Shown: positions 1 through 64,000 of the stretch, in pieces | Layout of the letters: every line of letters starts with the position of its first letter | Position numbering within the stretch: position 1 is the stretch's first letter | IMG/VR virus record: IMGVR_UViG_3300045988_135716 | Location: 117,096 to 181,095 of that record | DNA from: a virus | DNA length: 64,000 bases | Direction: 5' to 3' (one strand) | The notes under the pieces: model-generated | Told to the model about the DNA's origin: nothing | The model's database searches: none | Seen by the model: the letters and a program-made list of their open reading frames with translations, nothing else | Made by a program: the position numbers and the translations under genes

Positions 1-996
1 GATGACTATCTTGGAGAACTAGAAGCAAATGGTGTAAATCTTGAGAATATTTATATTGTATATACACAATCTCTTGGTGAAGTAAGACAGTATATTGCAA
101 AAGTAAAAAATGGTGAAGATTTTTATGAATTAGACGATGATGGAATGGAAACAGATAATGTAGTTCTTGATGCTGACGGAGAACCATTTAGAGCAGATGC
201 AATTGTTGTAGATGGAACTACAATCCTTAATCTTACAGCAAAACAAGGACTTGTTGAATTTTCTAAGAAAAGAAATAAAGTTAAAGCAGATAAAGATGGA
301 CTTGTTGGAGATGCCAGACTGGTAAAAATTGAAGGTGCAGGAATGGAGCTGAAAGATTATCAGACAATTAATTTCAAAGGACAGGATTTAATCCTTGATC
401 TTATGGCTTCTGGTGTTCATTATATTGTGACTGCTAGAGAAACAGATGAAAAGCAAACAATTAAACAGGCAGATGGAACAACAATGAGTGTTGTAACGGG
501 CAAGAAAATTCCAGACGGATTTAAAGGTATGGCGTATAATACTAAAACTGAAATTCGTATGTTTAGAAACGAAGATGGAACTGTATGCGCACATATCAAA
601 AAAGATAGAACCCATACACATGCAGATAATTCTATTGTAGAAGATCCAACATTACTTGATTGGCAGTCCGTAATTGATAAAACAGCAGATAAAAAATCAT
701 TTGTCGTTAAAAATGACTTAACAAAAGCAGTTGATGTAGAACAAGATATTTATAGCAAAGAAATTCTTGGAAAAGTTGGTGAACCAGATATGTCTGAATC
801 AGACAATAATGTATCTAGTTCAGTAAGCACTGATGTAGAAGTTCTTAAAAAAGAAATTATTGCTAGAAGAAATACACTTCCACCCACTGAAAAGAAAGCA
901 ATGAAAGAAAAACTTGAAGCAGCAGGTCTTCCTACAGCATACAAAAATGTTACTGATGTTGAGATTCTAAAAAAAGTATTAGAAATGTTTGAGTAA
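1..996 (+). CDS. early protein, N-terminus outside the window (possible RecA/AAA-like recombination ATPase tail; function uncertain)
   Basis: Frame 1 is open from nt 1 into the listed ORF 145..996 and ends at a TAA stop at 994-996. No diagnostic motif is visible in the part present. Confidence 0.45.
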   Translation, partial: DDYLGELEANGVNLENIYIVYTQSLGEVRQYIAKVKNGEDFYELDDDGMETDNVVLDADGEPFRADAIVVDGTTILNLTAKQGLVEFSKKRNKVKADKDGLVGDARLVKIEGAGMELKDYQTINFKGQDLILDLMASGVHYIVTARETDEKQTIKQADGTTMSVVTGKKIPDGFKGMAYNTKTEIRMFRNEDGTVCAHIKKDRTHTHADNSIVEDPTLLDWQSVIDKTADKKSFVVKNDLTKAVDVEQDIYSKEILGKVGEPDMSESDNNVSSSVSTDVEVLKKEIIARRNTLPPTEKKAMKEKLEAAGLPTAYKNVTDVEILKKVLEMFE

Positions 997-1051
997 TTAA
1001 AAAATATTCACTACCTGGTTATATTAACTGGGTAGTGTTTGAAGGTATTAT

Positions 1052-1936
1052 ATGAGAGCTAATTATAAAGATGTTATAAAAAAAAGAGCACCAAAATGTT
1101 TTTGTTGCAGAGAACAATTTGAACTTCATAGAGGACACAATGATGATAGTATTTTATTTTTCGACAATCATTTTTTTCATAAAAAATGTTTTGTTGAAAA
1201 GAATAAAATTGTTAGATTATGTCATGAATGTAAACAAGAAATAGAATTAATTGAAAATAGTGATAATATTGTCCGTTACGATGGAAGATTTTATCATAAA
1301 GATTGTTTTATACAATGGTGTAATGGAACAAAGCACCGTAGTCAAAAAAGACAATTTGCTCTAAAAAATATTGATGAATATGTAAAAAATGCAAATTCTG
1401 AAATAGATATACTATTAAAACAAAAGTATATTGACAGTAAGCATTTAGATAAATTAGCGAATAGAGCGTGTGAAAAAATTCAGCAAATATTTGATGAAAC
1501 GGATTTAAATGCATTTTTACGAGAAGAATATGGTTCAAATATCTTGGGTAGTAAGAGTACATTCTGGGTGAACTATCTTGCTCCAATTTTAAAAGGAACA
1601 CAAAATAGCCAAATTATTATCCCAGCAAGTGATTTGTTATATATGTGGAAAAAAAAATTAGATTACTTACACAAACAAAATGAAAGACTTAAATCAAAAC
1701 ACCCAGATCAAATATTTCAACCAATACATATTGCATCATATGATTTGGCAATTCTTGTAAATAAATATGATAGTTATTTACGTTGGAAAGAAAAACAAAA
1801 AATACTTGAATCTGAAAAAGAAATAGAGAAATCACAAAATATTGTTAGTAAATCAATCGGTTATACAAATGTAGAAAAAGGCAATTCTAATAATACAGAT
1901 AATATTTCAGATTTAGTGGATGATATTTTTGGATAA
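1052..1936 (+). CDS. Cys/His-rich hypothetical protein
   Basis: ATG ORF of 294 aa. It has N-terminal CxxC/HxxC-type clusters (CFCC..H..H, CHEC..HKDC..WC) and sits in the early operon. Confidence 0.5.
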   Translation: MRANYKDVIKKRAPKCFCCREQFELHRGHNDDSILFFDNHFFHKKCFVEKNKIVRLCHECKQEIELIENSDNIVRYDGRFYHKDCFIQWCNGTKHRSQKRQFALKNIDEYVKNANSEIDILLKQKYIDSKHLDKLANRACEKIQQIFDETDLNAFLREEYGSNILGSKSTFWVNYLAPILKGTQNSQIIIPASDLLYMWKKKLDYLHKQNERLKSKHPDQIFQPIHIASYDLAILVNKYDSYLRWKEKQKILESEKEIEKSQNIVSKSIGYTNVEKGNSNNTDNISDLVDDIFG

Positions 1937-1948
1937 GGAGTTAGCATA

Positions 1949-3499
1949 TTGGAAAATGAACATGAGTTAAGAGATTGTAATATTCAGAGTGAAATATGTT
2001 TCGTTGGTGCGCTTCTTCGTTCTCCAGACTTAGTTGTAAACTATAGTAATTTTATGAGAAGCAAATATGATTTCTCGGATCAAGCAACAAAGTTTTTCTA
2101 TGATAGCTTTGAAACATATTATCTTACATTTTCGCAAACTGTAGACGAAACAAAAATGAATGTTTTTATGAGTCAAAATGAGGAAAGACTAAAACTTTAT
2201 AAACAATATAAAGGTTGGAAAACACTTCAACGTTATATGACTCTTGCAGATGAAAATGATGTAAAAAATTATTTTGATACTGTAAAGAAATATTCATTAG
2301 TAAGAGAATATGGAAGAAATGGATTTCCAGTTGAAAAAATATTATCTCATAAAAACTTTGATAAAATGTCTCCGAATGACATTTATAGAATTATCCGCAC
2401 AAAAGCAGATAAAATAAATACAGTAATTAATGCTGGTGAAGAAGCAGTAGAACTTACTGATAAAAACTCATCTCAAATTGATAAATATCTTGAAAAACCA
2501 AATTTCGGTTTACCTTTCCCTTGGTATATGTATAATGAATATTTTCTTGGTCTTAGAGAAACAAAAGTATTATTTGAAGGATTTCTTTCAAATGAGGGTA
2601 AAACCAGAAAGCTTGTGTTACTAGCGGCATATGTTGCGCTTGTTCAAAATGAAAATTTCTTTCTTATGAGCAACGAAATGGACGAAGAAGATCTTAGAAG
2701 TTGTTTGATTACGACTGTTATCAATAATAAAGAATTTCAAGATTTACATGGTGTATACATAAATAAGCCAGAAAAAGAAATTGTATTAGGTGTTTACCAT
2801 GATAAAAAAGGTAACATTTTACGAAGAAAAATTGATGATAGTGGTGTATACATAGAAAGTAATGAAGATTATATTCAAAGAATTAAAGATACATCAGAAG
2901 AATACTGGAATGTAAAAAAAATTACAGACTGGATTGATTCTCATGAAAAAGGTAAGGTCATGTTCAAAGATGTTGGAGATGATTATAGTCCTGAAAGAAT
3001 TGAATTTGAATTGCGAAAAGCAAAAATGGTTCAGAATATCAAATACTATGGATATGATACCCTTAAAGGTTATAACACTGATGATTGGTCACAAATTAAG
3101 CAGTTTGCAACAAAACTCAAAGAACTTACAAAAGAGCTTCGTATGAGTGGATTTGCTGTATTTCAGCTTAGTGACGATACAGTATTTACTGATATTTTTA
3201 GCTTGAGTAGTAATAATATTGCAAATGCAAAACAGATCAAGCACGTTGCAGATATTTTAAATATTGGTAAAAAACTTTCAAAGGAAGAATATCACAAATA
3301 TCAAGTTGTTTTAGAAGTTGATTCTTGGGGTGAACCAATTACAGAAGACTTAGACCTAAGTAAACAGTATTTTTGTATTAAGGTGGATAAAAACAGAGCA
3401 GGTAGTAAAGACAAGATTATGTTATTTGAAATTAATCTAAACTTTAATACTTGGGTAAATATAGGATATATCATAAAGAAACAGAGAAATAATGATTAG
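1949..3499 (+). CDS. DnaB-family replicative helicase-like protein
   Basis: TTG start just after GGAG. The N-terminus is DnaB-like (SEICFVGALLRSPDL). A P-loop-like GFLSNEGKT and RecA-type C-terminal motifs (VFQLSDD, KNRAGSK) are present, although the P-loop spacing is atypical. Confidence 0.6.
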   Translation: MENEHELRDCNIQSEICFVGALLRSPDLVVNYSNFMRSKYDFSDQATKFFYDSFETYYLTFSQTVDETKMNVFMSQNEERLKLYKQYKGWKTLQRYMTLADENDVKNYFDTVKKYSLVREYGRNGFPVEKILSHKNFDKMSPNDIYRIIRTKADKINTVINAGEEAVELTDKNSSQIDKYLEKPNFGLPFPWYMYNEYFLGLRETKVLFEGFLSNEGKTRKLVLLAAYVALVQNENFFLMSNEMDEEDLRSCLITTVINNKEFQDLHGVYINKPEKEIVLGVYHDKKGNILRRKIDDSGVYIESNEDYIQRIKDTSEEYWNVKKITDWIDSHEKGKVMFKDVGDDYSPERIEFELRKAKMVQNIKYYGYDTLKGYNTDDWSQIKQFATKLKELTKELRMSGFAVFQLSDDTVFTDIFSLSSNNIANAKQIKHVADILNIGKKLSKEEYHKYQVVLEVDSWGEPITEDLDLSKQYFCIKVDKNRAGSKDKIMLFEINLNFNTWVNIGYIIKKQRNND

Positions 3500-4543
3500 T
3501 TGGAGGGTGGCAGCTTGGATGTACGAGAATTAAAAAATTATATATTTGAAAATAATTATTCGGAGCAAATATTGGAATCTCTTGGTTGCCACCATATCAA
3601 GTATCATTCAGCAGGAGCATATTGGACAGCGGGCAATCCAGACGGAGATAATAAAGGTGCAATTATTCTATACAATAATGAATCACTTATTTGCTTAAAT
3701 AAAACACGACAAATGATTAAGGTTAATAGGCAAACAGATTTAATTGATTTAGTTTGCTATGTTAAGAATCTTACATTTCCAGAAGGATTAAAAGAAATAT
3801 GTTCAGAAATAGGTATGTCTTATTATCATGATTTTAATGAAGATGTACCAGATAGTTTTAAAATACTGAAAATGTTAGAAGATATGGATTCTAGTATATC
3901 AGAAGAAAGAGAAAAACCATTAGCCCCAATTTCAGAAGATATTCTTTTATATTATAAACCATATGTAAATGATTTATTTTATGAAGATCACATAGATTAC
4001 CAAACTCAAAAAGAATTTGAAATTGGATTTGATGAAGAAAGTAATAGATATACAGTTCCAATTCGTTCAGAGATTGGGGATTTAGTTGGAGTTAAAGCAA
4101 GATACTTTGATAGAAAAGTTCCTGATGGAATGAATAAATACATTTATTTAGAACCATGTGCAAAATCAAAAATTATATATGGATTGAATAAAACACTTCC
4201 ATATATAAAAAGAACAGGACGTATTTATGTAGGAGAAGCAGAGAAGTTTGTTCTTGAGCTGTGGAGTCATGGAGTGAGAAATACAGGTGGTACAGGTGGA
4301 AAAGAATTATCTCAATATCAAATAGATATGTTAATACGGCTTGGAGTAGAAGTTATATTTTGTTTTGATGAAGATGTAACAAAAGAAGAACTTGAATTAT
4401 TAGCAGAAAGGTTCCCGAATGGTATGCCTTTGTACTATATGTTTGATGAAGAAAAAAAACTTTTACATGAGCATGAATCACCGTCTGATAATCCTGAAAT
4501 TTGGGACTATATGGTAGAACATAATATATATAAACTTAGATAA
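3500..4543 (+). CDS. DNA primase (TOPRIM, DnaG-like)
   Basis: TOPRIM Glu (YVGEAEKF) and a DxD-type acidic motif (FCFDEDV) are present. It follows the helicase gene. The start is TTG 3500 or TTG 3515, which lies after GGAGGGTGG. Confidence 0.65.
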   Translation: MEGGSLDVRELKNYIFENNYSEQILESLGCHHIKYHSAGAYWTAGNPDGDNKGAIILYNNESLICLNKTRQMIKVNRQTDLIDLVCYVKNLTFPEGLKEICSEIGMSYYHDFNEDVPDSFKILKMLEDMDSSISEEREKPLAPISEDILLYYKPYVNDLFYEDHIDYQTQKEFEIGFDEESNRYTVPIRSEIGDLVGVKARYFDRKVPDGMNKYIYLEPCAKSKIIYGLNKTLPYIKRTGRIYVGEAEKFVLELWSHGVRNTGGTGGKELSQYQIDMLIRLGVEVIFCFDEDVTKEELELLAERFPNGMPLYYMFDEEKKLLHEHESPSDNPEIWDYMVEHNIYKLR

Positions 4544-4555
4544 GAGGGTGTATAT

Positions 4556-6328
4556 TTGAAATATAGATTGTACGAAAACAGTAAAAATGATACTTCTAAT
4601 GTATTAAAAGAAGTTTTAAAAAACAGAGGAATTGACAATTACTATGAATATTTAAATTTAAAAAGTGATGTAGTTATTCCGTATTCCAGGTTAGACAATA
4701 TAGACAAAGCAGTTAATTTATTTATGAAACATTTTGAAAATAGAAATAAAATAGAGATATTAGTTGACTCTGATCCAGATGGTTATTGTTCCGCTGCAAT
4801 GATATATTCATACATAAAACAATTGGATAATAGTTATCCAGTGGGATATATATTACACACAAGGGCAAAATCTCATGTGCTTGATGATGATGTTGCAGTT
4901 TCAGAAGATACAAAATTACTTATTATTCCAGATGCAGGAACAAATGACGTAATACAATGTAAGACTTTAAATGAAAATGGGATTGATATTTTAATCCTTG
5001 ATCACCATGAATCAGAAGAAAAAAATCCATACGCATTAATTGTAAACAATCAGATGAGTGCTAATTATACTAATAAGAGTTTTTGCGGAGCAGGTATTGT
5101 TTATAAATTTTTACAAGCATTAGATTCTGAAACTTGGAATGAATTTGCTGATGATTATTTGGATTTATGTGCTTTAGCAAATATTAGTGATGTTATGGAT
5201 ATGAGGTCATTTGAAACACGATACTTAACAGATGTGGGACTGTCAAATATTACAAACAAATGTTTTCAGTCACTTATTAAATCACAAGATTATAGTATAA
5301 ATGACAAAATCAATATTCACAATATTCAGTGGTATATTACACCAATTCTAAATGGAATGATTCGCATTGGTTCATTCAAAGACAAAGAACTATTATTTAA
5401 AGCATTTATCGAGCAAGATGAAGTCTTTGAATATAAGAAACGTGCTACAAAAAATAAACCTATGGAGACTATTCAAGAGAATATTTACGATAGGGCTGCA
5501 AGGTTATGTAAAAATGCAAAGTCAAGACAAGACAAATTAAAAGAAAAAGGTGTAAAAATTATCTCCGAAATTGCAAGCCAATTACCAGATACAGATAAAG
5601 TAATTATGCTTGATACAACAGAATATCTTGACGGTGGGCTAACTGGTGTAACTGCTATTAAAATTGCAGAACAATATAATAAACCATGTATTTTGCTAAA
5701 AAAATATTATGATAAAAAAACAAATAGTACGGTATATGGTGGAAGTGCAAGAAACGTAAACCATAGTCCTATTGATAGTTTTAAAGATATTGTTAATTCA
5801 ACAGAAATTATTCACGGCAAAGGACATCCAAATGCGTTTGGTATAGTAGATTTGTCACTAGATAATATTGAAAACGCCTTGAAGCAGCTAAATACACTTC
5901 TTAAAGATATTGAATATGATTCTACATATAAAGTTGATTTTATCTTAGACATAAATCATGTCACAATTCCATTAATTATAGAATTATCAAAATTTGAAAA
6001 TATTGTTGGTCAAGGAATTGAAGAACCGATAATTGCGGTAGAGAATATTTCATTAACAAGAAATAGTTTTGAAGTATTTGGCAAAAATGAAGATACAATA
6101 AGCTTTATGATTAATGGTATAAAATATATTCAGTTTAAATGTAAAGAAGGAAATAGATTATATGATTTTTTACAAAATGCATGGGACAACAATGATGTAA
6201 TTTTCTTTACAATAGTTGGAAAACCAACAATTAATGAATATAACGGTATTAGAACACCACAAATTATTATCGAAGATGTAAATGTAATTGATACAATTAG
6301 TCAAGATGATAGTGGTGATGACTGGTAG
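4556..6328 (+). CDS. DHH/DHHA1 phosphoesterase (RecJ-like ssDNA exonuclease)
   Basis: Contains the motifs DSDPDGYCS, IPDAGTND, ILDHH and GKGHPNAFG. Confidence 0.75.
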   Translation: MKYRLYENSKNDTSNVLKEVLKNRGIDNYYEYLNLKSDVVIPYSRLDNIDKAVNLFMKHFENRNKIEILVDSDPDGYCSAAMIYSYIKQLDNSYPVGYILHTRAKSHVLDDDVAVSEDTKLLIIPDAGTNDVIQCKTLNENGIDILILDHHESEEKNPYALIVNNQMSANYTNKSFCGAGIVYKFLQALDSETWNEFADDYLDLCALANISDVMDMRSFETRYLTDVGLSNITNKCFQSLIKSQDYSINDKINIHNIQWYITPILNGMIRIGSFKDKELLFKAFIEQDEVFEYKKRATKNKPMETIQENIYDRAARLCKNAKSRQDKLKEKGVKIISEIASQLPDTDKVIMLDTTEYLDGGLTGVTAIKIAEQYNKPCILLKKYYDKKTNSTVYGGSARNVNHSPIDSFKDIVNSTEIIHGKGHPNAFGIVDLSLDNIENALKQLNTLLKDIEYDSTYKVDFILDINHVTIPLIIELSKFENIVGQGIEEPIIAVENISLTRNSFEVFGKNEDTISFMINGIKYIQFKCKEGNRLYDFLQNAWDNNDVIFFTIVGKPTINEYNGIRTPQIIIEDVNVIDTISQDDSGDDW

Positions 6329-6337
6329 GAGAAAAAT

Positions 6338-9300
6338 ATGTATAGTGCATTACACAATCATGATTATTATTCACTTCTTGATGGATATGGAAGTCCAAAG
6401 GAAATGCTTGATAGAGCAAAAGAAATAGGATTAAAAGCATATGCAATTACAAATCATGGAAATGCTTATGCATTCATTTACTATGATCTTATTAAAAAAG
6501 AATATCCTGATATTAAGATGATTTATGGATGTGAGTTATATGAATGCGAAGACATTACAATTAAAAACAAAGAAAGTAAATATTTTCATTTAATTTGTCT
6601 TATTAGAAATGAACAGGGAAGAAAAGATTTAAATAAAGTTATTACAAAAAGTAATTTTGAAGGATTTTACTTCAAGCCAAGATGTGCAATTGAAGATTTA
6701 AAGCCTTATGCAGAAAATTTTGTTATTTCATCTGCTTGTTTAGCAAGTAAATTAGCAAGAGAATCAGATTTTAAAAAGTGTATTGAATATGTGAATGAAT
6801 ATAAATCTATTTTCCCACATTTCTATCTTGAGATGCAATCTCATAGTCATCAGGATCAGTGTTTATATAACCAAAAAATCTTAGAATTATCAAAAATCAC
6901 AAATACCCCATTTATTATTACAACTGATAGTCATGCTCCAAGAAAAGAAGATTTATATTATCAGGATAAACTTATCCAAATTGGTAGAAAAAGTACAAAT
7001 AATGATAAAAATGCTATTGAAAATAGCGAAATCTATGAAGGTTGTTATATACAGACCGAAGAAGAAATTCATGAATGTATGGATGATCAAATCGGGTATG
7101 AAAATGTTTGCATTGGATTAGAAAATACAAATAAGGTGGCAGATTTAATTGAAGAAGTTAATATGCCGTTTCAAAAACCTCAACTACCAACATTTCCGCT
7201 ACCAGACGGTTATAAGGACAATAATGAATTTTTATGGCATTTGATAAAACAAGGATGGAAAGATAGAGGATATGATAAGTTAGATAAAGAATCACAACAA
7301 ATAAGAAAGAACAGGCTTAACTATGAAATGAGTGTTATTCATTCAATGGGATTTGACGGATATTTCTTGTTTGTGTGGGATTTTATCAAAGCTGCTGAAA
7401 ATTTAGGAATTGAAGTTGGCAAAGGTAGGGGTAGTGCCGCAGGCTCACTTGTATGTTATTGCTGTCATATTACAGATATTGATCCTATTAAATATGGATT
7501 AATTTTTGAGCGTTTCTTAAATCCAGAACGTGTCGGACTTCCAGATATAGATACAGATGTTGGTGATAGGGACGCAATTATCAAATATCTTGTAGATAAA
7601 TATGGAGAAGATAGAGTATGTCAGATTATCAACTATTCATATATTACTCCAACAGTAGCCATTACTGATGTAGGCAAAATTCTTGGATTCCCATATAACC
7701 AGATGCAAAAACTTTCTCAAAAATTTACATCTGATAAATGGGACGAATGCATGAAAACAAATCCTAAATTGCTTATAGATAATCCACAATATGCAGAACT
7801 GTTTGATATTGCGAAACATTTAAGTGGTCGTGTAAAAACAGTATCTATTCATGCTGGTGGTATTGGTATTGTTGATACATCTGTTAACGACTATATGCCA
7901 ATGAAAATTGGTACAAATGGTGAGCATGTAATCCAAGCAGATAAACACTATATTGAAGATATAGGTATTGTAAAATTTGACCTTTTAGGCGTAGCAACTC
8001 TTAATCTTGTGAAAGAGATTAAAGATGACTTACATTTAAATCCTTGGGACTATGATATTAACAATCCTGCGTTTGAAAATGATCGACTAACATATGAACT
8101 TCTAGCAAGTGGTAAAACAAATGGAGTATTCCAGGTTGAATCAGCAGGAATGAAAGACTTGCTTATTAGGTTAAAACCAAAATTAGAACAATTAGACTTT
8201 GAAGTTATTTCTGTTATTTTAGCACTGTATAGACCAGATAGTATGGGCGCACTTGATGAATATGTTGAGATGGCTACAGGAGGAAGTAGACCACCATCAA
8301 TTCATCCTGATATGGACGAAATTCTTAAAGATACAAATTACTGTATGATTTATCAGGAGCAATTACTTGATATTGTAAAAAAGTTTGGTGGAAGAACATA
8401 TGGTGGTGCGGATTTGTTCCGTAAGGCAATTGGAAAGAAGATTGTAGAATTAGTTAAAAAAGAGTCTGAAATTCTTAGAAATGAAATAGTTGACAATGGC
8501 TATTCAAAAGAAATTGCTAATAAAATTGCAGATGAACTTTCTTCTAAAGGAGGTTATCTTTTCAACAAAAGTCATTCATATAGCTATGCGGTACTTTGTT
8601 TTGAAACTGCATGGTTCAAAGCTCACTATCCTACATATTTTTTCAAGGCATTATTTAACCAAAACAAAGATAAAGCAGGCGCAATCAACAAATATATTCT
8701 TGATGCAAAATATTTTAAAGTAAGTGTTAAACCACCGAATATAAATCATTCTGGTATGAATTTTACAGTAGATAATGGACAAGTATTATTTGGGTTATCT
8801 GCAATTAGTGGCATTGGAGAATCACTTTCTAAGCAGATCATTGAAGAAAGAGAGAATAATGGTATATATAAATCATTTAATGATTTGGTAACAAGACTTT
8901 CTTTAGGCAAAGCTTCTGTTATTGCGTTAATTAAATCTGGTGCGATTCCATGTAAAAATAAAAAAGAAAAACTTGTATCATATTTAAAATCACAATATCA
9001 ACCACTTAAATTTTCAGAAGTACAATCTTTACCTACATATAAAAAACTTGAAGAAGATTGGGGAATTAATTTACAAGACTATATTATTTCTACATCTGGA
9101 AAAAGAATAGTATACGATAAAGATGCGTTACTTATTAAATATAACAAGTTAAAAAAAGAACAATTTAATGATAGTCAGGAAATTAGATTTCAAAAATATA
9201 TTGATGAGAATAAGAAATATCTTGAAGATGAACAGTTTTGGGAATTTCAGACATTGCAAGTCTTTATTAATGACAATCCATTTGATGCAGCGTATAAATT

Positions 9301-9607
9301 TTTGACACCATTTGAAGATATTATTGATGGAGAGAAATGTACATTAGTTGGTATTATTGCAAAAGTGCAAAAAAAGAAAGACAAAAATGGTAAACAATTT
9401 GCATATATCAATATATATTCAAGTTTTGGGCTAGTAGAAGGAATTGTTTGGCATAATCAATTAAAAGAATATGAAGATATTGTAAAAAAAGGACAACAGG
9501 TGGCGATTCTTTGTAAGAAAGATAGTGAAGAAAAAGTAGTTGTAGAGAAATTAAAACCATACAACAAATGGTTAGAATATGTGAGAAAACAAGGGGTGAA
9601 AGTATAA
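6338..9607 (+). CDS. dnaE: DNA polymerase III alpha subunit (DnaE-type)
   Basis: 1089 aa. It has a PHP N-terminus (LHNHDYYSLLDG), GRGSAAGSLVCY and PDIDTD in the palm, and HhH and OB-like C-terminal parts. Confidence 0.9.
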   Translation: MYSALHNHDYYSLLDGYGSPKEMLDRAKEIGLKAYAITNHGNAYAFIYYDLIKKEYPDIKMIYGCELYECEDITIKNKESKYFHLICLIRNEQGRKDLNKVITKSNFEGFYFKPRCAIEDLKPYAENFVISSACLASKLARESDFKKCIEYVNEYKSIFPHFYLEMQSHSHQDQCLYNQKILELSKITNTPFIITTDSHAPRKEDLYYQDKLIQIGRKSTNNDKNAIENSEIYEGCYIQTEEEIHECMDDQIGYENVCIGLENTNKVADLIEEVNMPFQKPQLPTFPLPDGYKDNNEFLWHLIKQGWKDRGYDKLDKESQQIRKNRLNYEMSVIHSMGFDGYFLFVWDFIKAAENLGIEVGKGRGSAAGSLVCYCCHITDIDPIKYGLIFERFLNPERVGLPDIDTDVGDRDAIIKYLVDKYGEDRVCQIINYSYITPTVAITDVGKILGFPYNQMQKLSQKFTSDKWDECMKTNPKLLIDNPQYAELFDIAKHLSGRVKTVSIHAGGIGIVDTSVNDYMPMKIGTNGEHVIQADKHYIEDIGIVKFDLLGVATLNLVKEIKDDLHLNPWDYDINNPAFENDRLTYELLASGKTNGVFQVESAGMKDLLIRLKPKLEQLDFEVISVILALYRPDSMGALDEYVEMATGGSRPPSIHPDMDEILKDTNYCMIYQEQLLDIVKKFGGRTYGGADLFRKAIGKKIVELVKKESEILRNEIVDNGYSKEIANKIADELSSKGGYLFNKSHSYSYAVLCFETAWFKAHYPTYFFKALFNQNKDKAGAINKYILDAKYFKVSVKPPNINHSGMNFTVDNGQVLFGLSAISGIGESLSKQIIEERENNGIYKSFNDLVTRLSLGKASVIALIKSGAIPCKNKKEKLVSYLKSQYQPLKFSEVQSLPTYKKLEEDWGINLQDYIISTSGKRIVYDKDALLIKYNKLKKEQFNDSQEIRFQKYIDENKKYLEDEQFWEFQTLQVFINDNPFDAAYKFLTPFEDIIDGEKCTLVGIIAKVQKKKDKNGKQFAYINIYSSFGLVEGIVWHNQLKEYEDIVKKGQQVAILCKKDSEEKVVVEKLKPYNKWLEYVRKQGVKV

Positions 9608-11857
9608 ATGAATGAAGATGATATTTTACAGTTTAATATAATTGTATTAAGCGAAACGTATTATTCAGACGAAACAACATGGGGATGTTTTAATTTCTCT
9701 ACAAAAGATGATATTCCATACTTTGTAGAAACATCTATATCATTTGATCCATTTAAAGAAAACCATTCAGATGAGAATGTAAAAGTAAGTAAGTTAGTAG
9801 GTAAAATGCAACATCTAGTTGTTGGTGGAGAATATATAGTTAAAGCGCAATATAAGCGTGACAAAAAATATGGTGATCAGTACACTCCGATTGCAATTTA
9901 TGCGGTTATTCCTCAAACGAGAGAAACACAATTACTATTTTTGAAATCAATGATTCCTATTACAATTGCAGAAAATCTTATAGACGCATATCCAAATGTC
10001 GTAAATGATGTTGCGAATGGGACTTTAAAGGATATTGATTATAGCTTAGTAAAAGGAGTAAGAGAATTAACATGGAATAGAATTAAAGAAAAAATTATTA
10101 ACAATTATTTAATTTCGGATATTATTGTGATGTTAAAACCCTTAGGCGTAACATATGCAATGATAAAAAAGCTATTATCAGAAGAGCCTAACCCTGTATT
10201 GTTAAAACAAGAAATTGAAAAAAATCCGTGGATATTAACAAAAATTAACGGGCTAGGGTTCAAACGTGTCGATGACTTAGCATTGAGATTACATCCAGAC
10301 AAAATTGATTCTATAGATAGATTAGTTGCCTTTGTAAAATATTATTTTATAGAACTTGGAGAAAGTAATGGTCATACATGGTGTTCTGAATCTATTTTAA
10401 AGTCTGCAATTAGCAATAATGTTCCTGAATGTGTAGATGAAATAGATTGGTTATTAACTAATGATGAATTTTTATATATTGATAATGAACGTGTAGGACT
10501 AAAATATTATCATGATATTGAATTAAAAATATTTGATATTATAAAAAGAAAAGCTGATACATTGACTTTTGATGTTCCCCAAGATGTAGTTGACAATGCA
10601 ATTAATCAAGCCGAAGAGGAGCAAGGTTTTCAGTATACAACTGAACAAAATTATGTAATCAGACAATCACTTCAAAGAAGTGTTAGCTTTATTACAGGGA
10701 AAGCAGGTACGGGAAAATCGTCAATTATGAGAGGAATTATAAAAGCATATCAATTGGCGAATAAAAATATAGCAGCATCCGCTTTATCAGCAATGGCTTC
10801 ACAACGAATTACAGAAGCAACAGATTTTCCTGCCGCTACAATCCATAGAACATTAGGATGTGTTGGATTGAATAAGTTTACATTTAATAAAGATAATCAT
10901 TTACTTACTAATGTGGCGTTCATGGATGAAGGAAGTATGGTTAATGCAAGTTTGTTTTTAAATTGGTTAGAAGCAATTGGTAACAATACTAAAATTGTAA
11001 TTTGCGGTGATCATAAACAGTTACCACCAATAGGATTTGGTAATATATTTTCAGATTTAATTGAAGTATTTGATAACTCAGTTGTAAGTAAATTAACAAA
11101 ACCGATGCGACAAGCTGAGAAATCTGGAATCCTTGTTGATGCTAATAAAATTCGTGAAAACATTAATCCTATTACAGAAACATTGCAACCTAGAATTATT
11201 CATGGAGAATTACATGATATGTATTATATGTTCCGTACAAATAGACAATCACTATTTAATATTGCAATTAAAACATTTTTGCAGTCAGTTAAAACGGATG
11301 GTATTGATAATGTAGTTATTGCAGTACCTCGGAAACAAGGATGTCTTAATAGTTCAAGAGAAATTAATAAAGTCATTCAGGAGAAATTATTAGGAGAAGA
11401 ACTGAAAAGCATTGATAGTTTTGAAGTAACATTTAAACTTGGGGCAAAAGTTATGCAAACAATAAATGATTATGATAAAAATGTTTTCAATGGAGAAATA
11501 GGTTATATAACAGATATTGGAGAAAGAGAAAATGAAAATAAGAAAAAAGAAGAATACTGTGTTGTAACATATAGAGACACTTTTGGAAAGGACAAACAAA
11601 TTGAATATGTAAAAAAAGAGCTTAATGCGCTAGATCTTGCATATGCTATGACAGTACATAAATTACAAGGAGCAGGTAGAAAAACGGTAATAGGTATTAT
11701 TGATAATACACATTATCAACTATTAGATAACTGTATGTTATATACGTTGATAACTAGGGCAAAAAAGCGTTGCTTATTACTTGCTGAACCACAAGCTTTT
11801 TTACAATGTATTAGGACAAGTCATAACAGGAGAAATACTTGGATGGCGTTAATGTAA
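9608..11857 (+). CDS. RecD2-like SF1 DNA helicase
   Basis: Contains Walker A ITGKAGTGKSS, Walker B FMDEGSMV, GDHKQLPPIG and AMTVHKLQGAGRKTV. Confidence 0.8.
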   Translation: MNEDDILQFNIIVLSETYYSDETTWGCFNFSTKDDIPYFVETSISFDPFKENHSDENVKVSKLVGKMQHLVVGGEYIVKAQYKRDKKYGDQYTPIAIYAVIPQTRETQLLFLKSMIPITIAENLIDAYPNVVNDVANGTLKDIDYSLVKGVRELTWNRIKEKIINNYLISDIIVMLKPLGVTYAMIKKLLSEEPNPVLLKQEIEKNPWILTKINGLGFKRVDDLALRLHPDKIDSIDRLVAFVKYYFIELGESNGHTWCSESILKSAISNNVPECVDEIDWLLTNDEFLYIDNERVGLKYYHDIELKIFDIIKRKADTLTFDVPQDVVDNAINQAEEEQGFQYTTEQNYVIRQSLQRSVSFITGKAGTGKSSIMRGIIKAYQLANKNIAASALSAMASQRITEATDFPAATIHRTLGCVGLNKFTFNKDNHLLTNVAFMDEGSMVNASLFLNWLEAIGNNTKIVICGDHKQLPPIGFGNIFSDLIEVFDNSVVSKLTKPMRQAEKSGILVDANKIRENINPITETLQPRIIHGELHDMYYMFRTNRQSLFNIAIKTFLQSVKTDGIDNVVIAVPRKQGCLNSSREINKVIQEKLLGEELKSIDSFEVTFKLGAKVMQTINDYDKNVFNGEIGYITDIGERENENKKKEEYCVVTYRDTFGKDKQIEYVKKELNALDLAYAMTVHKLQGAGRKTVIGIIDNTHYQLLDNCMLYTLITRAKKRCLLLAEPQAFLQCIRTSHNRRNTWMALM

Positions 11858-11889
11858 CTAAATGAAAGCAGAATTTCATTGCAAAAGCG

Positions 11890-11936
11890 ACACTATATAT
11901 AGTGTTTCGGATTGATAAAAATACCATATATAGCGT
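11890..11936 (+). promoter_or_regulatory. tandem NrdR boxes
   Basis: A perfect 16-bp palindrome ACACTATATATAGTGT lies at 11890-11905. A second box, ATACCATATATAGCGT (13/16 identical), lies at 11921-11936. The start-to-start spacing is 31 bp. Confidence 0.6.
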
Positions 11937-11958
11937 ACTAGAAAAGAGGTGAACAACT

Positions 11959-12348
11959 ATTATTCCAGAAAAATGTAATAAATGTGGTTGTGAAGAATTT
12001 TATACAAAAGAAAGTGGCACACAGACAGGACTTTATTGTAAGAAATGTAATAAATGGATGAAATGGTTAAGTAAGAAAGAAGTAACTGATTTCAATAAGT
12101 GCAACGTTGCTGATGTACAGATTGATACAAATGGTGACATTCACGGCAAATTAGTTTCTTCAATTGAAGATCGTTTATGGAGATTCGTAGAATTTCTTGA
12201 TAAGAAAATTAATGAAGAATTAGAAAGAGAACCATTGTCTCAATCTGATTCTATTGCAAAATGTTCATATTCACTTGCATTAGAAAGAGATAAAAATGCA
12301 CTAATTAATATTCTTAATGGTAGAGAATTTTATGATATAGGAGAGTAA
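11959..12348 (+). CDS. small zinc-ribbon protein (probable non-ATG start)
   Basis: The frame of listed ORF 12058..12348 is open back to an in-frame TGA at 11950. The upstream part encodes CNKCGC..(17)..CKKCNKW. The only start candidates are ATT at 11959 or 11962, 9-12 nt after GAGG. Confidence 0.45.
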   Translation: MIPEKCNKCGCEEFYTKESGTQTGLYCKKCNKWMKWLSKKEVTDFNKCNVADVQIDTNGDIHGKLVSSIEDRLWRFVEFLDKKINEELEREPLSQSDSIAKCSYSLALERDKNALINILNGREFYDIGE

Positions 12349-12350
12349 AT

Positions 12351-12701
12351 ATGTTATATAAAATTGCAAGTATCAAACATAGCGGTACATGTGGCAAACG
12401 TGGTACTGAAAGAACAGATGGTAGATATCCTCTAAGAATTGGCAGAGTCGTAAAACTCAATATTGATGATATTGAAATTGGATACCCATTAGTGATTAGA
12501 TATGTAAAAGATTCTGATGGGATACCAATGAAGTTTAGTTTTTTGAAAACAAGTTATGTTACATCTGTTAATTGCGCAGGAAAAATCTCACGTAATTCAT
12601 TATTTGTAGTTGTGGAAACTGAAAATTCTATATTTGAATTTGAAAGAGTTGCGGATTTTTATACAGATTATGCAGAAGTAGAAACGGAAGAATATGAATA
12701 A
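12351..12701 (+). CDS. hypothetical protein
   Basis: 116-aa ATG ORF tightly packed in the early operon. Confidence 0.5.
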   Translation: MLYKIASIKHSGTCGKRGTERTDGRYPLRIGRVVKLNIDDIEIGYPLVIRYVKDSDGIPMKFSFLKTSYVTSVNCAGKISRNSLFVVVETENSIFEFERVADFYTDYAEVETEEYE

Positions 12702-12900
12702 AGAAGTAAAAGACTACATAATACGAGTAAAAGAAACTTTAATGAGTAAATATAATATGGATGCAGATAGCGCACGTTTTGATATTATATTTTCACATAT
12801 GTTTTCTTCATTAGTAAAACCTCCATATGAAGGCATACATAATGACGTAGAAGTTGTTGCGGATAAGATTTACAATGAGTGGATTGAAAGAAGAAGGTGA
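12694..12900 (+). CDS. hypothetical protein
   Basis: 68-aa ORF that overlaps the previous stop and ends at a TGA stop. Confidence 0.45.
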   Translation: MNKEVKDYIIRVKETLMSKYNMDADSARFDIIFSHMFSSLVKPPYEGIHNDVEVVADKIYNEWIERRR

Positions 12901-13007
12901 TTATACGAATTATTATATCTCAGATGTACATTTATTTCATGTATGATGAAGTATATGGATTATACACCTAGAACATTAGCAGAAATTATTGGAAAGGAAG
13001 ATATTAA

Positions 13008-13310
13008 ATGCCAGTAAGCAATGATAATTTTTATAAACCAGAAGAAGCTATACACGAATTGCAAGTACAAGAAACTATTCTTAAAACAGCAATTGATGTA
13101 CAAGTTGCATTGAGAATTTTAGTTGATAAAGAGATATTAACTCGTGAAGAAGTGCAGAAATATAGAGAAGAAGTAAGTAATAGTCCTAAATATAAAATCG
13201 TACTTGATGATATTAAAAGGCAAAAAGCAGGATTTCAAGCAGCAAAAGATAACCCTCAAGAATATTTAAGAGCGTTATTTAAAGCAAAAATGAATGGAGA
13301 TATTAAATAG
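13008..13310 (+). CDS. hypothetical protein
   Basis: 100-aa ORF preceded by GGAAGGAAG. Confidence 0.5.
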   Translation: MPVSNDNFYKPEEAIHELQVQETILKTAIDVQVALRILVDKEILTREEVQKYREEVSNSPKYKIVLDDIKRQKAGFQAAKDNPQEYLRALFKAKMNGDIK

Positions 13311-13322
13311 AAAGGCGATTAA

Positions 13323-13892
13323 ATGAAAGATATTTTAGGAAGAGAACTACAAGACGGTGATATATGTGTTGGAAAAGGCACTGGACGTAATGTAATTGGA
13401 ATGTCAATTTGTGTCTGGTATGGCAATTCAATGACTGATGAAGATGGATGTAAGCGTCATATGAGAGATGTATTTAAAGTTGTAAATCCATCAAGTGATG
13501 AACTTGAAATAGCAGATAAGATTAAAAATAAATTACGAGAACAAGAAGAAGAAAAGGAAAGGAAAAAGAACATTAAAACTATTCCATTAAAAGATTTAGT
13601 AATAGGTGGGATATATAAAGGAATTTATGGAGAATATTATTTATATTTAGGAAACAGAATAGTTTCTAATGAATATAGCGATGGGTTACTTGAAGAAAAA
13701 GGGAACTGTTTTATTTCTATATCGAAAGATAATACAGAACTAAGAAGAGAATTTAATGTATCAGATATTGAGGTTTTAAAAGGATGTAAAAAATTAGTAG
13801 AACATATAAAAACTGTAGAATTAAAAAAATTCCCAATAGTAATTGAGTCCTGTTCTCCGCTTGATTACAAAAGAAAACTTACAATAAGATGA
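13323..13892 (+). CDS. hypothetical protein
   Basis: 189-aa ORF preceded by AAAGG. Confidence 0.5.
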   Translation: MKDILGRELQDGDICVGKGTGRNVIGMSICVWYGNSMTDEDGCKRHMRDVFKVVNPSSDELEIADKIKNKLREQEEEKERKKNIKTIPLKDLVIGGIYKGIYGEYYLYLGNRIVSNEYSDGLLEEKGNCFISISKDNTELRREFNVSDIEVLKGCKKLVEHIKTVELKKFPIVIESCSPLDYKRKLTIR

Positions 13893-13904
13893 AAGAACTG
13901 TTTC

Positions 13905-14132
13905 ATGGAGATTAAAATGAGATATAAGAATAGAATACCAGAATTTACAAAAGAATTCGAAAAAGTATGGGTGAAGTATTATCCAGATTGGAGATTTAGT
14001 GAGTTGATGGACTTTCTACATTATATTGCACTTGAACAGAAACGAGATTCATTCTTTTCAGAAGAATCAGAGATGTTAAAGTATCTGAAAGAATATGCAA
14101 AGAAAAGTCCATATTATAAGGAGAATAAATGA
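13905..14132 (+). CDS. hypothetical protein
   Basis: 75-aa ORF. Its stop overlaps the next start as ATGA. Confidence 0.45.
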   Translation: MEIKMRYKNRIPEFTKEFEKVWVKYYPDWRFSELMDFLHYIALEQKRDSFFSEESEMLKYLKEYAKKSPYYKENK

Positions 14133-14365
14133 GTAAGAAGAATTATAAATATGTTCCTTGTGTGAAATATGGTGATAATAGCGGATGGATGGGAGATAAA
14201 TTCTCTACCATGCAAAAAGCATGGGATTATCTCATGGAACATAAAAAGAAGTATGATACAAGTAACGATGTTGTATTTATAGGCGTTATCAAATGCAAGA
14301 AAGATGAAAACCCATTTACACGAATTGTTGATATTGGAATAAGGAATTATAACGCATGGGAGTAG
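14129..14365 (+). CDS. hypothetical protein
   Basis: 78-aa ORF preceded by AAGGAG. Confidence 0.5.
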   Translation: MSKKNYKYVPCVKYGDNSGWMGDKFSTMQKAWDYLMEHKKKYDTSNDVVFIGVIKCKKDENPFTRIVDIGIRNYNAWE

Positions 14366-16305
14366 AAAGTAAATATAAACGTATTGAAAAGATGAAAAGT
14401 TTGATTGAAGAACTAAATAATGCTTCTATTGCATATTACACAAGTACACCAATTATGTCTGATTATGACTGGGATAAAAAATATGAAGAATTACAGATAT
14501 TAGAAAGTCAAGAAAATATCATCTTCCCAAACAGTCCTACTCAAAACGTTGGATATACTGTATCAGATAAATTGAATGATGTTAAGCTGGATCATTTAAT
14601 GTTATCGCTCGACAAAACAAAATCTCTTAATGATTTAAAACAATTTGCAGGAAATAAACAGTGTATTGTATCTGTGAAATGTGATTGTCTTAGTACGACA
14701 TTAAAGTATATTCATGGAGAATTAGTAAGTGCAGTTACTAGAGGTAATGGATATGAAGGTACAGATGTTCTCCAAAATGTATTGACAATCAAAAATATTC
14801 CAAAGAAAATTCCATACGATGATGAACTAATTATTGATGGGGAAACTATTATTGGATGGGACACATTCAATGAGATTAACTCAAAAATTAAACTACCTGA
14901 CGAAAAGTATAAACATCCACGAAATCTTGTATCTGGCTCATTACTTTTATTAGACAGTAAAGAAGCTGCACAAAGAAATATGCGATTCATTGCATGGCGT
15001 GTTATTAAAGGATTTGAACATAAATCTGTTTATGCAGATTTGCTAAATGCAGAAAAATGTGGATTTGAAAGAGTTCCAATGATTCCATATATAGGATGTG
15101 AAAATACCCAAACTGTATTAGATACAATTAAAGACGTTGCTGATGCAAACAATATCCCATATGACGGAGCGGTAATGACATATGATGATTACGCTTATGG
15201 AGAATCATTAGGTAAGACTGATAAATTCTTTAGACATTCTATTGCATATAAATATGAAGATCAGTTATATGAAACTGTACTAAAAGATATTGAATGGAAT
15301 ACTTCTAAGACAGGATTGATTAATCCAGTAGCAATATTTGAACCTATTGATTTAGATGGTGCAATTACAACCAGAGCTACATTACATAACATTTCTTATA
15401 TCAAAAAATTATCTCTTGGTATCGGTGACAGAATCAGAGTATATCGCTCAAATAAAGTTATTCCAAAAGTACATGATAGTATTGATAAATCAAATAATTT
15501 TACAATTCCAGATAAATGTCCTATTTGTGGTGGAGAAACTAAAATTGTAAAAGAAAATGATTCGGAAGTTCTTATGTGTATAAATAATGATTGTCAAGGT
15601 AAATTATTAGGCAAACTTGTTCATGCGGTAAGTAGAAATGCACTGAATATTGACGGATTATCAGAAGCTACACTTGAGAAATTTATTTCTCTTGGATGGT
15701 TAGATTCCATTAAGAGTATTTATCATCTATCCGATTATAAAGGGAAAATGTATGGTCTTGATGGATTTGGTAAAAAATCAGTAGATAAATTGTTAAAGTC
15801 TATTGAAAAGAGCAAAGAAACTACACTTGACAGATTTGTTTATAGTTTGTCAATTCCTATGATTGGTAAAAGTGCAAGTAAAGATGTTGCTGAATTTTTT
15901 GAATATGATTTGATAAAATTTTTGGGGAAAACATATTCTGTCAATTGTTTAGGCGATGTAGCTTACAAGAATTATAAAAAATATTGTAGAAATCATTATG
16001 AAGAAATTCTTGATTTGTCAAGTGAGTTTAATTTTAAAACACAAGATAAATCGCTAACAAACAAAACAAATATTCTTCAAGACAAAACATTTGTTATAAC
16101 AGGATCATTAGAGAAATACAGTAATAGAGATGAACTGAAATCTATTATTGAGTCAAATGGCGGTAAAGTATCTGGTTCTGTATCTGCTAAGACATTTGCG
16201 TTGATTAATAATGATATTGAATCTTCTTCCAGTAAGAACAAGAAAGCAAAATCATTGGGAGTGCAAATTATCAATGAAGAACAATTTATGCAACTATTAA
16301 ATTAA
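14356..16305 (+). CDS. ligA: NAD-dependent DNA ligase (LigA family) with divergent motif I
   Basis: Shows the LigA architecture: an adenylation region (SVKCDCLS..TRGNGYEGTDV), an OB fold, a Cys4 Zn finger (CPICGG..CINNDC), HhH repeats, and a C-terminal BRCT-like FVITGSL..GGKVSGSVS. Confidence 0.85.
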   Translation: MGVESKYKRIEKMKSLIEELNNASIAYYTSTPIMSDYDWDKKYEELQILESQENIIFPNSPTQNVGYTVSDKLNDVKLDHLMLSLDKTKSLNDLKQFAGNKQCIVSVKCDCLSTTLKYIHGELVSAVTRGNGYEGTDVLQNVLTIKNIPKKIPYDDELIIDGETIIGWDTFNEINSKIKLPDEKYKHPRNLVSGSLLLLDSKEAAQRNMRFIAWRVIKGFEHKSVYADLLNAEKCGFERVPMIPYIGCENTQTVLDTIKDVADANNIPYDGAVMTYDDYAYGESLGKTDKFFRHSIAYKYEDQLYETVLKDIEWNTSKTGLINPVAIFEPIDLDGAITTRATLHNISYIKKLSLGIGDRIRVYRSNKVIPKVHDSIDKSNNFTIPDKCPICGGETKIVKENDSEVLMCINNDCQGKLLGKLVHAVSRNALNIDGLSEATLEKFISLGWLDSIKSIYHLSDYKGKMYGLDGFGKKSVDKLLKSIEKSKETTLDRFVYSLSIPMIGKSASKDVAEFFEYDLIKFLGKTYSVNCLGDVAYKNYKKYCRNHYEEILDLSSEFNFKTQDKSLTNKTNILQDKTFVITGSLEKYSNRDELKSIIESNGGKVSGSVSAKTFALINNDIESSSSKNKKAKSLGVQIINEEQFMQLLN

Positions 16306-16332
16306 CATTATAATAGGAAAGGATTTTATAAA

Positions 16333-16575
16333 ATGAAGTGTAAAGTCAAATTAAACACAATCAATGACGCAGGGTTATTCGTAGCAAAATGTGGAGAATA
16401 TAAAGATGTAGATATCGACTACGTATATTCTAGGTATACGATTGATGCCAAATCTATTATGGGGATTCTAAGCACAAGTCTTAATAAAGAGTGTGTTGTA
16501 AATTTCTTATCGGATGATGAAAAATTATGTAATCAATTTAAAGAAGATATTAGATTATGGATCGTGGAGGAATAA
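16333..16575 (+). CDS. HPr/Crh-like small protein lacking the His15 site
   Basis: 80 aa. IDAKSIMGILSTSL matches the HPr Ser46 region (LKSIMGVMSLG). The N-terminal NDAGLFVAKC replaces GIHARPA. Confidence 0.55.
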   Translation: MKCKVKLNTINDAGLFVAKCGEYKDVDIDYVYSRYTIDAKSIMGILSTSLNKECVVNFLSDDEKLCNQFKEDIRLWIVEE

Positions 16576-16578
16576 AGA

Positions 16579-17253
16579 ATGGGAACAATTACAATTTTAC
16601 CAGAAACAACTAAAACACCAATTACACTTATTGGTAATAGAGCAGGTATTTGTTGGGGAGCAGATGTGACAAACGCTGAAAAAAACTATAAACGTGGTGT
16701 TGACTGTATTAAATCTGGTCATGGACGTACATTTGAATTTCCTGATGTTCATATGGTTATTGATGGATTTAGTGCAAGAGTAATGAGAGAATACGAAAGA
16801 CATGTAGGTGGATTATCCCCTTGGTTACAAGCGTCTACAAGATATATCAATTACAATGACTTTGATATTATCGTTCCTAAATCTATTAAATCAAATGGAG
16901 ATGCAACAATTACATATAATCAAGCTGTGAAAAACATTAGAAAAGCATTGTCAGAATTAAATGAGTTAGGTATTCCAAGAGAAGATCTTGCGAATTTACT
17001 TCCATTAGGAATGACAACTAAAATTGTTGAAAAAAGAAATCTTCGTAATCTCATTGATATGAGCCATGTAAGAAAATGTACAAGAGCATATTGGGAATTT
17101 AGAGAATTATTTTCCACTATTGAAAATGCTTTAAGAGAATATTCAGATGAATGGGCGTGGATTGTTGATAATATGTTTAAACCCAAATGTGAATTAACTG
17201 GATATTGTGATGAGACTAAATCTTGCGGTCGTAAGCCAAGAAAGGAAGCGTGA
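16579..17253 (+). CDS. thyX: flavin-dependent thymidylate synthase ThyX (divergent signature)
   Basis: Contains REYERHVGGLSPWLQASTRY, resembling the RHRxxSxxxxSxRY signature, and a downstream NLRNLIDMSHVRKCTRAYWEFRELF. Confidence 0.7.
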   Translation: MGTITILPETTKTPITLIGNRAGICWGADVTNAEKNYKRGVDCIKSGHGRTFEFPDVHMVIDGFSARVMREYERHVGGLSPWLQASTRYINYNDFDIIVPKSIKSNGDATITYNQAVKNIRKALSELNELGIPREDLANLLPLGMTTKIVEKRNLRNLIDMSHVRKCTRAYWEFRELFSTIENALREYSDEWAWIVDNMFKPKCELTGYCDETKSCGRKPRKEA

Positions 17254-17831
17254 TTATTATACATACAGTATATTGTGTATTAGGAAGAACAGGATCAGGC
17301 AAATCAACTGTGACAAAAGAAGTAGCAAAGCAATTGAATATGAATACCTTGCGCTCATATTCAACTAGACAATATCTACGACAAGGTGAAACAAAAGAAA
17401 ATTCAGACCATATATTAATTTCACCAGATGAAATAGAGAAATATCGTAATGATATGATCGCCTATACTGATAGAGTAGGATATTGCAATTTCGCAACAAA
17501 ACAACAACTCTTAGATAATGACTTCTACATTATTAATCCCACAGGATATGACGAATTAAAACTTAAAACCAAAGATATGGATATTGAATTAGTAACCATT
17601 ATGGTGAATATTCCATATAATGATTTGCGCCAAAGAGCAAGAAAACGTGGAGATTATGATGCTTGGCAAGCCAACTACATCAAAGAAAGTGAAGAATTTT
17701 CCAATTTTGAGAAATCCAATCTTATTGATTACTTTGTATTGAATGATAGAAGTCTGGAAGAATCTGTTGCGAAAATGGTACGTGTAATCAATAAGGACAG
17801 AGCAAAACGAGGTATCACAAATGAGAAATGA
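17250..17831 (+). CDS. P-loop nucleotide (dNMP/guanylate-like) kinase
   Basis: P-loop GRTGSGKST. The start overlaps the thyX stop as GTGA. Confidence 0.5.
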   Translation: MIIIHTVYCVLGRTGSGKSTVTKEVAKQLNMNTLRSYSTRQYLRQGETKENSDHILISPDEIEKYRNDMIAYTDRVGYCNFATKQQLLDNDFYIINPTGYDELKLKTKDMDIELVTIMVNIPYNDLRQRARKRGDYDAWQANYIKESEEFSNFEKSNLIDYFVLNDRSLEESVAKMVRVINKDRAKRGITNEK

Positions 17832-18411
17832 TATTAAAACACTATATGTTGATTTTGATGGAACGTTAGTCGCCACCATAGATGCGATTGTTGATTTATA
17901 TAATGAAGATTTTCAATACTACAAGAAATTCCATTATGTAAATTGGTGGGCTGTTGATACTTGGGGATTTGAAGAATGCAATTGTGCGCCACCTGGATAT
18001 ATTGATTTGTATTTCAATCAACCACGATTCTTTGCGAATTTGCATTTTATGCCTTGGGCTGAACGTGCAATTAATGAACTATCTGAATATTATTCTATTA
18101 AAATTGTGTCACATGGATATTCACCTAATCTTAAACAAAAAGATGAATGGATTAAGAAAAGATTTCCAGATGTAAAATTTATTGGTGTAAATCTCAAAGA
18201 ACATTCCGACAAATCGCATATTGATATGAGTGATGGGCTATTCATTGATGATAGTGCAAGAAATCTTGTGACTTCCAATGCAAAAGAAACGATTTGTTTT
18301 GGTAGAACATATAGCTGGAATAAAGATTGGGCAGGTAAAAGATTACAGAATTGGGCTGAAATTAGACAATATCTGCTTGGAGTTGGGAAAGAGGTGACTT
18401 TGGAGAAGTGA
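17821..18411 (+). CDS. HAD-family 5'(3')-deoxyribonucleotidase-like protein
   Basis: Contains the motif DFDGTL near the N-terminus and a later FIDDS motif. Its size is typical of NT5C-like enzymes. Confidence 0.6.
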   Translation: MRNDIKTLYVDFDGTLVATIDAIVDLYNEDFQYYKKFHYVNWWAVDTWGFEECNCAPPGYIDLYFNQPRFFANLHFMPWAERAINELSEYYSIKIVSHGYSPNLKQKDEWIKKRFPDVKFIGVNLKEHSDKSHIDMSDGLFIDDSARNLVTSNAKETICFGRTYSWNKDWAGKRLQNWAEIRQYLLGVGKEVTLEK

Positions 18412-18605
18412 TTATTAGTAGCGGAGAGCTAGTACGGGAGTTAAAACGCATTGGGGATAATTTTATTACTGTTGAAGTTGGGAATAGAGAATATGTAATT
18501 GATATGATTTCACATAAACCAAATTGTGCTGACTCATTATGCACACATCTTGTTTTGAAATGTAAAGATGGTGGCAACGGTGAAATCAAAAGAATTTGTT
18601 CATAA
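18408..18605 (+). CDS. hypothetical protein
   Basis: 65-aa ORF with a GTGA overlap on the upstream stop. Confidence 0.4.
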   Translation: MIISSGELVRELKRIGDNFITVEVGNREYVIDMISHKPNCADSLCTHLVLKCKDGGNGEIKRICS

Positions 18606-18804
18606 GAGTGGAGATATTGGCTGATAGGTTACATCTTGTAGATAAAGATAATGTGCTAAGTATAAATCTGATATTACTATTTTCAGAAAAACATTCTAAT
18701 TATGACTATTAACAAATTATATAAATATCTCCACTACGGATATTATAACACAGAAAAAGAGAAAATAAATATATACGAAAAAAATAGTAAAGGAAGATAA
18801 GAAA

Positions 18805-18945
18805 ATGACCGAAAACGAAAAGAAACTACTTGTGGAACTTATTTGCAATGAACAAACCCATATGATTATCAAAGATCATACCAGATATGATACTGATAAA
18901 TATAAAGAATTAGAAGCACTTAAAATTAAGATTAAAGATATGTGA
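18805..18945 (+). CDS. small hypothetical protein (46 aa)
   Basis: ATG 8 nt after AAAGGAAG. It falls below the ORF-track size cut-off. Confidence 0.35.
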   Translation: MTENEKKLLVELICNEQTHMIIKDHTRYDTDKYKELEALKIKIKDM

Positions 18946-18959
18946 GAGGGGTGGTTATT

Positions 18960-19115
18960 ATGAATGTAGTTATTGTCGGAGTTGGAGCTTTTATCATTGC
19001 GTGTTTGCTTGTAATTGCGTATATGTGCTTGTGTTTGGCAGTTTCAACGAAAGATAGAGAGAAGATTGAGAAGAAAATATTTAATAAGAGATTTGATAAA
19101 GGAGATAGTGAATGA
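18960..19115 (+). CDS. small membrane protein (51 aa)
   Basis: ATG follows GAGGGGTGG. It encodes a hydrophobic stretch, VVIVGVGAFIIACLLVIAYMCLCLAV. Its stop overlaps the nrdD ATG. Confidence 0.4.
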   Translation: MNVVIVGVGAFIIACLLVIAYMCLCLAVSTKDREKIEKKIFNKRFDKGDSE

Positions 19116-21364
19116 TTAAGGTAATCAAGAGAGATGGTCGTAAAGTAGAATTTGATAAATCAAAGATTAAAAATGCTGTTTTGAAGGCTTTTGAGGAAGT
19201 AGATGGTGAAATTACACCAGAAGCAAAAGTAAAAGCTTGTGAAGTTGCAAATTACATTAATTCTTTAAATTATAATCGTATTTCTGTTGAGGAAATTCAA
19301 GATATTGTAGAAGAAAAACTAATGGCTAGTAAACGAAAAGATGTAGCAAAAGCATTTATTATTTATCGTAATAAAAGAACAGAAGCAAGAGAATCAAAAA
19401 CTCAACTTATGAAAGACATTTCTGAAAAACTTATGGCTTCAAATGTTCAAAATCAAAACGCTAATGTCGATGAAAAATCTTTTGGGGGAAGAGTCGGTGA
19501 AGCTAGTGACGCTGTATTAAAAAAATATGCTTTAGATCATTGCATGTCACCTATGGCAAAAGCAAATCATCTCAATAATGAAATTTATACACATGATTTA
19601 GCTGCTTATCCAGTAGGATCACATAACTGTTTAAGTTTGCCAATTGATCAATTAATGGCAAATGGATTTAATACTAGACAAGCAGATGTTCGTCCTGCCA
19701 ATAGCATTAGTACATTTTTTCAACTTCTAGCAGTATTAAAACAGTTACAAAGTTTACAGCAGTTTGGCGGTGTATCTTCTACTCATTTAGATTGGTCTGC
19801 TGTTCCATATGTAAGAAAATCATTTAAAAAACATTTAAAAGATGGGTTTAAATACATTGCCAAAGAAAATAGTTACGTTCAAGAACTTTTAAATTCTGAT
19901 AAAGAAATTTCTATTGATGATTCTTTTATTAAAGAAAATTATCCAAAAGTATATGAATATGCTTATGATATGACTGAAAAAGAAACTAATCAAGCCGTAG
20001 AAGGTATGTATCATAATTTAAACACGTTACAAAGCAGAAGTGGTAATCAGCTTCCTTTTACTTCAATTAATTATGGTACTTGCACATTACCAGAAGGTAG
20101 AATGGTTATAAAAGCACTATTAAATGGCTCGTTAGCAGGTGTAGGTAAGTTGCATAAAACATCTATTTTCCCTTGTGGAATTTTCCAGTGCATGAACGGA
20201 GTAAATAGAAAACTTGGTGATCCAAACTATGATTTATTTCAGTTAGCATTAAAATCTACTGCACAAAGATTATATCCAAACTATGCAAATGTAGATTGGA
20301 GTGGAAATGCAGGATATGATATTAATGATCCAAAAACGTATTTTTCTACAATGGGCTGTAGGACAGCTAATGGATATGATATTAATGGATTTGGACAATT
20401 GAAAGATGGAAGAGGAAACATTTGTCCAGTAACAATCATTATGCCTACGTTGGCAATGGAAGTAAAAGAAGCTTTAGAAATTCCTGACAATGATGGTATG
20501 ACACAGAATGAAAAAGAATCTAATTTAGTCTCGAATTTTATGCTTTTACTTGATGAAAAAATTCACGAAGCTAAAGATATGTTAATTGAACGATTCGATT
20601 GGATTTGTTCTCAATCTCCTGATTCCGCAAAATTCATGTATGAAAATGGAACAATGGCAGGATATATTCCAGAAGAAGGCATTCGTTCTGCATTAAAACA
20701 TGGAACTCTTGCAATTGGACAATTAGGATTAGCAGAAACATTACAAATTCTTATTGGTTGTAATCATACAAAATCAAAAGGAATGGAATTAGCAAAACAT
20801 ATTGAACAGTTATTTAAAGATAGATGTGCCGAATTTAAAGAGCAATATAAATTAAATTTTGGAGTGTACTACACACCAGCCGAAAATTTATGTTTTACAT
20901 CAATGAAGAAATTCAAAGAAAAGTATGGAACTATTAAAAATGTATCTGACAAACAATTCTTTACAAATTCGATTCATGTCCCTGTCTGGGAAAAGGTAAA
21001 TCCATTTGAAAAAATTGATATTGAATCACAATTAACTGGATATAGCAGCGCAGGATGTATCACATATGTTGAGTTAGAGTCTAGTGTTAAGCATAATACC
21101 GAAGCACTAGAAGAAATTGTTAATTACGCTATGGATCACGACATTCCATATTTTGCAATTAATGTGCCAAATGATACATGTATGACTTGTGGATATTGTG
21201 ATGAAATCGGAGATACCTGCCCTATGTGTGGAGGAAAAGATATTAAACGATTACGCAGAGTAACAGGATATTTAACAGGTGATTATAAAACGGCATTTAA
21301 TAACGGCAAAATTGAAGAAGTAGAATTAAGAACTAAACATAGTGACATTAAAAAGGAGCTTTAA
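19112..21364 (+). CDS. nrdD: anaerobic ribonucleoside-triphosphate reductase (class III)
   Basis: It has an N-terminal ATP-cone (VIKRDGRKVEFD), C-terminal Cys4 (CMTCGY..CPMCGG) and a glycyl-radical motif RRVTGYL. Confidence 0.95.
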   Translation: MIKVIKRDGRKVEFDKSKIKNAVLKAFEEVDGEITPEAKVKACEVANYINSLNYNRISVEEIQDIVEEKLMASKRKDVAKAFIIYRNKRTEARESKTQLMKDISEKLMASNVQNQNANVDEKSFGGRVGEASDAVLKKYALDHCMSPMAKANHLNNEIYTHDLAAYPVGSHNCLSLPIDQLMANGFNTRQADVRPANSISTFFQLLAVLKQLQSLQQFGGVSSTHLDWSAVPYVRKSFKKHLKDGFKYIAKENSYVQELLNSDKEISIDDSFIKENYPKVYEYAYDMTEKETNQAVEGMYHNLNTLQSRSGNQLPFTSINYGTCTLPEGRMVIKALLNGSLAGVGKLHKTSIFPCGIFQCMNGVNRKLGDPNYDLFQLALKSTAQRLYPNYANVDWSGNAGYDINDPKTYFSTMGCRTANGYDINGFGQLKDGRGNICPVTIIMPTLAMEVKEALEIPDNDGMTQNEKESNLVSNFMLLLDEKIHEAKDMLIERFDWICSQSPDSAKFMYENGTMAGYIPEEGIRSALKHGTLAIGQLGLAETLQILIGCNHTKSKGMELAKHIEQLFKDRCAEFKEQYKLNFGVYYTPAENLCFTSMKKFKEKYGTIKNVSDKQFFTNSIHVPVWEKVNPFEKIDIESQLTGYSSAGCITYVELESSVKHNTEALEEIVNYAMDHDIPYFAINVPNDTCMTCGYCDEIGDTCPMCGGKDIKRLRRVTGYLTGDYKTAFNNGKIEEVELRTKHSDIKKEL

Positions 21365-21367
21365 TTT

Positions 21368-21862
21368 ATGAAATATGCAGAAGTTTTAGATTGTGATGTG
21401 GTTAATGGTAAAAGAATTGGAATTTCTTTATTTGTTCAAGGGTGTCCAGAACCGCATTGTAAAGGATGCTTCAATTCACAAGCATGGGACTTTGAAGGTG
21501 GAGAAGATTTATCTGATACAAAATTAGACCACTTATTTAGAATGATTGATCGTCCATATATTAAACGTATTAGTATTCTTGGGGGAGAACCACTTTGTAA
21601 GCAAAATATTGACAATGTAACAGCAATTGTTAAGGAATGTAAAGAAAAATTTCCAGAAAAACAAGTATGGGTATGGACTAGATATTCCTTTGAAACTGAT
21701 ATTTCATCTAAGGAAATTGTTAAATATGCAGACTATATTGTTGATGGAGAATTTATCTTAGAACAAAAAGACTTATCTCTTGCGTTTAGAGGTAGCAGAA
21801 ATCAGCATATTTGGGAGAAACAAGCGGATGGAACATGGGAAAATAGGAGTGATGATTTATAA
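21368..21862 (+). CDS. nrdG: NrdD-activating radical-SAM enzyme
   Basis: Contains the cluster motif GCPEPHCKGCFN and lies immediately downstream of nrdD. Confidence 0.85.
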   Translation: MKYAEVLDCDVVNGKRIGISLFVQGCPEPHCKGCFNSQAWDFEGGEDLSDTKLDHLFRMIDRPYIKRISILGGEPLCKQNIDNVTAIVKECKEKFPEKQVWVWTRYSFETDISSKEIVKYADYIVDGEFILEQKDLSLAFRGSRNQHIWEKQADGTWENRSDDL

Positions 21863-21963
21863 GAGTACAATCAGAAGAAACAAAAAATAAAAGATATAAG
21901 GAAGCCCAACAATATATTGGTAAGAAATTCAACCATTGGACAATCACGAAATATAATCAAGAA

Positions 21964-22917
21964 GTGACAGAATCTCACTATAAGGAGGGCAAGCCACTTG
22001 GCTTGTTCTTCGATTGTGAGTGTGATTGTGAAAAACATACAGTTGTTACTCATCGACTATCTACATTAATACATGGAAAATCCAAATCATGTGGATGTAT
22101 TAAATTTAATAATCCAAATATTATAGAAGATTTAACTGGACAAAAATTTGGTAGACTAACTGTTATTGGTAGAGACATCGAAAGAGATAAAAAAGATAAT
22201 AAAAACGGTAAAAATAGAACACATTGGCTATGCCAATGTGACTGTGGTAATCCTAAATTAGCTAGTGTTACTGGACATCAATTAAAATCAGGGCATACAC
22301 AATCTTGTGGTTGCTATGCATCTGAGCAAATAGCCAAACGAAATAAAAAATATTCAACAAAAATCAATTCTTATATAGAGAATAATGATAATACAATTAC
22401 ATTATTAGACGACAATAATAATAAGTGTCTCATTGATAAAGAAGATTATGATATTTTAAAAAGATGGTATTGGAGAAAAATTGAAAAACGAGATAATCTT
22501 GAAAAGGGCTATTGGATAACCAATGTCAAAAATGATGATAAATATAAAACATCGACATTATTTATTCATCAAGTTATAGCAGAAATTAAATATGGAGACT
22601 ATAATCGAAAAGTTCATGTCCCAGATCATTTATCACGAGATACAAGTGATAATCGAAAATGTAATATTGTTCTAAAATCCAATCAGAAAAATTCCCACAA
22701 CAGAGGTTTAAGCAAGACAAATACATCAGGTAAAACAGGAGTAAGTTTTAATAAATCTAAAGATTTATGGTGTGCATATATTACAGTTAATTATAATACC
22801 GTATATCTTGGAGAATTTACTAAATATGAAGATGCTGTTCATGCTCGTAAAGAAACAGAAATAAAATATGGATTCACATGTGACGATATTGTAGCGTCAT
22901 ATGACAATGCAAGTTAA
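21964..22917 (+). CDS. free-standing HNH endonuclease with AP2 DNA-binding domain
   Basis: Has repeated G(K/Q)KF(N/G)..T(I/V) modules with CGC clusters, an HNH-like DHLSRD..N..N..H region and a C-terminal AP2-like GVSFNK..W.AYI..N...YLGEF. The frame is open from 21856 without ATG/GTG/TTG, so the true start is unresolved. Confidence 0.7.
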   Translation: MTESHYKEGKPLGLFFDCECDCEKHTVVTHRLSTLIHGKSKSCGCIKFNNPNIIEDLTGQKFGRLTVIGRDIERDKKDNKNGKNRTHWLCQCDCGNPKLASVTGHQLKSGHTQSCGCYASEQIAKRNKKYSTKINSYIENNDNTITLLDDNNNKCLIDKEDYDILKRWYWRKIEKRDNLEKGYWITNVKNDDKYKTSTLFIHQVIAEIKYGDYNRKVHVPDHLSRDTSDNRKCNIVLKSNQKNSHNRGLSKTNTSGKTGVSFNKSKDLWCAYITVNYNTVYLGEFTKYEDAVHARKETEIKYGFTCDDIVASYDNAS

Positions 22918-22930
22918 AGGAGAAAATCTT

Positions 22931-23257
22931 ATGGTAGAACCAAAAACATATCGTGTAAAACAATCAGTCAAAGATAGAGATTTTGTATCTAATAATTTTA
23001 GAGTAACACAAACTCAGTATATACTGAACAAACCATTGTATACAGAAGAAATCATTCTCAATCTTACCGTAGATAAAGAAGATTACTTTATATCAACGAA
23101 TGTACGATATGCAAACGGTACGTTATTTGCACCATTCTATAATCCAGATGATAGAGGTAATAATAAGCTCTACAAAAAAGTAGTAAAAGCGTATAACAAA
23201 TTCATGAGTAATATGAAAGATATTTTTGAGGAAGTATCAGAGAATGAAGACTATTAA
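22931..23257 (+). CDS. hypothetical protein
   Basis: ATG at 22931 follows AAAGGAG. The listed ORF starts at 22901. Confidence 0.5.
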   Translation: MVEPKTYRVKQSVKDRDFVSNNFRVTQTQYILNKPLYTEEIILNLTVDKEDYFISTNVRYANGTLFAPFYNPDDRGNNKLYKKVVKAYNKFMSNMKDIFEEVSENEDY

Positions 23258-23270
23258 CAAGGGAGATATT

Positions 23271-23513
23271 GTGTATTACACACGAGTATTTCCAGAAACA
23301 GGCACATATGATTTGTGCGATTGAGTTATAAGAACTGTTATGGATAATTGGTTCTGTGGTGTAGACAAGAAAGACAAACGTGCATATTTACTAGGGTTCA
23401 ATGAGATAGATGAAAATGTCTTTGATAATCGTTCAATTGCTCTTAAAAGAATACACAATGCAGAACAGAAATATCCGCAAATAAACGGAGAAACATATTA
23501 TGAGGAATATTAA
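23271..23513 (+). pseudogene. small conserved-looking phage ORF interrupted by an in-frame TGA (pseudogene, or two short ORFs)
   Basis: GTG at 23271 follows GGGAG. The encoded sequence is VYYTRVFPETGTYDLCD-TGA(23322)-VIRTVMDNWFCGVDKKDKRAYLLGFNE.., continuous in one frame to a TAA at 23511-23513. Confidence 0.4.
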
Positions 23514-23832
23514 AAATAACGTTGATTTAGAATGGAATGTATTTGTGTTTGATATAAATAAAAGACAAACGAAAGTATTTAATATCTTTAATCATATCAG
23601 TTACAAACAGGAAATTGTCGAATTATTAAATCGCAGAGATGATTACACACTGGAAGAATTTAGAGAAAAAGTTAAATTATCAACTATGTATTATTATTGG
23701 TGTAAATGCGAATGGGAGATTCTAATTGCTCCTTTGATTGGTGATTTTAATAAAGAATCTGTCAAAATAGACATATATAAACAATTAGAAATAAATTGGA
23801 ATCACTACATAAAATATTTATGGGAGATATAA
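23500..23832 (+). CDS. hypothetical protein
   Basis: 110-aa ORF. Confidence 0.5.
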   Translation: MRNIKNNVDLEWNVFVFDINKRQTKVFNIFNHISYKQEIVELLNRRDDYTLEEFREKVKLSTMYYYWCKCEWEILIAPLIGDFNKESVKIDIYKQLEINWNHYIKYLWEI

Positions 23833-23836
23833 ATTT

Positions 23837-24226
23837 ATGCTTAAATACTATATACCAATAACAGAAGTGCGGATTAATTCTATTAAACCATTCGATATAA
23901 ATTTATACGCACATAAGATATCTGAAAGTCATCCAGGCACAGACGTAATCAAGATCAACTGGGATAACGCAGAAGAAGAAATTCAAAAACTTGGTTTGTG
24001 TCTTCCATTTGGAATTACGAAGCGAAGAAAAGGATTAAAGTTATTCTTTTGGAATGATTTATTCACAAACGTTAAGCAATGGAAAGAATATTTAGATATA
24101 GAAATTAAAACATCTTGGAGAGAATATAAACCTACAATTAAAGAAATTATGGACTTCAAAGACAGTGATAAAGCTATTCAATATCTTGTTGAACGTGGTC
24201 TTAATGTAAGTTCATTAATAAAATAA
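23837..24226 (+). CDS. hypothetical protein
   Basis: 129-aa ORF. Confidence 0.5.
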   Translation: MLKYYIPITEVRINSIKPFDINLYAHKISESHPGTDVIKINWDNAEEEIQKLGLCLPFGITKRRKGLKLFFWNDLFTNVKQWKEYLDIEIKTSWREYKPTIKEIMDFKDSDKAIQYLVERGLNVSSLIK

Positions 24227-24262
24227 TTATAAGAAATTACATACACAAAGGAGATTATTAAT

Positions 24263-24799
24263 ATGGCAAAGAGAGTTGCAAAATTTGAGAAAGTTACATA
24301 CGGACAGTTTGAAAAAGATTGGCTTGATACATTTGATATTCCTGAATTAGATACATCAACCAGACGTGAGATTGAGAGTATTTACGGAGCAATTACACTA
24401 CCCAAAAGAGCAACAAAAGGCAGCGCAGGATATGACTTTGTAAGTCCTCTGACATTCACTTTAAAGCCTGGCGAAACTATTAAAATTCCTACTGGAATCA
24501 GATGCGGAATGAATACTGATTGGGTGTTAATGCTGTATCCTAGAAGTGGATTAGGATTCAAATTTAAAGCTAGGCTTTGTAACACTGTTGGGGTTGTGGA
24601 TAGCGATTTTTATTATAGTGATAATGAAGGTCATATCTTTGTTAAACTCTCAAATGAAGGAGATAAGGAGATTAAAATTCTTAGAGGAAATGCATTTTGT
24701 CAAGGAATTTTTATGCAGTATGGAATCACAGAAGATGATAAAGTAGAAACCTCTCGCAATGGTGGATTTGGCAGTACGGATAAGAATAAAAAGGAATGA
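24263..24799 (+). CDS. dut: dUTP diphosphatase (trimeric dUTPase)
   Basis: Contains the motifs GSAGYDF, PRSGLG and GGFGSTD. Confidence 0.9.
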   Translation: MAKRVAKFEKVTYGQFEKDWLDTFDIPELDTSTRREIESIYGAITLPKRATKGSAGYDFVSPLTFTLKPGETIKIPTGIRCGMNTDWVLMLYPRSGLGFKFKARLCNTVGVVDSDFYYSDNEGHIFVKLSNEGDKEIKILRGNAFCQGIFMQYGITEDDKVETSRNGGFGSTDKNKKE

Positions 24800-24804
24800 T
24801 TTGA

Positions 24805-24996
24805 ATGTCTGATTTAGAAGAAATGTTAACACCTATGGATATCATGAATCACCTAAAATTAGGAAGAAATAAGACCTATAATCTTATTAAATTGAAGAGT
24901 TTTCCTAAAATCAAAATAGGAAATACATACCGTATTCCTAAAGATAAATATATAAAATGGGTGTCTGATAACATAAAAAATACAATATATTTATAA
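24805..24996 (+). CDS. xis: excisionase-family helix-turn-helix DNA-binding protein
   Basis: 63 aa. MDIMNHLKLGRNKTYNLIK....IGNTYRIPKDKYIKWV matches the small MerR/excisionase HTH pattern. It lies next to int. Confidence 0.6.
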   Translation: MSDLEEMLTPMDIMNHLKLGRNKTYNLIKLKSFPKIKIGNTYRIPKDKYIKWVSDNIKNTIYL

Positions 24997-25003
24997 TAAA
25001 AAT

Positions 25004-25037
25004 GGGAGCCATATCGTAATGATATGCTCCCTTATTT
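25004..25037. terminator. bidirectional rho-independent terminator between convergent early operon and int
   Basis: An 11-bp stem GGGAGC(C)ATATC / GATATGCTCCC with a 5-nt loop, an A-run upstream and a T-run (TTATTTT) downstream. Confidence 0.7.
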
Positions 25038-25041
25038 TAGT

Positions 25042-26241
25042 TTATAACAATAGATTTATTGCTTCTGATTTATGCTTATTCATAATGTGCAAATAAATGT
25101 TGTAAGTTGTAGATACATCATCGTGACCAAGAATTTCAGATATAACTTTAATATCTACAAGCTTATTTTCTTCCCAACCTTTTTGTAATAACATTGAACC
25201 AAATGAGTGTCTTAAATCGTGAAGCCCAAACCCATCAGCATTTATTTCTGATCGTGTTAATATAGCTTTCAGAGTTCTTGTTAATGTAGACTGAGATGGC
25301 GGTATGTTGTTTTTGGTAACAAATACACAATCATCATTGCCTGCACTTTTCCCAGGTTCAATTGATTTCAAATATAATAATTGCTCTCGTGCAACAGTAG
25401 ACATAGGAATTATTCTAATAGATGCTGGTTTCTTTGGAATATCAATTATCCATTGATACTTACCATCTATTTTTATGCGTTCCATTGTTTTATTGATATT
25501 AATTGTATTATTCTCAAAATCTATATCCTTCCATGTAAGTGCGTATGCTTCACCCACTCTCATTCCAGTATACAGTATAATCAAACAAAATCTTGCATTT
25601 CTTCCGTAAATAAAATCTCCTGTTCTTACACCTGCAATTGTTTCATCGGCTTTCATTAATGCGACTTCTTTAAATCTATCAGCTTGTTCTAATGACAAAA
25701 ATGAATGTTCTTTCTTTTGTACAGCATAATTAGTTTTATGTGGCATTCTAACACCATTTGTAGGGTTTGATGTCATTATATTTACGGATATCAAATAATT
25801 AAATACAGTGTTGAGTAGTGTTCTTGTCTTTTTGACGGTGCTTTCTGAATATTTTTTTGATAACTCAACATAATAATTTTGTATTAACATAGAATCTATT
25901 GATCCCATCTGCACCTCTGAAATTTTATTTGTCTTAATATAACATCTATTTGTAGCTTGTAATGTGGCGTAGTTATTTGCTTTAAATGTTGACTCAAGTG
26001 AAGTAAGAACACTATCAATGCAATCGCCTAATGTCATTTTTAAATAATCTCTATTTGTGATATGCATAGTTTTTGATTCAAACTCTTGAATTTTACGTCT
26101 TACATCTGCCTTTGTCCGACCAGTAAATTCCTTTCGTGAACTCATTCCATCATATTTTTTTCGATACCTTTGATAGACCACTCCTTTCTTAGTAACAGTG
26201 TCCCATGATCCAGTTCCTTTTTCTCTCCTAGATACTGTCAT
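25042..26241 (-). CDS. int: tyrosine recombinase / phage integrase
   Basis: Contains catalytic-type motifs GMRVGEA, HDLRHSFGS and LGHDDVSTTYNIYLH. The preferred start is ATG 26241 after GGAGGTG; the listed ORF starts at 26262. Confidence 0.9.
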   Translation of the reverse strand: MTVSRREKGTGSWDTVTKKGVVYQRYRKKYDGMSSRKEFTGRTKADVRRKIQEFESKTMHITNRDYLKMTLGDCIDSVLTSLESTFKANNYATLQATNRCYIKTNKISEVQMGSIDSMLIQNYYVELSKKYSESTVKKTRTLLNTVFNYLISVNIMTSNPTNGVRMPHKTNYAVQKKEHSFLSLEQADRFKEVALMKADETIAGVRTGDFIYGRNARFCLIILYTGMRVGEAYALTWKDIDFENNTININKTMERIKIDGKYQWIIDIPKKPASIRIIPMSTVAREQLLYLKSIEPGKSAGNDDCVFVTKNNIPPSQSTLTRTLKAILTRSEINADGFGLHDLRHSFGSMLLQKGWEENKLVDIKVISEILGHDDVSTTYNIYLHIMNKHKSEAINLLL

Positions 26242-26374
26242 ATTTACACCTCCGATAAACATTTGTCGAATTGTCCATACAAAATAAAAAACTTTACTTT
26301 TCAGTAAAAATGTGCTAGTATATATAACGTGTTAGATATATTATACCATATTGAGTGGCAAGTTACAATCATAG

Positions 26375-26731
26375 TTCACCCTTATGAATAAATTTGAACT
26401 ATAATTCACCCAGTATTCACCCTTATGAATTAAATTTAATAGGGTGAAAGAGGTACAAACTAACACGACTAGGTATCAAGTTTGGCAACTGAATATTTCT
26501 TATAAAATTGTTTTAAAGCCAGTAAAATCAATACTTTCCAGTATTTACAAGGGCTTTAAAAGATTGATTTTCAAGATACGCGCCTGTAGCTCAGTGGATA
26601 GAGCAGTGGTTTCCGGTACCATTCTAAAATGATTAAGAATACTATAAATTCAATGCTAGATAAAAATGTTCACCCTTGTTTCACCCTTATTATATTGTAT
26701 ATTTGGGTGAAACAATTAAGATATGGGTGAA
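26375..26731. promoter_or_regulatory. probable attP: arm-type TTCACCC repeats flanking a tRNA-derived core
   Basis: TTCACCC occurs at 26375, 26405, 26416, 26669 and 26680. The inverted form GGGTGAA occurs at 26442, 26705 and 26725. The longer unit TTCACCCTTATGAAT occurs twice. Confidence 0.55.
26580..26622 (+). other. tRNA-Arg(CCG) 5' fragment (positions 1-43 only), candidate att core
   Basis: Reads as GCGCCTG-TA-GCTC-AGTGGATA-GAGC-A-GTGGT-TTCCGGT-ACCAT, i.e. acceptor 5' strand, D arm, then anticodon arm with CCG. No variable loop, T arm or acceptor 3' strand follows. Confidence 0.6.
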
Positions 26732-26973
26732 CTTAATTTATATTTAGAAAGAAATATGTAAAGTCATATCTGTATTACAACTTATTCTTTTATATCATTT
26801 GACGTTAAGATTCAAAATATAATTGTATATACAATATTATATGAACGGCTCTCACACATAGGATTACTTTATTTTCATTCAAACAGAATTAAATTGTATC
26901 TACAATTCACAAACGTAAAAAAATAGGACAGAAGAGTATCATTACTCAACTGTCCTAAATTATTTTTATCCTC

Positions 26974-27002
26974 TTGACTCGCAGAACAAATGTTTGTATA
27001 AT
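26974..27002 (+). promoter_or_regulatory. near-consensus sigma-70-type promoter
   Basis: TTGACT at 26974-26979, a 17-nt spacer, then TATAAT at 26997-27002, upstream of ORF 27025. Confidence 0.6.
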
Positions 27003-27024
27003 GTAAGCATGGAGGTAAGATGCT

Positions 27025-27228
27025 ATGAACACAAATCAATTACAATATGAAAATAGTAATACAAAAAATCTTATTAATGAAATTTATCGTATAAATCCAA
27101 ATGTAAGGTTCACTACATTCGGGAATGTAATATCTGAAAAGGAAGCCATGATGTTATATCGTGCCGTATTAAAAAATAGCAATAATAAGAATACCAATCT
27201 TGTTTATATACCAATGTTCCGTATGTAA
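27025..27228 (+). CDS. hypothetical protein (moron-like, opposite to late genes)
   Basis: 67-aa ORF preceded by GGAGGT. It has its own promoter and flanking hairpins. Confidence 0.5.
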   Translation: MNTNQLQYENSNTKNLINEIYRINPNVRFTTFGNVISEKEAMMLYRAVLKNSNNKNTNLVYIPMFRM

Positions 27229-27238
27229 GCGTAAAAAA

Positions 27239-27270
27239 TAGGGTAACCAGAAATTAATCTGATTACCCTA
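27239..27270. terminator. stem-loop terminator at end of late operon
   Basis: TAGGGTAA / TTACCCTA 8-bp stem. On the minus strand it is followed by a U-run (TATTTTTTAC). Confidence 0.5.
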
Positions 27271-27277
27271 TAACTAT

Positions 27278-27844
27278 TTATTCTTCTAATTTATCGTGGT
27301 CAAACCCAACACTCATTAATTTTTTATATTTATCATTTACAAATTCCATAGAAGATGTTACTCGACCATTCTCCATCCCGTTTTCTTCCAGAATTTTTTC
27401 ATACTTAACATATGTATCAATAACATGATCATACTGTTCTTTGCTGCATCTACGATGATTCATAATCGCACTTGCAAAATCTAACATTTCCCAACGCATA
27501 TCGTCAATTTCTTTATTGATAAATAGCTGTTTTAGTTCTGTCATTTGATTGCTCAAACTCTCTTGATTCGCTTGCAAATTATTACGAATTTCAATACTCT
27601 GTCCATGATATGTTTCTTGATTATCCAGAAATGTTGTCTTGACTTTTTTTAATTCACTTTCTAATGTGTCTAGTCGTTCATTTACGGCGTTTTCTCTTAA
27701 TTCCTTACCAGACTTTAAGTCAAGTGATTCGAGCGTTCCTTTCCATAATTTAGTGCCTTCTACGATCAATAGAAGAACTAATACCACACAGAGAATAATT
27801 GTAAATATCCCCTGTGAATTTATTTCATTTAATGTACTAATCAT
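27278..27844 (-). CDS. N-terminally membrane-anchored coiled-coil protein (lysis accessory or holin-like; uncertain)
   Basis: Has a single TM segment (IFTIILCVVLVLLLIV) and lies directly downstream of the endolysin gene. Confidence 0.5.
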   Translation of the reverse strand: MISTLNEINSQGIFTIILCVVLVLLLIVEGTKLWKGTLESLDLKSGKELRENAVNERLDTLESELKKVKTTFLDNQETYHGQSIEIRNNLQANQESLSNQMTELKQLFINKEIDDMRWEMLDFASAIMNHRRCSKEQYDHVIDTYVKYEKILEENGMENGRVTSSMEFVNDKYKKLMSVGFDHDKLEE

Positions 27845-27880
27845 CTCATTATCCTCAATCCTTTCCGCAAAAAGCTAATA

Positions 27881-29605
27881 TCATTTCTTCTTAATGTACT
27901 TAGCAGAAGAGAATCCATATTTACCTTTATAACAAATATAATACCATTTATTACCATCTGAACCTGTCGTACTATCACATACGCTAACTGGTGTATTATA
28001 TTTTAATGGACTAAAGGAACACTCTAAATCTGCATTAGATGTTCCTGGGCTTTTTCTAACTTTTAACCCAGATTTAGCGGTAATAACACCTTTCCATTTT
28101 TCTGATTTGTTATATCCTTTTTTTGCAGGTTTACTTGTAGAAGCACTAGGTTTTGTAACAACTGCATTAGGATCTTTGATGTTAGTTTTCTCAACATAAC
28201 CTACAAATTTATCTGCAATCTTCACTTGATAACGTGTTCCAGACACGCCAATTACGTCTACTAAATTACCTTTATTTAGCTTTGGATATGTAGATAATTT
28301 TGATGTTCCTGTAGGATTTGCAAATACATCTGTGCCATCTTTTGTGGCTGCACCTACCCATTTATTGTAGGTTGTTGTGGATGGTTTTGAAGTAGAAGAT
28401 GAGTTCATAATTGATTTGACGATAGAATAATCTGGACGACAGAATTTTGTTCCAGGGAGATTTGAATTATTATAATGCTTGGAACATACTTCCCCGCCAT
28501 TGGCTATTATTGTACTTCCATTACTTGTATTTCCTTCAATTGTATAGAACTTATCACCCTCAACTTTAGTAACAATGCCAGTATGAGCAAATGTACCATT
28601 ACGATAAAAAATCACAATATCTCCACGTTGAGGATTTGCATATTTTGTAAATCTTGCTCCAAGAGTAGGACAATAAACATATGGAAAATCATTCTCATGT
28701 TTAAGTAATTTTTTCGCAGTTTCAAGTCCAAAAGTCTTATACATACACCACGATACCCATACAGCACACCAAGCAGATCCATTCCATGACGGCTTTAAAT
28801 CTCTCCAATATTTTGTATAGTTACCATCCCCAACATTTGCTGTCTTATTATCAAGTTGTGCATTAGATTTCTTTTCCATATATCCAATTTCTGCTTGAGC
28901 AGTAGCAATAAGAGCATCAATAGCTTTATCTTTATTCATAGTATCACTTCCTTGTATAGTTGTTGGTTTAGGAGAATTTATAGAAGTAGTAGAAGATTTA
29001 GAATAGTCTTTATAGAATACACTACGGTCAACTTTTGTTGGAATACCATTTATAGTTGCTTTCGAGCTATATTGCCAGCCAATAACACCATTAGAAGCAG
29101 GAACTCGTAGTCTTTCCTGTAGTTCTCCTGTATCGTTACTCGGATATCTTGCTGTCCATACATCGTACTTTTTAGCACCTTCTGGTAACTGGTTCTGATA
29201 CCAAGAATAACCACAGTAAATACCAAATTTATATCCAGCTTTGATTATAATTGCTCTAAATGCTTCAATCATTTTCATCATTAAACTGTCAGATAAATTC
29301 TCCTGACATTTATCCTCTATATCAAGAAATACTGGATAATCCAGTTTTCTTTTATTCAATGTTTTAATAACTACATTTGCTTCATTTTTAATCTGAGCAA
29401 TAGTAGTAGCATAGCTGTATTTATAGACTCCAACAGGAATCTTATTCTCAATACAGCCTTTATAATTAGGTTCAAATGTGCTATCAACAATATTTCCTTT
29501 TTCTGTGATTCTTAGGATAACGAAGCCCATTCCATAACTAGCAACAGTTTTCCAGTCGATTTTTCCATTCCATCTGGAAACATCAATTCCTTTAATTTCT
29601 GCCAT
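27881..29605 (-). CDS. modular endolysin: GH25 muramidase + CHAP/NlpC-P60-type peptidase + two SH3-like repeats
   Basis: GH25 N-terminus (GIDVSRWNGKIDW..DIE), a Cys/His peptidase core (SAWCAVWVSWC..HTGIV), and C-terminal repeats of SH3b style. Confidence 0.9.
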   Translation of the reverse strand: MAEIKGIDVSRWNGKIDWKTVASYGMGFVILRITEKGNIVDSTFEPNYKGCIENKIPVGVYKYSYATTIAQIKNEANVVIKTLNKRKLDYPVFLDIEDKCQENLSDSLMMKMIEAFRAIIIKAGYKFGIYCGYSWYQNQLPEGAKKYDVWTARYPSNDTGELQERLRVPASNGVIGWQYSSKATINGIPTKVDRSVFYKDYSKSSTTSINSPKPTTIQGSDTMNKDKAIDALIATAQAEIGYMEKKSNAQLDNKTANVGDGNYTKYWRDLKPSWNGSAWCAVWVSWCMYKTFGLETAKKLLKHENDFPYVYCPTLGARFTKYANPQRGDIVIFYRNGTFAHTGIVTKVEGDKFYTIEGNTSNGSTIIANGGEVCSKHYNNSNLPGTKFCRPDYSIVKSIMNSSSTSKPSTTTYNKWVGAATKDGTDVFANPTGTSKLSTYPKLNKGNLVDVIGVSGTRYQVKIADKFVGYVEKTNIKDPNAVVTKPSASTSKPAKKGYNKSEKWKGVITAKSGLKVRKSPGTSNADLECSFSPLKYNTPVSVCDSTTGSDGNKWYYICYKGKYGFSSAKYIKKK

Positions 29606-29793
29606 AAATTCACCTCATTTTCATAAAAATAAAGAGCCTTGCTATCACACAAGACCCTCATAATTTGTTTTAAGCTATGAAATCTATCTTTTATTTACCA
29701 TTCATTTCCATTTTTGCCAATCGTTTACTAATGAAATTATATCGTATTACATATATAATTTTCATACCATGACCAGAAAGGAGGTGGAAAATA

Positions 29794-30150
29794 ATGGCGT
29801 TATACGAGATTAAAAATTACATCAAGTTACTCTGTATAAGGGTTGACCATATCGAAAGCTATGTAGTAGATGAAATTAACACTTCTGATGAAAAAGAAAT
29901 TAATGACTTCATCAAAATGTATAAGCATCGAAAAGGTCTAAAAATCCTTATATTTGAGATGACAGATGACGTGCATATTATCACGTATGAACAAATGCAA
30001 AGCTTTATACATACGCTACATGTCTTTGATTACATTAGACAAGTTATTGAAAATGAATCAAATAGACTTGTAGTTGTCAATGACAGCGAAAATCCTGATG
30101 CATTGCAAACTGATTCATATATGCACAAATTATTAAACCTAAATAAATAA
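29794..30150 (+). CDS. hypothetical protein (opposite-strand insert between lysin and fibre genes)
   Basis: 118-aa ORF preceded by AAAGGAGGTGG, with a hairpin plus T-run at about 30160-30190. Confidence 0.5.
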   Translation: MALYEIKNYIKLLCIRVDHIESYVVDEINTSDEKEINDFIKMYKHRKGLKILIFEMTDDVHIITYEQMQSFIHTLHVFDYIRQVIENESNRLVVVNDSENPDALQTDSYMHKLLNLNK

Positions 30151-30188
30151 TGGTTTTTAGGGTAGGAGAGAAGTCCTACCCTTTTTAA

Positions 30189-30344
30189 TCAATTTACATT
30201 CAATGCTTCTCGAATCGCTTCCAGATCATCTGTCGTCAGTGCCGGATAATCCGCTGCAATGTCCTCAAATACTTCTCCGTTCTTAATGCGAATTCTGAAT
30301 GCTCTTACCATAATCTTTAATTTTAATGCGTTTAATGTCTTCAT
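30189..30344 (-). CDS. small protein (51 aa), XkdX-like position
   Basis: The ATG overlaps the upstream stop as TAATG. It falls below the ORF-track cut-off. Confidence 0.4.
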   Translation of the reverse strand: MKTLNALKLKIMVRAFRIRIKNGEVFEDIAADYPALTTDDLEAIREALNVN

Positions 30345-30700
30345 TATTCATTTCCTCCTATTAAATCTGCCATCATTAAAACGATGTCATCTGTTGTTGT
30401 TTCAAGTGTGTCCGTACGTTGCTCTACTTTGTCCAGTCGTTCCTCTGGCGTAGGTTCAGGCTCTGGGTACACTGGATCATCCACAAGTGTCCATATCTGG
30501 ATAATCTCAGTATCAGATTCTTTCCAACTTGATTCGTAGTGCTTGCCCTCTACCGTGCTCTCTGGCATGTCTGTGTAGACCACAGGTTTATAACCTAATT
30601 CCATTAGCTTTTCAGCAGATGGGTTATTTACCGTACATCCATTCCATGTCACTGTTTTCGGCGCACTTCTTAACATTCCGTTTTGTAGTTTTGCGTACAA
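30344..30700 (-). CDS. hypothetical tail-fibre-associated protein
   Basis: TTG start after GAGGAGGTG. 118 aa. Confidence 0.55.
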   Translation of the reverse strand: MYAKLQNGMLRSAPKTVTWNGCTVNNPSAEKLMELGYKPVVYTDMPESTVEGKHYESSWKESDTEIIQIWTLVDDPVYPEPEPTPEERLDKVEQRTDTLETTTDDIVLMMADLIGGNE

Positions 30701-30813
30701 TTTATCACCTCCTCGTTAGTCCGAAGTATGGGTTTTTATTTTTCGCGATATTTACTTTTGCCTTAATGGTATCTGGTTTTAATGTGCTGTAAGTATTGTA
30801 TTTCATCTCATTT

Positions 30814-31233
30814 TTATCTACCTAATATTTTTGTTGTTATCTTTCCTGTATAATTTGCTGGAAATTCCAATGTGAATTTTCCAGTATTTGTTTCATTTCC
30901 GATTTGTTCTACTTGTCTTAACATTTGTACGGTATTAGTCTGTATACTATTTATGCTTTTTGACATTTCTAACACGTTTACTGGCTTTGTCCAAATATGA
31001 TATGATGTGTCATATTTTGTTGCAAAATCAGCGTTCAATGTATAAAATCCTATGTACGCTCCGTTTATTGTCGGTTTACAATTGCCTTTACATTGTTCTA
31101 TTCCCGTATGCTTTTCTATCTGTATGTATATCCAATATTCCTCATGTTTTTCAGCATTGGCAAGATTAAATTCTACAGTCTTTTGGTCTGTTATTTCTTT
31201 GCTTTCATTCAGCAATTCAACCCATTCTTTCAT
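30814..31233 (-). CDS. hypothetical protein
   Basis: The preferred start is ATG 31233, 8 nt after GGAGG. The listed ORF extends to 31314. Confidence 0.5.
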   Translation of the reverse strand: MKEWVELLNESKEITDQKTVEFNLANAEKHEEYWIYIQIEKHTGIEQCKGNCKPTINGAYIGFYTLNADFATKYDTSYHIWTKPVNVLEMSKSINSIQTNTVQMLRQVEQIGNETNTGKFTLEFPANYTGKITTKILGR

Positions 31234-31277
31234 TTCATTTTCCTCCTGTCCATTTATAAGCATCGTTCTTCTGCGGA

Positions 31278-31985
31278 TCATAGTGACACCGCCCAACTCT
31301 GATACGCCATACACCCTTCAAGGATGCTGATTTCGTACACTTTATTTTTTTCAACAGTAAAATTGTCTGGAACTGATACATTTGCAGGATGTACAAGTTC
31401 TGTTGCTGTAGCGCCACTTCGGAATACGAAATGATATCCGTTAGCTATGCTCGTGTCCTCTGGTGTTGCAAGGGTGTATGTGAGACTTGCCATCTCTGGA
31501 AAGATGTACAGTTTGTTAGGGTCTATTTCAGCAGTAGAATCCGAAGATGTCTTCTCTATTCTCAATGTTGATGCACCCTCTGGAATAGATACAGTTACAG
31601 CACCAGCCCCATCATATTCAGCAGTTACAGCACCAGTAAATGTTAATGGTTTAGGATTCTTTAACGCTGTTGGAATTGTCTCTTTAACTTTTTTAATTTG
31701 ATCACCCGTTGCTTTCGCATCTGCGGCGACTCCACTTTTGGTAAGGGTATCATCAATTGTGACGGAACTTTCACCACCAGTTGTGGGGAGATTAATCCAA
31801 TGAGCATCGTAATCATTATTAGTATTTTTTGCCAATACTTGTCCAGATGTTCCTCCTGTTGGAATACCTTCGCCTGGATTACCTTTCTCGCCTTTTTCAC
31901 CTTGCATACCAGTAAGGCAAGGTATATATGCCCATTGTCCGTCAGAATTTTTATATTTACTTGCACCAGTATTAAGTGTTTTCAT
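31278..31985 (-). CDS. tail-fibre protein with short collagen-like Gly-X-Y stretch
   Basis: Contains GMQGEKGEKGNPGEGIP. The preferred start is ATG 31985 after AAGGAGG. Confidence 0.6.
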   Translation of the reverse strand: MKTLNTGASKYKNSDGQWAYIPCLTGMQGEKGEKGNPGEGIPTGGTSGQVLAKNTNNDYDAHWINLPTTGGESSVTIDDTLTKSGVAADAKATGDQIKKVKETIPTALKNPKPLTFTGAVTAEYDGAGAVTVSIPEGASTLRIEKTSSDSTAEIDPNKLYIFPEMASLTYTLATPEDTSIANGYHFVFRSGATATELVHPANVSVPDNFTVEKNKVYEISILEGCMAYQSWAVSL

Positions 31986-32163
31986 AAAATTCCTCCTTAT
32001 TAATAAGTTATTAAAGTTACATTCGTCAAATTGCACAAAAATGATTTTGAAATAATGTTATTTTACGTTACTAAAATTACTTATTTTGTGCGAAATGACG
32101 AAAATATACTATTAAAATTTGTCATTCATCTAATTTGTTTTTAAACATGAATTAAATAAATAA

Positions 32164-32652
32164 TTATGCTTTATTTTCTAATGCAGAAATTTTATTTAAT
32201 ACTATTTGTAATTCATCATAAATTTTCTTACTACTCCAAGTATCAGTAGTATTAACCACGTCATCTTTTAACTCTGGTATATTAATTGATTCATTAGATG
32301 TTGGATTGATCCATAATCCAGTTTGAGTATTGGTTGGCATACTATCAGTAATTTCTACCCCACATAACAATTGCAATTTGTTATAAATTTCATCTACTGA
32401 ATTTTTATTTTCACTAATTGACGTAGCAAGTTTTTTATACTCATCTGTCACATCTCCATCATATAATGTATATAAATTCATCCAACGTGAATCTGTAATT
32501 TCTGTATTAGTAGGTATATCTGCTGTAGCAATATATCCATAACTAATTTTATTAACTTTATTAGTCACTAAATCAAGCTTTGTATAGCTCGATGATTTTT
32601 TCCATACACCTTTCGGTGTTATAAAAACTTTTCCGAGATTTTTAACAGCCAT
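32164..32652 (-). CDS. short receptor-binding/fibre paralog sharing its N-terminal ~66 aa with the next gene
   Basis: Its N-terminus, MAVKNLGKVFITPKG..DSRWMNLYTLYDGD, is nearly identical in pattern to the N-terminus of ORF 32673..34490. Confidence 0.55.
   Translation of the reverse strand: MAVKNLGKVFITPKGVWKKSSSYTKLDLVTNKVNKISYGYIATADIPTNTEITDSRWMNLYTLYDGDVTDEYKKLATSISENKNSVDEIYNKLQLLCGVEITDSMPTNTQTGLWINPTSNESINIPELKDDVVNTTDTWSSKKIYDELQIVLNKISALENKA
32455..32652 (-). repeat. copy A of duplicated fibre N-terminal module
   Basis: Similar at nucleotide level to 34293-34490, for example AAATTCATCCAACGTGAATCTGT in both. Confidence 0.6.
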
Positions 32653-32672
32653 TAATATTCATCCTCCTTTAC

Positions 32673-34490
32673 TTATTCATTTATACTTCCAGATCCTAGC
32701 TTATAAATATATTTGTTACGCACATCATCATATAGACATAAAACACCATCATCTTTTTTAACTGGAATAAGATGAGATATTAATACATCCCCTGAGTAAA
32801 TTTTTGCATAGTAAATCTTACCTTTTAGTCCAGTTCCAGCGTTAGTTCCGTTCTTTGACATATTTCCAATATAAAGTGGACTTGTAAGAGAAAATGAATC
32901 AATAGAGTCTGTATCTACAGAAGAACTTCCGAAATTAAATGTTGCGCCATTTTGTTTAATTGTCCAATTACCACCCCAAAATGCAGAGGGTTTAGCTGCA
33001 CTGTCTATTGTTCCTCTAATCGCATAAAAATTATCAGTGCAAGTATATCCATATTTATATTTATCATCTCTTGCACCGCATATATAAGTTGTTCCAGTGT
33101 TTACATACAAACTTACTTCCGTATTAGTATTTTGATTAGGCAAAATTTCTGTATCGAAATAACAATTTCCATCTAAACTCAAACTTGCAATTTCTGTATG
33201 ATTTTCTGTAATGGATTTTTTATTAATAGTAACAGAACATTGCGCTGTGTAATTGCCGTCAAGTGTTGTGACAGTAACAACCGAATGCCCAATTTCTTTT
33301 CCAATTATTTTTCCGTTTTCCACAATAACATTTGAATTATTTACGCTCCATGTAACATTTTGATTTGTTGCGTAACTTGGGAGTACGGTGGCTACTAATT
33401 GTACGGATTCTCCGACTTCCAAGGTAATAGCGTTATGATTTAATGTAACTCCTGTAACTTTTACAAGATCTGGTATATCGGATGCTAATCCATAAGCAAT
33501 TCCAAGGTTTTGAAGAGTTTTGTCAATTACAGGGCAATAATGGGTTCTATAGAATTGTTCATTTGGATGTACTCCATCACCTTTTTTACTGTTTGGATTA
33601 TATGTATATTTATTTTTGTTTAATTCAGTCATTGCTATTTGTGCATATTTACGCATATCAAGATACGGCATATTCCATTTTTCACAGATTTCAATCGCTT
33701 TTTCGTAAATCGAATTTAAGTATGAAGTATCCTTTTTGAAACTGTGCGGAATAATATACAATTTAACTGCTAAAGGATATTTGTCCATAATATATTGTAA
33801 TGCTCTTTCCATTGCTCCACAGAATGTAGCCGTGTTATAAGAAGCATCATAATCCGACTCAATCGTTCCAATTGGGACACCCGTTGTATTATCATTTACT
33901 CCACCATTAAAGATAATCGCATCTGCTTTCCCTGTATATGTTGTAATTTGAGTTACAATTGGTGTATGTGCGGGATTGCTTGTTACTGCCATGTTAGCCC
34001 CGGACTCAGCCATATTCAGCCATGTTGAATCGGTGTATTTTTCTTTTAACGGTTCTGTAATGCCTGTTCCTTCTTCCCATCCCCATCCTGCCATAATGCT
34101 ATCGCCTAATACTAATATTGTTTTTCCTTTATATGGATTAGCTGTTATAACAGTACTTTCATTAGCACCTCTTGGAATTCCTAAATTGAGAACAGGATTT
34201 TCTGGTGTTCCTGTAATTGACGCAGTAGCAGATTGTCCAGCATCTAACGTATTAACTCGACCTATTGTAAAATTTGGTGTTGTACCTGAATCTCCATCGT
34301 ATAACGTATATAAATTCATCCAACGTGAATCTGTGAGTTCTGTATTAGCAGATATATCAGTAGTAGCAATATATCCACTACTAATTTTGCCAATTTTATT
34401 AGTCACAATATCTAATTTTGTATAATTTAAAGTTTTATTCCATTGACCTTTCGGAGTCATAAACACTTTTCCGAGATTGTTAACCGACAT
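32673..34490 (-). CDS. receptor-binding protein with SGNH/GDSL esterase, Big_2-like Ig domain and C-terminal lectin-like domain
   Basis: GDSL block LVLGDSIMAGWG, then GGVNDN and DGVHPN. The Ig-like segment is VTGVTLNHNAITLEVGESVQLVATVLP..NVTWS. Confidence 0.7.
   Translation of the reverse strand: MSVNNLGKVFMTPKGQWNKTLNYTKLDIVTNKIGKISSGYIATTDISANTELTDSRWMNLYTLYDGDSGTTPNFTIGRVNTLDAGQSATASITGTPENPVLNLGIPRGANESTVITANPYKGKTILVLGDSIMAGWGWEEGTGITEPLKEKYTDSTWLNMAESGANMAVTSNPAHTPIVTQITTYTGKADAIIFNGGVNDNTTGVPIGTIESDYDASYNTATFCGAMERALQYIMDKYPLAVKLYIIPHSFKKDTSYLNSIYEKAIEICEKWNMPYLDMRKYAQIAMTELNKNKYTYNPNSKKGDGVHPNEQFYRTHYCPVIDKTLQNLGIAYGLASDIPDLVKVTGVTLNHNAITLEVGESVQLVATVLPSYATNQNVTWSVNNSNVIVENGKIIGKEIGHSVVTVTTLDGNYTAQCSVTINKKSITENHTEIASLSLDGNCYFDTEILPNQNTNTEVSLYVNTGTTYICGARDDKYKYGYTCTDNFYAIRGTIDSAAKPSAFWGGNWTIKQNGATFNFGSSSVDTDSIDSFSLTSPLYIGNMSKNGTNAGTGLKGKIYYAKIYSGDVLISHLIPVKKDDGVLCLYDDVRNKYIYKLGSGSINE
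34293..34490 (-). repeat. copy B of duplicated fibre N-terminal module
   Basis: See 32455-32652. Confidence 0.6.
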
Positions 34491-35338
34491 TAATAATCCT
34501 CCTTATATTGATATAAATAACCATTTTGTATATAGTAAGCAGATGAATACGTTTCTAACATACCAGTTTCGAAATTAATCCATATGTCTTCAGTTTCGTC
34601 TAAGGAGTCATCGTCTTCATCTAACTCAATCAACTCCATAACATTTCCATCCATATCTTGAAAACATTCAAAAGACATTGTAATTTCAGAAGGAGAACCA
34701 TCTGATGAAAATGCAAGATCTAATTCATATTTGGGGCAACATTTATATGCGGTTAAACGTAATGCTGATTCTTCACAATCTTCTGTTTTACTTGTGGTAA
34801 TCATTTGAATAAAATAAGTAGAAAGATAATTTAAGTTACTAAAAGAAATTCGTTTTATCCCATTATTCTTTTTTTCTAAATATCCTACGAAATAAGTTTC
34901 ATTGGTTTTAATATCTGTTAAATTTTTAGCCGTAAAAGTTTTCCCTATGATAGACCCTTCAATTTCTCTTCCTGTAAAATCATTGTTTGTATATACAAAA
35001 ACTGTTCCCATAATCGGAGCGTATTTTAATTGTAATTTTCCATCTGTTGTAGCAGTAATACTTTCATTTCGTGTAAGTATTCCATCGGTTGATATACTTC
35101 CATTATTTAAAAGAGAGTATATTTTAAAAGGATGAACTTGAAATGTTATACTAATATTTCCTTCTACGGGACTATCAAATCGAACATATCTTGCTCCATT
35201 TTTATAAGTATAAATGGAATTAGAAGTAAAACCATATGTGTTTGTATTACAATAATCAACATACATTACAGGAGCTTTTGTATAATAATCTCGGATGTCT
35301 AAATCGCAGCACATACGATTTGCCATATTTTTGTCCAT
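34490..35338 (-). CDS. hypothetical tail/baseplate protein
   Basis: 282-aa ORF in the tail module. Confidence 0.5.
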   Translation of the reverse strand: MDKNMANRMCCDLDIRDYYTKAPVMYVDYCNTNTYGFTSNSIYTYKNGARYVRFDSPVEGNISITFQVHPFKIYSLLNNGSISTDGILTRNESITATTDGKLQLKYAPIMGTVFVYTNNDFTGREIEGSIIGKTFTAKNLTDIKTNETYFVGYLEKKNNGIKRISFSNLNYLSTYFIQMITTSKTEDCEESALRLTAYKCCPKYELDLAFSSDGSPSEITMSFECFQDMDGNVMELIELDEDDDSLDETEDIWINFETGMLETYSSAYYIQNGYLYQYKEDY

Positions 35339-35352
35339 GATTATTTACCTCA

Positions 35353-35757
35353 TTACTTTCCTGTGTCTGATATATCTTTTTCATTTTGTTTAATAATATC
35401 TCTCAATGTTGGGAGTGCGTTATCAATCTGTTCATCAATCCATTTAACAAGTTCTTCTTGATTTACAACTTTTGCAAGAATAGGATATTCCTTATAAATC
35501 TCACTGATTACTTCACTACGCTTGATACTTCCTGCCTTTTCCCATTCAGCATAATCTTTCTCTGCTTGAGTAATCAGTTTTAAGATATTTTCGGAAATCT
35601 GTTTCTTGGCAATTTCAATTTTCTTGTCTGTGGAAAGTTTTGAATATGATTCAAATTTTTTCCATAAAGCTAAAGCCAAACCAATGATAACTAAGATAGT
35701 AGTCCAATTATCATTGATTAAAGATAAGAAGTTTTTGATACCATTTAAAATATCCAT
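35353..35757 (-). CDS. holin-like protein (LL-H-type architecture; uncertain)
   Basis: Has one N-terminal TM segment (WTTILVIIGLALALW) followed by a charged helical tail. 134 aa. Confidence 0.45.
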   Translation of the reverse strand: MDILNGIKNFLSLINDNWTTILVIIGLALALWKKFESYSKLSTDKKIEIAKKQISENILKLITQAEKDYAEWEKAGSIKRSEVISEIYKEYPILAKVVNQEELVKWIDEQIDNALPTLRDIIKQNEKDISDTGK

Positions 35758-35780
35758 ACGAGTTCTCCTTGTATTATTTA

Positions 35781-36161
35781 TTATCCAACAGCTTCATCAC
35801 TGTCGGTTTGTTCATCAACGGTGGAAGAGTAGTCTTCATTTAATGGCATTTCAAATTGACCACGTTTATGCTCGTTATCACTCATTTTGAAATAACCTAG
35901 CGCAGTAGGTATGAGAGTAGTAGCAACACCAATAAGCGCATACATAAAACTTGTGTCCTCAGTTTTTAATGCCATATATTCAGAGAAAAATAAAATCTCC
36001 AAACAGATCACAATGATTGTCCAGAGAACTTTTTTACTTGTACGTATTTTTTTGAATTTGAATCTACTCTTTTTCATCCGATGAAGTTTCCGTTTCATCG
36101 TAATATTTTTATTACGTTCTTTTATTTTTGCTTCTTTCTGTTTATATTCTTGTTCTGTCAT
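35781..36161 (-). CDS. two-TM membrane protein
   Basis: TM segments VLWTIIVICLEILFFSEY and ALIGVATTLIPTALGYF. Confidence 0.45.
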   Translation of the reverse strand: MTEQEYKQKEAKIKERNKNITMKRKLHRMKKSRFKFKKIRTSKKVLWTIIVICLEILFFSEYMALKTEDTSFMYALIGVATTLIPTALGYFKMSDNEHKRGQFEMPLNEDYSSTVDEQTDSDEAVG

Positions 36162-36589
36162 TCTGTCTTATCCTCATCTGTTTTCCCAAAAATCTTAACC
36201 AATTTTAAAATTTCGCTTCCTGATAAAGTATCATATTTCCCATTAGAATCCTCATAATCAAAAATAGATTCTGGAACTTGATAAATTTTCACATCAACTT
36301 CAAGACTGATAAGTTCTAAGATTTCATTGTTGTAGTCTTCGATATGATTCTCATCAACTGTAGGGATTCCTATTTTTGAAATGACGAGATTTCCGTCAGA
36401 ATCTTTTAGTAAAAAATCTTTATATGATTCTATAATTTTGTTTAAAGATTTTTCATAAAATTGATTTTCTTTTTGAAAGCTATCAAGATTTTTCATAATT
36501 ACGTAATTTATTTTTTGTGGAAGTTTTCTTTCAGAGATTTTATCTAAGAATCTTACGATTTGTACAACTTCAATATTTCTATACTTCAT
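36158..36589 (-). CDS. hypothetical protein
   Basis: 143-aa ORF that overlaps the downstream start. Confidence 0.5.
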   Translation of the reverse strand: MKYRNIEVVQIVRFLDKISERKLPQKINYVIMKNLDSFQKENQFYEKSLNKIIESYKDFLLKDSDGNLVISKIGIPTVDENHIEDYNNEILELISLEVDVKIYQVPESIFDYEDSNGKYDTLSGSEILKLVKIFGKTDEDKTE

Positions 36590-36635
36590 ATATTTTCTTC
36601 TCCTTAATTTTATATATAATAAAACAGACTATAGA

Positions 36636-39600
36636 TTACTCCATAGCCTGTTTAAGAGTTTCTATTTCTTTTTTGAGGGATTCTATAACTGATAGAGCAT
36701 CAGTAAGCTGTGATTCGAGAGAATCTATACGATGGTGGGCTTTTTGTGTCATATATGTGTTAAATGGTATAAATTCATTATACGATAAACCATATACATA
36801 ACCACCTTCATATGATTGAGACTCATCACAAGATACTATTGAGCAATTTGACGCATCAAGTCCAACTGTTTTTAATGATTCTTCTACTTCTTGTGCCACA
36901 AATCCAAAATGAATACCGCTATCTTCATCATGTAATACTTTATACTTCGTTGGCTTTAATGACATATACATATCATAAAAATCATCATTCAATATGCATT
37001 TATCAATTTTGAATCGTCCATCCGATAATTGCTGCATACCATCTCTGGTAACAACTTTATACCAAGGATGCGTGTCTCCACCATTTCCACCTAAATATAA
37101 TCTATACGTATCTCCGGCATTATTGGCTAATGTCGGACAAAATGCGTAATGATTGCTATTACTTCCTTCATAAAAATCTACGGAATATCTTGAATTATAC
37201 CCAATATTAAAAGTAGATCCAGATAAGTATAGTCCATTTCCGGCATAATAATTGCTACCGCCACCACTACCATCTCTATATCCAACATTTCCACTACTAT
37301 CAATAACAAGATATCTGTTTGAAGATTTTGCGGGTATTCCAGAGAATCTAACTGTATCACCGTTTGCATACAGATTTTTAGTCCAAACTTGCATCCATTT
37401 ATGACTTCTTGTTCCAAGTTTAATTGCTTCATCGTAAGCTAATGTGCTATCGTTTACATCGCCTGGAATAAGACACAATCCACTATCTGCTGCAATTTGA
37501 AGTCTTATAGAAGCAGGAGTATCGTTCATTGTGGTAGTTATTTCGACATATGTTGTATCTTGAGTTGTGACACAATTTACAGATGAACGATTCTGCTGTC
37601 GAGATGCAGTAACGTATTGTGAAGCAAGAATAGCTCTTCTAACAAATTTCGAGTTACTTGTTGTAAGATCTATATATTGTGTCCATGCTTTTCCGTCATG
37701 TCCCATATATAAATCAGCATATCCCGCATTTGGATTCCATTCATATTCATTCGTATCACACCATATTACTTTTGAAGCTTTGCTCTTACCGTCGACATAT
37801 ATGTTATAATTATCTTTTGCATATATAGAAGTTGCAGTAATGTCACCTGTAATATCAGCATCAGTAGCAGTTAATTTTCCACCAGTAGTAACTTGAAAAG
37901 AGCTATTACAGCTTATTCCGTATTTGGGTGAAATATATACACCAGAACCGCCAAGTACATTCTGTCCCGACCAAAGAGAATAATTGTCAATATTAAATCC
38001 GCCGATTTCACCAGAAGTCGAAACAATCTTTCCAGAAAACTCACCTTCCTTTGCAATGAGCTTACCTTCACTGGTAATTTGTGCGGAAATTGTGCCACTT
38101 TTATTTGAAATAAGAAGCTGGCCACCTTTGATATTTGGGGCAATTACCCATTGCTTATCAATATAAGTGCTTCCAAGAATATCATTTTTTATAGTATTAG
38201 CAGTGGTGTCGTCAGTGTACTTGTTCTGTTTCGTCCAATCATTAATACTAAATAAAGTTCCATCAGCTTTAGGATTTATACAAGTAAGAATTTCATTCCT
38301 ATATTCATTTGGATGTTCTGCATCAATATATATACCATTTTCACCAACAAACCATAAATCCCCTTTATTATAAGGTGTTTTTGGAGTATCAGTAAATATC
38401 TGTGCCTTACCATTAATCTCATTCCAAACTGATTCTGGAACATCACCCGTAAAATCATCCCATGAAGAACCATTCCACATTTTCACGACATTATGTGTAG
38501 TGTCATACCACAAATCATTTTCATGTGATTTCTTTTCTTCGTCAGTCCAATTTACAGATGGATCATCACTCTGTCTGAATGTATCAATCTTACCATCAAT
38601 CTGTTCTTTGACAGTAACCATAAACTCATTCAAAGTATCTTTTACAACGACATTTTCTGTCCCTGTGACACTATCCCATGCGATAGAAGCATTTCCTGCT
38701 AATCTAATATTTCCATTATCATCAATATATAACTGTCTTTCATAAGTTATATTGCCTTCATCATCTGTAATTTCCTTACGAATTGTAAATACATTTTTGT
38801 TCATAGTATTGGTAGTTACAATGATTCCGTCTTTAGCCATTTCAATAGACTTTTCTTCATTGTAAATACCTACTTCACTTGTAAGAATTAAATTACTCAC
38901 AAGAGTATCAGCGATAACACCATAAGATTCCTTATATGTTTTATCTTTTGGATCGTAATAAATAAAATTACCAATACCAGCTCTTGCAGTTTTCCAATTA
39001 TCATCAGTGATATAAATTCCATGATTAATAATTTTTAACTGTGAATCTGTATAATCAGAAATAATATCATCATACTCACGACATAATAATCCATGCTCAT
39101 CCCATGTAATATCCTGGTTATCTGCATTACTAACGATTTTTGTATTTGTCATACTTAAACCTTTAGCAATCATTTCATTCATTTTATTCTTGAAATCAGT
39201 ATTAATAGTAGATTGTCTAACTACACCATTATATGATGTAGCCATCTTTGAAGCTACTTCTTCCAGCCGTTCATAATATGACATTCCATCTGGAAGTTTT
39301 ATGATATCAGAAAATGTAACACTAATATTTTGAGTATCAGAGAAATCAATTTCATATTCGATAATTCTTAATTGATATACCTTATCGTCAATTCCAACAC
39401 AAATCCAGTTACCATTTTTAAAGTTATTTGTCACAGGCTCAAATTCTTTCATTCGTAAGAAATTCTTAATTGTTCCCGTGATAGAATGTTGGAGAGTAGC
39501 AGACTTAAATAATTCTTTTGTGGCAACTGTAATAAACTCAATTGCATTTTTCATTAAATCTGTATTATTAAGTCCATCAGAAATGTAGTTATCATTAGAA

Positions 39601-41558
39601 TATTTGTCCATACGGATAAATGAGCTAAATTCTTTGTATAAATCAATTCCAATGTAATTCTTAAAATTTAACGCATCTTGTACTTCTGTGATAATTCTTT
39701 CAATTTCAATCTGAACACCATCTTGCACAAGTTGATTCTGGTTGTTGTATTTTCCTTCAACAATATATACCTCATCTTCACGTATTTTAATCTCATCTTG
39801 AATTGCATTCATCTTATTATAATAAGGAATATATACATTCTCATACAGAACTTTTGTATTGATTCCATATATACTTGACGTACTGTTTGAAGAAATTCCT
39901 TGTTGTACCATCATATCAATACAAGACTGACAACACTTTTGGAATATTTGTAATGTATTTAAACAATATTTTTTCAACTGTGATTTAAAAACAGTCATAT
40001 CTTGTTTGAATAATCCTACGATATCATAGTAATTTTCATCTGAACGAGCAAGAATAGAATCTATACGTTGTTTTACATATGATTCATAGTTTTCATTGAT
40101 GCTAATTGATACAAATTGAGAAGTGAATTTATCATCTTTATCAGCATAATTCTCTAAGTTAAACTTACCCTTCCATACATTATTAGACAATGTAGTGTTT
40201 GTAACTGTAACTTTGAAAACACCTTTGACAATAGATTGTGCCAACATAACCATAATATTATCAGCAGTAGACACAGAAAGATTTTTAAGAGAAGTAGTAG
40301 AAGCAGAAGATGGGAGATTAGCCATCAAATATTCGCCTTGTGATTTTGCGTTATTATCTGGTTTATCGACTGGTGGCATTAACTTATTTCTTAAAAGTTG
40401 TACCATATCAATTGTATCAAAATAAATACGCATCAACTTTGGATATCCAACAATAGGATTCTTAATCTCTGTATCTTTTAAATTTTCTTCATAAGTTTTA
40501 TATTTATTTACAAGGACATTATAACTTGTCACGAAAGAATCATTTATAATAAAATTATAATCAGATTGATACTTTTCATATAAAGCATCGTAAGACTTTA
40601 ATTTTTCTTGTAATTCTGGTGACATTTCTTCTCTTGTTTCATCGGGGAAGTAGTAGATATAATCTGTCCCGTTAGGATTACATGAACGAATAGCAGCGGT
40701 CATTAAATCATCACCTGCTTCAAGTTTCATGCAGTTCTTTACAGAATCAGTATCAACAGAATATGTAATCTCATCAGCAAGATTATCCCTTGAGATAAAT
40801 ACATTTGTGTACTCTCCATATCCTAATATGATATTCGTGCTCCCACATTTCGGACATTTATGAACAAATGTATCTCTATTCCCACAATCTACACAATTTG
40901 CTTCCAAATCATATACAGAAATTGTTCTTTCTGGTTTTCCATTTTCATCAGAACCACATCCAAATATAAATAAACAATCAAGTTCTTCTGAAACTTCTTG
41001 GAGTGCATCATAAATAGATGTATCATCAAATGTAAAAGTTCTCTGTAAATTCATCAAACTTTTATCAATGTGCTTAACTTTATAATGCGGTGCTTTATCT
41101 GTAAGCAATCTATCCATCAATGAAGCTTCTGGATGATCTGGATTATAAAATGTTGTGGGTATTTTATAGTCTTCTCTAGCGATATCTGTTTCAGTATTAA
41201 TCTCAATTCCATATAACATAATTTGAGATAATTCGGCTTCGCCTAAAGTCTTACCAGAAATATTCTTAATATTTTCATCTTCTTCATTTACTTCTACGGT
41301 AATTTCATACCACATATCCCACTCAGGAATCCAAACTAATTTAAAATCTTTGATATCATTCCAACATTTAATGATGTTGTCATTCATTTTCTTATGTGCA
41401 GCAAATGTAATATCTGACGCTTCTTTCATGGAATGTTTTGCAACAATATTATCCACGTTTACAATATTGCCAAGTTTATCTCCATTTTTCTTAGCGAGAA
41501 CAAAACTAATATCCTCTACGTTGCCAGAGGTGTCCATTCTTAATTTATGTACGTTCAT
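36636..41558 (-). CDS. large tail/host-recognition protein with C-terminal S74-type intramolecular chaperone domain
   Basis: 1640 aa. The C-terminus, KPTKYKVL..GIHFGFVAQEVEESL..GLSYNEFIPFNTYMTQK followed by a coiled coil, matches the auto-cleaving chaperone pattern. Confidence 0.75.
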   Translation of the reverse strand: MNVHKLRMDTSGNVEDISFVLAKKNGDKLGNIVNVDNIVAKHSMKEASDITFAAHKKMNDNIIKCWNDIKDFKLVWIPEWDMWYEITVEVNEEDENIKNISGKTLGEAELSQIMLYGIEINTETDIAREDYKIPTTFYNPDHPEASLMDRLLTDKAPHYKVKHIDKSLMNLQRTFTFDDTSIYDALQEVSEELDCLFIFGCGSDENGKPERTISVYDLEANCVDCGNRDTFVHKCPKCGSTNIILGYGEYTNVFISRDNLADEITYSVDTDSVKNCMKLEAGDDLMTAAIRSCNPNGTDYIYYFPDETREEMSPELQEKLKSYDALYEKYQSDYNFIINDSFVTSYNVLVNKYKTYEENLKDTEIKNPIVGYPKLMRIYFDTIDMVQLLRNKLMPPVDKPDNNAKSQGEYLMANLPSSASTTSLKNLSVSTADNIMVMLAQSIVKGVFKVTVTNTTLSNNVWKGKFNLENYADKDDKFTSQFVSISINENYESYVKQRIDSILARSDENYYDIVGLFKQDMTVFKSQLKKYCLNTLQIFQKCCQSCIDMMVQQGISSNSTSSIYGINTKVLYENVYIPYYNKMNAIQDEIKIREDEVYIVEGKYNNQNQLVQDGVQIEIERIITEVQDALNFKNYIGIDLYKEFSSFIRMDKYSNDNYISDGLNNTDLMKNAIEFITVATKELFKSATLQHSITGTIKNFLRMKEFEPVTNNFKNGNWICVGIDDKVYQLRIIEYEIDFSDTQNISVTFSDIIKLPDGMSYYERLEEVASKMATSYNGVVRQSTINTDFKNKMNEMIAKGLSMTNTKIVSNADNQDITWDEHGLLCREYDDIISDYTDSQLKIINHGIYITDDNWKTARAGIGNFIYYDPKDKTYKESYGVIADTLVSNLILTSEVGIYNEEKSIEMAKDGIIVTTNTMNKNVFTIRKEITDDEGNITYERQLYIDDNGNIRLAGNASIAWDSVTGTENVVVKDTLNEFMVTVKEQIDGKIDTFRQSDDPSVNWTDEEKKSHENDLWYDTTHNVVKMWNGSSWDDFTGDVPESVWNEINGKAQIFTDTPKTPYNKGDLWFVGENGIYIDAEHPNEYRNEILTCINPKADGTLFSINDWTKQNKYTDDTTANTIKNDILGSTYIDKQWVIAPNIKGGQLLISNKSGTISAQITSEGKLIAKEGEFSGKIVSTSGEIGGFNIDNYSLWSGQNVLGGSGVYISPKYGISCNSSFQVTTGGKLTATDADITGDITATSIYAKDNYNIYVDGKSKASKVIWCDTNEYEWNPNAGYADLYMGHDGKAWTQYIDLTTSNSKFVRRAILASQYVTASRQQNRSSVNCVTTQDTTYVEITTTMNDTPASIRLQIAADSGLCLIPGDVNDSTLAYDEAIKLGTRSHKWMQVWTKNLYANGDTVRFSGIPAKSSNRYLVIDSSGNVGYRDGSGGGSNYYAGNGLYLSGSTFNIGYNSRYSVDFYEGSNSNHYAFCPTLANNAGDTYRLYLGGNGGDTHPWYKVVTRDGMQQLSDGRFKIDKCILNDDFYDMYMSLKPTKYKVLHDEDSGIHFGFVAQEVEESLKTVGLDASNCSIVSCDESQSYEGGYVYGLSYNEFIPFNTYMTQKAHHRIDSLESQLTDALSVIESLKKEIETLKQAME

Positions 41559-41560
41559 TC

Positions 41561-42370
41561 TTAAAGTCCAACTCCTTTCGCAACAGGATAGTATTTAATT
41601 GTAATTTCACATGGGATATTTACAGAAATGATATTTTTATTATTTGTATAAGAGTTTGCAATTCTAAAGAATACAAAATTAAAATCATTATATAATTTAT
41701 GAGATGAGAGAGAAGTAGATATGTTTAAATTCTCATCAACAGAAATAACTTCATTTATAGAACAATTCTTAATTATAGTTGTACGATTTTCAACAGAATT
41801 TGTAATTTTTAAATCCCCACTTAAAAGGCATTTAATCTGTATATCAGGATAAATATAGCCTATATCATCTGATTCATCTATGATAGTGAATTGTTCATTT
41901 GCCTTAAATGTATGTGTGATTGTTTTACAATCCTGTGTTGCAAATGGTTTACCCATAGTAAATGTCAATTCAAAGCCAATTACTTGTCCACAAAATTCAA
42001 TTGTTTCAATATTAAAACTTCCTTTAAATAGCATAGTTTGATTTTCAGATGTAATTATTTTTAAAATGTGAAACCCATCGTTTCTATTAAGCCATCTATA
42101 CACAAAACGTTGTTCATCAGTGGTGAAATATTTGTTTCCACGATTTAATTGCATATAAGGATCTTTACAAATTTGAAAAGTAAATTCACCTGCTTCGTCA
42201 TATCCAGAATTAACTAGGATAAATTCTTTTCCATTTTTCATAGATGTTACGTCAAAATTTATCTTAGAACCATAATCCACTGTTTCATCATCACTTGAAT
42301 CAAATGAACAAACTACAATTCCTTTGCTTGAAGCTAAAGTTCCATCATATTCAAAATCTAATGCTTTCAT
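41561..42370 (-). CDS. distal tail protein (Dit)-like
   Basis: 269 aa. It sits between the TMP and the large tail protein, and its N-terminus MKALDFEYDG is typical of siphovirus tail-family proteins. The call rests mainly on position. Confidence 0.5.
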   Translation of the reverse strand: MKALDFEYDGTLASSKGIVVCSFDSSDDETVDYGSKINFDVTSMKNGKEFILVNSGYDEAGEFTFQICKDPYMQLNRGNKYFTTDEQRFVYRWLNRNDGFHILKIITSENQTMLFKGSFNIETIEFCGQVIGFELTFTMGKPFATQDCKTITHTFKANEQFTIIDESDDIGYIYPDIQIKCLLSGDLKITNSVENRTTIIKNCSINEVISVDENLNISTSLSSHKLYNDFNFVFFRIANSYTNNKNIISVNIPCEITIKYYPVAKGVGL

Positions 42371-42400
42371 ACTTCACCACCTTTACCATTTATTTTCTAT

Positions 42401-42721
42401 TTATCTAACAAGCCATCTGGCAAGTTTATATTTCCATGTATCGCCTTTATTAATTGCAAGTGTAATTTCTTTCATCAATTTTACATCTTGAATAAGTAAT
42501 TCATACTGTGTTTTAACTTTCACAGTTTCAATAAAAAGTTCATTCCACTGATGTTTGAGATCATTAAGATATTTTTTGTCCATATCGGATATTTGAACAG
42601 ATTCATTCTGTTCTATATCTTTTACTTTTTCTTGCAATTTTTGAATCTTATTTTGTTGTTGTTTTGCAATATCTTGTTTTATACTTTTATCAAGTAAATC
42701 TTGTACAGTTTTATCTGACAT
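42401..42721 (-). CDS. hypothetical coiled-coil protein
   Basis: 106-aa ORF. Confidence 0.5.
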   Translation of the reverse strand: MSDKTVQDLLDKSIKQDIAKQQQNKIQKLQEKVKDIEQNESVQISDMDKKYLNDLKHQWNELFIETVKVKTQYELLIQDVKLMKEITLAINKGDTWKYKLARWLVR

Positions 42722-42799
42722 TTAATTCCCTCTTTCTATATAAAAAAGAGACTACCAATCATAGATAGTCTCTTAATTGTAAAATTTGTCGAATTATAA

Positions 42800-42828
42800 T
42801 TGACACAAATATATTCATTTTATATAAT
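42800..42828 (+). promoter_or_regulatory. consensus sigma-70-type promoter of toxin-like module A
   Basis: TTGACA at 42800-42805, a 17-nt spacer, then TATAAT at 42823-42828. The predicted transcription start is about 42836. Confidence 0.6.
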
Positions 42829-42976
42829 ATACTGTAAGACAGATTCCACGTTCTAATTCTAAAGGCTAGTTGGGATGGTTGTTAGCGGTCTGAGTCACGT
42901 CAGAACAGTGATGTTCTGTTTATATAGATATCCTCATGACTTCATGTTGGAAATAACTTACAAAGGAGGATATAGT

Positions 42977-43105
42977 GTGATTCTTGATACTATGTATAAA
43001 ATAGGAATCCAAATCATAAGCGGTGTTATTGCTGGTTGTGTACTGGATTTTCTAAGATATTATAGATGCAAAAACGACCGCCATAATCCAAATAGCGATC
43101 GTTAA
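42977..43105 (+). CDS. type I toxin-like hydrophobic peptide (42 aa)
   Basis: GTG lies 5-6 nt after AAAGGAGGA. The peptide is VILDTMYKIGIQIISGVIAGCVLDFLRYYRCKNDRHNPNSDR, one TM segment plus a basic tail. Confidence 0.5.
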   Translation: MILDTMYKIGIQIISGVIAGCVLDFLRYYRCKNDRHNPNSDR

Positions 43106-43309
43106 TGCGTTGAATAATTAAATTTATTTAGCCTTTAACCTTCCAAAGTTTGGCTCAAACCGTCTAACGGAATCTGTCTTTTTCTTATATTCGTTATCTT
43201 ACAACAAATTTAAATCGTTGTAAAGAGTTTCTGGTCAATTTCTTATATTATATATTTATATGTCAATTTTTAATGAGAACTACTCCGATGAAAGAGTAGT
43301 TCCCTAAAA

Positions 43310-44660
43310 TTAAACTCTATACTTATATTTGGCTAATGAACTTCCACCTCTGATTCGATCAATCGTCATTGCTTTAATAGCTTTCTCAATGTCCTTGTTT
43401 GTTGTGAGTTCATGTAATAAATCATTTGCATTTTGTACATTAGGCATATTACACTGAATTGTAACACCACCAACATCTACACTACTAGAATTATCAACAT
43501 TCTTCACACCAAACTTTTCGCCATCACTATAATCACTCAAGAATGAACCAGGATTACCCATGAAGTCCCATAAGTTCTTAGTCATATCTGCATTTAACAC
43601 AGACACATCTCTACTTAATGGAGTCAGAATACTACCGTCATTTCTGACAATAGCTTCTTCACCCTGTTCCTGTGTCCAAGCTAACTGGTCATTCGGAACT
43701 CTCATGATACCAGAAGCATAGCCTTTCAACTGATTGAGTTTTACCCAACCAAGTTCAGTACCATCTGTGGCATCAATAGCGTATGGATATTTAGAACCCT
43801 TATTGATTCGTGTAATCTTAACTTTTTTGCCAAGATAATAATTACCGCTACCATGACCACCATCAGAATCACCATAATATCTACCAGAAACATAAGTAAC
43901 TTTATCGCCTACTTCGGCTTTACCGTTACCCGTCTTCTTATTGTCATTCTTATTTGGCTTTTTCTTTGGTTCATCAGGATCAACCAACACAGCGTCCCTA
44001 ATGGATTCATCATCACTAACTTTTGGTGGATCTGGTGTTGGATTTCCTTCTGCAACATTATCTTTATCTGGTTTTTGTTCTACTTCTTCAAGAACTCCTT
44101 CTGTTTTAGTAGGTTGCTGTAACATCTGATCTGCTTTAGCAACTAATTTTGTTGCCATCGTATCAATAGCATCAATCATAGATTTCTGTCGTTCATGGAT
44201 ATTTCCAATAGCAGTTGTAACACCTGTAAATCTGGTTTCAAACTTACCATCATATAGAGAAAGAGCCTGACTCTGACTTGTCCAGATGGTCTGCATCTCA
44301 CCAGATAATGTATATCCAACATTCTTAGATTCTGTCTGTAATGTCTGAGAAATATTAGATGAATTACTATTAATACTTGCGATAGCATCAGAAATCAGTA
44401 CGTCAACATTATCCATTCTGTCATCAAGAGCTTTCTTGTAGTCCTGCTTGAGTTCATCAAGAAGTTTCTTCTGGTCAGAAATATATTTGTCATACTGAGT
44501 TTCTTCCATATCATCCTGTGCAGATTTCAAATCCTCTTTGAGTTTTTGAAGTTTGGCTTTATTCTCTTCGGAATTATCACCTTGCAGAGAAGATAACTGT
44601 TTCTGTAAAGAAGCAATCTTTTCTGACTGTTCACCAATCTTTTTTCTGTACTCGTATAAC
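43310..44660 (-). CDS. tail tape-measure protein, exon 5 (C-terminal)
   Basis: The frame is open upstream of the listed ORF 43310..44530 back to 44674. There is no SD. The predicted junction joins it in frame to exon 4. Confidence 0.65.
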
Positions 44661-46255
44661 CATGTGTTACTATATTAAATAAATAAAAAATTGTTCAAGT
44701 TATTTTCAATGCTTTCATTATAAGGAATGCATAATAATGGTATATTATTATCTTCGCAATATTTCTTTTTGATATTATCGTTTTTCACTCTCTTTTTAAA
44801 TCCTTCTTCGCCATTAAAAAATGGAATTGATTCATAATGCTGTTTTCCTTGGAATTCTATACATGCATTATAATCATATAAATAAAAATCAAACGGAAGT
44901 TCTTTGATATTTTTGCAATCAACAAATTTATGTTGTGTATGATATGAAATATTATGTGTATTTAACCATTTAGCTATTTCTCTTTCACCTTTAGATTGAT
45001 GACATTTAGGACATCCCGTATTTCCACCTAAAATACTATATGGAATTACATTCCATTCAAATCCATCTTTTTTACATCTATGTAAAACAGGAGTTGTCAT
45101 ATTAATATATGTCCCAATTAACTCTATATCAGGATTTGTTTTTGCTAATTCTTTAATATACATTTCTTGGTTACGTACTACTGGTCTATTGTCGCATTTT
45201 GGGCATGATGGACGAGCAAGAAAATTTGCTGGTGTAGTATACCATTCATATTCATCTTTTTTGCATTTGAACCAAAGATGCGTATACATATTTTGATATT
45301 CTCCTAAAATAATCATATTTGGATTTAAATTATATACTCGTTTTTCAAATTCTTCGTGAGTAATCTTATTCGCATTTCCCGCTTTCTCATTTCCGCATAA
45401 AGGGCATCCATGTCCTTGCAAAACATTACTTGGAGATACCTTCCATTCTATATTATGTTTTAAACATTTATGTAAAATAGGAGTTTGTACATTAGAATAA
45501 TGTTCGAGAGGAATTATAGAATTAGTGACTTCTTTTAGTTCTGAAATATATTGTGCGTCACTTCTTGTACGATTTTTTTTGAATTTTTCTGTTCTACATA
45601 ATGGGCATCCAACACCTTGTAATGCTCTTGATGGAGTAGTTTCCCAGTTAACATCATGTTTTAAACAATGATGAACGCTTTTGGTATTAGCGTCTATATA
45701 ATCTCCAATAATTTCAACATTAGGATTTTTAATTGAGAGTTCTTGCTTATATTCTTCCAAAGTTTTCTTTCTTCTAATAAAATCACATCCTTTTTTATTT
45801 ATTTGAACAATTTTTATTTATAAAGGTTCGTTAAACCCTATAGATTACTTTTAAAGTAATTTTCTTTGACTTTCATCAAAGTGCAGACCATATTATTCAT
45901 CATGCTTACTAAATTAAAAGTAAGTTTAGATGCTCTCTATTTCGTTCCACTTAGAACTACGAGCATTCCAGCTCTGGTCGTTGAGCCTTCCTCTTTTTGA
46001 GGCTTGGTTGCTGATTTTCTATTTTAAGTAAAATAAAAACACCTAGAACAAACTAGATGTCTTACTTCAATACTTAGGCTTTCACCATATATCATCTATT
46101 TAATTTTTTCTATTTTCATAACATTCACGTTTATGCTTATTTCATCATTACGTTGTAGTCTAAATAGCTTTAAGAATTTTCAGCAGTTAAGAGAGATACA
46201 CTATAAACTTTCGTAATATAGCGGACTATGTTACTAATCTTTTTCACTGTCGAGT
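44661..46255 (-). mobile_element. group I intron (TMP intron 4) carrying a homing-endonuclease ORF
   Basis: R-like element UCAACGACCAGAG with P7 GACCA (45975-79) / UGGUC (45886-90). A P9-like hairpin is CUUUGA-UGAAAG-UCAAAG. The candidate guide sequence UAUAGU-G-UAUC (46195-46205) pairs with both exon ends. Confidence 0.6.
44675..45760 (-). CDS. intron-encoded homing endonuclease: zinc-ribbon repeats + PD-(D/E)XK (Vsr/DUF559-like) C-terminal domain
   Basis: Three repeats of the form NP..E(I/L)IG.Y....T....H.C.KH...W...P...L.G.GCP.C, then LPFDFYL..IEFQGKQHY..D..K..YC..IPY. The listed TTG start lacks an SD; an ATT at 45778 lies 9 nt after AGGA. Confidence 0.65.
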   Translation of the reverse strand: MEEYKQELSIKNPNVEIIGDYIDANTKSVHHCLKHDVNWETTPSRALQGVGCPLCRTEKFKKNRTRSDAQYISELKEVTNSIIPLEHYSNVQTPILHKCLKHNIEWKVSPSNVLQGHGCPLCGNEKAGNANKITHEEFEKRVYNLNPNMIILGEYQNMYTHLWFKCKKDEYEWYTTPANFLARPSCPKCDNRPVVRNQEMYIKELAKTNPDIELIGTYINMTTPVLHRCKKDGFEWNVIPYSILGGNTGCPKCHQSKGEREIAKWLNTHNISYHTQHKFVDCKNIKELPFDFYLYDYNACIEFQGKQHYESIPFFNGEEGFKKRVKNDNIKKKYCEDNNIPLLCIPYNESIENNLNNFLFI

Positions 46256-49200
46256 ACATCAAGATATTTGTCAATCAAATCATCCAAAGCATCCAACTGT
46301 TTATCAATACCGTCCTGAATCAAATCTTTGATAGAGTCTTTTTCATCTTCAGCAGATAAGATGGCTTGTTGCTGTGCGTCAATCAGTTCATTCTTACGGT
46401 CAATGAGTTTCTGATTGTTAGGATCATTCGCAAGTTCCTCGCTGATTTTCAACATTTCTTCCTTATATTTATCTGCTTGCGCCATATAAGTGTTATAGTT
46501 GACACCATGTAATCCCATAGTGGCAAGACCTTGTTCTGTCATATTGCCATCTTTGTCATACATATCCTTATGGCTCATAAGGTCAATAAGGAAATCTGAC
46601 TCACTGGTAATACGACCGATGGCTTCCTGCAACTGGTCAAACTGTTCCCATTTAAGATCACGAATAGATGCTTGGAATTCAACCACTTTGTTTTGTGCTT
46701 CTTTAAGGCTGATCGCAACTTGGTCAATCTCATTCTGCATCTCATAGTATTCTTCCGTACCTTCTTTGATTCCACTATTTGGATCTGCTACTAAATTCGC
46801 AAAGTTACGTTTCATTGCAATATACTTTTGAGACAGATTGTCAACAATTTTCTGTTGCTGTCCAATCTCTGCTTCGTAGAATTTCGTACTCAGATTGTAA
46901 CCCTGTGTCTGCATCCTATCCATGTATGCTTCATACATAGAGTTCCTGTTTTCCCATTGAGAAGTAAAGGAATCATAATAGTTTGCAATATTCTCAAGTT
47001 TCTTCTTTGCATTTTCTACGATAGACTGTGCGTATTCTGCCTGAGATTGTGCCGCTTCGCTTGTTGCTTTATCCAAAGCTTCCTGTTCAATACGAAGTTT
47101 CTTGCTTAAATCCGCAGATTTCTTGACTTTTTCATTATAATCTTGAATCCATTTCAGCACTTTAGGATCAGTGATACCTTTTGTGCTTACTGTTTTACCT
47201 GCCTTTAATGCCTTTTGTTGAGTTTTATTCAACTTAGACATAGCAGATTTATTGTTCAGAATTTTATTCTGAGATTTCGTTTTATTAGCATCAGCAGTAT
47301 CATAGTTGCTTTTTGCTTTCATATAGCTATCACGAGTCTCTTTTAAAGCTGTCTGACGCTGTTTGTTCTGTTCCTTGAGATTCTTAGTTTCCTGTGTAAG
47401 AAGCATATTCTGGTATACATATGATTTCTTACCTTTTGTTGTCGCAAGAATCTGCTGTTCCTTGGTAGAACCTGCATATAACTTCTCTTTATTCTTCTGA
47501 GCCTTAGTCAGATTATCAAGGGCTTTTTCGTCTGCTTTCTTAGCGTTGTCATATACTTTCTGTGCAGAAGCTTTCTCTTTTGCATCAGTGTTATATGCAA
47601 CTGCGGCAGATTTTAATACGCCTGACATTCCAGAAGTCTTAACAGTTTTACCTGCCTTAACCTTGGAAGCAATAGTATTACCTTGTTTTAAAGAACTGTT
47701 ATATGATTTCGCATATTTTAGTGCAGAACCTTTCAGTCCTTTCAAATTTACTGGTTTACCTTCACGGACTGCCTGTGCAATTGCATTATAAGTAGCTTTA
47801 TCGGTACTAGACTTTGCGGCATTTTTCAATTTCTTGCCTATGGATTTTGTCTGTTTCTCACTTGTCTTGATAAGCGTATTCCCTGTAGACTCTGCATCAG
47901 CCGTAGCAGATTTTAAATCCCTGCTTGCTTTAGCACGAGTTTTCTTGGTGACATTTCTGGCAGTTTCAGCCTTATCAAGCTTCTTCTGTGCATTGCCAAG
48001 ACCAGGATTGTCAACTTTAATCTGATTCTGCATTGCTGCGATTGCAGATCCACCCAATGAAACAGTATCAGAAACAGCATTGAGAGATTCAAGTTTAGTC
48101 TTTAATCTGTCAATTTTTTTCTCTGCCTTTTCTGTAGGCATATTTACGATTGTTTCATATAATTCCAGAAGTTTGTTGTTTAACTCCTGTACTGTGTCTT
48201 TACAATCTTGCGCTGAGTTGTAAAATTCTTGAAATTGCTTAATATCTTTTGCTAACTGTTTACCAGAGTCAGAAGATGTGTCAATTTCCTCAATTGAGAA
48301 TGTACCATTGATTACCTTATTCTTATAGTCGTCACTAATATCAACAGAATTAGCTTTATTCATATAAGCAGTATAACCCTGTTCATTCGCCTTGAGTTCT
48401 TTTTCAACTGCTTTGACCTGCCTCTTGAGAAGTACAGTTTTAAAAGCGGAAGATATGTAGTCCGTAATCTGATTAGAGATGCGTTCTACTGCTTTGGAGA
48501 ATTTCTTAAGTTTTGTCTCTACCCAGTTAAAAGTTTCTGTGGAATCAGACTTTGCTTTTGTATTTTTCTCTGTTTCATCTGTATTTCTGGCAACTGCACC
48601 AGAATTGGCGTTATAAGATTGTTGAGATGATGAGCCACCACTGGATGAAACCGATGTTTTATTGGTGTACGGTTGGTCTTGTGAGAATTTAAAACTTCCT
48701 AACCCAAAAGCATTTGAAAGTGAAATATCACTCAGACTTCCTTGAGCATATGCTCTAGCATGACCAGAAGTAGCACCATATTTTAATAAATCCTGTGTCT
48801 GTTTAGCGGAAAAGATAATATCATCTTTTTTCACATTTTCAAAATGTGCTCCACCAGGAATAAGTGACCATACTCCATCACGCACCCTTGATTCCATTCC
48901 AAGTTCATTCATTAATGCAACTTGATCGTGGTCTACAGATATTTTCCCATTTGCATATGCAGGTGAAAAATCAAAATTATCAAGACTACCAAAAGCATAC
49001 GCTCTTGTACGACTAATAGATGTCATTGTACCTGTTGCTTGAGCACCTTTGCCTTTAATATTATTTGTAATATTATTGGTAACATGATTTGATGTAATAG
49101 TAACAGTCTTACTATGAACACCAGCTATAGCACTAACTAAAGCATTAACTGCATCTGTACCACTTACATTTGCTGTAACGTCTACAGATTTACTATTTAC

Positions 49201-52200
49201 ACGCTGAATAGCAGAGTATAAAGCATTGGTTTCTGGCGTACCATTGACGTTTGCCGTTACATCAACAGATTTATTATGTAATTTATTAAGAGCTGCGTCT
49301 AATGCTGTAATTTGTGGCAATCCATTTACAGTTGCCGTAACCGTAACATCTTTGTTCTTATTAGTAATAGCTTCAAATTGGCTATCCTCTAATTTAACAG
49401 TAAGAGGTACTGTTATTTCACCATTCTGAATGGATTGCAATTCTGCTCTAGCTGCATCAACTTGAGAAGTATCAATGTTAAGAGTAGTAGATAAATCCTC
49501 ATCAGTCATGTTAAGAAGAGAACTAATATCTGCTCCTTGTGCTAATGTAGCATTCACCTTAACCTCAACATCTTTATCTTGCAAATAGGAAAGTGCTTCT
49601 TGATAACCAGAATCATCTAACTCAAATTTTGCTCTGAATGTAGCTTCATCATTCTGAGCCATATCCAATAACTCTGATGGAGTTTGTCCATCAGTATCAA
49701 GAGCAACTTTAATCTTATAGTCTGTCTCCGTCTTAGAGATTAAATCATCTAATTCCGCAGATGCTTCTGGATTTACTTCTGCATCAATTTCCGCTTTCAA
49801 CCCATTTAACTCATCAATCTTAGATTTTAATTCATCTGCCGACATATCAGCAGTATCAAAGTCTAATTCAATATCAGAGCTAATATCACCAGAAGACTGT
49901 AAATCTTTAAGAGATTGTACCTTTTCAGAAGTTGTATCAGCAGTTTCGCCTGCTTTTTCAATATCTGAATCATCTACCTCTGGTTTGATAACACCCATTG
50001 CTTCAAGAACTTGACCTAATTGGGATGCTTCATCTTCGCTAAGTCCAAGAGATTGACAAATTGTATCTAACGCTTGTTCCGCAGGTTTTAATTCATCACT
50101 GTCATAAGCACCATCAAATAGGTCGATGCCTTTAACCTGATCAGAAGTAAATCCTTTCAATGTTTCCATTGCGTCAGAAACTTCTTCCTGCCCTTTTTGA
50201 ATTTTTGATACAGTACTATCAAATACTTCTTCTGTAGCAGAATCATCAAACTCAGGTTTAACAGGATTATCAATAGTTGCATTTTTCAACGCTTCTTGAT
50301 ATGCAACAGCAGCTTGCGCAGCTTTTTGACGCATATCATCTAAATCAAATCCATATGTATCAGCATACCCTTGCATTTGTTGGTCAAGATAATTTGCAAC
50401 ACCCATAGCGTTATCTTCACCACCAAATTTCTCAGGATTAGCAAGAACTTCTTTCTTGTAATCATCCATTAATTTAATGGCTTCTTTTGCCGTTTGTTGT
50501 TGCTTATTATACTCATCCGCTTGATGTTCAATATAATATTGCATATTATCAGATAAATCTTCAATATCTTGACTATATGCTTTTACTTCATCTCTTTGTG
50601 CTTGAATCCTAACATCACTATATTCTGATGGATTTTCTTCCATCTCTTTTAGTTTTGCTTTGGAATCTGCCAATTTCGTATAAGCATCACCAAGTTTTAA
50701 TACACCGTCTTGAACATCATCAACGGTATTATCATGAAGTCCGTAGTCTTGCATTTTCCCAAATGCTGCACTAGCAACATCTGTACCAGTAGCGAGAGCT
50801 TCGGCTGCTTCGGCTGCATTATGAGCCTTAATTGTCCACTCGCCAGTTTGCTGATTAAATTCTGCTAAATCATGTGATTTAAGGTCATTAAGGAAGTTCT
50901 TAACACCCTCATCACCTTCTTTCAAATATCTATTTGCTTTAGCGTAGTTCTCAGCAAAATCCGCAGGATCAGTAGCACCAGTAGGAGAAATCATGGCAGC
51001 AAAAGACTTAAATGAATCTGTACCTGTCAATCCATCTTGAAAATCTTTATATGCTTGTTCAAGTCCACTAACAATATTATTGTATGGTGTACCTGCTGTC
51101 TCTTTGGAACTATTCAGTACCCATTGATTATAGTCGGAAAACATATCCTTCATTTGCTGATATTGAGCATTATACTGAGATTGTGCCTGTTCAATACCTG
51201 CTATATCAGACAAGATTTGTTTCTGCTTATCTCTAGCTGAATTTTTCTCATCTTCTGATTTTGTAACATCATCAATGATTTTTTGCTGTTCTTGATAAGC
51301 TTCATTTTGAAGCCTGATGGACTTAGCAAAATCTTCAACTTTCATATCACGCTGTTTCTTGATAAGAGTTTTTACAGCGTCAGAGTTCATTGTCACGCCT
51401 TCTGCTGTATCTCTAAAAATACCATCAAGACTTGCATCTTTGAATGCATCATTCTCACTAACTAACGATGAAAGCGCAGTTTTAACCGCTGTTATGGAAT
51501 CTGCTGTCATTCCTGTGTTTGACATAGATTCTGACATTGCAGTTGAGAGAGAGGAGTATGCAGTAGTAGTATCGGTTACTACTTGTTTCATATTCTCAAG
51601 AGTGAGACGAGATGTGTCTTGGACATTTTGAATCTGAGCAACCATTTGTTCAAATGATTGTCCATCATATTGTGTATCGGACAGCATTGTACCAAGAGTT
51701 TCTAAATCCGCAATACTTAAATCTCTTGATTTAATACCTGTTGTATCGTTCCATCTTTCGGCAACTTTTGTTTGAATATCATGAAGATTTTGCCATTGAT
51801 CTGCAATACCAGATGCTTGCCGCATTTGTTCACGTGAAAAACTTTTACTTTTTTCACTAGCTTTATCAAGAGTTTCATCTGCTTCTTTTTGCCACGAATC
51901 AAATGATTGTTTAGAACTATCATCATTTATTGTAAATACATCATTTAATGCATCTTGAATGTCTTTATTTTGCAGTTCTTTTACAGCGGATTGACTCCAA
52001 GATTTTAATTTACTAATTGCTTTATCACCAGTAAACCCATTTTTCTCTAAATCTTCATATGAAAAAGAATTTATTAATGATGTAAGTTCACTGTCTATAC
52101 TTGGAACATCATCTAATAAATTTTGATAAGCTCGTTGTTCTTGAAAGAATGCAGGAATATAACTTTTTAATTCATCAGCAGAGTTTTCGCGTTGATTTCT

Positions 52201-53304
52201 TAAAGATTCTTGTGATCCAATAATAGTATTAAGGAAATCATTAGTATCGCTATTAGCTTTAAGTTTCCCTTGTGAGTCGTTTAATTCATTTATTAATTTA
52301 CCGAAGTCTTTTACACTAACTCCTGCATTATCAAGTGCGTCTACGAAATTACCATCATCTAACCATTGGTTTAAATCTAAAAATTTGTTACCACCTTTGC
52401 TTTTAAAAGCGTTTTCATATGCAGATTGGAATTTTTCCAATGATTGTAGCTGTTGGTCTGTACCTGCTTCCTCCCAAAACCAATTTTTATCTTGGTTAAC
52501 TTCCGCATTTAATTTGTCGATTACATCTTTAGCATTTTTAACACTTTCAGTATATTGATTGACTTTTTGTGTTTTAAGAGTAGCTTTTAATGTATCAACA
52601 TCTGTTGCAGCTTTAATAATCGGTTTTCCTAGTGAATCATATCCTGATACCAATTCTGGAAATTGTGTTGCAATCTGAGATGCCAATTCTTGATATTCAG
52701 CATATTCTTCATTTGTTAATCCAAGATTTGTTCCTAAAGAACTCACGCCTTTTGAAAGAGTAGTATATTTTTCGCCATTTGTTTCAATCCAGGAAGAGGA
52801 TTGAGCCATCTGCTCATTTATATCTTTATAATTCTGGATTACTTCATCGCCAGATTCAATTGCACGTTCTTGTTTATTAGATACATAGTCAAATGCTGTG
52901 GCAATACCTTGAATTGCGGCAGAAACAGCAAGATTAGCCCCAATGTTAATTGCTGATGCCTTAAATACTGAACCAACATCTTTTAATCCAGTTTTAAACG
53001 CATCCCATTTGCTTGTAACAACAGGAACTGTTCCACCTTGGCGTTGAATTGCCGCCGTTAAATTTTCAGTACTTGAAAGTGCTGCCTTATCAACATTATT
53101 CTTTTGATCTAATTCGTGAATATAATTACCAATATAAGCACCATATGTTCTTTTAAAATCATTTGATGCATTTGCATCTCTCAGAACAGCATCAACATTA
53201 GGAGCATTTCCTGCTCTGTATTGAGAAGCCATCAAACCCGACACTGTTTTAAGCGTATTATTCGTTGCAATTTTATTTTGCATATTAGCAATTGATTGAG
53301 CTAC
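46256..53304 (-). CDS. tail tape-measure protein, exon 4 (main coiled-coil body)
   Basis: 2349-aa ORF rich in coiled-coil sequence and Ala/Gln/Lys repeats. There is no SD before its ATG (53283), and the frame opens at 53304. Confidence 0.75.
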
Positions 53305-53336
53305 CTACGATTTTTATATACTTGGGATGTATATTG

Positions 53337-53345
53337 TGCTATAAT
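53337..53345 (+). promoter_or_regulatory. extended -10 promoter (TGcTATAAT) for the plus-strand cargo genes
   Basis: TGCTATAAT at 53337-53345, about 40 nt upstream of ATG 53387. No good -35 element is present. Confidence 0.45.
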
Positions 53346-53386
53346 GCATAAATGAAATTACTATAAACAAAGTGAGAGATAGTTGT

Positions 53387-53728
53387 ATGGGAGTTATAAT
53401 ATTTTTAATTATTTTATTCGTATTGAAATTACTAGCGGATGGATCATTGGATTTTATTTATCCTATTATAATGGGTATATTAGCCATTATTTGTCCAATA
53501 GTGAGTTGTATATTACTTTATGATGGTGGACGTGAAATATTATTATCGTGCGCATTCCTGATTTTGATTACAATAGCAGAATTTATAACAGTAATATTTT
53601 TATCATCTAAATTTATTCTTACATCGAATGCTAAAAAGAATAGAAGAGTAATTGGATATATTCTAATTATTACCTCTGTATTGTGTATTTTACTAATTAT
53701 GATTCGTTGTTTAATGATACTATTATAA
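53387..53728 (+). CDS. small 4-TM membrane protein
   Basis: 113 aa from ATG 53387 (the listed ORF starts at GTG 53372). It has four hydrophobic segments. Confidence 0.55.
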   Translation: MGVIIFLIILFVLKLLADGSLDFIYPIIMGILAIICPIVSCILLYDGGREILLSCAFLILITIAEFITVIFLSSKFILTSNAKKNRRVIGYILIITSVLCILLIMIRCLMILL

Positions 53729-53745
53729 ACGAAGGAGATTTACAT

Positions 53746-54597
53746 ATGATACCAGAATATATACAAAACATTATTTTAAGATATGACAAAGAGGTTTGCA
53801 ATGAAATATCTGCCATAAATCTTGCTATTGAAAGAATAAAAGATTCTCTCAAAGTAATAAATGAAGTTATCTCGTCAGATTTATTTTCATATATGAAAAG
53901 CGATAAAATTTTTGATAAGGAAAAAGAAAATCAATTACTACAAGATGCTCAAACTTTAAGAGAATTTATATCTTCAATTGATAATATTCATGAGTCTAAA
54001 GTAGTTAAAAAATCTCAGATGATAACTTTCCATAAAAACTTATCTATACAAGACATCATCGTGTTAAAAACTACTCAAAAATGTAAACATGAAAGCCATG
54101 AGATGCAAGATGTAATAGCTAAAATTCCTGTTTTATATGATACGTGTGATGTTCAATGCTTAGATGTTCAATTGGCATATTGTAAAACATGTGGTAAATA
54201 TTATATGTTGAAATCTGATTTTGACATGATTAGTGGAATAATATTATGCCAAGTTGTCGATCAAACAACTAACAGCACAAATAGCCAGGATGATAATTTT
54301 ATAGCATTACAAAAACAATCTGTTCTTTATCGGTGCGGATATACAGTAAGCAGTCAAAGAAAATTATCAGCAGAAGCTAGACGTATTATTCTTTGCTCAG
54401 TAATTGAATCTCGTTTAATGACAAAATTGGAAATTAAAGATCACCTTAATATGCTTATTGAACGTGGAAGTAAAATTCCATCGTGGGAGAACGCAGTTGT
54501 AAAATGGAAGTTTGATAAAAAATTTATAAATGATTATCAACAAGAAAATGTTCCGCAAATTGTATACGAAAAGATTGTATTAAAATATAAAAAATAA
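53746..54597 (+). CDS. hypothetical protein with helical N-terminus, Cys-cluster (Zn-ribbon-like) centre and conserved-looking C-terminal domain
   Basis: ATG 53746 lies 8 nt after AAGGAG. Contains KCKHESHE..CDVQC..YCKTCGKYY. The C-terminus is LYRCGYTVSS..LSAEARRIIL..W..AVVKWKFDKKFI. Confidence 0.55.
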   Translation: MIPEYIQNIILRYDKEVCNEISAINLAIERIKDSLKVINEVISSDLFSYMKSDKIFDKEKENQLLQDAQTLREFISSIDNIHESKVVKKSQMITFHKNLSIQDIIVLKTTQKCKHESHEMQDVIAKIPVLYDTCDVQCLDVQLAYCKTCGKYYMLKSDFDMISGIILCQVVDQTTNSTNSQDDNFIALQKQSVLYRCGYTVSSQRKLSAEARRIILCSVIESRLMTKLEIKDHLNMLIERGSKIPSWENAVVKWKFDKKFINDYQQENVPQIVYEKIVLKYKK

Positions 54598-54652
54598 AAA
54601 TTGTGGTTATAAATAGGAACATTATTTGTAGGTGTTTGTTAGGCAATAAAAG

Positions 54653-54679
54653 TGGTGACTAAGTTTAACTTAGTCACCA
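54653..54679 (+). terminator. stem-loop terminator after the plus-strand cargo genes
   Basis: 11-bp stem TGGTGACTAAG / CTTAGTCACCA with a 5-nt loop. Confidence 0.5.
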
Positions 54680-54771
54680 TAAATTATGTTTATATATTGT
54701 CGTTGTAAGTCTTCGAGCCTAGAAGATTATATAAAATGAAAGAGCCTAGCCAAATCTACTAGACTCTTTCG

Positions 54772-54855
54772 CAATTAAGTTTTGTTGCCAATTAGGTTTT
54801 ACTTCCAATTATCTTTAAAGCTCAATTAAGTTTTAAATCAATTATCTGTAATTGA
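54772..54855. repeat. five tandem ~17-bp iteron-like repeats (CAATTAnnTTT..)
   Basis: Unit starts are at 54772, 54789, 54806, 54823 and 54839, giving spacings of 17, 17, 17 and 16. Confidence 0.6.
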
Positions 54856-55569
54856 TACTATATCATATCACAATATGATTGTCAACTATTAATTATAAAA
54901 TTCTTTTCATTTTCCCTTTTGATGATATTTTCATCTTCCATTTTGGAAATTATATCTTGAATAAATTGCTTTGGTAAAAATAATTTTTCACATAATCCAT
55001 CTCTAAGCCAATTATATCCAAGTTGTTTTCCATTATTTTTCGGATCATTATGCCAGTCAATAATAAATTGTTTGACCGAATTATACCAGTATTCAAGGTT
55101 TAACCTTTCTGAATCTATTTTAAATAATTTGATTAAATCACAAGAAAAGTCACAATATGAATTAAAATGAGTGGTTTGTGACACATTTGAACTTGTATAA
55201 TATAAATGAATTTTTTTACCTTTATATTTTAATCTACTCATAACTGGTATCATATCACTATCAGAAGTCACAATAACATATGTATCTATATTAGATTCTC
55301 TATGAGTCATTTCAATAGCATCCATACTTAATTCAATATCTGATGCATTTTTCCTATATTTATCATCTTTATTATTTCCATAAACATTTCTAATCTGTAC
55401 ACGTTGTTCCTGTAAATTCCTTAAACTTACATCTACTTGTTCAAAATCTGCATATGCTCTAAAAGTTCTTATTCTATCTTTCCCGTACATTATATTTATA
55501 AATTTACAAAAGTTATATTCATCACTAGAAACATTTATACCATATTTTTTCATACTATGATATAAATTA

Positions 55570-56681
55570 ACTTGTTGTGCTAGATAAAATAAAATATAAA
55601 GAAACTTCAACAAAATATGCTATCCTTTTTGTAGGGAATACAACGAAAGGAGGCATCATTATGTTGAAGTTCCAAGATAATAATACCACTGTTATTGCAA
55701 CTTTTGAAGACTTTATTTTAACTGCTTACGTTATTATTGACGAATTGTATCATCAGTTTGCACCTCCAGAAGTTACCAGACGACGGCATATCCTGAATGC
55801 AAAATTATCTGACTCAGAAATCATTACTATCAGTCTCTGCGGAGAATTGGCAGGCGTTGATTCTGAGAATGCATGGTTTTCTTTTGTGAAACGAAACTAC
55901 AGGCATCTTTTTCCGCAGCTTTGCAGCAGAAGTCGTTTTAACAGAACGAGACGCGCCCTGATGCAGACAACAGAATTGTTACGACAAAAAATGATTTCCG
56001 TATTCCCAATTCCAGTCAGTTCCTATTACATCGTCGATAGTTTTCCACTTGCAGTCTGTAAATTTGGACGTGCACGATATTGTAAAGCATTTCGTGGCCA
56101 TGGTGCTGATTATGGAAAATGTCCTTCCAAAAAAGAAACCTATTATGGATATAAAGTACATGCATTAATTACATTAGAAGGATACATTGCATCATTTGAG
56201 ATCACACCGGCATCTACAGATGATCGTGAAGGATTACGTGATCTGGCAGACCATTGGTCTAATGTTACAATTTTAGCGGATAAAGGCTATGTTGGAAAAA
56301 ACATGAAACAGGAAATGCAGGAAAAAAATATCTGTCTTTTTGCTCTGAAACGTTCCAACAGTAAGGAAAATTGGCCGAAATCCGTACGTCAGTTAATATT
56401 CAAACTGAGAAGGCGGGTAGAAACCGTATTCTCTCAATTGAGTGGTCAGTTAAATGCAGAAAGAGTGTTAGCCAAAAGCTTTCAGGGGTTATGTACCCGT
56501 CTGGTTAATAAAGTACTGGCATACAATCTCTGTATTGCATTGAATAGTATTTTCGGTGAAACCTGTGAACTTGGAAAAATCAAAAAATTGATATTCTAAA
56601 AATTTTATTTTTTAATATCTGTAAGGATTCTTTGCGGTTTTACAGGTTTTCACATAATCTATTTGAAGTAGCACAATAGGT
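55570..56681 (+). mobile_element. IS982-family insertion sequence (1112 bp)
   Basis: Terminal inverted repeats are ACTTGTTGTGCTAG and the reverse complement ACCTATTGTGCTAC. It is flanked by a 7-bp direct repeat TAAATTA (55563-55569 and 56682-56688). Confidence 0.8.
55661..56599 (+). CDS. IS982-family DDE transposase
   Basis: ATG 55661 follows AAAGGAGG. Contains DSFPLAVCKFGRARYCKAFRGHGADYGKCPSKKETYYGYKVHALITLEGYI..TPASTDDRE..ILADKGY. Confidence 0.8.
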   Translation: MLKFQDNNTTVIATFEDFILTAYVIIDELYHQFAPPEVTRRRHILNAKLSDSEIITISLCGELAGVDSENAWFSFVKRNYRHLFPQLCSRSRFNRTRRALMQTTELLRQKMISVFPIPVSSYYIVDSFPLAVCKFGRARYCKAFRGHGADYGKCPSKKETYYGYKVHALITLEGYIASFEITPASTDDREGLRDLADHWSNVTILADKGYVGKNMKQEMQEKNICLFALKRSNSKENWPKSVRQLIFKLRRRVETVFSQLSGQLNAERVLAKSFQGLCTRLVNKVLAYNLCIALNSIFGETCELGKIKKLIF

Positions 56682-57596
56682 TAAATTATCATAATCTACT
56701 AAAATACATACATTTGTACATTTTCTAACTACATCTTTTACTGAATCTAATTCATTGCTATCAAAAATATCCCCATTCATTAAAATATTTCCCTCTTTCG
56801 TATAATTATTTGGTAAAATTTACCATAACACTATTATACGACAGAGTACGACAATCTACAATTCAGAACATATATTCTAAATCTACGATTATGCTAATAA
56901 TCATGTTGATTATGCAATTTAAAAATGTTTCATCATTCATATGATATAATATTTCCTATAATATTAATAGGAGAGTGATATAAGTATGTATGAGAAAATA
57001 TGCAAAATTTTAATTTATATATGTATGATTATTGCGTTACTTTGTTTAATTGGAACGACGTATATTACATACAAATATTAATTTTGGTTGTATCATTAAT
57101 TCTATATTTGCAATATTTATATATGTCGATACAACCATATATAAATAATTCCCAACTGCTGATGGAAGAGTAGTATATAGAAACTATCCCTGAATTTATC
57201 GGGCATCCATCTTCCCTATCGCTAGAGTGCATTTTTATGATTCTATATAGAACCATACTTTCGTTACGCTCGTTGAGGTCGGCATCCATTATAATGAAGC
57301 CCTACCTGCGGATTACTTCGTAGTTTGGATTGTTACTATACCGCATCCTTTCGGATTTGCCACTTATATCTATTAAATATAAGTTTAGTACCAAACTCAT
57401 GTGACATAGCCTTTTGAACTATGAAAGTTTCCCGTTCTGAAATTCAATACAGAAGAGTAGCGCATTACCGCTAACTCCATTTTAGAAAGTCACCAGAGAG
57501 TCCTTGCTTATAAATAAGCTCGTACACATTACTGCTAAACTCTCAAGCGGCATAAGTCATTTTGAAAAATGCATGGGGCGAATCCCATGTACTCTT

Positions 57597-57957
57597 ACCG
57601 CTGTTGTTTTTACCTTGAAAAATACCTAATCCAAGTGCCATAACATTAGGCAAATTAACAAGCTTGCTATCTGATTTTGCAAGTTTTGTCATTACACCTA
57701 AAGCTTTTGTACCAGTATCTACAATACCTTTAAACATATCGGAACTAATTGCACTGGTAGAAAAATCTTGAAATTGTGCCTTCAAATGAGAGAGAGAAGC
57801 TTCAATACCTTTATTCCAAGATTCAAGTTCTCTTTCACCTGATCCATCTGCATCATTTAATGCAGTTTGAAGAGATTTTCGAGCAACGTCAAAATTGGTC
57901 ATGAGGGAGGAAACAATATTACCCTGGCGTTTGCCCGCTATAAGTTCTGTTAAACTT
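57597..57957 (-). CDS. tail tape-measure protein, exon 3
   Basis: Encodes (A)SLTELIAGKRQGNIVSSLMTNFD... The listed ORF 57543..57902 is its read-through form. There is no SD. Confidence 0.65.
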
Positions 57958-58010
57958 CATTATTTCTTTATACGATTCGCAACATCGTATGTGTTATTAA
58001 AATTTTATAA

Positions 58011-59432
58011 TTATATTTCTTTTATAATGTTTAATTCTACAAATTTGTCAAATAAAAAAGAATCAACGTTTTCAAATTCTGTATAAGGAATACGAATCAA
58101 ATTAATTCCATTTTTATTGCAATACTCATTTTTCATTGCATCATGTTTTTGTGTATATTTTAATTTTTCTATAGCATCTTCTTTGGTTTGAGATCCATGT
58201 GAAACAGGATAAAAATGTTGTTCTCCATCATATTCAACAATAGTATTAAAATCTGTTAAATAACAATCAAACGGTAAAACATTTTTATCTTTACAATCAT
58301 CAAATGTCTTACCTCTTTCTATTTTATATCCCCAGGATTCGATTAAAGCACAAACATATTCTTCTTTATATGTTACTCTAGTTTTGCTACAACAATTTAG
58401 TCTAGTCATTACGTTAGCCCATGTTGATTCAAATTCATAATTATGCTCATTACATCTGAATTTAGTTTTAGAAGATGAGTTTATATATTCTCCAATAATA
58501 TCGACTTGTGGATGGACATTATGTAGCAACTCTGTTGCTTTTTCAAATGAATAAGCAAAAACTTCTCTTTTTCTTTCTAATAAGCATTCATCGCAACCAC
58601 TAACTTCATTTTCTTCACGAAGCATTACGGATAAAGTCTTTTTAAATTCTTTTTTATGCTTTTCACAAAACCAAATTGAATTAGAATTATGAATACCTAA
58701 ATATTTTACTACTTTAATATGATCAAATTTTTTATTAATCCTGCTTTGGACTTCTTCATCTGTCATGAAATGTTGTTCACTTAATTTTTCCGCACCACAG
58801 TATTTACATCCTTCACCTTTTAAAATATCTTGCATTGATTTATATGTTTCTTCATTATGTTTTAAGCATAAACATTTCATTGAAGTTGTCATGTTTGTAT
58901 ATGGTTCTAATAATTTTATATTTGGATTAACTTCTTCTTTTTTCTTCATTACATACCATTCTGGGAGTGGCAATCCATTGCAATAAGCGCATCCATCTTT
59001 TGCTTTATTTAAAACAAACCATCTATATTTTGTTTGTATACCAAGTTCTTTATGTTTATCACAAGTATATAAAATCATTAATTTCCCATTAATTCTTTTT
59101 GTGGTAATATAATTTAATCCCATTGATTCGATTTTTTTCTTATCGGACTCATAATCAATTTCAATCTTTCTACTTGATTCGGTTTTCTCACGTCCGCAAT
59201 AATAGCATCCCCTATTATTATAATACAAATGAGCAAAATCAATAGTTTGTTCTCCTTTATCTTCGTGTTTTGGACAAATATATCTTAACTTTGATTTCGT
59301 ATTTACATATTCATTTTCTGATGAAAGTAATTTGTATCCATGTTTTTCAAATTCATTTTTAACAAATTCAAAATCATATTTTGATTTTCCTTTAGTTGGA
59401 GAGATATATTTTATTTTCTTATTCTGACTCAT
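58011..59432 (-). CDS. intron-encoded homing endonuclease: zinc-ribbon repeats + PD-(D/E)XK (Vsr/DUF559-like) C-terminal domain
   Basis: 473 aa, with ATG after AGGTGA. It has four to five Cys-pair repeat modules and the C-terminus LPFDCYL..VEYDGEQHF..D..K..YC..L.RIPY, paralogous to ORF 44675..45760. Confidence 0.65.
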   Translation of the reverse strand: MSQNKKIKYISPTKGKSKYDFEFVKNEFEKHGYKLLSSENEYVNTKSKLRYICPKHEDKGEQTIDFAHLYYNNRGCYYCGREKTESSRKIEIDYESDKKKIESMGLNYITTKRINGKLMILYTCDKHKELGIQTKYRWFVLNKAKDGCAYCNGLPLPEWYVMKKKEEVNPNIKLLEPYTNMTTSMKCLCLKHNEETYKSMQDILKGEGCKYCGAEKLSEQHFMTDEEVQSRINKKFDHIKVVKYLGIHNSNSIWFCEKHKKEFKKTLSVMLREENEVSGCDECLLERKREVFAYSFEKATELLHNVHPQVDIIGEYINSSSKTKFRCNEHNYEFESTWANVMTRLNCCSKTRVTYKEEYVCALIESWGYKIERGKTFDDCKDKNVLPFDCYLTDFNTIVEYDGEQHFYPVSHGSQTKEDAIEKLKYTQKHDAMKNEYCNKNGINLIRIPYTEFENVDSFLFDKFVELNIIKEI

Positions 59433-59464
59433 TTTTTATCACCTATTATTTATCCTTTCTGTAA

Positions 59465-59638
59465 TTATTTCTCCATATAAAAAGACACCAGAGCTTTAAA
59501 TAAGTCTGATGTCTTCGTATATTTATATGTAGTTATTCCATTTATTTCTTTTACAAAAGAGTAGTTAATACCTTTTGATTGAAGATATTTCATTTCTGGT
59601 ACATATTGTGTACTATATTCTTTATCAAATTTTTTCAT
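59465..59638 (-). CDS. small intron-borne ORF (57 aa)
   Basis: ATG 59638 follows AAGGA. The product is MKKFDKEYSTQYVPEMKYLQSKGINYSFVKEINGITTYKYTKTSDLFKALVSFYMEK. It falls below the ORF-track cut-off. Confidence 0.4.
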   Translation of the reverse strand: MKKFDKEYSTQYVPEMKYLQSKGINYSFVKEINGITTYKYTKTSDLFKALVSFYMEK

Positions 59639-60059
59639 ATATTATCCTTTTATAATTTCAATAACACCTCATACTTTCATATGAGTTGCGACTATTTCTT
59701 AACCACATCCATAATGGATAGCAGTCACACCTTTTCGTTTTATAGGATTTTCACCTGCGCCTTTGCGATTGCGCCCTACGACTATTGCTATAAATATTCA
59801 GGATTTCCACCTTTATTTTTATTTTATAGCCCTACATGGGTCTAGTCTGTGAACGTTTTCCCTCGACTTAACTAACATCTGATAAATGTATAACGTTAGG
59901 GAACTTCGCTGCATGAACAACCATTGTTATATCTCTGTGTTTTCAAACCGTCATAATCTAGTTTCCTGATTATTGTGGTACAGAGCTTTAGGTATTACCT
60001 GCAATTAAATGTGTTCTAAATATATATTTCTATATATTCAGGCAAGTTTTAAGAATTTT

Positions 60060-60272
60060 GCCTGCTGAATATCTGTTAAATCTTGCCACTTAGTAGATAA
60101 TTCATCGAGAATATCATATGTAGATTTAAACTCATTTTCGTTTTTCATAATATCCACACCACTAAGAGCCATAACTTCTTGTCTTAGTTTTGCGGTAGAT
60201 TCTGCCATACCTTCGGTGTCAAGACCTGCCTTTTCCATGTCTGTTGACGCACCTCTGATACGCATTGAAATT
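60060..60272 (-). CDS. tail tape-measure protein, exon 2
   Basis: Encodes ISMRIRGASTDMEKAGLDTEGMAESTAKLRQEV..WQDLTDIQQA, a TP901-type TMP core. The flanking residues in listed ORF 60038..60301 come from intron read-through. Confidence 0.7.
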
Positions 60273-60795
60273 CCTTGTATTTTAATATGATCGCAACTCA
60301 TATTACTTTATATAAAAATAAAGCTCATGGCTTCCCATGAGAGTAGACTATTTCTTAACCACGTTTTATGAATAAAACAGCAGTCACACCTTTTCGTTTA
60401 AAGGTATTTAACCAACGCCATTTGCTTGCGTCCTACGAGTATTGACTTAGATATTCGAGATTTCCACTCTTATTTTATAATCTAATTAGATATTTCTAAG
60501 TCCCGACATGGCTCTAGTCGTTGAACCTTTACCCTCGACTCAAGTACCGTATGATCTACGGAATACGTTAGGGTACTTGGTTGCATGAACAGTGATTCCT
60601 AATTTATACAAAATTAGTAAATATGATATTTAGGTTTTTGACCATGTATCATCCTTACGTTGTTTCTGCTTTCGCCCCATCATAGTGTGATTATCTCCAC
60701 TATTGTGGTGTAAGGCTTTACACTTTACCTGCTTAGTATTAAATGTGTTCAACTACGCACATTTCTGTACGTAAAGACAATTTCGATAAAATTTT
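60273..60795 (-). mobile_element. ORF-less group I intron (TMP intron 1, 523 nt)
   Basis: R element GGUUCAACGACUAGAGCC (60510-27). S element AAGAAAUAGUC with P7 GACUA (60515-19) / UAGUC (60345-49). The P9 hairpin is at 60323-40. The guide sequence is GAAAUU-G-UCUU (60774-84). Confidence 0.7.
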
Positions 60796-62159
60796 GTCTT
60801 GAAGGCAGTGCCTACAGAATCTGGATCTTGTACTACACTATTTGCTGCCGTAATTAAGGCTACAGTTTCTTCAAATGTGTTGTTTGCAGCTTTCATTGAT
60901 GAAGCTGATCGAGTTAAACCATCAAAAATACCTGCCGTATCAATCGGTTCAGTATTCGCAACCTCATTTACAACATCAACTACTTTGGTTACTTCATCAG
61001 CATTCATTTGGAATCCTTTTAATGTAGAAATTAATCCACTAGATGCGGATTCCTGTGTCATATTATCTCCTACTTTTTGTAATAGAGATGTAGCGTCTGA
61101 TAATTTTTTGGCATCATCTAATTTATAACCTAGTCTTGACCAATCAGCGGTACTACTAATAACATCACTAATTGTCGATCCATATTTTGTTGCGCTTTGA
61201 GCTGCTTCATCCCAGTATTGCGATAATTGTGTACCAGAAGCATTACTAACTTTTGTTAATTCAATCTGTGCTGCATTTACATCTTTAACAGCAGAAATTG
61301 CTTCTGTTGGAAGTTGAACCATAACTCGTTGCAAGCCAGCATAAATTCCAGTAAACTGAGCAATTTGTCCAAGCGCACGTTTCGTTTCACTCCAAGTAGA
61401 ATTACCACTTAATCCTTCCGCTTGGATTCTTGCTTTTAAATTTGTAAATGCCTTATCATAACTAGCTTTTTCCTCAACAGTTGTCATTGAACGATATTGT
61501 TGTTCTAGTTCTTTCAGTTCCGCTCCATATTTCTTAACTGCTTTAGAATTTGCATTCATATATGAAACAACTTTATTTCCAGATGCACTAGCGATAGATG
61601 GAGATAGTGCTTTTGACGATTCGTCTCTAATTTGAGACAAAGTATTCTTAAAAGTATCTCCTGCTTTAGTCATATCTTGAAAAGTTTGTTGTAACTGTTT
61701 TTTACCTAAAACATTTGATCCATTGTAATGATTTTGAAGTTTATCTAAAGCCTGATTATATGAAGCTAGAGCCGCTGTAGCCTTTTGAATATTTGCAGTA
61801 TCTTGAGTTCCATATGCCCCTAATTGTTTGCTCATTCTGGATGATGCGGCTGCATATTTTCCTGTGTCAATATTATATTTTAATTTATTTGTAGGGTATC
61901 TGTTTGAATTGTTGTTCCTACTAGGATTGTTATTTCTAGGTAAATTATTATTCGGTATATTTGGGGTAGGCATACCTTTAAGCATATTTTGAACTTGTTT
62001 AATTTGATTTATCAAATTGGTAAGTTGCTTTTGCCCTTTAACCTGAAAGTTAAGAGATACAGGTTTATTTTGCATTTTATTTAATTTTTGTTCAAGCTCA
62101 TTAACTTTTTCCGCACCATGAGTAACAACATTTACGTCAACTTGAAATTGCGCTCCCAT
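60796..62159 (-). CDS. tail tape-measure protein, exon 1 (N-terminal, TP901-type)
   Basis: ATG 62159 follows AAAGGAG. It ends ..AANSVVQDPDSVGTAFK(T). The last 13 residues of listed ORF 60753..62159 come from intron read-through. Confidence 0.8.
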
Positions 62160-62180
62160 AGTAATTTATTCTCCTTTCTT

Positions 62181-62215
62181 ACAAAAAAATAAAACTCTCC
62201 GAGAGAAAGGAGAGT
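62181..62215 (-). terminator. rho-independent terminator/attenuator just upstream of the TMP start
   Basis: On the minus strand, ACUCUCC-loop-GGAGAGU is followed by UUUUAUUUUUUU. Confidence 0.5.
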
Positions 62216-62237
62216 AAGTGTGTTTTATATATTGAAT

Positions 62238-62603
62238 TTAACTAAAATTCGCTTTTACGGCTTCTATAATATCTTGTACAGCATCATCCCATGTACCAGG
62301 AGTACCCAAAACCCCACTACCATTGTTTTGGATATCTGTCATAATCTGCAAACCACTATGTTGTCCGTAGGGATATTCCGCTACATTCAAATGAATATCA
62401 TAATGATAATTTCCATTACCACCAGATACACCAGATGAACGGGGTGAACTTTCATATGTTCCAGTTCTGATATACTGCACAGGTGAACCACTAGAATAGA
62501 AGTTCTGAATATCTGTCTGAGTCATTTGAAAACCTTCTTGTTCAGAAGCTTCGACTCTTGGTCTAATAATTTGTGCATCAATTGCATCCATAATTATTCC
62601 CAT
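62238..62603 (-). CDS. hypothetical structural-module protein
   Basis: 121-aa ORF preceded by GGAGG. Confidence 0.5.
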   Translation of the reverse strand: MGIIMDAIDAQIIRPRVEASEQEGFQMTQTDIQNFYSSGSPVQYIRTGTYESSPRSSGVSGGNGNYHYDIHLNVAEYPYGQHSGLQIMTDIQNNGSGVLGTPGTWDDAVQDIIEAVKANFS

Positions 62604-62866
62604 AATAATTTCCTCCGTATAAAATAGAAGAGTAGTACCCTCCGTTAAACAAACGTTCTGTATTGAACTACATAATATAATCTGGTAAAATATTCCTTGG
62701 GTGGAGATATTTAAAAGATATCATGAGAATGTACTTCCATTCTCAGGGAACCAGTTTCTCAACTATGCGGTCGCCTACGGGCAGGCGTGAACCCATATCC
62801 TCTACGCTGAAAGTTTCTATGACCTTTTATCATAGATATATTATTTTGGTAAGGAGGTATACATAC

Positions 62867-62956
62867 ATGAATTACGGTATTGTAATATCACTAATTAGTT
62901 TAGTGGTAAATATGGTAAACGTGGGCTTAAATATTTATGATCACGTTTCACGCTAA
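62867..62956 (+). CDS. type I toxin-like hydrophobic peptide (29 aa)
   Basis: ATG lies 8 nt after AAGGAGG. The peptide is MNYGIVISLISLVVNMVNVGLNIYDHVSR. Confidence 0.5.
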   Translation: MNYGIVISLISLVVNMVNVGLNIYDHVSR

Positions 62957-63007
62957 TAGTTGAGAACTGGTGTGGTGAAATATTTTACCAGTATCAAATG
63001 TTAAATA

Positions 63008-63763
63008 TTATTTCTTCTTATCCATTTTTGTTACTTTAGTTCCAGTCTTATTATTGTTCTTATTACTAGATCCATCATTCATTACATTTCTAACACTGAA
63101 ATTTCCTTTAACTTTCTTGAGTTCTCGATTTTCTTCTTGCAATTTCTTAATCTGTTCATTCTTAGCATCAATAATATCCTGGCTAGCTTTGTCAATATTA
63201 AATGCCGCAGCATCTTTTACAATCTTAGTAAGATTCTCTGCATTAATTTCAAAACCAGATTCTTTCAGTTTTTCCATAAAAGATACTCCATCCTTAACCA
63301 TTTCTGGCGTGAGAGCAGTAAGGTCAAGATTAGCAAAATTCTTAAATGCGTCAATAAATACATTAACACCTTCTACAATTCTATCCATATCTGGATTTGC
63401 ATGAATGATATTCTGCTTAGTCCATTCAAGTTTGTCATGAACCATCTTGTCTACAAAATCCATGACCTTAATGTATTCTTTTACAGATTCACATCTTGAC
63501 TCATAGTCTGGATTGATAAATGTATCAATAAGACTCTTTAAATCATCATCTGAAAGATATAATTTAAAAATATTCTCACCATTTTCCAGTGTATATCCTT
63601 CAATAAAATATTTTCCAACTGCAATAATTCGTGCAGGTTCTTCCATCCAAGGTGTATATTCACCTGTTTCATCATCCCAAAAAGCATTCAGAATAAGATC
63701 AATTGCATTGAGTTTATCTTCAAATGTGATTGTGTTTTTTACCTTGAGTAAGCTTTTCTTCAT
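63008..63763 (-). CDS. hypothetical protein upstream of the TMP (tail-assembly-chaperone position; function unproven)
   Basis: 251-aa ORF with an acidic body and a Lys-rich tail. Confidence 0.5.
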   Translation of the reverse strand: MKKSLLKVKNTITFEDKLNAIDLILNAFWDDETGEYTPWMEEPARIIAVGKYFIEGYTLENGENIFKLYLSDDDLKSLIDTFINPDYESRCESVKEYIKVMDFVDKMVHDKLEWTKQNIIHANPDMDRIVEGVNVFIDAFKNFANLDLTALTPEMVKDGVSFMEKLKESGFEINAENLTKIVKDAAAFNIDKASQDIIDAKNEQIKKLQEENRELKKVKGNFSVRNVMNDGSSNKNNNKTGTKVTKMDKKK

Positions 63764-63786
63764 ATTTTCTTCTCCTAACTACGATT

Positions 63787-64000
63787 TTAATAATTGACAT
63801 CATTTAAAAATGATTCTAAATCATATCTATAATTTACTTTTAATTTCTCTTTGTGAATTAAAATAGGACTTGCATACTCAAGCAAATCCTTTTCGTTGAA
63901 ACTTTTTTTTTCTATATGTGAGATGAAATCATCCCATTGATTAATATTTAAGAAATATGTATTATCACTTGATCGAAAGTCTAATACTAATCCGCTTATA
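63787..64000 (-). CDS. hypothetical protein, C-terminal part (start outside window)
   Basis: The minus-strand frame is open from the window edge to a TAA at 63787-63789 (..YDLESFLNDVNY). Confidence 0.45.
   Translation of the reverse strand, partial: ISGLVLDFRSSDNTYFLNINQWDDFISHIEKKSFNEKDLLEYASPILIHKEKLKVNYRYDLESFLNDVNY

Follow-up and report, generated by a model that had tools for sequence, protein, structure and literature searches.

A probable group I-type intron with non-endonuclease cargo genes in its terminal loop within the tape-measure gene of a gut phage

Introduction

In the group I intron of the phage T4 nrdD gene, the core is followed by a long ORF-bearing 3' tail that leads to a remote 3' splice site, an arrangement that recurs in the locus described here. 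Rapidly exchanged, independently transcribed genes for nucleases, Abi-like proteins and membrane proteins are known from moron and defence hot spots such as those of P2 and P4, which have conserved flanks and sit between genes. Group I introns have been described as either ORF-less or endonuclease-bearing, with the IStrons as the sole composite exception (PMC3984707); IStrons are 0.5-2.6 kb in length and their ORFs lie on the forward strand (PMC4227781, PMC3984707).

The tape-measure protein (TMP) gene in the window, by which we mean the whole 64,000-nucleotide stretch of DNA analyzed, consists of four pieces on the minus strand, with a segment of 4292 nt (57596..53305) separating exon 3 from exon 4. 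We propose, with a probability of about 0.75, that this segment is a group I-type intron carrying its cargo in a giant terminal loop within the TMP gene of a ~170-kb gut phage. An earlier note on this DNA had described a 4.3-kb insert between exons 3 and 4 as a possible intron ferrying accessory genes. All of the features that it listed are present where it placed them, and the idea is largely supported by the conserved junctions, the covariation within the RNA and a homologue that spans the junction.

Results

Exon 3 (57597..57957, minus strand) has no start codon of its own at the 5' end and finishes with ...GGUAAAAACAACAGCGGU (GIFQGKNNSG), the final codons at 57597 being ...AAC AGC GGU. Its last 30 nt are kept in lineages where the upstream exon sequence has diverged. 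Exon 4 (46234..53304, minus strand) is open from GUA GCU CAA..., immediately 3' of the intron-terminal UAG, and an in-frame TAG directly precedes it in the window and in relatives. As the earlier note had argued, exon 4 lacks a Shine-Dalgarno sequence: there is no GGAGG-like motif ahead of its ATG at 53283 in the window, and in four other lineages (B, C, D and L034) a start codon near the 5' end is missing as well. All exons are intact in the window copy. In L005, a single ORF of 864 aa covers exons 1-3, with its end at the same GGU| junction. The sibling introns 1 and 2 of this TMP gene contain zinc-finger/Vsr-like endonuclease ORFs.

The third intervening sequence, the proposed group I intron (53305..57596, minus strand, 4292 nt), starts with AAGAGUAC and ends with UCGUAG. 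Homologous introns of 2403-7939 nt with identical ends are found in 16 complete loci; the 5' junction GGU|RAGAGUAC is conserved among relatives, and the 3' end UCGUAG| with its terminal guanosine (omega G) is present in all 16 complete copies. The same arrangement occurs in 27 viral contigs, one MAG and two further metagenome contigs, a recurrence that argues against a chance association. Insert-free homologues exist at a distance, and those of P0026 (33% identity) and of the C. difficile phage AR1086-1 (26%) are uninterrupted and colinear across the exon 3/4 junction. A search for an empty site found none among close relatives, since the intron is present in each of the 27 viral contigs that have the exon motif, and we therefore infer precise excision rather than see it. 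When the core was compared by blastn with 50,697 phage records, MT835469 was the sole match, and a scan of a genome collection with a Q-region pattern returned one true copy, in a Lachnoclostridium-binned MAG. Four other matches to this pattern were chance occurrences in GC-rich coding DNA.

The 5' part of the intron (57596..~57150) is ORF-poor and GC-richer than the cargo (0.37-0.40 vs 0.24-0.30), in agreement with the earlier description, and its first ~440 nt adopt the fold of a group I core, with a U.G pair in P1, a P3/P7 pseudoknot, P4-P6 and P8-P9. In P1 (57546..57602, minus strand), the exon sequence AGCGGU plus A1 pairs with the guide UGCCGCU and the helix encloses the P1.1, P1a and P1b hairpins. 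Its strands, AGCGGU (57602-57597) and GCCGCU (57551-57546), place at the splice site a U.G pair that is invariant in 14 of 14 aligned sequences, and the outermost exon/guide pair changes from A-U to G-C in L034/L035, a covariation that confirms the P1 of the earlier note. A P10 with exon 4, previously given as 4 bp, is possible at 3-4 bp through pairing of RUA(G/A) with U45-A44-U43-U42. The P2 helix (57496..57544, minus strand; GAGAGUUU/GGACUCUC) contains an inner hairpin, P2b, with a C-G to U-A change.

P3 (57257..57490, minus strand) pairs ACUUUC (57490-57485) with GAAAGU (57262-57257), and CUUUC/GAAAG becomes CAUUC/GAAUG (U-A to A-U) in L034 after re-alignment by hand. The P3 domain encloses two inserted hairpins (57477-57455 and 57454-57435), P4, P5 and P6. 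The two hairpins between P3 and P4 are a departure from the canon, as canonical group I introns have a 3-nt joiner at this place. P4 is formed by CGGG (positions 163-166) and UCCG, which fit the P/Q consensus; the agreement of the P and Q elements that form it, AACGGGAAAC and AAUCCGCAGG, with the consensus is a lead and not a formal test. A first P4 assignment (GCGG 253-256 with CCGC) was dropped, being broken by the L005 type. P5 has a branched extension with a GAAA loop, and both this loop and UCAACGA are present in the core, with CAACGA lying ahead of P7 and J6/7 (CAAC) directly upstream of it. The P7 pseudoknot (57225..57271, minus strand) pairs GAGCGUA with UGCACUC and encloses P3' and P8 (57256-57237). 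In the L005 type, P7 has changed from G-C to A-U and from C.A to U-A, and P8 shows C-G to A-U or U-A among relatives. P9 (57161..57211, minus strand; GAUGGA/UCCAUC) has inner hairpins and an A-U to U-A change in L034; an S-element look-alike, GGGAAGAUGGAUGCCC, was rejected as P7' because it is the 5' strand of P9.

With helices assigned by hand and pairs counted on a MAFFT alignment not fitted to structure, 96.5% of alignment cells are paired, and compensatory changes on both sides are seen in 26 of 130 pairs, many of the double changes falling in the inserted hairpins and the P5 extension. Slid controls gave 3-6 such pairs and shuffles 12.1 +/- 2.3, with none of 500 shuffles reaching 26. The window core differs by 2-4% from its relatives and is free of helix-breaking changes.

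The element gave no group I or group II match when 19 kb, 3.9 kb or 501 nt were scanned with Rfam, and RF00028 did not match the core at E<=10, even in the 501-nt search. The earlier note would have taken such silence, together with an absence of splicing, as evidence against an intron. However, intron 1 of the same gene scores only 24.3 bits with RF00028, vs a gathering score of 50, which indicates that this model is insensitive to the lineage, and in our judgement the comparative evidence for the structure outweighs the missing match. An Rfam 'Gut-1' match on the opposite strand reached 24.8 bits vs a gathering score of 50 and is attributed to chance. A group II intron was rejected on inspection, as the GUGYG 5' end, a domain V-like hairpin and the AY 3' end are all absent, and an intein because the segment contains stop codons. 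At the level of sequence comparison, the assignment of 57596..53305 as a group I-type intron with non-endonuclease genes is supported.

[quoted passage not shown] The stem is 6-10 bp in every lineage, changes from G-C to U-A in L034, and is found in each of the five 3'-end types, with energies of -8 to -16 kcal/mol. Because it brings these two segments together, the 3.8 kb between them forms a giant terminal loop, and loop sizes among relatives range from 2 to 7.5 kb.

The window loop is made up of two transcription units, each with a promoter motif of its own, that converge on a central terminator used by both, the bidirectional hairpin at 54652..54680 (both strands). On the TMP strand, a promoter-like TTGTAG-17-TATAAT (56832..56866, minus), read directly from the sequence and weaker than the promoter scanner's threshold, precedes the first sense-strand cargo gene and is conserved in the window, L004 and L005, where different genes follow it. 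This gene encodes an NYN RNase, with AGAGGG as its Shine-Dalgarno sequence, and is intact in L032 (259 aa). In the window it is split by an IS982-like insertion sequence of 1112 bp (55570..56681, plus strand), with a DDE transposase ORF at 55577-56599, inverted repeats ACTTGTTGTGCTA/ACCTATTGTGCTA and a 7-bp target duplication, TAAATTA. The 5' fragment (56640..56780, minus strand) comprises the first 33 codons followed by out-of-frame IS sequence, and the 3' fragment (54882..55569, minus strand) matches PF01936 (E=2e-17). The insertion is present in the window copy alone and has no match among PLSDB plasmids. A terminator-like hairpin (54738..54770, minus) follows the NYN gene on the TMP-gene strand.

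The convergent unit is served by an extended -10 promoter motif, TGCTATAAT (53337..53345, plus strand), and contains genes for a membrane protein (53387..53728, plus strand) of 113 aa, or 118 aa with the GTG at 53372 as its start, and with four hydrophobic stretches, and for a 283-aa orphan protein (53746..54597, plus strand, within the listed ORF 53683-54597). The latter is a zinc-motif protein in which an N-terminal coiled coil is combined with a beta domain, whose C-H-C-C motif is invariant, and with a helical C-terminal domain that is conserved. It has no match in Pfam, PADLOC or PHROGs, nor by Foldseek in PDB or BFVD; the membrane protein likewise matches no family in Pfam, PADLOC or PHROG. 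The promoter and terminator of the earlier note were thus correct, as were the strand, domain and Shine-Dalgarno sequence of the NYN gene, which it had described with no mention of the split, and of its three proteins only NYN found a family in the HMM searches.

Among 19 complete viral-contig copies there are 14 distinct cargo versions, and two further contigs, L034 and L035, raise the total to 16. Between related phages the cargo has been exchanged, whereas the ribozyme arm and the 3' tail are conserved, so that the intron appears to be a safe site for extra genes in an essential gene. Across versions the loops hold NYN RNase, DUF3800, an AbiU-like protein, an antirepressor and many orphans. 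The AbiU-like protein (E=3e-22) is in one other version and DUF3800 in another; PADLOC gave weak matches for NYN (E 1e-3 to 5e-3) and none for the membrane and 283-aa pair of the window. In keeping with the earlier view that the cassette is not a homing endonuclease, no such domain was recognised in any version and none of the LAGLIDADG, GIY-YIG, HNH, His-Cys or PD-(D/E)xK families was detected; nor does any cargo protein contain a TnpA/TnpB domain of the IS200/IS605 or IS607 type.

The proposal that the three proteins form one module found no support. NYN occurs in 2 of 16 versions, one of them devoid of the membrane and 283-aa genes, and this lack of linkage leaves a three-gene system unsupported. 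The sole recurring pairing is that of the membrane and 283-aa genes, found once outside a TMP gene; the membrane gene occurs in four versions from which the 283-aa gene is missing, and the 283-aa gene also has other partners, lipoprotein or zinc-ribbon proteins. A role of the pair in abortive infection or exclusion is a guess, given that neither protein has a PADLOC, Pfam, PHROG or fold match.

Discussion

The structure suggests how the TMP could be expressed. Late TMP transcription would read through the loop, the cargo stem would bring the terminal G and exon 4 beside the core, and the RNA would splice via the usual pair of transesterifications. Ligation of ...NNSG to VAQSIANMQNK... would restore a TMP of ~3000 aa, whose predicted junction-spanning peptide is NNSGVAQSIANMQNK, and the loop genes would be expressed independently as accessory genes. 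Some of these are plausibly anti-phage or exclusion genes.

More tentatively, the loop might be a dedicated safe harbour for anti-phage, exclusion or host-takeover genes, exchangeable by recombination and made cost-free by splicing. The ribozyme arm and 3' tail would then provide the homology through which co-infecting phages exchange cassettes. Full-length TMP might further require terminator read-through, or the assembly of two RNAs via the cargo stem, and such a dependence would couple tail synthesis to a regulatory step.

In each of the 16 versions the loop contains one or more terminator-like hairpins on the TMP strand, so that a continuous pre-mRNA needs read-through or antitermination. 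This speaks for a split intron, in which an RNA of exons 1-3 plus ribozyme, terminated inside the loop, and a separate RNA of 3' tail plus exon 4, made from its own promoter, would be ligated in trans after assembly via the cargo stem; so do the conservation of this stem, which at 6-10 bp is capable of intermolecular pairing, and the length of the loops, up to 7.5 kb. We nevertheless consider a split intron unlikely. No conserved TMP-strand promoter was identified upstream of the 3' tail, where matches are at the level expected by chance in AT-rich DNA, and two separate RNAs would be held together weakly by a stem of 6 bp. Intrinsic terminators let some transcripts through, and late transcription in phages is frequently resistant to termination; moreover, we know of no trans-splicing phage group I intron.

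The 1.1-kb IS in the window loop, together with the lack of an endonuclease and of any known empty site, could instead point to a decayed relic that no longer splices, leaving a broken TMP gene and a defective copy, possibly worsened by the IS. This is improbable, as is the broken gene and defective prophage that the earlier note had entertained: the core is within 2-4% of its relatives with every helix preserved, the compensatory changes in three subtypes show that the fold is under selection, the exons are intact, and the IS sits well inside the loop, a long way from the stem. That the TMP is made as two polypeptides with no splicing, the 440-nt RNA being a regulator or RNA gene and the cargo a moron island between genes, is very improbable: gene callers do take the pieces as separate genes, the window exon 4 has an ATG 21 nt in, and exon 3 continues for 17 codons to a stop with a conserved peptide, (K/E)STWDSPHAFFK(M/T)TYAA, but this run-on coincides with the P1 hairpins and its conservation is explained by the RNA, exon 4 lacks the start signals noted above, the guide covaries with the final six bases of the exon, and the terminal G and UCGUAG motif are invariant.

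If the segment is an intron of the kind that we propose, the presence of several unrelated, independently transcribed genes on both strands would extend the known uses of self-splicing introns, which would be protected landing pads for accessory genes and not merely selfish elements. Gene callers break TMP genes of this kind into pieces, and their output would misrepresent structural gene and island alike. The loop contents offer a ready list of candidate phage exclusion or defence genes, mostly orphans, and a small ribozyme that appears to tolerate at least 7.5 kb in one loop would be of interest for RNA engineering.

Among described elements, IStrons (CdISt1 of Clostridioides difficile and BcISt1; PMC4227781, PMC3984707) share with this intron a 5' group I ribozyme, foreign DNA in a 3' terminal stem-loop after P9 (PMC4227781), a 3' splice site a short distance past the stem, a position within a coding gene that splicing, here by prediction, renders harmless, and a Firmicutes or phage setting. 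In contrast to IStrons, the cargo here is not an IS200/IS605 or IS607 transposon, TnpA/TnpB being absent; the loops measure 2-7.5 kb and carry genes on both strands with promoters and terminators of their own, the gene set differing in nearly every copy; and all copies lie at one site in one gene, whereas IStrons are dispersed. The cores differ too, in that P7.1 and P7.2 are not seen here and two hairpins lie between P3 and P4. With the T4 td, nrdB and nrdD (sunY) introns, and with introns 1 and 2 of the same TMP gene, the element shares an ORF-bearing peripheral loop, insertion in a conserved stretch of an essential phage gene and, as predicted, a self-splicing architecture; unlike theirs, its cargo is multigenic, bidirectional, variable, endonuclease-free and apparently not translated from the intron RNA. 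Finally, as in moron and defence hot spots, conserved flanks surround rapidly exchanged genes. In contrast to the P2/P4 type, however, the loop lies within the coding sequence of an essential structural gene, where its tolerance would depend on RNA splicing.

An intervening sequence in the tape-measure gene

The tape-measure protein (TMP) gene is encoded on the minus strand in four exons: exon 1 (62159..60796) and exon 2 (60272..60060), which cover positions 2-140 and 151-197 of the Pfam PhageMin_Tail profile, exon 3 (57957..57597) and exon 4 (53304..46234). These pieces constitute one gene, since exons 1-3 form a single 864-aa ORF with the same terminal GGU in contig L005, and intron 2 is missing from contigs L003, L006 and L007. 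Comparative sequence evidence shows that the third gap of the gene (57596..53305, minus strand, 4292 nt) is genuinely an intervening sequence. Gut phage MT835469 (176 kb) is colinear with the window, and the element is present in 27/27 IMG/VR contigs retrieved with a degenerate exon motif; a search with a 29-nt core motif gave 26 such contigs. A third, more remote lineage (L034/L035), whose core is 74% identical, was reached through a homologue of the 283-aa protein encoded in the gap.

In every copy the 5' junction reads ...(A/G)GCGGU followed by RAGAGUAC, every complete copy ends in UCGUAG|, and the intron phase is 0 throughout. Exon 4 is divergent between lineages (25-30% identity). In four of the five types it opens with AUA... 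immediately after an in-frame TAG, without any ATG over dozens of codons (IFNSIGNYK..., IINGIKGYR..., ILNSIQNYK... and IFNSILSFQ...). Because exon 4 is thus untranslatable alone in most lineages, the segment must leave the RNA. An uninterrupted homologue (P0026, 33% identity) and a protein of C. difficile phage AR1086-1 (26% identity) both align colinearly over the exon 3/4 junction, and the TMP is probably functional.

A probable group I-type ribozyme core

Helices were assigned by hand, aided by RNAalifold, with intron nucleotide 1 at window position 57596. P1 pairs exon positions -6..+1 with 45-51 and has an invariant U.G at the cut site; its outer pair changes from A-U to G-C in L034, an exon-intron covariation that indicates a guide sequence and is hard to explain otherwise. 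P2 (53-60 with 94-101) is followed by P3 (107-112 with 335-340), in which CUUUC/GAAAG becomes CAUUC/GAAUG in L034. P4 (163-166 with 285-288) lies within the classic elements AACGGGAAAC and AAUCCGCAGG, P5 bears a branched extension with a GAAA loop at its end and at least five double changes, and P6 was also assigned, with CAAC as J6/7. P7 (326-332 with 366-372), which forms a pseudoknot with P3, shows a G-C to A-U change and a C.A mismatch restored to U-A. P8 (341-348 with 353-360) and P9 (386-391 with 431-436, A-U to U-A) complete the core, and a P10 of 3-4 bp between exon 4 RUA and U45-A44-U43 is possible in every lineage.

Pairs were counted on a standard MAFFT alignment that covered three subtypes with 14 distinct sequences. 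Standard pairs occupy 96.5% of cells, compared with 38-45% in controls with partners slid by 1-3 columns, and 26/130 pairs show changes on both sides, compared with 3-6 when slid. Shuffled alignments gave 12.1 +/- 2.3 such pairs and reached the observed 26 in 0/500 cases. The covariation score of 0.170 exceeds the 0.03-0.06 obtained from the slid controls. P3 is under-counted in this tally, as MAFFT displaces the region by one base.

Two observations count against membership of group I. The two hairpins between P3 and P4 (120-142 and 143-162), whose sequence is wholly replaced in L034 with pairing retained in both, are non-canonical. Searches of the element with the Rfam group I model RF00028 gave no match. 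We give this miss little weight because intron 1 of the same TMP gene, an ORF-less intron with relatives that encode a zinc-finger/Vsr-like endonuclease and the only one with a match, scores just 24.3 bits, visible only in a 561-nt search. We consider the chance that the RNA is a group I-type ribozyme, and the intron proposed in the earlier note real, to be about three in four.

The cargo stem and the 3' splice site

Seven nucleotides after P9, the sequence UUGGGA (57154-57149, minus strand) pairs with UCCCAA (53324-53319, minus strand), 14 nt ahead of the 3' splice site. RNAduplex finds an equivalent stem in 5/5 3'-end types, with a length of 6 bp in the window, 7 bp in type D and 10 bp in type B (GUUGGGAAUU/AAUUCCCAAU); in L034, UUUGGA-CGC pairs with GCG-U-UCCAAA, a G-C to U-A change. 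Because this cargo stem encloses them, the 2-7.5 kb of genes between core and 3' tail are topologically a hairpin loop, and the terminal G would be kept about 20 nt from the core.

All three intron subtypes have the motif TGCAAAT(A/T)TAGAA 45-60 nt past the 5' strand of the cargo stem. The window copy (57112..57100, minus strand) is the sole exact one within the 64 kb, and it may be a regulatory site for sense-strand cargo.

The loop carries a variable accessory-gene island

The earlier note's inventory of the gap is borne out in full. Its 5' part is ORF-poor, with a GC content of 0.37-0.40 against 0.24-0.30 deeper in. The cargo genes form two convergent units on opposite strands: a minus-strand NYN RNase gene and a plus-strand pair encoding the 283-aa protein and a protein of 113/118 aa that has four hydrophobic segments. 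A TGCTATAAT promoter motif is found at 53337-45 and a bidirectional terminator at 54652-80. A promoter-like TTGTAG-17-TATAAT (about 56866..56832) is conserved ahead of whichever sense-strand gene comes first in the window and in contigs L004 and L005. The NYN gene is present as described, but its splitting by an IS982-like element (55570..56681, 1112 bp) had gone unstated. This element encodes a DDE transposase (PF13612/PF01609); its inverted repeats of 13 nt are imperfect, and the target duplication is 7 bp long (TAAATTA). Its limits are exactly fixed by the intact 259-aa NYN gene of relative L032; we found no second copy in the window and no match among PLSDB plasmids.

The 19 complete viral-contig copies comprise 14 different intron sequences of 2403-7939 nt, and counting L034 and L035 brings the cargo versions to 16. 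Close relatives have the first ~715-795 nt and last ~450-520 nt in common and differ in the middle. Cargo families include the NYN RNase (window and L032), DUF3800 with a 114-aa protein (MT835469 type), an AIPR/AbiU-like protein (E=3e-22 in PADLOC), a BRO-N/KilAC antirepressor, a GNAT acetyltransferase, double zinc-ribbon proteins, a lipoprotein, several membrane proteins and many orphans. None of the families in the versions analysed is a homing endonuclease or an IS605-type transposase.

Among 5.8 billion proteins, the 283-aa protein has just 19 relatives, none of them named. The motif C113/H118/C146/C149 is invariant in this family, and the C-terminal domain is strongly conserved. Its confident model (pLDDT 77) comprises a coiled coil, a beta zinc-type domain and a helical domain, with no significant fold match in PDB or BFVD. 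The gene adjoins that of a small membrane protein in the window, in the L005 type and at three loci outside any TMP gene. At these loci (L037 4572..5873, L038 and L039) a 290-aa family member sits beside a membrane protein of 125 aa that shares 89% identity with its L005 counterpart, with ArdC-N/MPTase, HTH and YbjQ-domain genes as neighbours.

The three-gene module that had been proposed is not supported: NYN occurs independently of the other two genes, the 283-aa gene also follows a lipoprotein gene (L004) or zinc-ribbon genes (L034), and the window-type membrane gene stands without it in four versions. A looser two-gene association of membrane and 283-aa proteins is supported by these gene neighbourhoods. 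For the suggested cargo system, variable accessory-gene island is the better description; this copy contains an orphan pair, membrane protein and zinc-motif protein, together with an NYN gene disrupted by the IS.

Other interruptions in TMP genes

Introns 1 (60795..60273) and 2 (60059..57958) of the TMP gene, both on the minus strand, have cores about 72% alike. The last exon base before each appears to be C, not U, with ...AAGAC|A facing the guide GUCUU in intron 1 and ...CAGGC|A facing GCCUG in intron 2. Intron 2 carries a 473-aa zinc-finger/Vsr-like ORF; intron 1 is ORF-less in the window and has an added 379-aa ORF of this kind in MT835469 and L006. In L003 a further 1.3-kb insert (12257..13573, ~window 60810), which contains a zinc-finger/Vsr-like ORF of 314 aa, sits 15 nt upstream of where intron 1 is inserted, and up to four introns are therefore possible in the TMP gene of this phage group.

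In a Ruminococcus sp. prophage (GCA_041405285.1, locus L046, 11900..12650), a TMP homologue with 62% identity over exon 3 ends ...GIKIFKNLD* at the analogous position. Next come ~700 nt that lack ORFs and are richer in GC, and beyond these lie small genes in both orientations. The region has no sequence similarity to this intron core and may be an analogous but unrelated interruption. The TMP homologue of AR1086-1 (locus L002, 3748..12144) is annotated as two ORFs of 627 and 2070 aa, 300 nt apart; the gap falls close to where the window has its exon 2/3 junction, and this gene may also be interrupted.

Window positions 20353..21330 share 77% identity with the gene for anaerobic ribonucleotide reductase in TR-TP1 and TR-TP2, two phages of Thomasclavelia ramosa, and one contig with the intron is binned as Lachnoclostridium, which are weak hints of a Firmicutes host.

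A model for splicing, and comparison with known systems

We regard the junctions, the fold and the stem as shown by comparison, along with the cargo variability and the separate signals for transcription, and propose the following model. The late TMP transcript would continue through the loop, and the cargo stem and P10 would place the 3' splice site. Splicing would then link ...GKNNSG to VAQSIANMQNK..., giving an RNA that reads ...AACAGCGGU|GUAGCUCAA and the junction-spanning peptide NNSGVAQSIANMQNK. The loop genes would run from their own promoters as accessory genes, and new cassettes could arrive by recombination between the conserved arms. In 16/16 versions the loop contains one or more terminator-like hairpins on the TMP strand (54770-54738 and 54679-54653 in the window). 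For the TMP pre-mRNA, read-through, antitermination or the assembly of two RNAs in trans would each suffice to pass these; cis-splicing is most likely.

Reviews have split bacterial group I introns into ORF-less and endonuclease-encoding forms, with the IStron as a unique composite (PMC3984707). Full-text searches of an incomplete literature library, directed at group I introns that carry cargo or defence genes or that interrupt tape-measure genes, turned up no account of an element like this one. IStrons are 482-2582 nt in size, and their IS component invariably follows P9.2, where it occupies a terminal stem-loop at the 3' end (PMC4227781). The layout is the same here, with the foreign segment in a 3' terminal stem-loop past P9. 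The element would work like an IStron or an endonuclease-bearing phage intron, but it carries the defining cargo of neither.

What the first reader, a model, noticed from the sequence alone, without database searches (positions are those of the whole stretch)
57958..60795. Two paralogous group I introns lie 213 nt apart, with covariation-supported helices and a C-G rather than U.G pair at the 5' splice site
Introns 1 (523 nt, no ORF) and 2 (2102 nt, two ORFs) share long conserved blocks on the minus strand: UCAAC/CACAGACUAGA, AAGAAAUAGUC and GCAUGAACA. These match the classical R and S elements, and P7 is GACUA/UAGUC in both. Several helices show compensatory changes. P9 is CUCAUGG-GAAG-CCAUGAG in one and CUCAUAU-GAAA-GUAUGAG in the other. 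Near the 3' ends, an identical 7-nt loop GUUGCGA sits on different stems (60283-60304 versus 57970-57990). The guide sequences differ exactly as the exons differ. In intron 1, 5'-GAAAUU-G-UCUU pairs contiguously with exon 1 AAGAC and exon 2 AAUUUC. In intron 2, 5'-AAACUU-G-CCUG pairs with exon 2 CAGGC and exon 3 AAGUUU. In both, the exon nucleotide opposite the guide G is C, whereas group I introns almost always have U there. Both insertion sites fall in the most conserved TMP motifs, which is typical of homing.
Basis: partly seen in the sequence, partly recalled or inferred. Interest (0 to 1): 0.7.

Follow-up and report, generated by a model that had tools for sequence, protein, structure and literature searches.

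The report
Two C-G-site group I introns
A phage tail tape-measure gene is interrupted by two related self-splicing group I introns whose cutting site has a C-G pair instead of the usual U·G wobble, and in 22 of 25 related introns from other gut phages that pair is also Watson-Crick.

Summary
On the minus strand, removing 60795..60273 (523 nt) and 60059..57958 (2102 nt) restores one tape-measure (TMP) core domain. Intron-less homologs and a 98%-identical allele lacking intron 1 read straight across both junctions. The introns belong to a family I recovered from 60 viral contigs, nearly all in TMP genes at many different sites. On 25 non-redundant members, a group I (IA-type) fold of 97 pairs is 98% paired, against 37-42% for slid controls, and 58 pairs show compensatory change. 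The fold includes the P3/P7 pseudoknot, P7.1/P7.2 and a bulged-nucleotide P7. Rfam's group I model reaches only 24 bits against a threshold of 50. The C before each 5' splice site is real. It is codon position 2 of a conserved Thr or Ala, so U is excluded. Across the family the splice-site pair is C-G in 16 members, U-A in 6 and U·G in 3, even where U would be silent. Paralogous group I introns in TMP genes (Tourasse & Kolstø 2008) and C·G splice sites (Hur & Waring 1995) are already known. The family-wide loss of the wobble appears new. A probable third, 4.3-kb intron lies downstream.

The parts
60796..62159 (-). TMP exon 1. It ends ...GCC TTC AAG AC, and the final C is position 2 of a Thr codon.
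   Evidence: ORF listing. PF10145 positions 2-139. Junction fixed.
60273..60795 (-). Intron 1: a 523-nt group I (IA-type) ribozyme with no ORF. The terminal G (omega-G) is at 60273.
   Evidence: The relative MT835469 carries a 379-aa endonuclease ORF between P9 and the terminal hairpin.
60774..60784 (-). Intron 1 guide sequence GAAAUUGUCUU. G60778 pairs with the exon C at 60796. GAAAUU pairs with exon 2 AAUUUC (P10).
   Evidence: Sequence. P1 covariation: 6 of 7 pairs change on both sides.
60283..60305 (-). Intron 1 terminal hairpin. Its loop GUUGCGA (60297-60291) is complementary to the internal loop CGCAA (60430-60426).
60060..60272 (-). TMP exon 2, 213 nt. It ends CAG GC, and the final C is position 2 of an Ala codon.
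57958..60059 (-). Intron 2: 2102 nt, same ribozyme family. The core is 60059..~59668, ORFs are inserted after P9, and the terminal hairpin and omega-G (57958) follow.
60039..60049 (-). Intron 2 guide sequence AAACUUGCCUG. G60043 pairs with the exon C at 60060. AAACUU pairs with exon 3 AAGUUU (P10).
   Evidence: The same guide UUGCCUG pairs with CAGGU (U·G) in locus L032.
58011..59432 (-). Intron 2 homing-endonuclease ORF, 473 aa.
   Evidence: phrog_559 at E = 2.5e-52, phrog_9084 'homing endonuclease', phrog_7140 'intron encoded nuclease'. The C-terminal DNA resembles annotated phage homing endonucleases.
59465..59638 (-). Small 57-aa ORF directly after P9 of intron 2. It has no family assignment.
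   Evidence: No hits in Pfam, NCBIfam or PHROGs. The same ATGAAAAAATT(T/C)GA... start recurs after P9 in other family members.
57970..57990 (-). Intron 2 terminal hairpin. Its loop GUUGCGA (57983-57977) is complementary to the internal loop UCGCAA (59768-59763).
57597..57957 (-). TMP exon 3. The open frame runs on to a stop at 57543, but homologs diverge after ...KNNSG.
53305..57596 (-). Candidate third intervening sequence, about 4.29 kb and probably another group I intron. It carries an NYN gene, an IS transposase and two antisense ORFs. It lies outside the finding.
   Evidence: No Rfam support.
46234..53304 (-). Remainder of the TMP: the giant ORF of 2349 aa from its first ATG, taken here as putative exon 4.

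Best explanation
These are two self-splicing group I introns of the phage IA type (the subclass with extra helices P7.1 and P7.2). They sit in the tape-measure gene of an SPbeta-like phage or prophage of gut Firmicutes.

Inferred mechanism, from standard group I chemistry:
- Each intron pairs the last five exon nucleotides plus its own first two A's with an internal guide (P1).
- An external guanosine attacks after the exon C.
- The upstream half of the guide then pairs with the next exon (P10).
- The intron's terminal G enters the G-binding site in P7 for exon ligation.

Shown by comparative sequence analysis:
- The nucleotide at the cleavage site is C, paired with the guide G. In this window a U would change a conserved Thr (ACA) or Ala (GCA).
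- The intron family as a whole accepts C-G, U-A or U·G at this position.
- A conserved 7-nt loop near each 3' end pairs with an internal hairpin loop. This would bring the 3' splice site back to the core even when 1.6 kb of ORF is inserted after P9.
- Intron 2 carries a homing endonuclease and is probably mobile. Intron 1 lacks the endonuclease ORF that its MT835469 counterpart carries at this position, so it is most likely a deletion derivative.

Shown: junctions, fold, covariation, family distribution. Inferred: catalysis, order of steps, homing.
For: Junctions:
- The spliced product is a contiguous PF10145/TIGR01760 domain.
- Nine intron-less homologs read through both sites.
- The allele in L062 that lacks intron 1 has ...TTCAAGACAATTTCC....
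- Among equally scoring junctions, only C|...G| leaves omega-G.
- Family members L003 and L009 have unambiguous C(-1)/omega-G junctions.

Fold:
- 97 pairs on 25 sequences are 98.0% paired, against 37-42% for slid controls.
- 58 pairs have changes on both sides, and the covariation score is 0.456 against 0.05-0.09 for controls.
- The P3 pseudoknot covaries.
- The P7 extension pair flanking a bulged nucleotide is A-U in 21 members, U-A in 3 and C-G in 1.
- RF00028 aligns P8, the S element and P9 of intron 1 (24.3 bits, E = 4.5e-4 for the 571-nt search).

Coding constraint: Thr in 115 of 116 and Ala in 86 of 89 homologs at the junction codons.

Family tally at the splice-site pair: C-G 16, U-A 6, U·G 3.

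Loop-loop pairing: UUGCGA with UCGCAA, with compensatory variants in L011, L045 and L032.

Mobility:
- The endonuclease ORF matches phrog_559, phrog_9084 and phrog_7140.
- Close relatives differ in intron presence: P0012 lacks intron 1, and P0014 has an intron at a third site.
- They also differ in ORF presence.
Against: - No curated model calls them group I. Rfam gives no hit at gathering score on the window and nothing at E<=10 on the 3.6-kb region. The single-intron hit is below threshold and aligns only the 3' half.
- P7 itself cannot covary in my set, because the search pattern fixed it.
- No RNA data were available. Splicing, GTP dependence and the exact junction are inferred.
- From memory of the Tetrahymena literature, a C-G pair at the cleavage site lowers docking and reactivity, so the rate in vivo is unknown.
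- The window junctions have a 1-2 nt A/AA ambiguity that is resolved only by requiring a terminal G.
Confidence: 0.88

Rival explanations
1. They are group I introns, but the true splice sites lie 1 or 2 nt downstream, after AAGACA or AAGACAA. That would make the nucleotide before the cut an A paired with U, and the intron would end in A rather than G.
For: The intron starts AA(AA) and the following exon starts AA, so three junctions give the same mRNA.
Against: - A terminal G is a defining requirement of group I ligation (established knowledge).
- In every family member with a mapped 3' end, a G sits exactly at the position that pairs C/U(-1) with the guide.
- L003-type and L009-type members have no ambiguity and use C(-1)/omega-G.
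- Even under this rival there is still no U·G wobble at the cut.
Confidence: 0.04
2. The insertions are not removed. The TMP gene is broken into fragments in a decaying prophage or a split gene, and the RNA-like conservation is a relic.
For: - No expression data were available.
- The same gene has a further 4.3-kb interruption containing an IS element.
- Rfam does not call the introns.
Against: - Exon 2 is 71 codons with no start codon of its own, and reading frames are restored exactly.
- The same intron family interrupts TMP genes in about 60 viral contigs of 40-180 kb. Helices are kept by compensatory changes, meaning selection acts on RNA structure.
- Guide sequences track each exon context.
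Confidence: 0.04
3. A canonical U·G wobble is formed after all, either through an alternative P1 register or through C-to-U editing of the pre-mRNA.
For: U·G is near-universal. [quoted passage not shown]
Against: - No U lies within reach of a guide G. The nearest exon U's are 7-8 nt upstream, and choosing them would delete the conserved FKT or alter the frame.
- The same guide UUGCCUG pairs with CAGGU in L032 and with CAGGC here, in the same register.
- A U would encode Ile or Val in place of the conserved Thr or Ala.
- RNA editing is not known in phages (established knowledge).
Confidence: 0.02

Closest known systems
Group I introns TMP-IVS1/IVS2 (IA2) and IVS3 (IA1) in tape-measure genes of Bacillus cereus-group prophages (Tourasse & Kolstø 2008, NAR 36:4529, PMC2504315)
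   Same: - Same host gene type (phage TMP), with several insertion sites per gene.
- Closely related introns at different sites have P1/P10 adapted to each exon context.
- Introns insert in the most conserved gene segments.
- ORF-containing and ORF-less versions both occur.
- IA-type architecture.
   Different: - The hosts are different (gut Clostridia/Erysipelotrichia).
- No DNA similarity of the ribozyme core to any annotated phage except MT835469.
- That paper stresses insertion after U, whereas most members of this family follow C or have U-A.
- I could not compare the sequences directly, because the B. cereus introns are not in the collections I could read.
Aspergillus nidulans / Podospora anserina mitochondrial group I introns with C·G at the 5' splice site (Hur & Waring 1995, NAR 23:4466; title seen in the reference list of PMC6468297)
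   Same: A natural C-G pair replaces U·G at the cleavage site. From the title and my memory of the abstract, the C is kept because it encodes a conserved amino acid. That is the same logic as Thr (ACA) and Ala (GCA) here.
   Different: - Those are two isolated fungal organellar introns.
- Here a whole phage intron family shows C-G or U-A in 22 of 25 members, including at silent third-codon positions where coding does not force it.
Multi-intron phage genes with IA2 ribozymes, such as Staphylococcus phage Twort orf142 (three introns) and T4 td/nrdB/sunY (from memory, not tested here)
   Same: - Several related self-splicing IA introns in one late or essential phage gene, with short internal exons.
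- ORFs inserted in peripheral loops.
- P7.1/P7.2 subdomain.
   Different: Those introns have the canonical U·G. No sequence similarity was detected. Rfam's model does not reach threshold here.

Membership tests
Group I intron | P1: an internal guide sequence pairs with the end of the 5' exon | tested here: met
   7-bp P1 in both introns. Across 25 family members, 6 of 7 P1 pairs change on both sides and 94.6% of cells are paired.
Group I intron | U·G wobble pair at the 5' splice site | tested here: not met
   C-G in both window introns. Family tally: C-G 16, U-A 6, U·G 3. This feature is near-universal but has known natural exceptions (Hur & Waring 1995), so I do not treat it as excluding membership.
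Group I intron | Terminal guanosine (omega-G) at the 3' splice site, and P10 pairing with the 3' exon | tested here: met
   G at 60273 and 57958. P10 is 6 bp in each: AAUUUC/GAAAUU and AAGUUU/AAACUU. Omega-G was found in every family member with a mapped 3' end.
Group I intron | Conserved core: P3-P8 and P4-P6 domains with the P3/P7 pseudoknot | tested here: met
   P3 (cols 55-61 with 458-470), P4, P5, P6, P7 and P8 are 96-100% paired. Compensatory changes occur in P3, P4, P5, P6 and P8. Slid controls are 37-42% paired.
Group I intron | G-binding site: P7 with a bulged nucleotide next to a G-C pair | tested here: met
   GACUA/UAGUC is invariant, but it was fixed by the search pattern. The flanking pair across a 1-nt bulge is A-U in 21 members, U-A in 3 and C-G in 1, all paired. 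Function as a G site is inferred.
Group I intron | Match to the curated covariance model (Rfam RF00028) at gathering score | tested here: not met
   No hit on the window or on 57400-61000 at E<=10. When 571 nt are searched alone the score is 24.3 bits against a threshold of 50, covering the 3' half only.
Group I intron | Mg2+- and guanosine-dependent self-splicing | not testable with these tools
   Needs in vitro transcription and splicing, or RT-PCR.
Subgroup IA (phage-type) | Extra helices P7.1 and P7.2 between P7 and the 3' strand of P3 | tested here: met
   Helices at A3 cols 331-339, 340-401 and 376-388 have 9 pairs changed on both sides and are 100% paired. I did not attempt assignment to IA1, IA2 or IA3.
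Mobile (homing) intron | Intron-encoded homing endonuclease, and presence/absence polymorphism among close relatives | tested here: met
   - The 473-aa ORF hits phrog_559, phrog_9084 and phrog_7140.
- P0012 (98% identical) lacks intron 1, and P0014 has an intron at a third site.
- MT835469 has an endonuclease ORF in intron 1.
- Endonuclease activity and target were not testable.
EDxHD (I-Bth0305I-like) homing endonucleases | Sequence or structure match to the family | tested here: inconclusive
   One DNA-level hit is annotated 'homing endonuclease EDxHD' (H24). There is no PDB sequence match at E<=1. Pfam gives only sub-threshold DUF723 and DUF2726.

The most novel reading that the evidence does not exclude
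This TMP-intron family has given up the U·G wobble as its 5' splice-site determinant.
- The cleavage-site pair is Watson-Crick (C-G or U-A) in 22 of 25 non-redundant members.
- This includes at least seven lineages where the exon nucleotide is a silent third-codon position and a U·G would cost nothing.
- At one and the same TMP site, GGC:G and GGU:A alternate by double change.
If these introns splice efficiently, the ribozyme must select its cleavage site in a way that differs from the wobble-receptor mechanism worked out for Tetrahymena and Azoarcus.
Probability: 0.45. Interest if true: 0.7.

Novelty: new variant of a known kind. Interest (0 to 1): 0.55.

Why it matters
- The U·G pair at the 5' splice site is among the most conserved features of group I introns. 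It is the textbook example of a wobble pair used as a recognition signal. A natural, abundant family that mostly uses C-G or U-A offers a ready set of ribozymes for asking how cleavage-site choice works without the wobble.
- The family shows that a C at the insertion point is not a barrier to intron invasion, contrary to a common assumption when predicting homing sites.
- Practically, these introns and the probable third one split one tape-measure gene into four or more ORFs that annotation pipelines call separately. Rfam does not detect them. Tail-gene annotation in gut phage catalogues is therefore systematically fragmented.

Tried and rejected
- **Rfam, main finding.** Gathering threshold on the window gave nothing. 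E<=10 on 57400-61000 gave only noise. Only the isolated intron 1 gave a sub-threshold RF00028 hit.
- **Rfam, downstream element.** E-value searches of the candidate third intron in the window, L063, L011 and L060 gave no group I or II hit.
- **Alternative junction** ...GCCUU|...G|AAUUUC, which would give a canonical U at -1. Rejected because it deletes the conserved FKT seen in all homologs.
- **Inteins.** Rejected because both insertions have stops in all frames and intron 1 has no ORF.
- **Group II intron** for the 57.5-53.3 kb element. The motif GAGCGUAACGAAAGUAUGGUUC is too short for domain V, and there is no RT ORF and no Rfam hit.
- **Second protein search** with an exon 3 + giant-ORF chimera. 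It returned only exon-3 matches, so it gave no fused homolog. tblastn against phages did give one.
- **PDB sequence search** with the endonuclease: no match.
- **Literature.** I looked for the IA-specific 'P11' tertiary pairing to name the loop-loop contact, and found nothing usable. The Hur & Waring paper is not held.
- **Covariation test of the third element.** With 17 relatives at 88-98% identity it was too shallow, giving only hairpin-level support.
- **A full covariance model** of the ~400-nt family was not built, because calibration limits would refuse it. I used pair counting on the MAFFT alignment instead.
Full report
**1. What is in the sequence**

On the minus strand an ORF starting at 62159 matches the phage tape-measure (TMP) domain PF10145, but only profile positions 2-139 of 201. 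It then runs into stops at about 60753.

Removing 60795..60273 (523 nt) and 60059..57958 (2102 nt) joins three segments in frame. The 663-aa product then matches PF10145 positions 2-198 and TIGR01760 (TP901-type TMP core) positions 10-345 of 349 as single stretches.

**2. Are the junctions right?**

A search with the spliced protein found 742 relatives.

- Nine that lack introns at these sites read ...VGTA(F/L/M/Y)KTISMR(I/V)RGA... and ...DIQQAS(V/L/I)TELIAGKR... without interruption.
- One cluster (P0012, 98% identical, 369 member sequences) lacks intron 1 but runs into intron 2. Its contig reads GCATTCAAGACAATTTCCATGCGT, which is exon 1 end plus exon 2 start.
- A more distant contig with neither intron reads CTTAAGACAATTTCT and CAACAAGCTAGTGTT.

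Each intron begins with AA and each downstream exon begins with AA, so three junctions give the same mRNA. Two other family members (L003-type, L009-type) have no such ambiguity, and they too have C before the 5' splice site and G before the 3' splice site.

**3. A family, and its fold**

A pattern built from the two conserved blocks (GTTCANNGACTAGA, then 135-165 nt, then AAGAAATAGTC) found 60 viral contigs and 6 bacterial genomes or MAGs, among them Thomasclavelia, Coprococcus, Eubacterium and Lachnoclostridium. In all but two of the 54 unique viral sequences (both with too little upstream flank in the locus), tblastn shows the intron inside a TMP gene, at more than eight different positions of the core domain. 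Neighbouring genes are YomU/V/W/X-like, that is, an SPbeta-type tail module.

On 25 non-redundant members (alignment A3), RNAalifold predicted 94 pairs, 56 with compensatory changes. I added P3 as a pseudoknot and counted pairs:

| Measure | Proposed structure | Slid controls (1-3 columns) |
|---|---|---|
| Cells paired | 98.0% | 37-42% |
| Pairs changed on both sides | 58 of 97 | 12-22 |
| Covariation score | 0.456 | 0.05-0.09 |

No shuffle out of 500 reached the observed values.

The helices are, in order: P1, P2, P3, P4 (with a bulged A, as in Tetrahymena), P5 with extensions, P6/P6a, P7, two extra helices between P7 and the 3' strand of P3 (P7.1, P7.2), a small multi-helix junction, P8 and P9. 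The extra helices are the hallmark of subgroup IA.

P7 itself is invariant because the search pattern fixed it. The pair that extends P7 across a single bulged nucleotide, the arrangement of the guanosine-binding site, is A-U in 21 members, U-A in 3 and C-G in 1, always paired.

Rfam's RF00028 does not reach its threshold. There is no hit on the window or the 3.6-kb region. Intron 1 searched alone gives 24.3 bits against a threshold of 50, correctly aligning P8, the S block and P9. I regard this as insensitivity of the curated model to this lineage, not as evidence against a group I fold.

**4. The splice-site pair**

In the window, the C is position 2 of ACA (Thr) at site 1 and of GCA (Ala) at site 2. 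Among homologs that read through, Thr occupies the first codon in 115 of 116 and Ala the second in 86 of 89. A U would give Ile or Val. This is the argument made for two fungal mitochondrial introns by Hur & Waring in 1995 (citation seen; the paper itself was not available).

The family adds something more. The pair between exon position -1 and the guide is C-G in 16 of the 25 sequences, U-A in 6 and U·G in only 3. For almost all classes I fixed the 3' splice site by three independent criteria: the conserved terminal hairpin, a G 9-12 nt later, and in-frame continuation of the TMP.

- Window intron 2 and L032 share the identical guide UUGCCUG. It faces CAGGC in the window and CAGGU in L032, so the register is not in doubt.
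- Where the exon nucleotide is a silent third-codon position, I find C-G in L009, L011, L015 and L060. I find U-A in the L008 group, L019/L050 and L038, and U·G in L004, L012 and L032.
- At the same ...GG|K... site, L060 has GGC with guide G, and L008/L035 have GGU with guide A.

So the wobble is not preferred even when it would cost nothing. From memory of the Tetrahymena literature (Pyle et al. 1994, title seen; Barfod & Cech 1989; Doudna et al. 1989), Watson-Crick replacements weaken docking and the first step. How well these introns splice is therefore an open experimental question.

**5. The 3' terminal hairpin**

In every mapped family member a 6-9-bp hairpin lies 9-12 nt before the 3' splice site, after any inserted ORF. 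Its loop, (G/A)UUGCGA, is complementary over 6 nt to UCGCAA in the loop of an internal hairpin between P7.2 and the 3' strand of P3.

Three lineages change both loops together:

| Lineage | Terminal loop | Internal loop |
|---|---|---|
| L011 | UUACGA | UUGUAA |
| L045 | UUACGA | UCGUAA |
| L032 | UUUAA(A) | (A)UUUAA |

In the window the partners are 60297-60291 with 60430-60426 (5 bp) and 57983-57977 with 59768-59763 (6 bp). I infer a tertiary loop-loop contact that brings the 3' splice site to the core. I could not confirm from the literature whether this equals a named IA interaction.

**6. Mobility and history**

- The 473-aa ORF of intron 2 matches phage endonuclease families: phrog_559 at E = 2.5e-52, phrog_9084 'homing endonuclease', and phrog_7140 'intron encoded nuclease'.
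- In the 92-98% identical human-gut phage MT835469, intron 1 carries a 379-aa ORF of the same families exactly between P9 and the terminal hairpin. The window has only 31 nt there. Window intron 1 therefore lacks the endonuclease ORF its MT835469 counterpart carries and is most likely a deletion derivative.
- Close relatives differ in which sites are occupied.
- The two window introns are 71% identical over the core. Intron 1 is 86.7% identical to an intron at a different TMP site in another phage (L050), and intron 2 is closest to L016 at 77.7%. They are members of one family that arrived separately, not products of a recent duplication within this gene.

**7. Comparison with what is known**

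Tourasse & Kolstø (2008) described group I introns at three sites in TMP genes of B. cereus-group prophages. These included two 80%-identical IA2 introns whose P1/P10 had adapted to different sites, and insertion into the most conserved gene segments. The general phenomenon is therefore known.

C·G at a 5' splice site is also known, as a rarity. What I have not found described is an intron family in which Watson-Crick pairs at the cleavage site are the rule. I file the finding as a new variant of a known kind.

**8. Beyond the finding: a probable third intron**

The exon-3 frame stops at 57543, and a 2349-aa ORF starts at 53283.

Evidence that one TMP is split here:
- The TMP of C. difficile phage AR1086-1 aligns in one stretch with the tail of exon 3 plus the N-terminus of the giant ORF (tblastn; BLASTP E = 3e-16).
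- The TMP of contig L012 is uninterrupted at this point and also aligns across it (E = 6e-6).
- In many other phages the ORF breaks immediately after a conserved (F/I)-K-N-x-(G/D) motif.

Close relatives keep about 660 nt after the break and about 480 nt before the giant ORF at 96% identity, but differ in between.

By eye, the 5' part offers:
- a P1 with a canonical U·G (CAGCGGU|AAG... with CUUAUGCCGCUUG);
- P/Q-like and R-like blocks.

The 3' end has the same design as introns 1 and 2:
- a hairpin AUAUAC-AUCCCAA-GUAUAU;
- 11 nt, then G (53305);
- an in-frame exon;
- a loop complementary to UUGGGA at 57155-57150.

The predicted element (57596..53305, 4292 nt) would carry an NYN-domain gene, an IS transposase and two antisense ORFs. 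No Rfam model supports it, and the available relatives are too similar for a covariation test. I give it roughly 0.6 probability of being a spliced group I intron.

**9. Verdict**

The introns are ordinary in kind and already have close precedents. They are unusual in one defining detail, and that detail is shared by a large, previously unannotated family.

Noticed in passing
window 57596..53305 (minus strand): Probable third intervening sequence (~4.29 kb) in the same TMP gene.
- Uninterrupted TMPs in C. difficile phage AR1086-1 and in contig L012 align across the break.
- The 5' end has a U·G-containing P1.
- The 3' end has the hairpin + 11 nt + G design of introns 1 and 2, with a loop (AUCCCAA, 53328-53322) complementary to UUGGGA at 57155-57150.
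- There is no Rfam hit.
   Followed up: partly
window 55577-56599 (+) and 54882-55613 (-): An IS-type DDE transposase gene (PF13612/PF01609) and an NYN-domain gene lie inside the putative third intron. In the relatives MT835469 and L062 this middle segment is replaced by other cargo, while both flanks stay 96% identical.
   Followed up: partly
window 59465-59638 (-): A 57-aa ORF sits directly after P9 of intron 2 and has no hit in Pfam, NCBIfam or PHROGs. ORFs with the same start (ATGAAAAAATT(T/C)GA...) follow P9 in several other family members that carry different downstream sequence.
   Followed up: no
L001 (MT835469.1) 4819-6000: The near-identical phage has a 379-aa endonuclease ORF in intron 1, inserted between P9 and the terminal hairpin. 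The window has only about 31 nt there.
   Followed up: yes
L070 (OR397124.1, Clostridioides phage AR1086-1) 5619-5920: Two CDS annotated 'hypothetical protein' (628 and 2070 aa) are the two parts of one TMP. They are separated by about 300 nt exactly at the ELIAG|KR site that hosts introns in other phages. This is probably an unannotated ORF-less intron.
   Followed up: no
L050 and L052 (viral contigs): tblastn shows three or more breaks in the TMP core of these phages, so TMP genes with three or more introns seem common in this group.
   Followed up: no
L002, L016, L050, L057 downstream of the TMP core ORF: A second, different conserved RNA occupies the same K-N-x-G/D site in other phages. 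Shared blocks are UAUAAUCCGAU(G/A)GUAA..UUGCG(C/A)AAGCAAUGUCGGGAUAA and GUUCA(G/A)(A/C)GAGCA. It looks like another group I family that Rfam does not detect.
   Followed up: no
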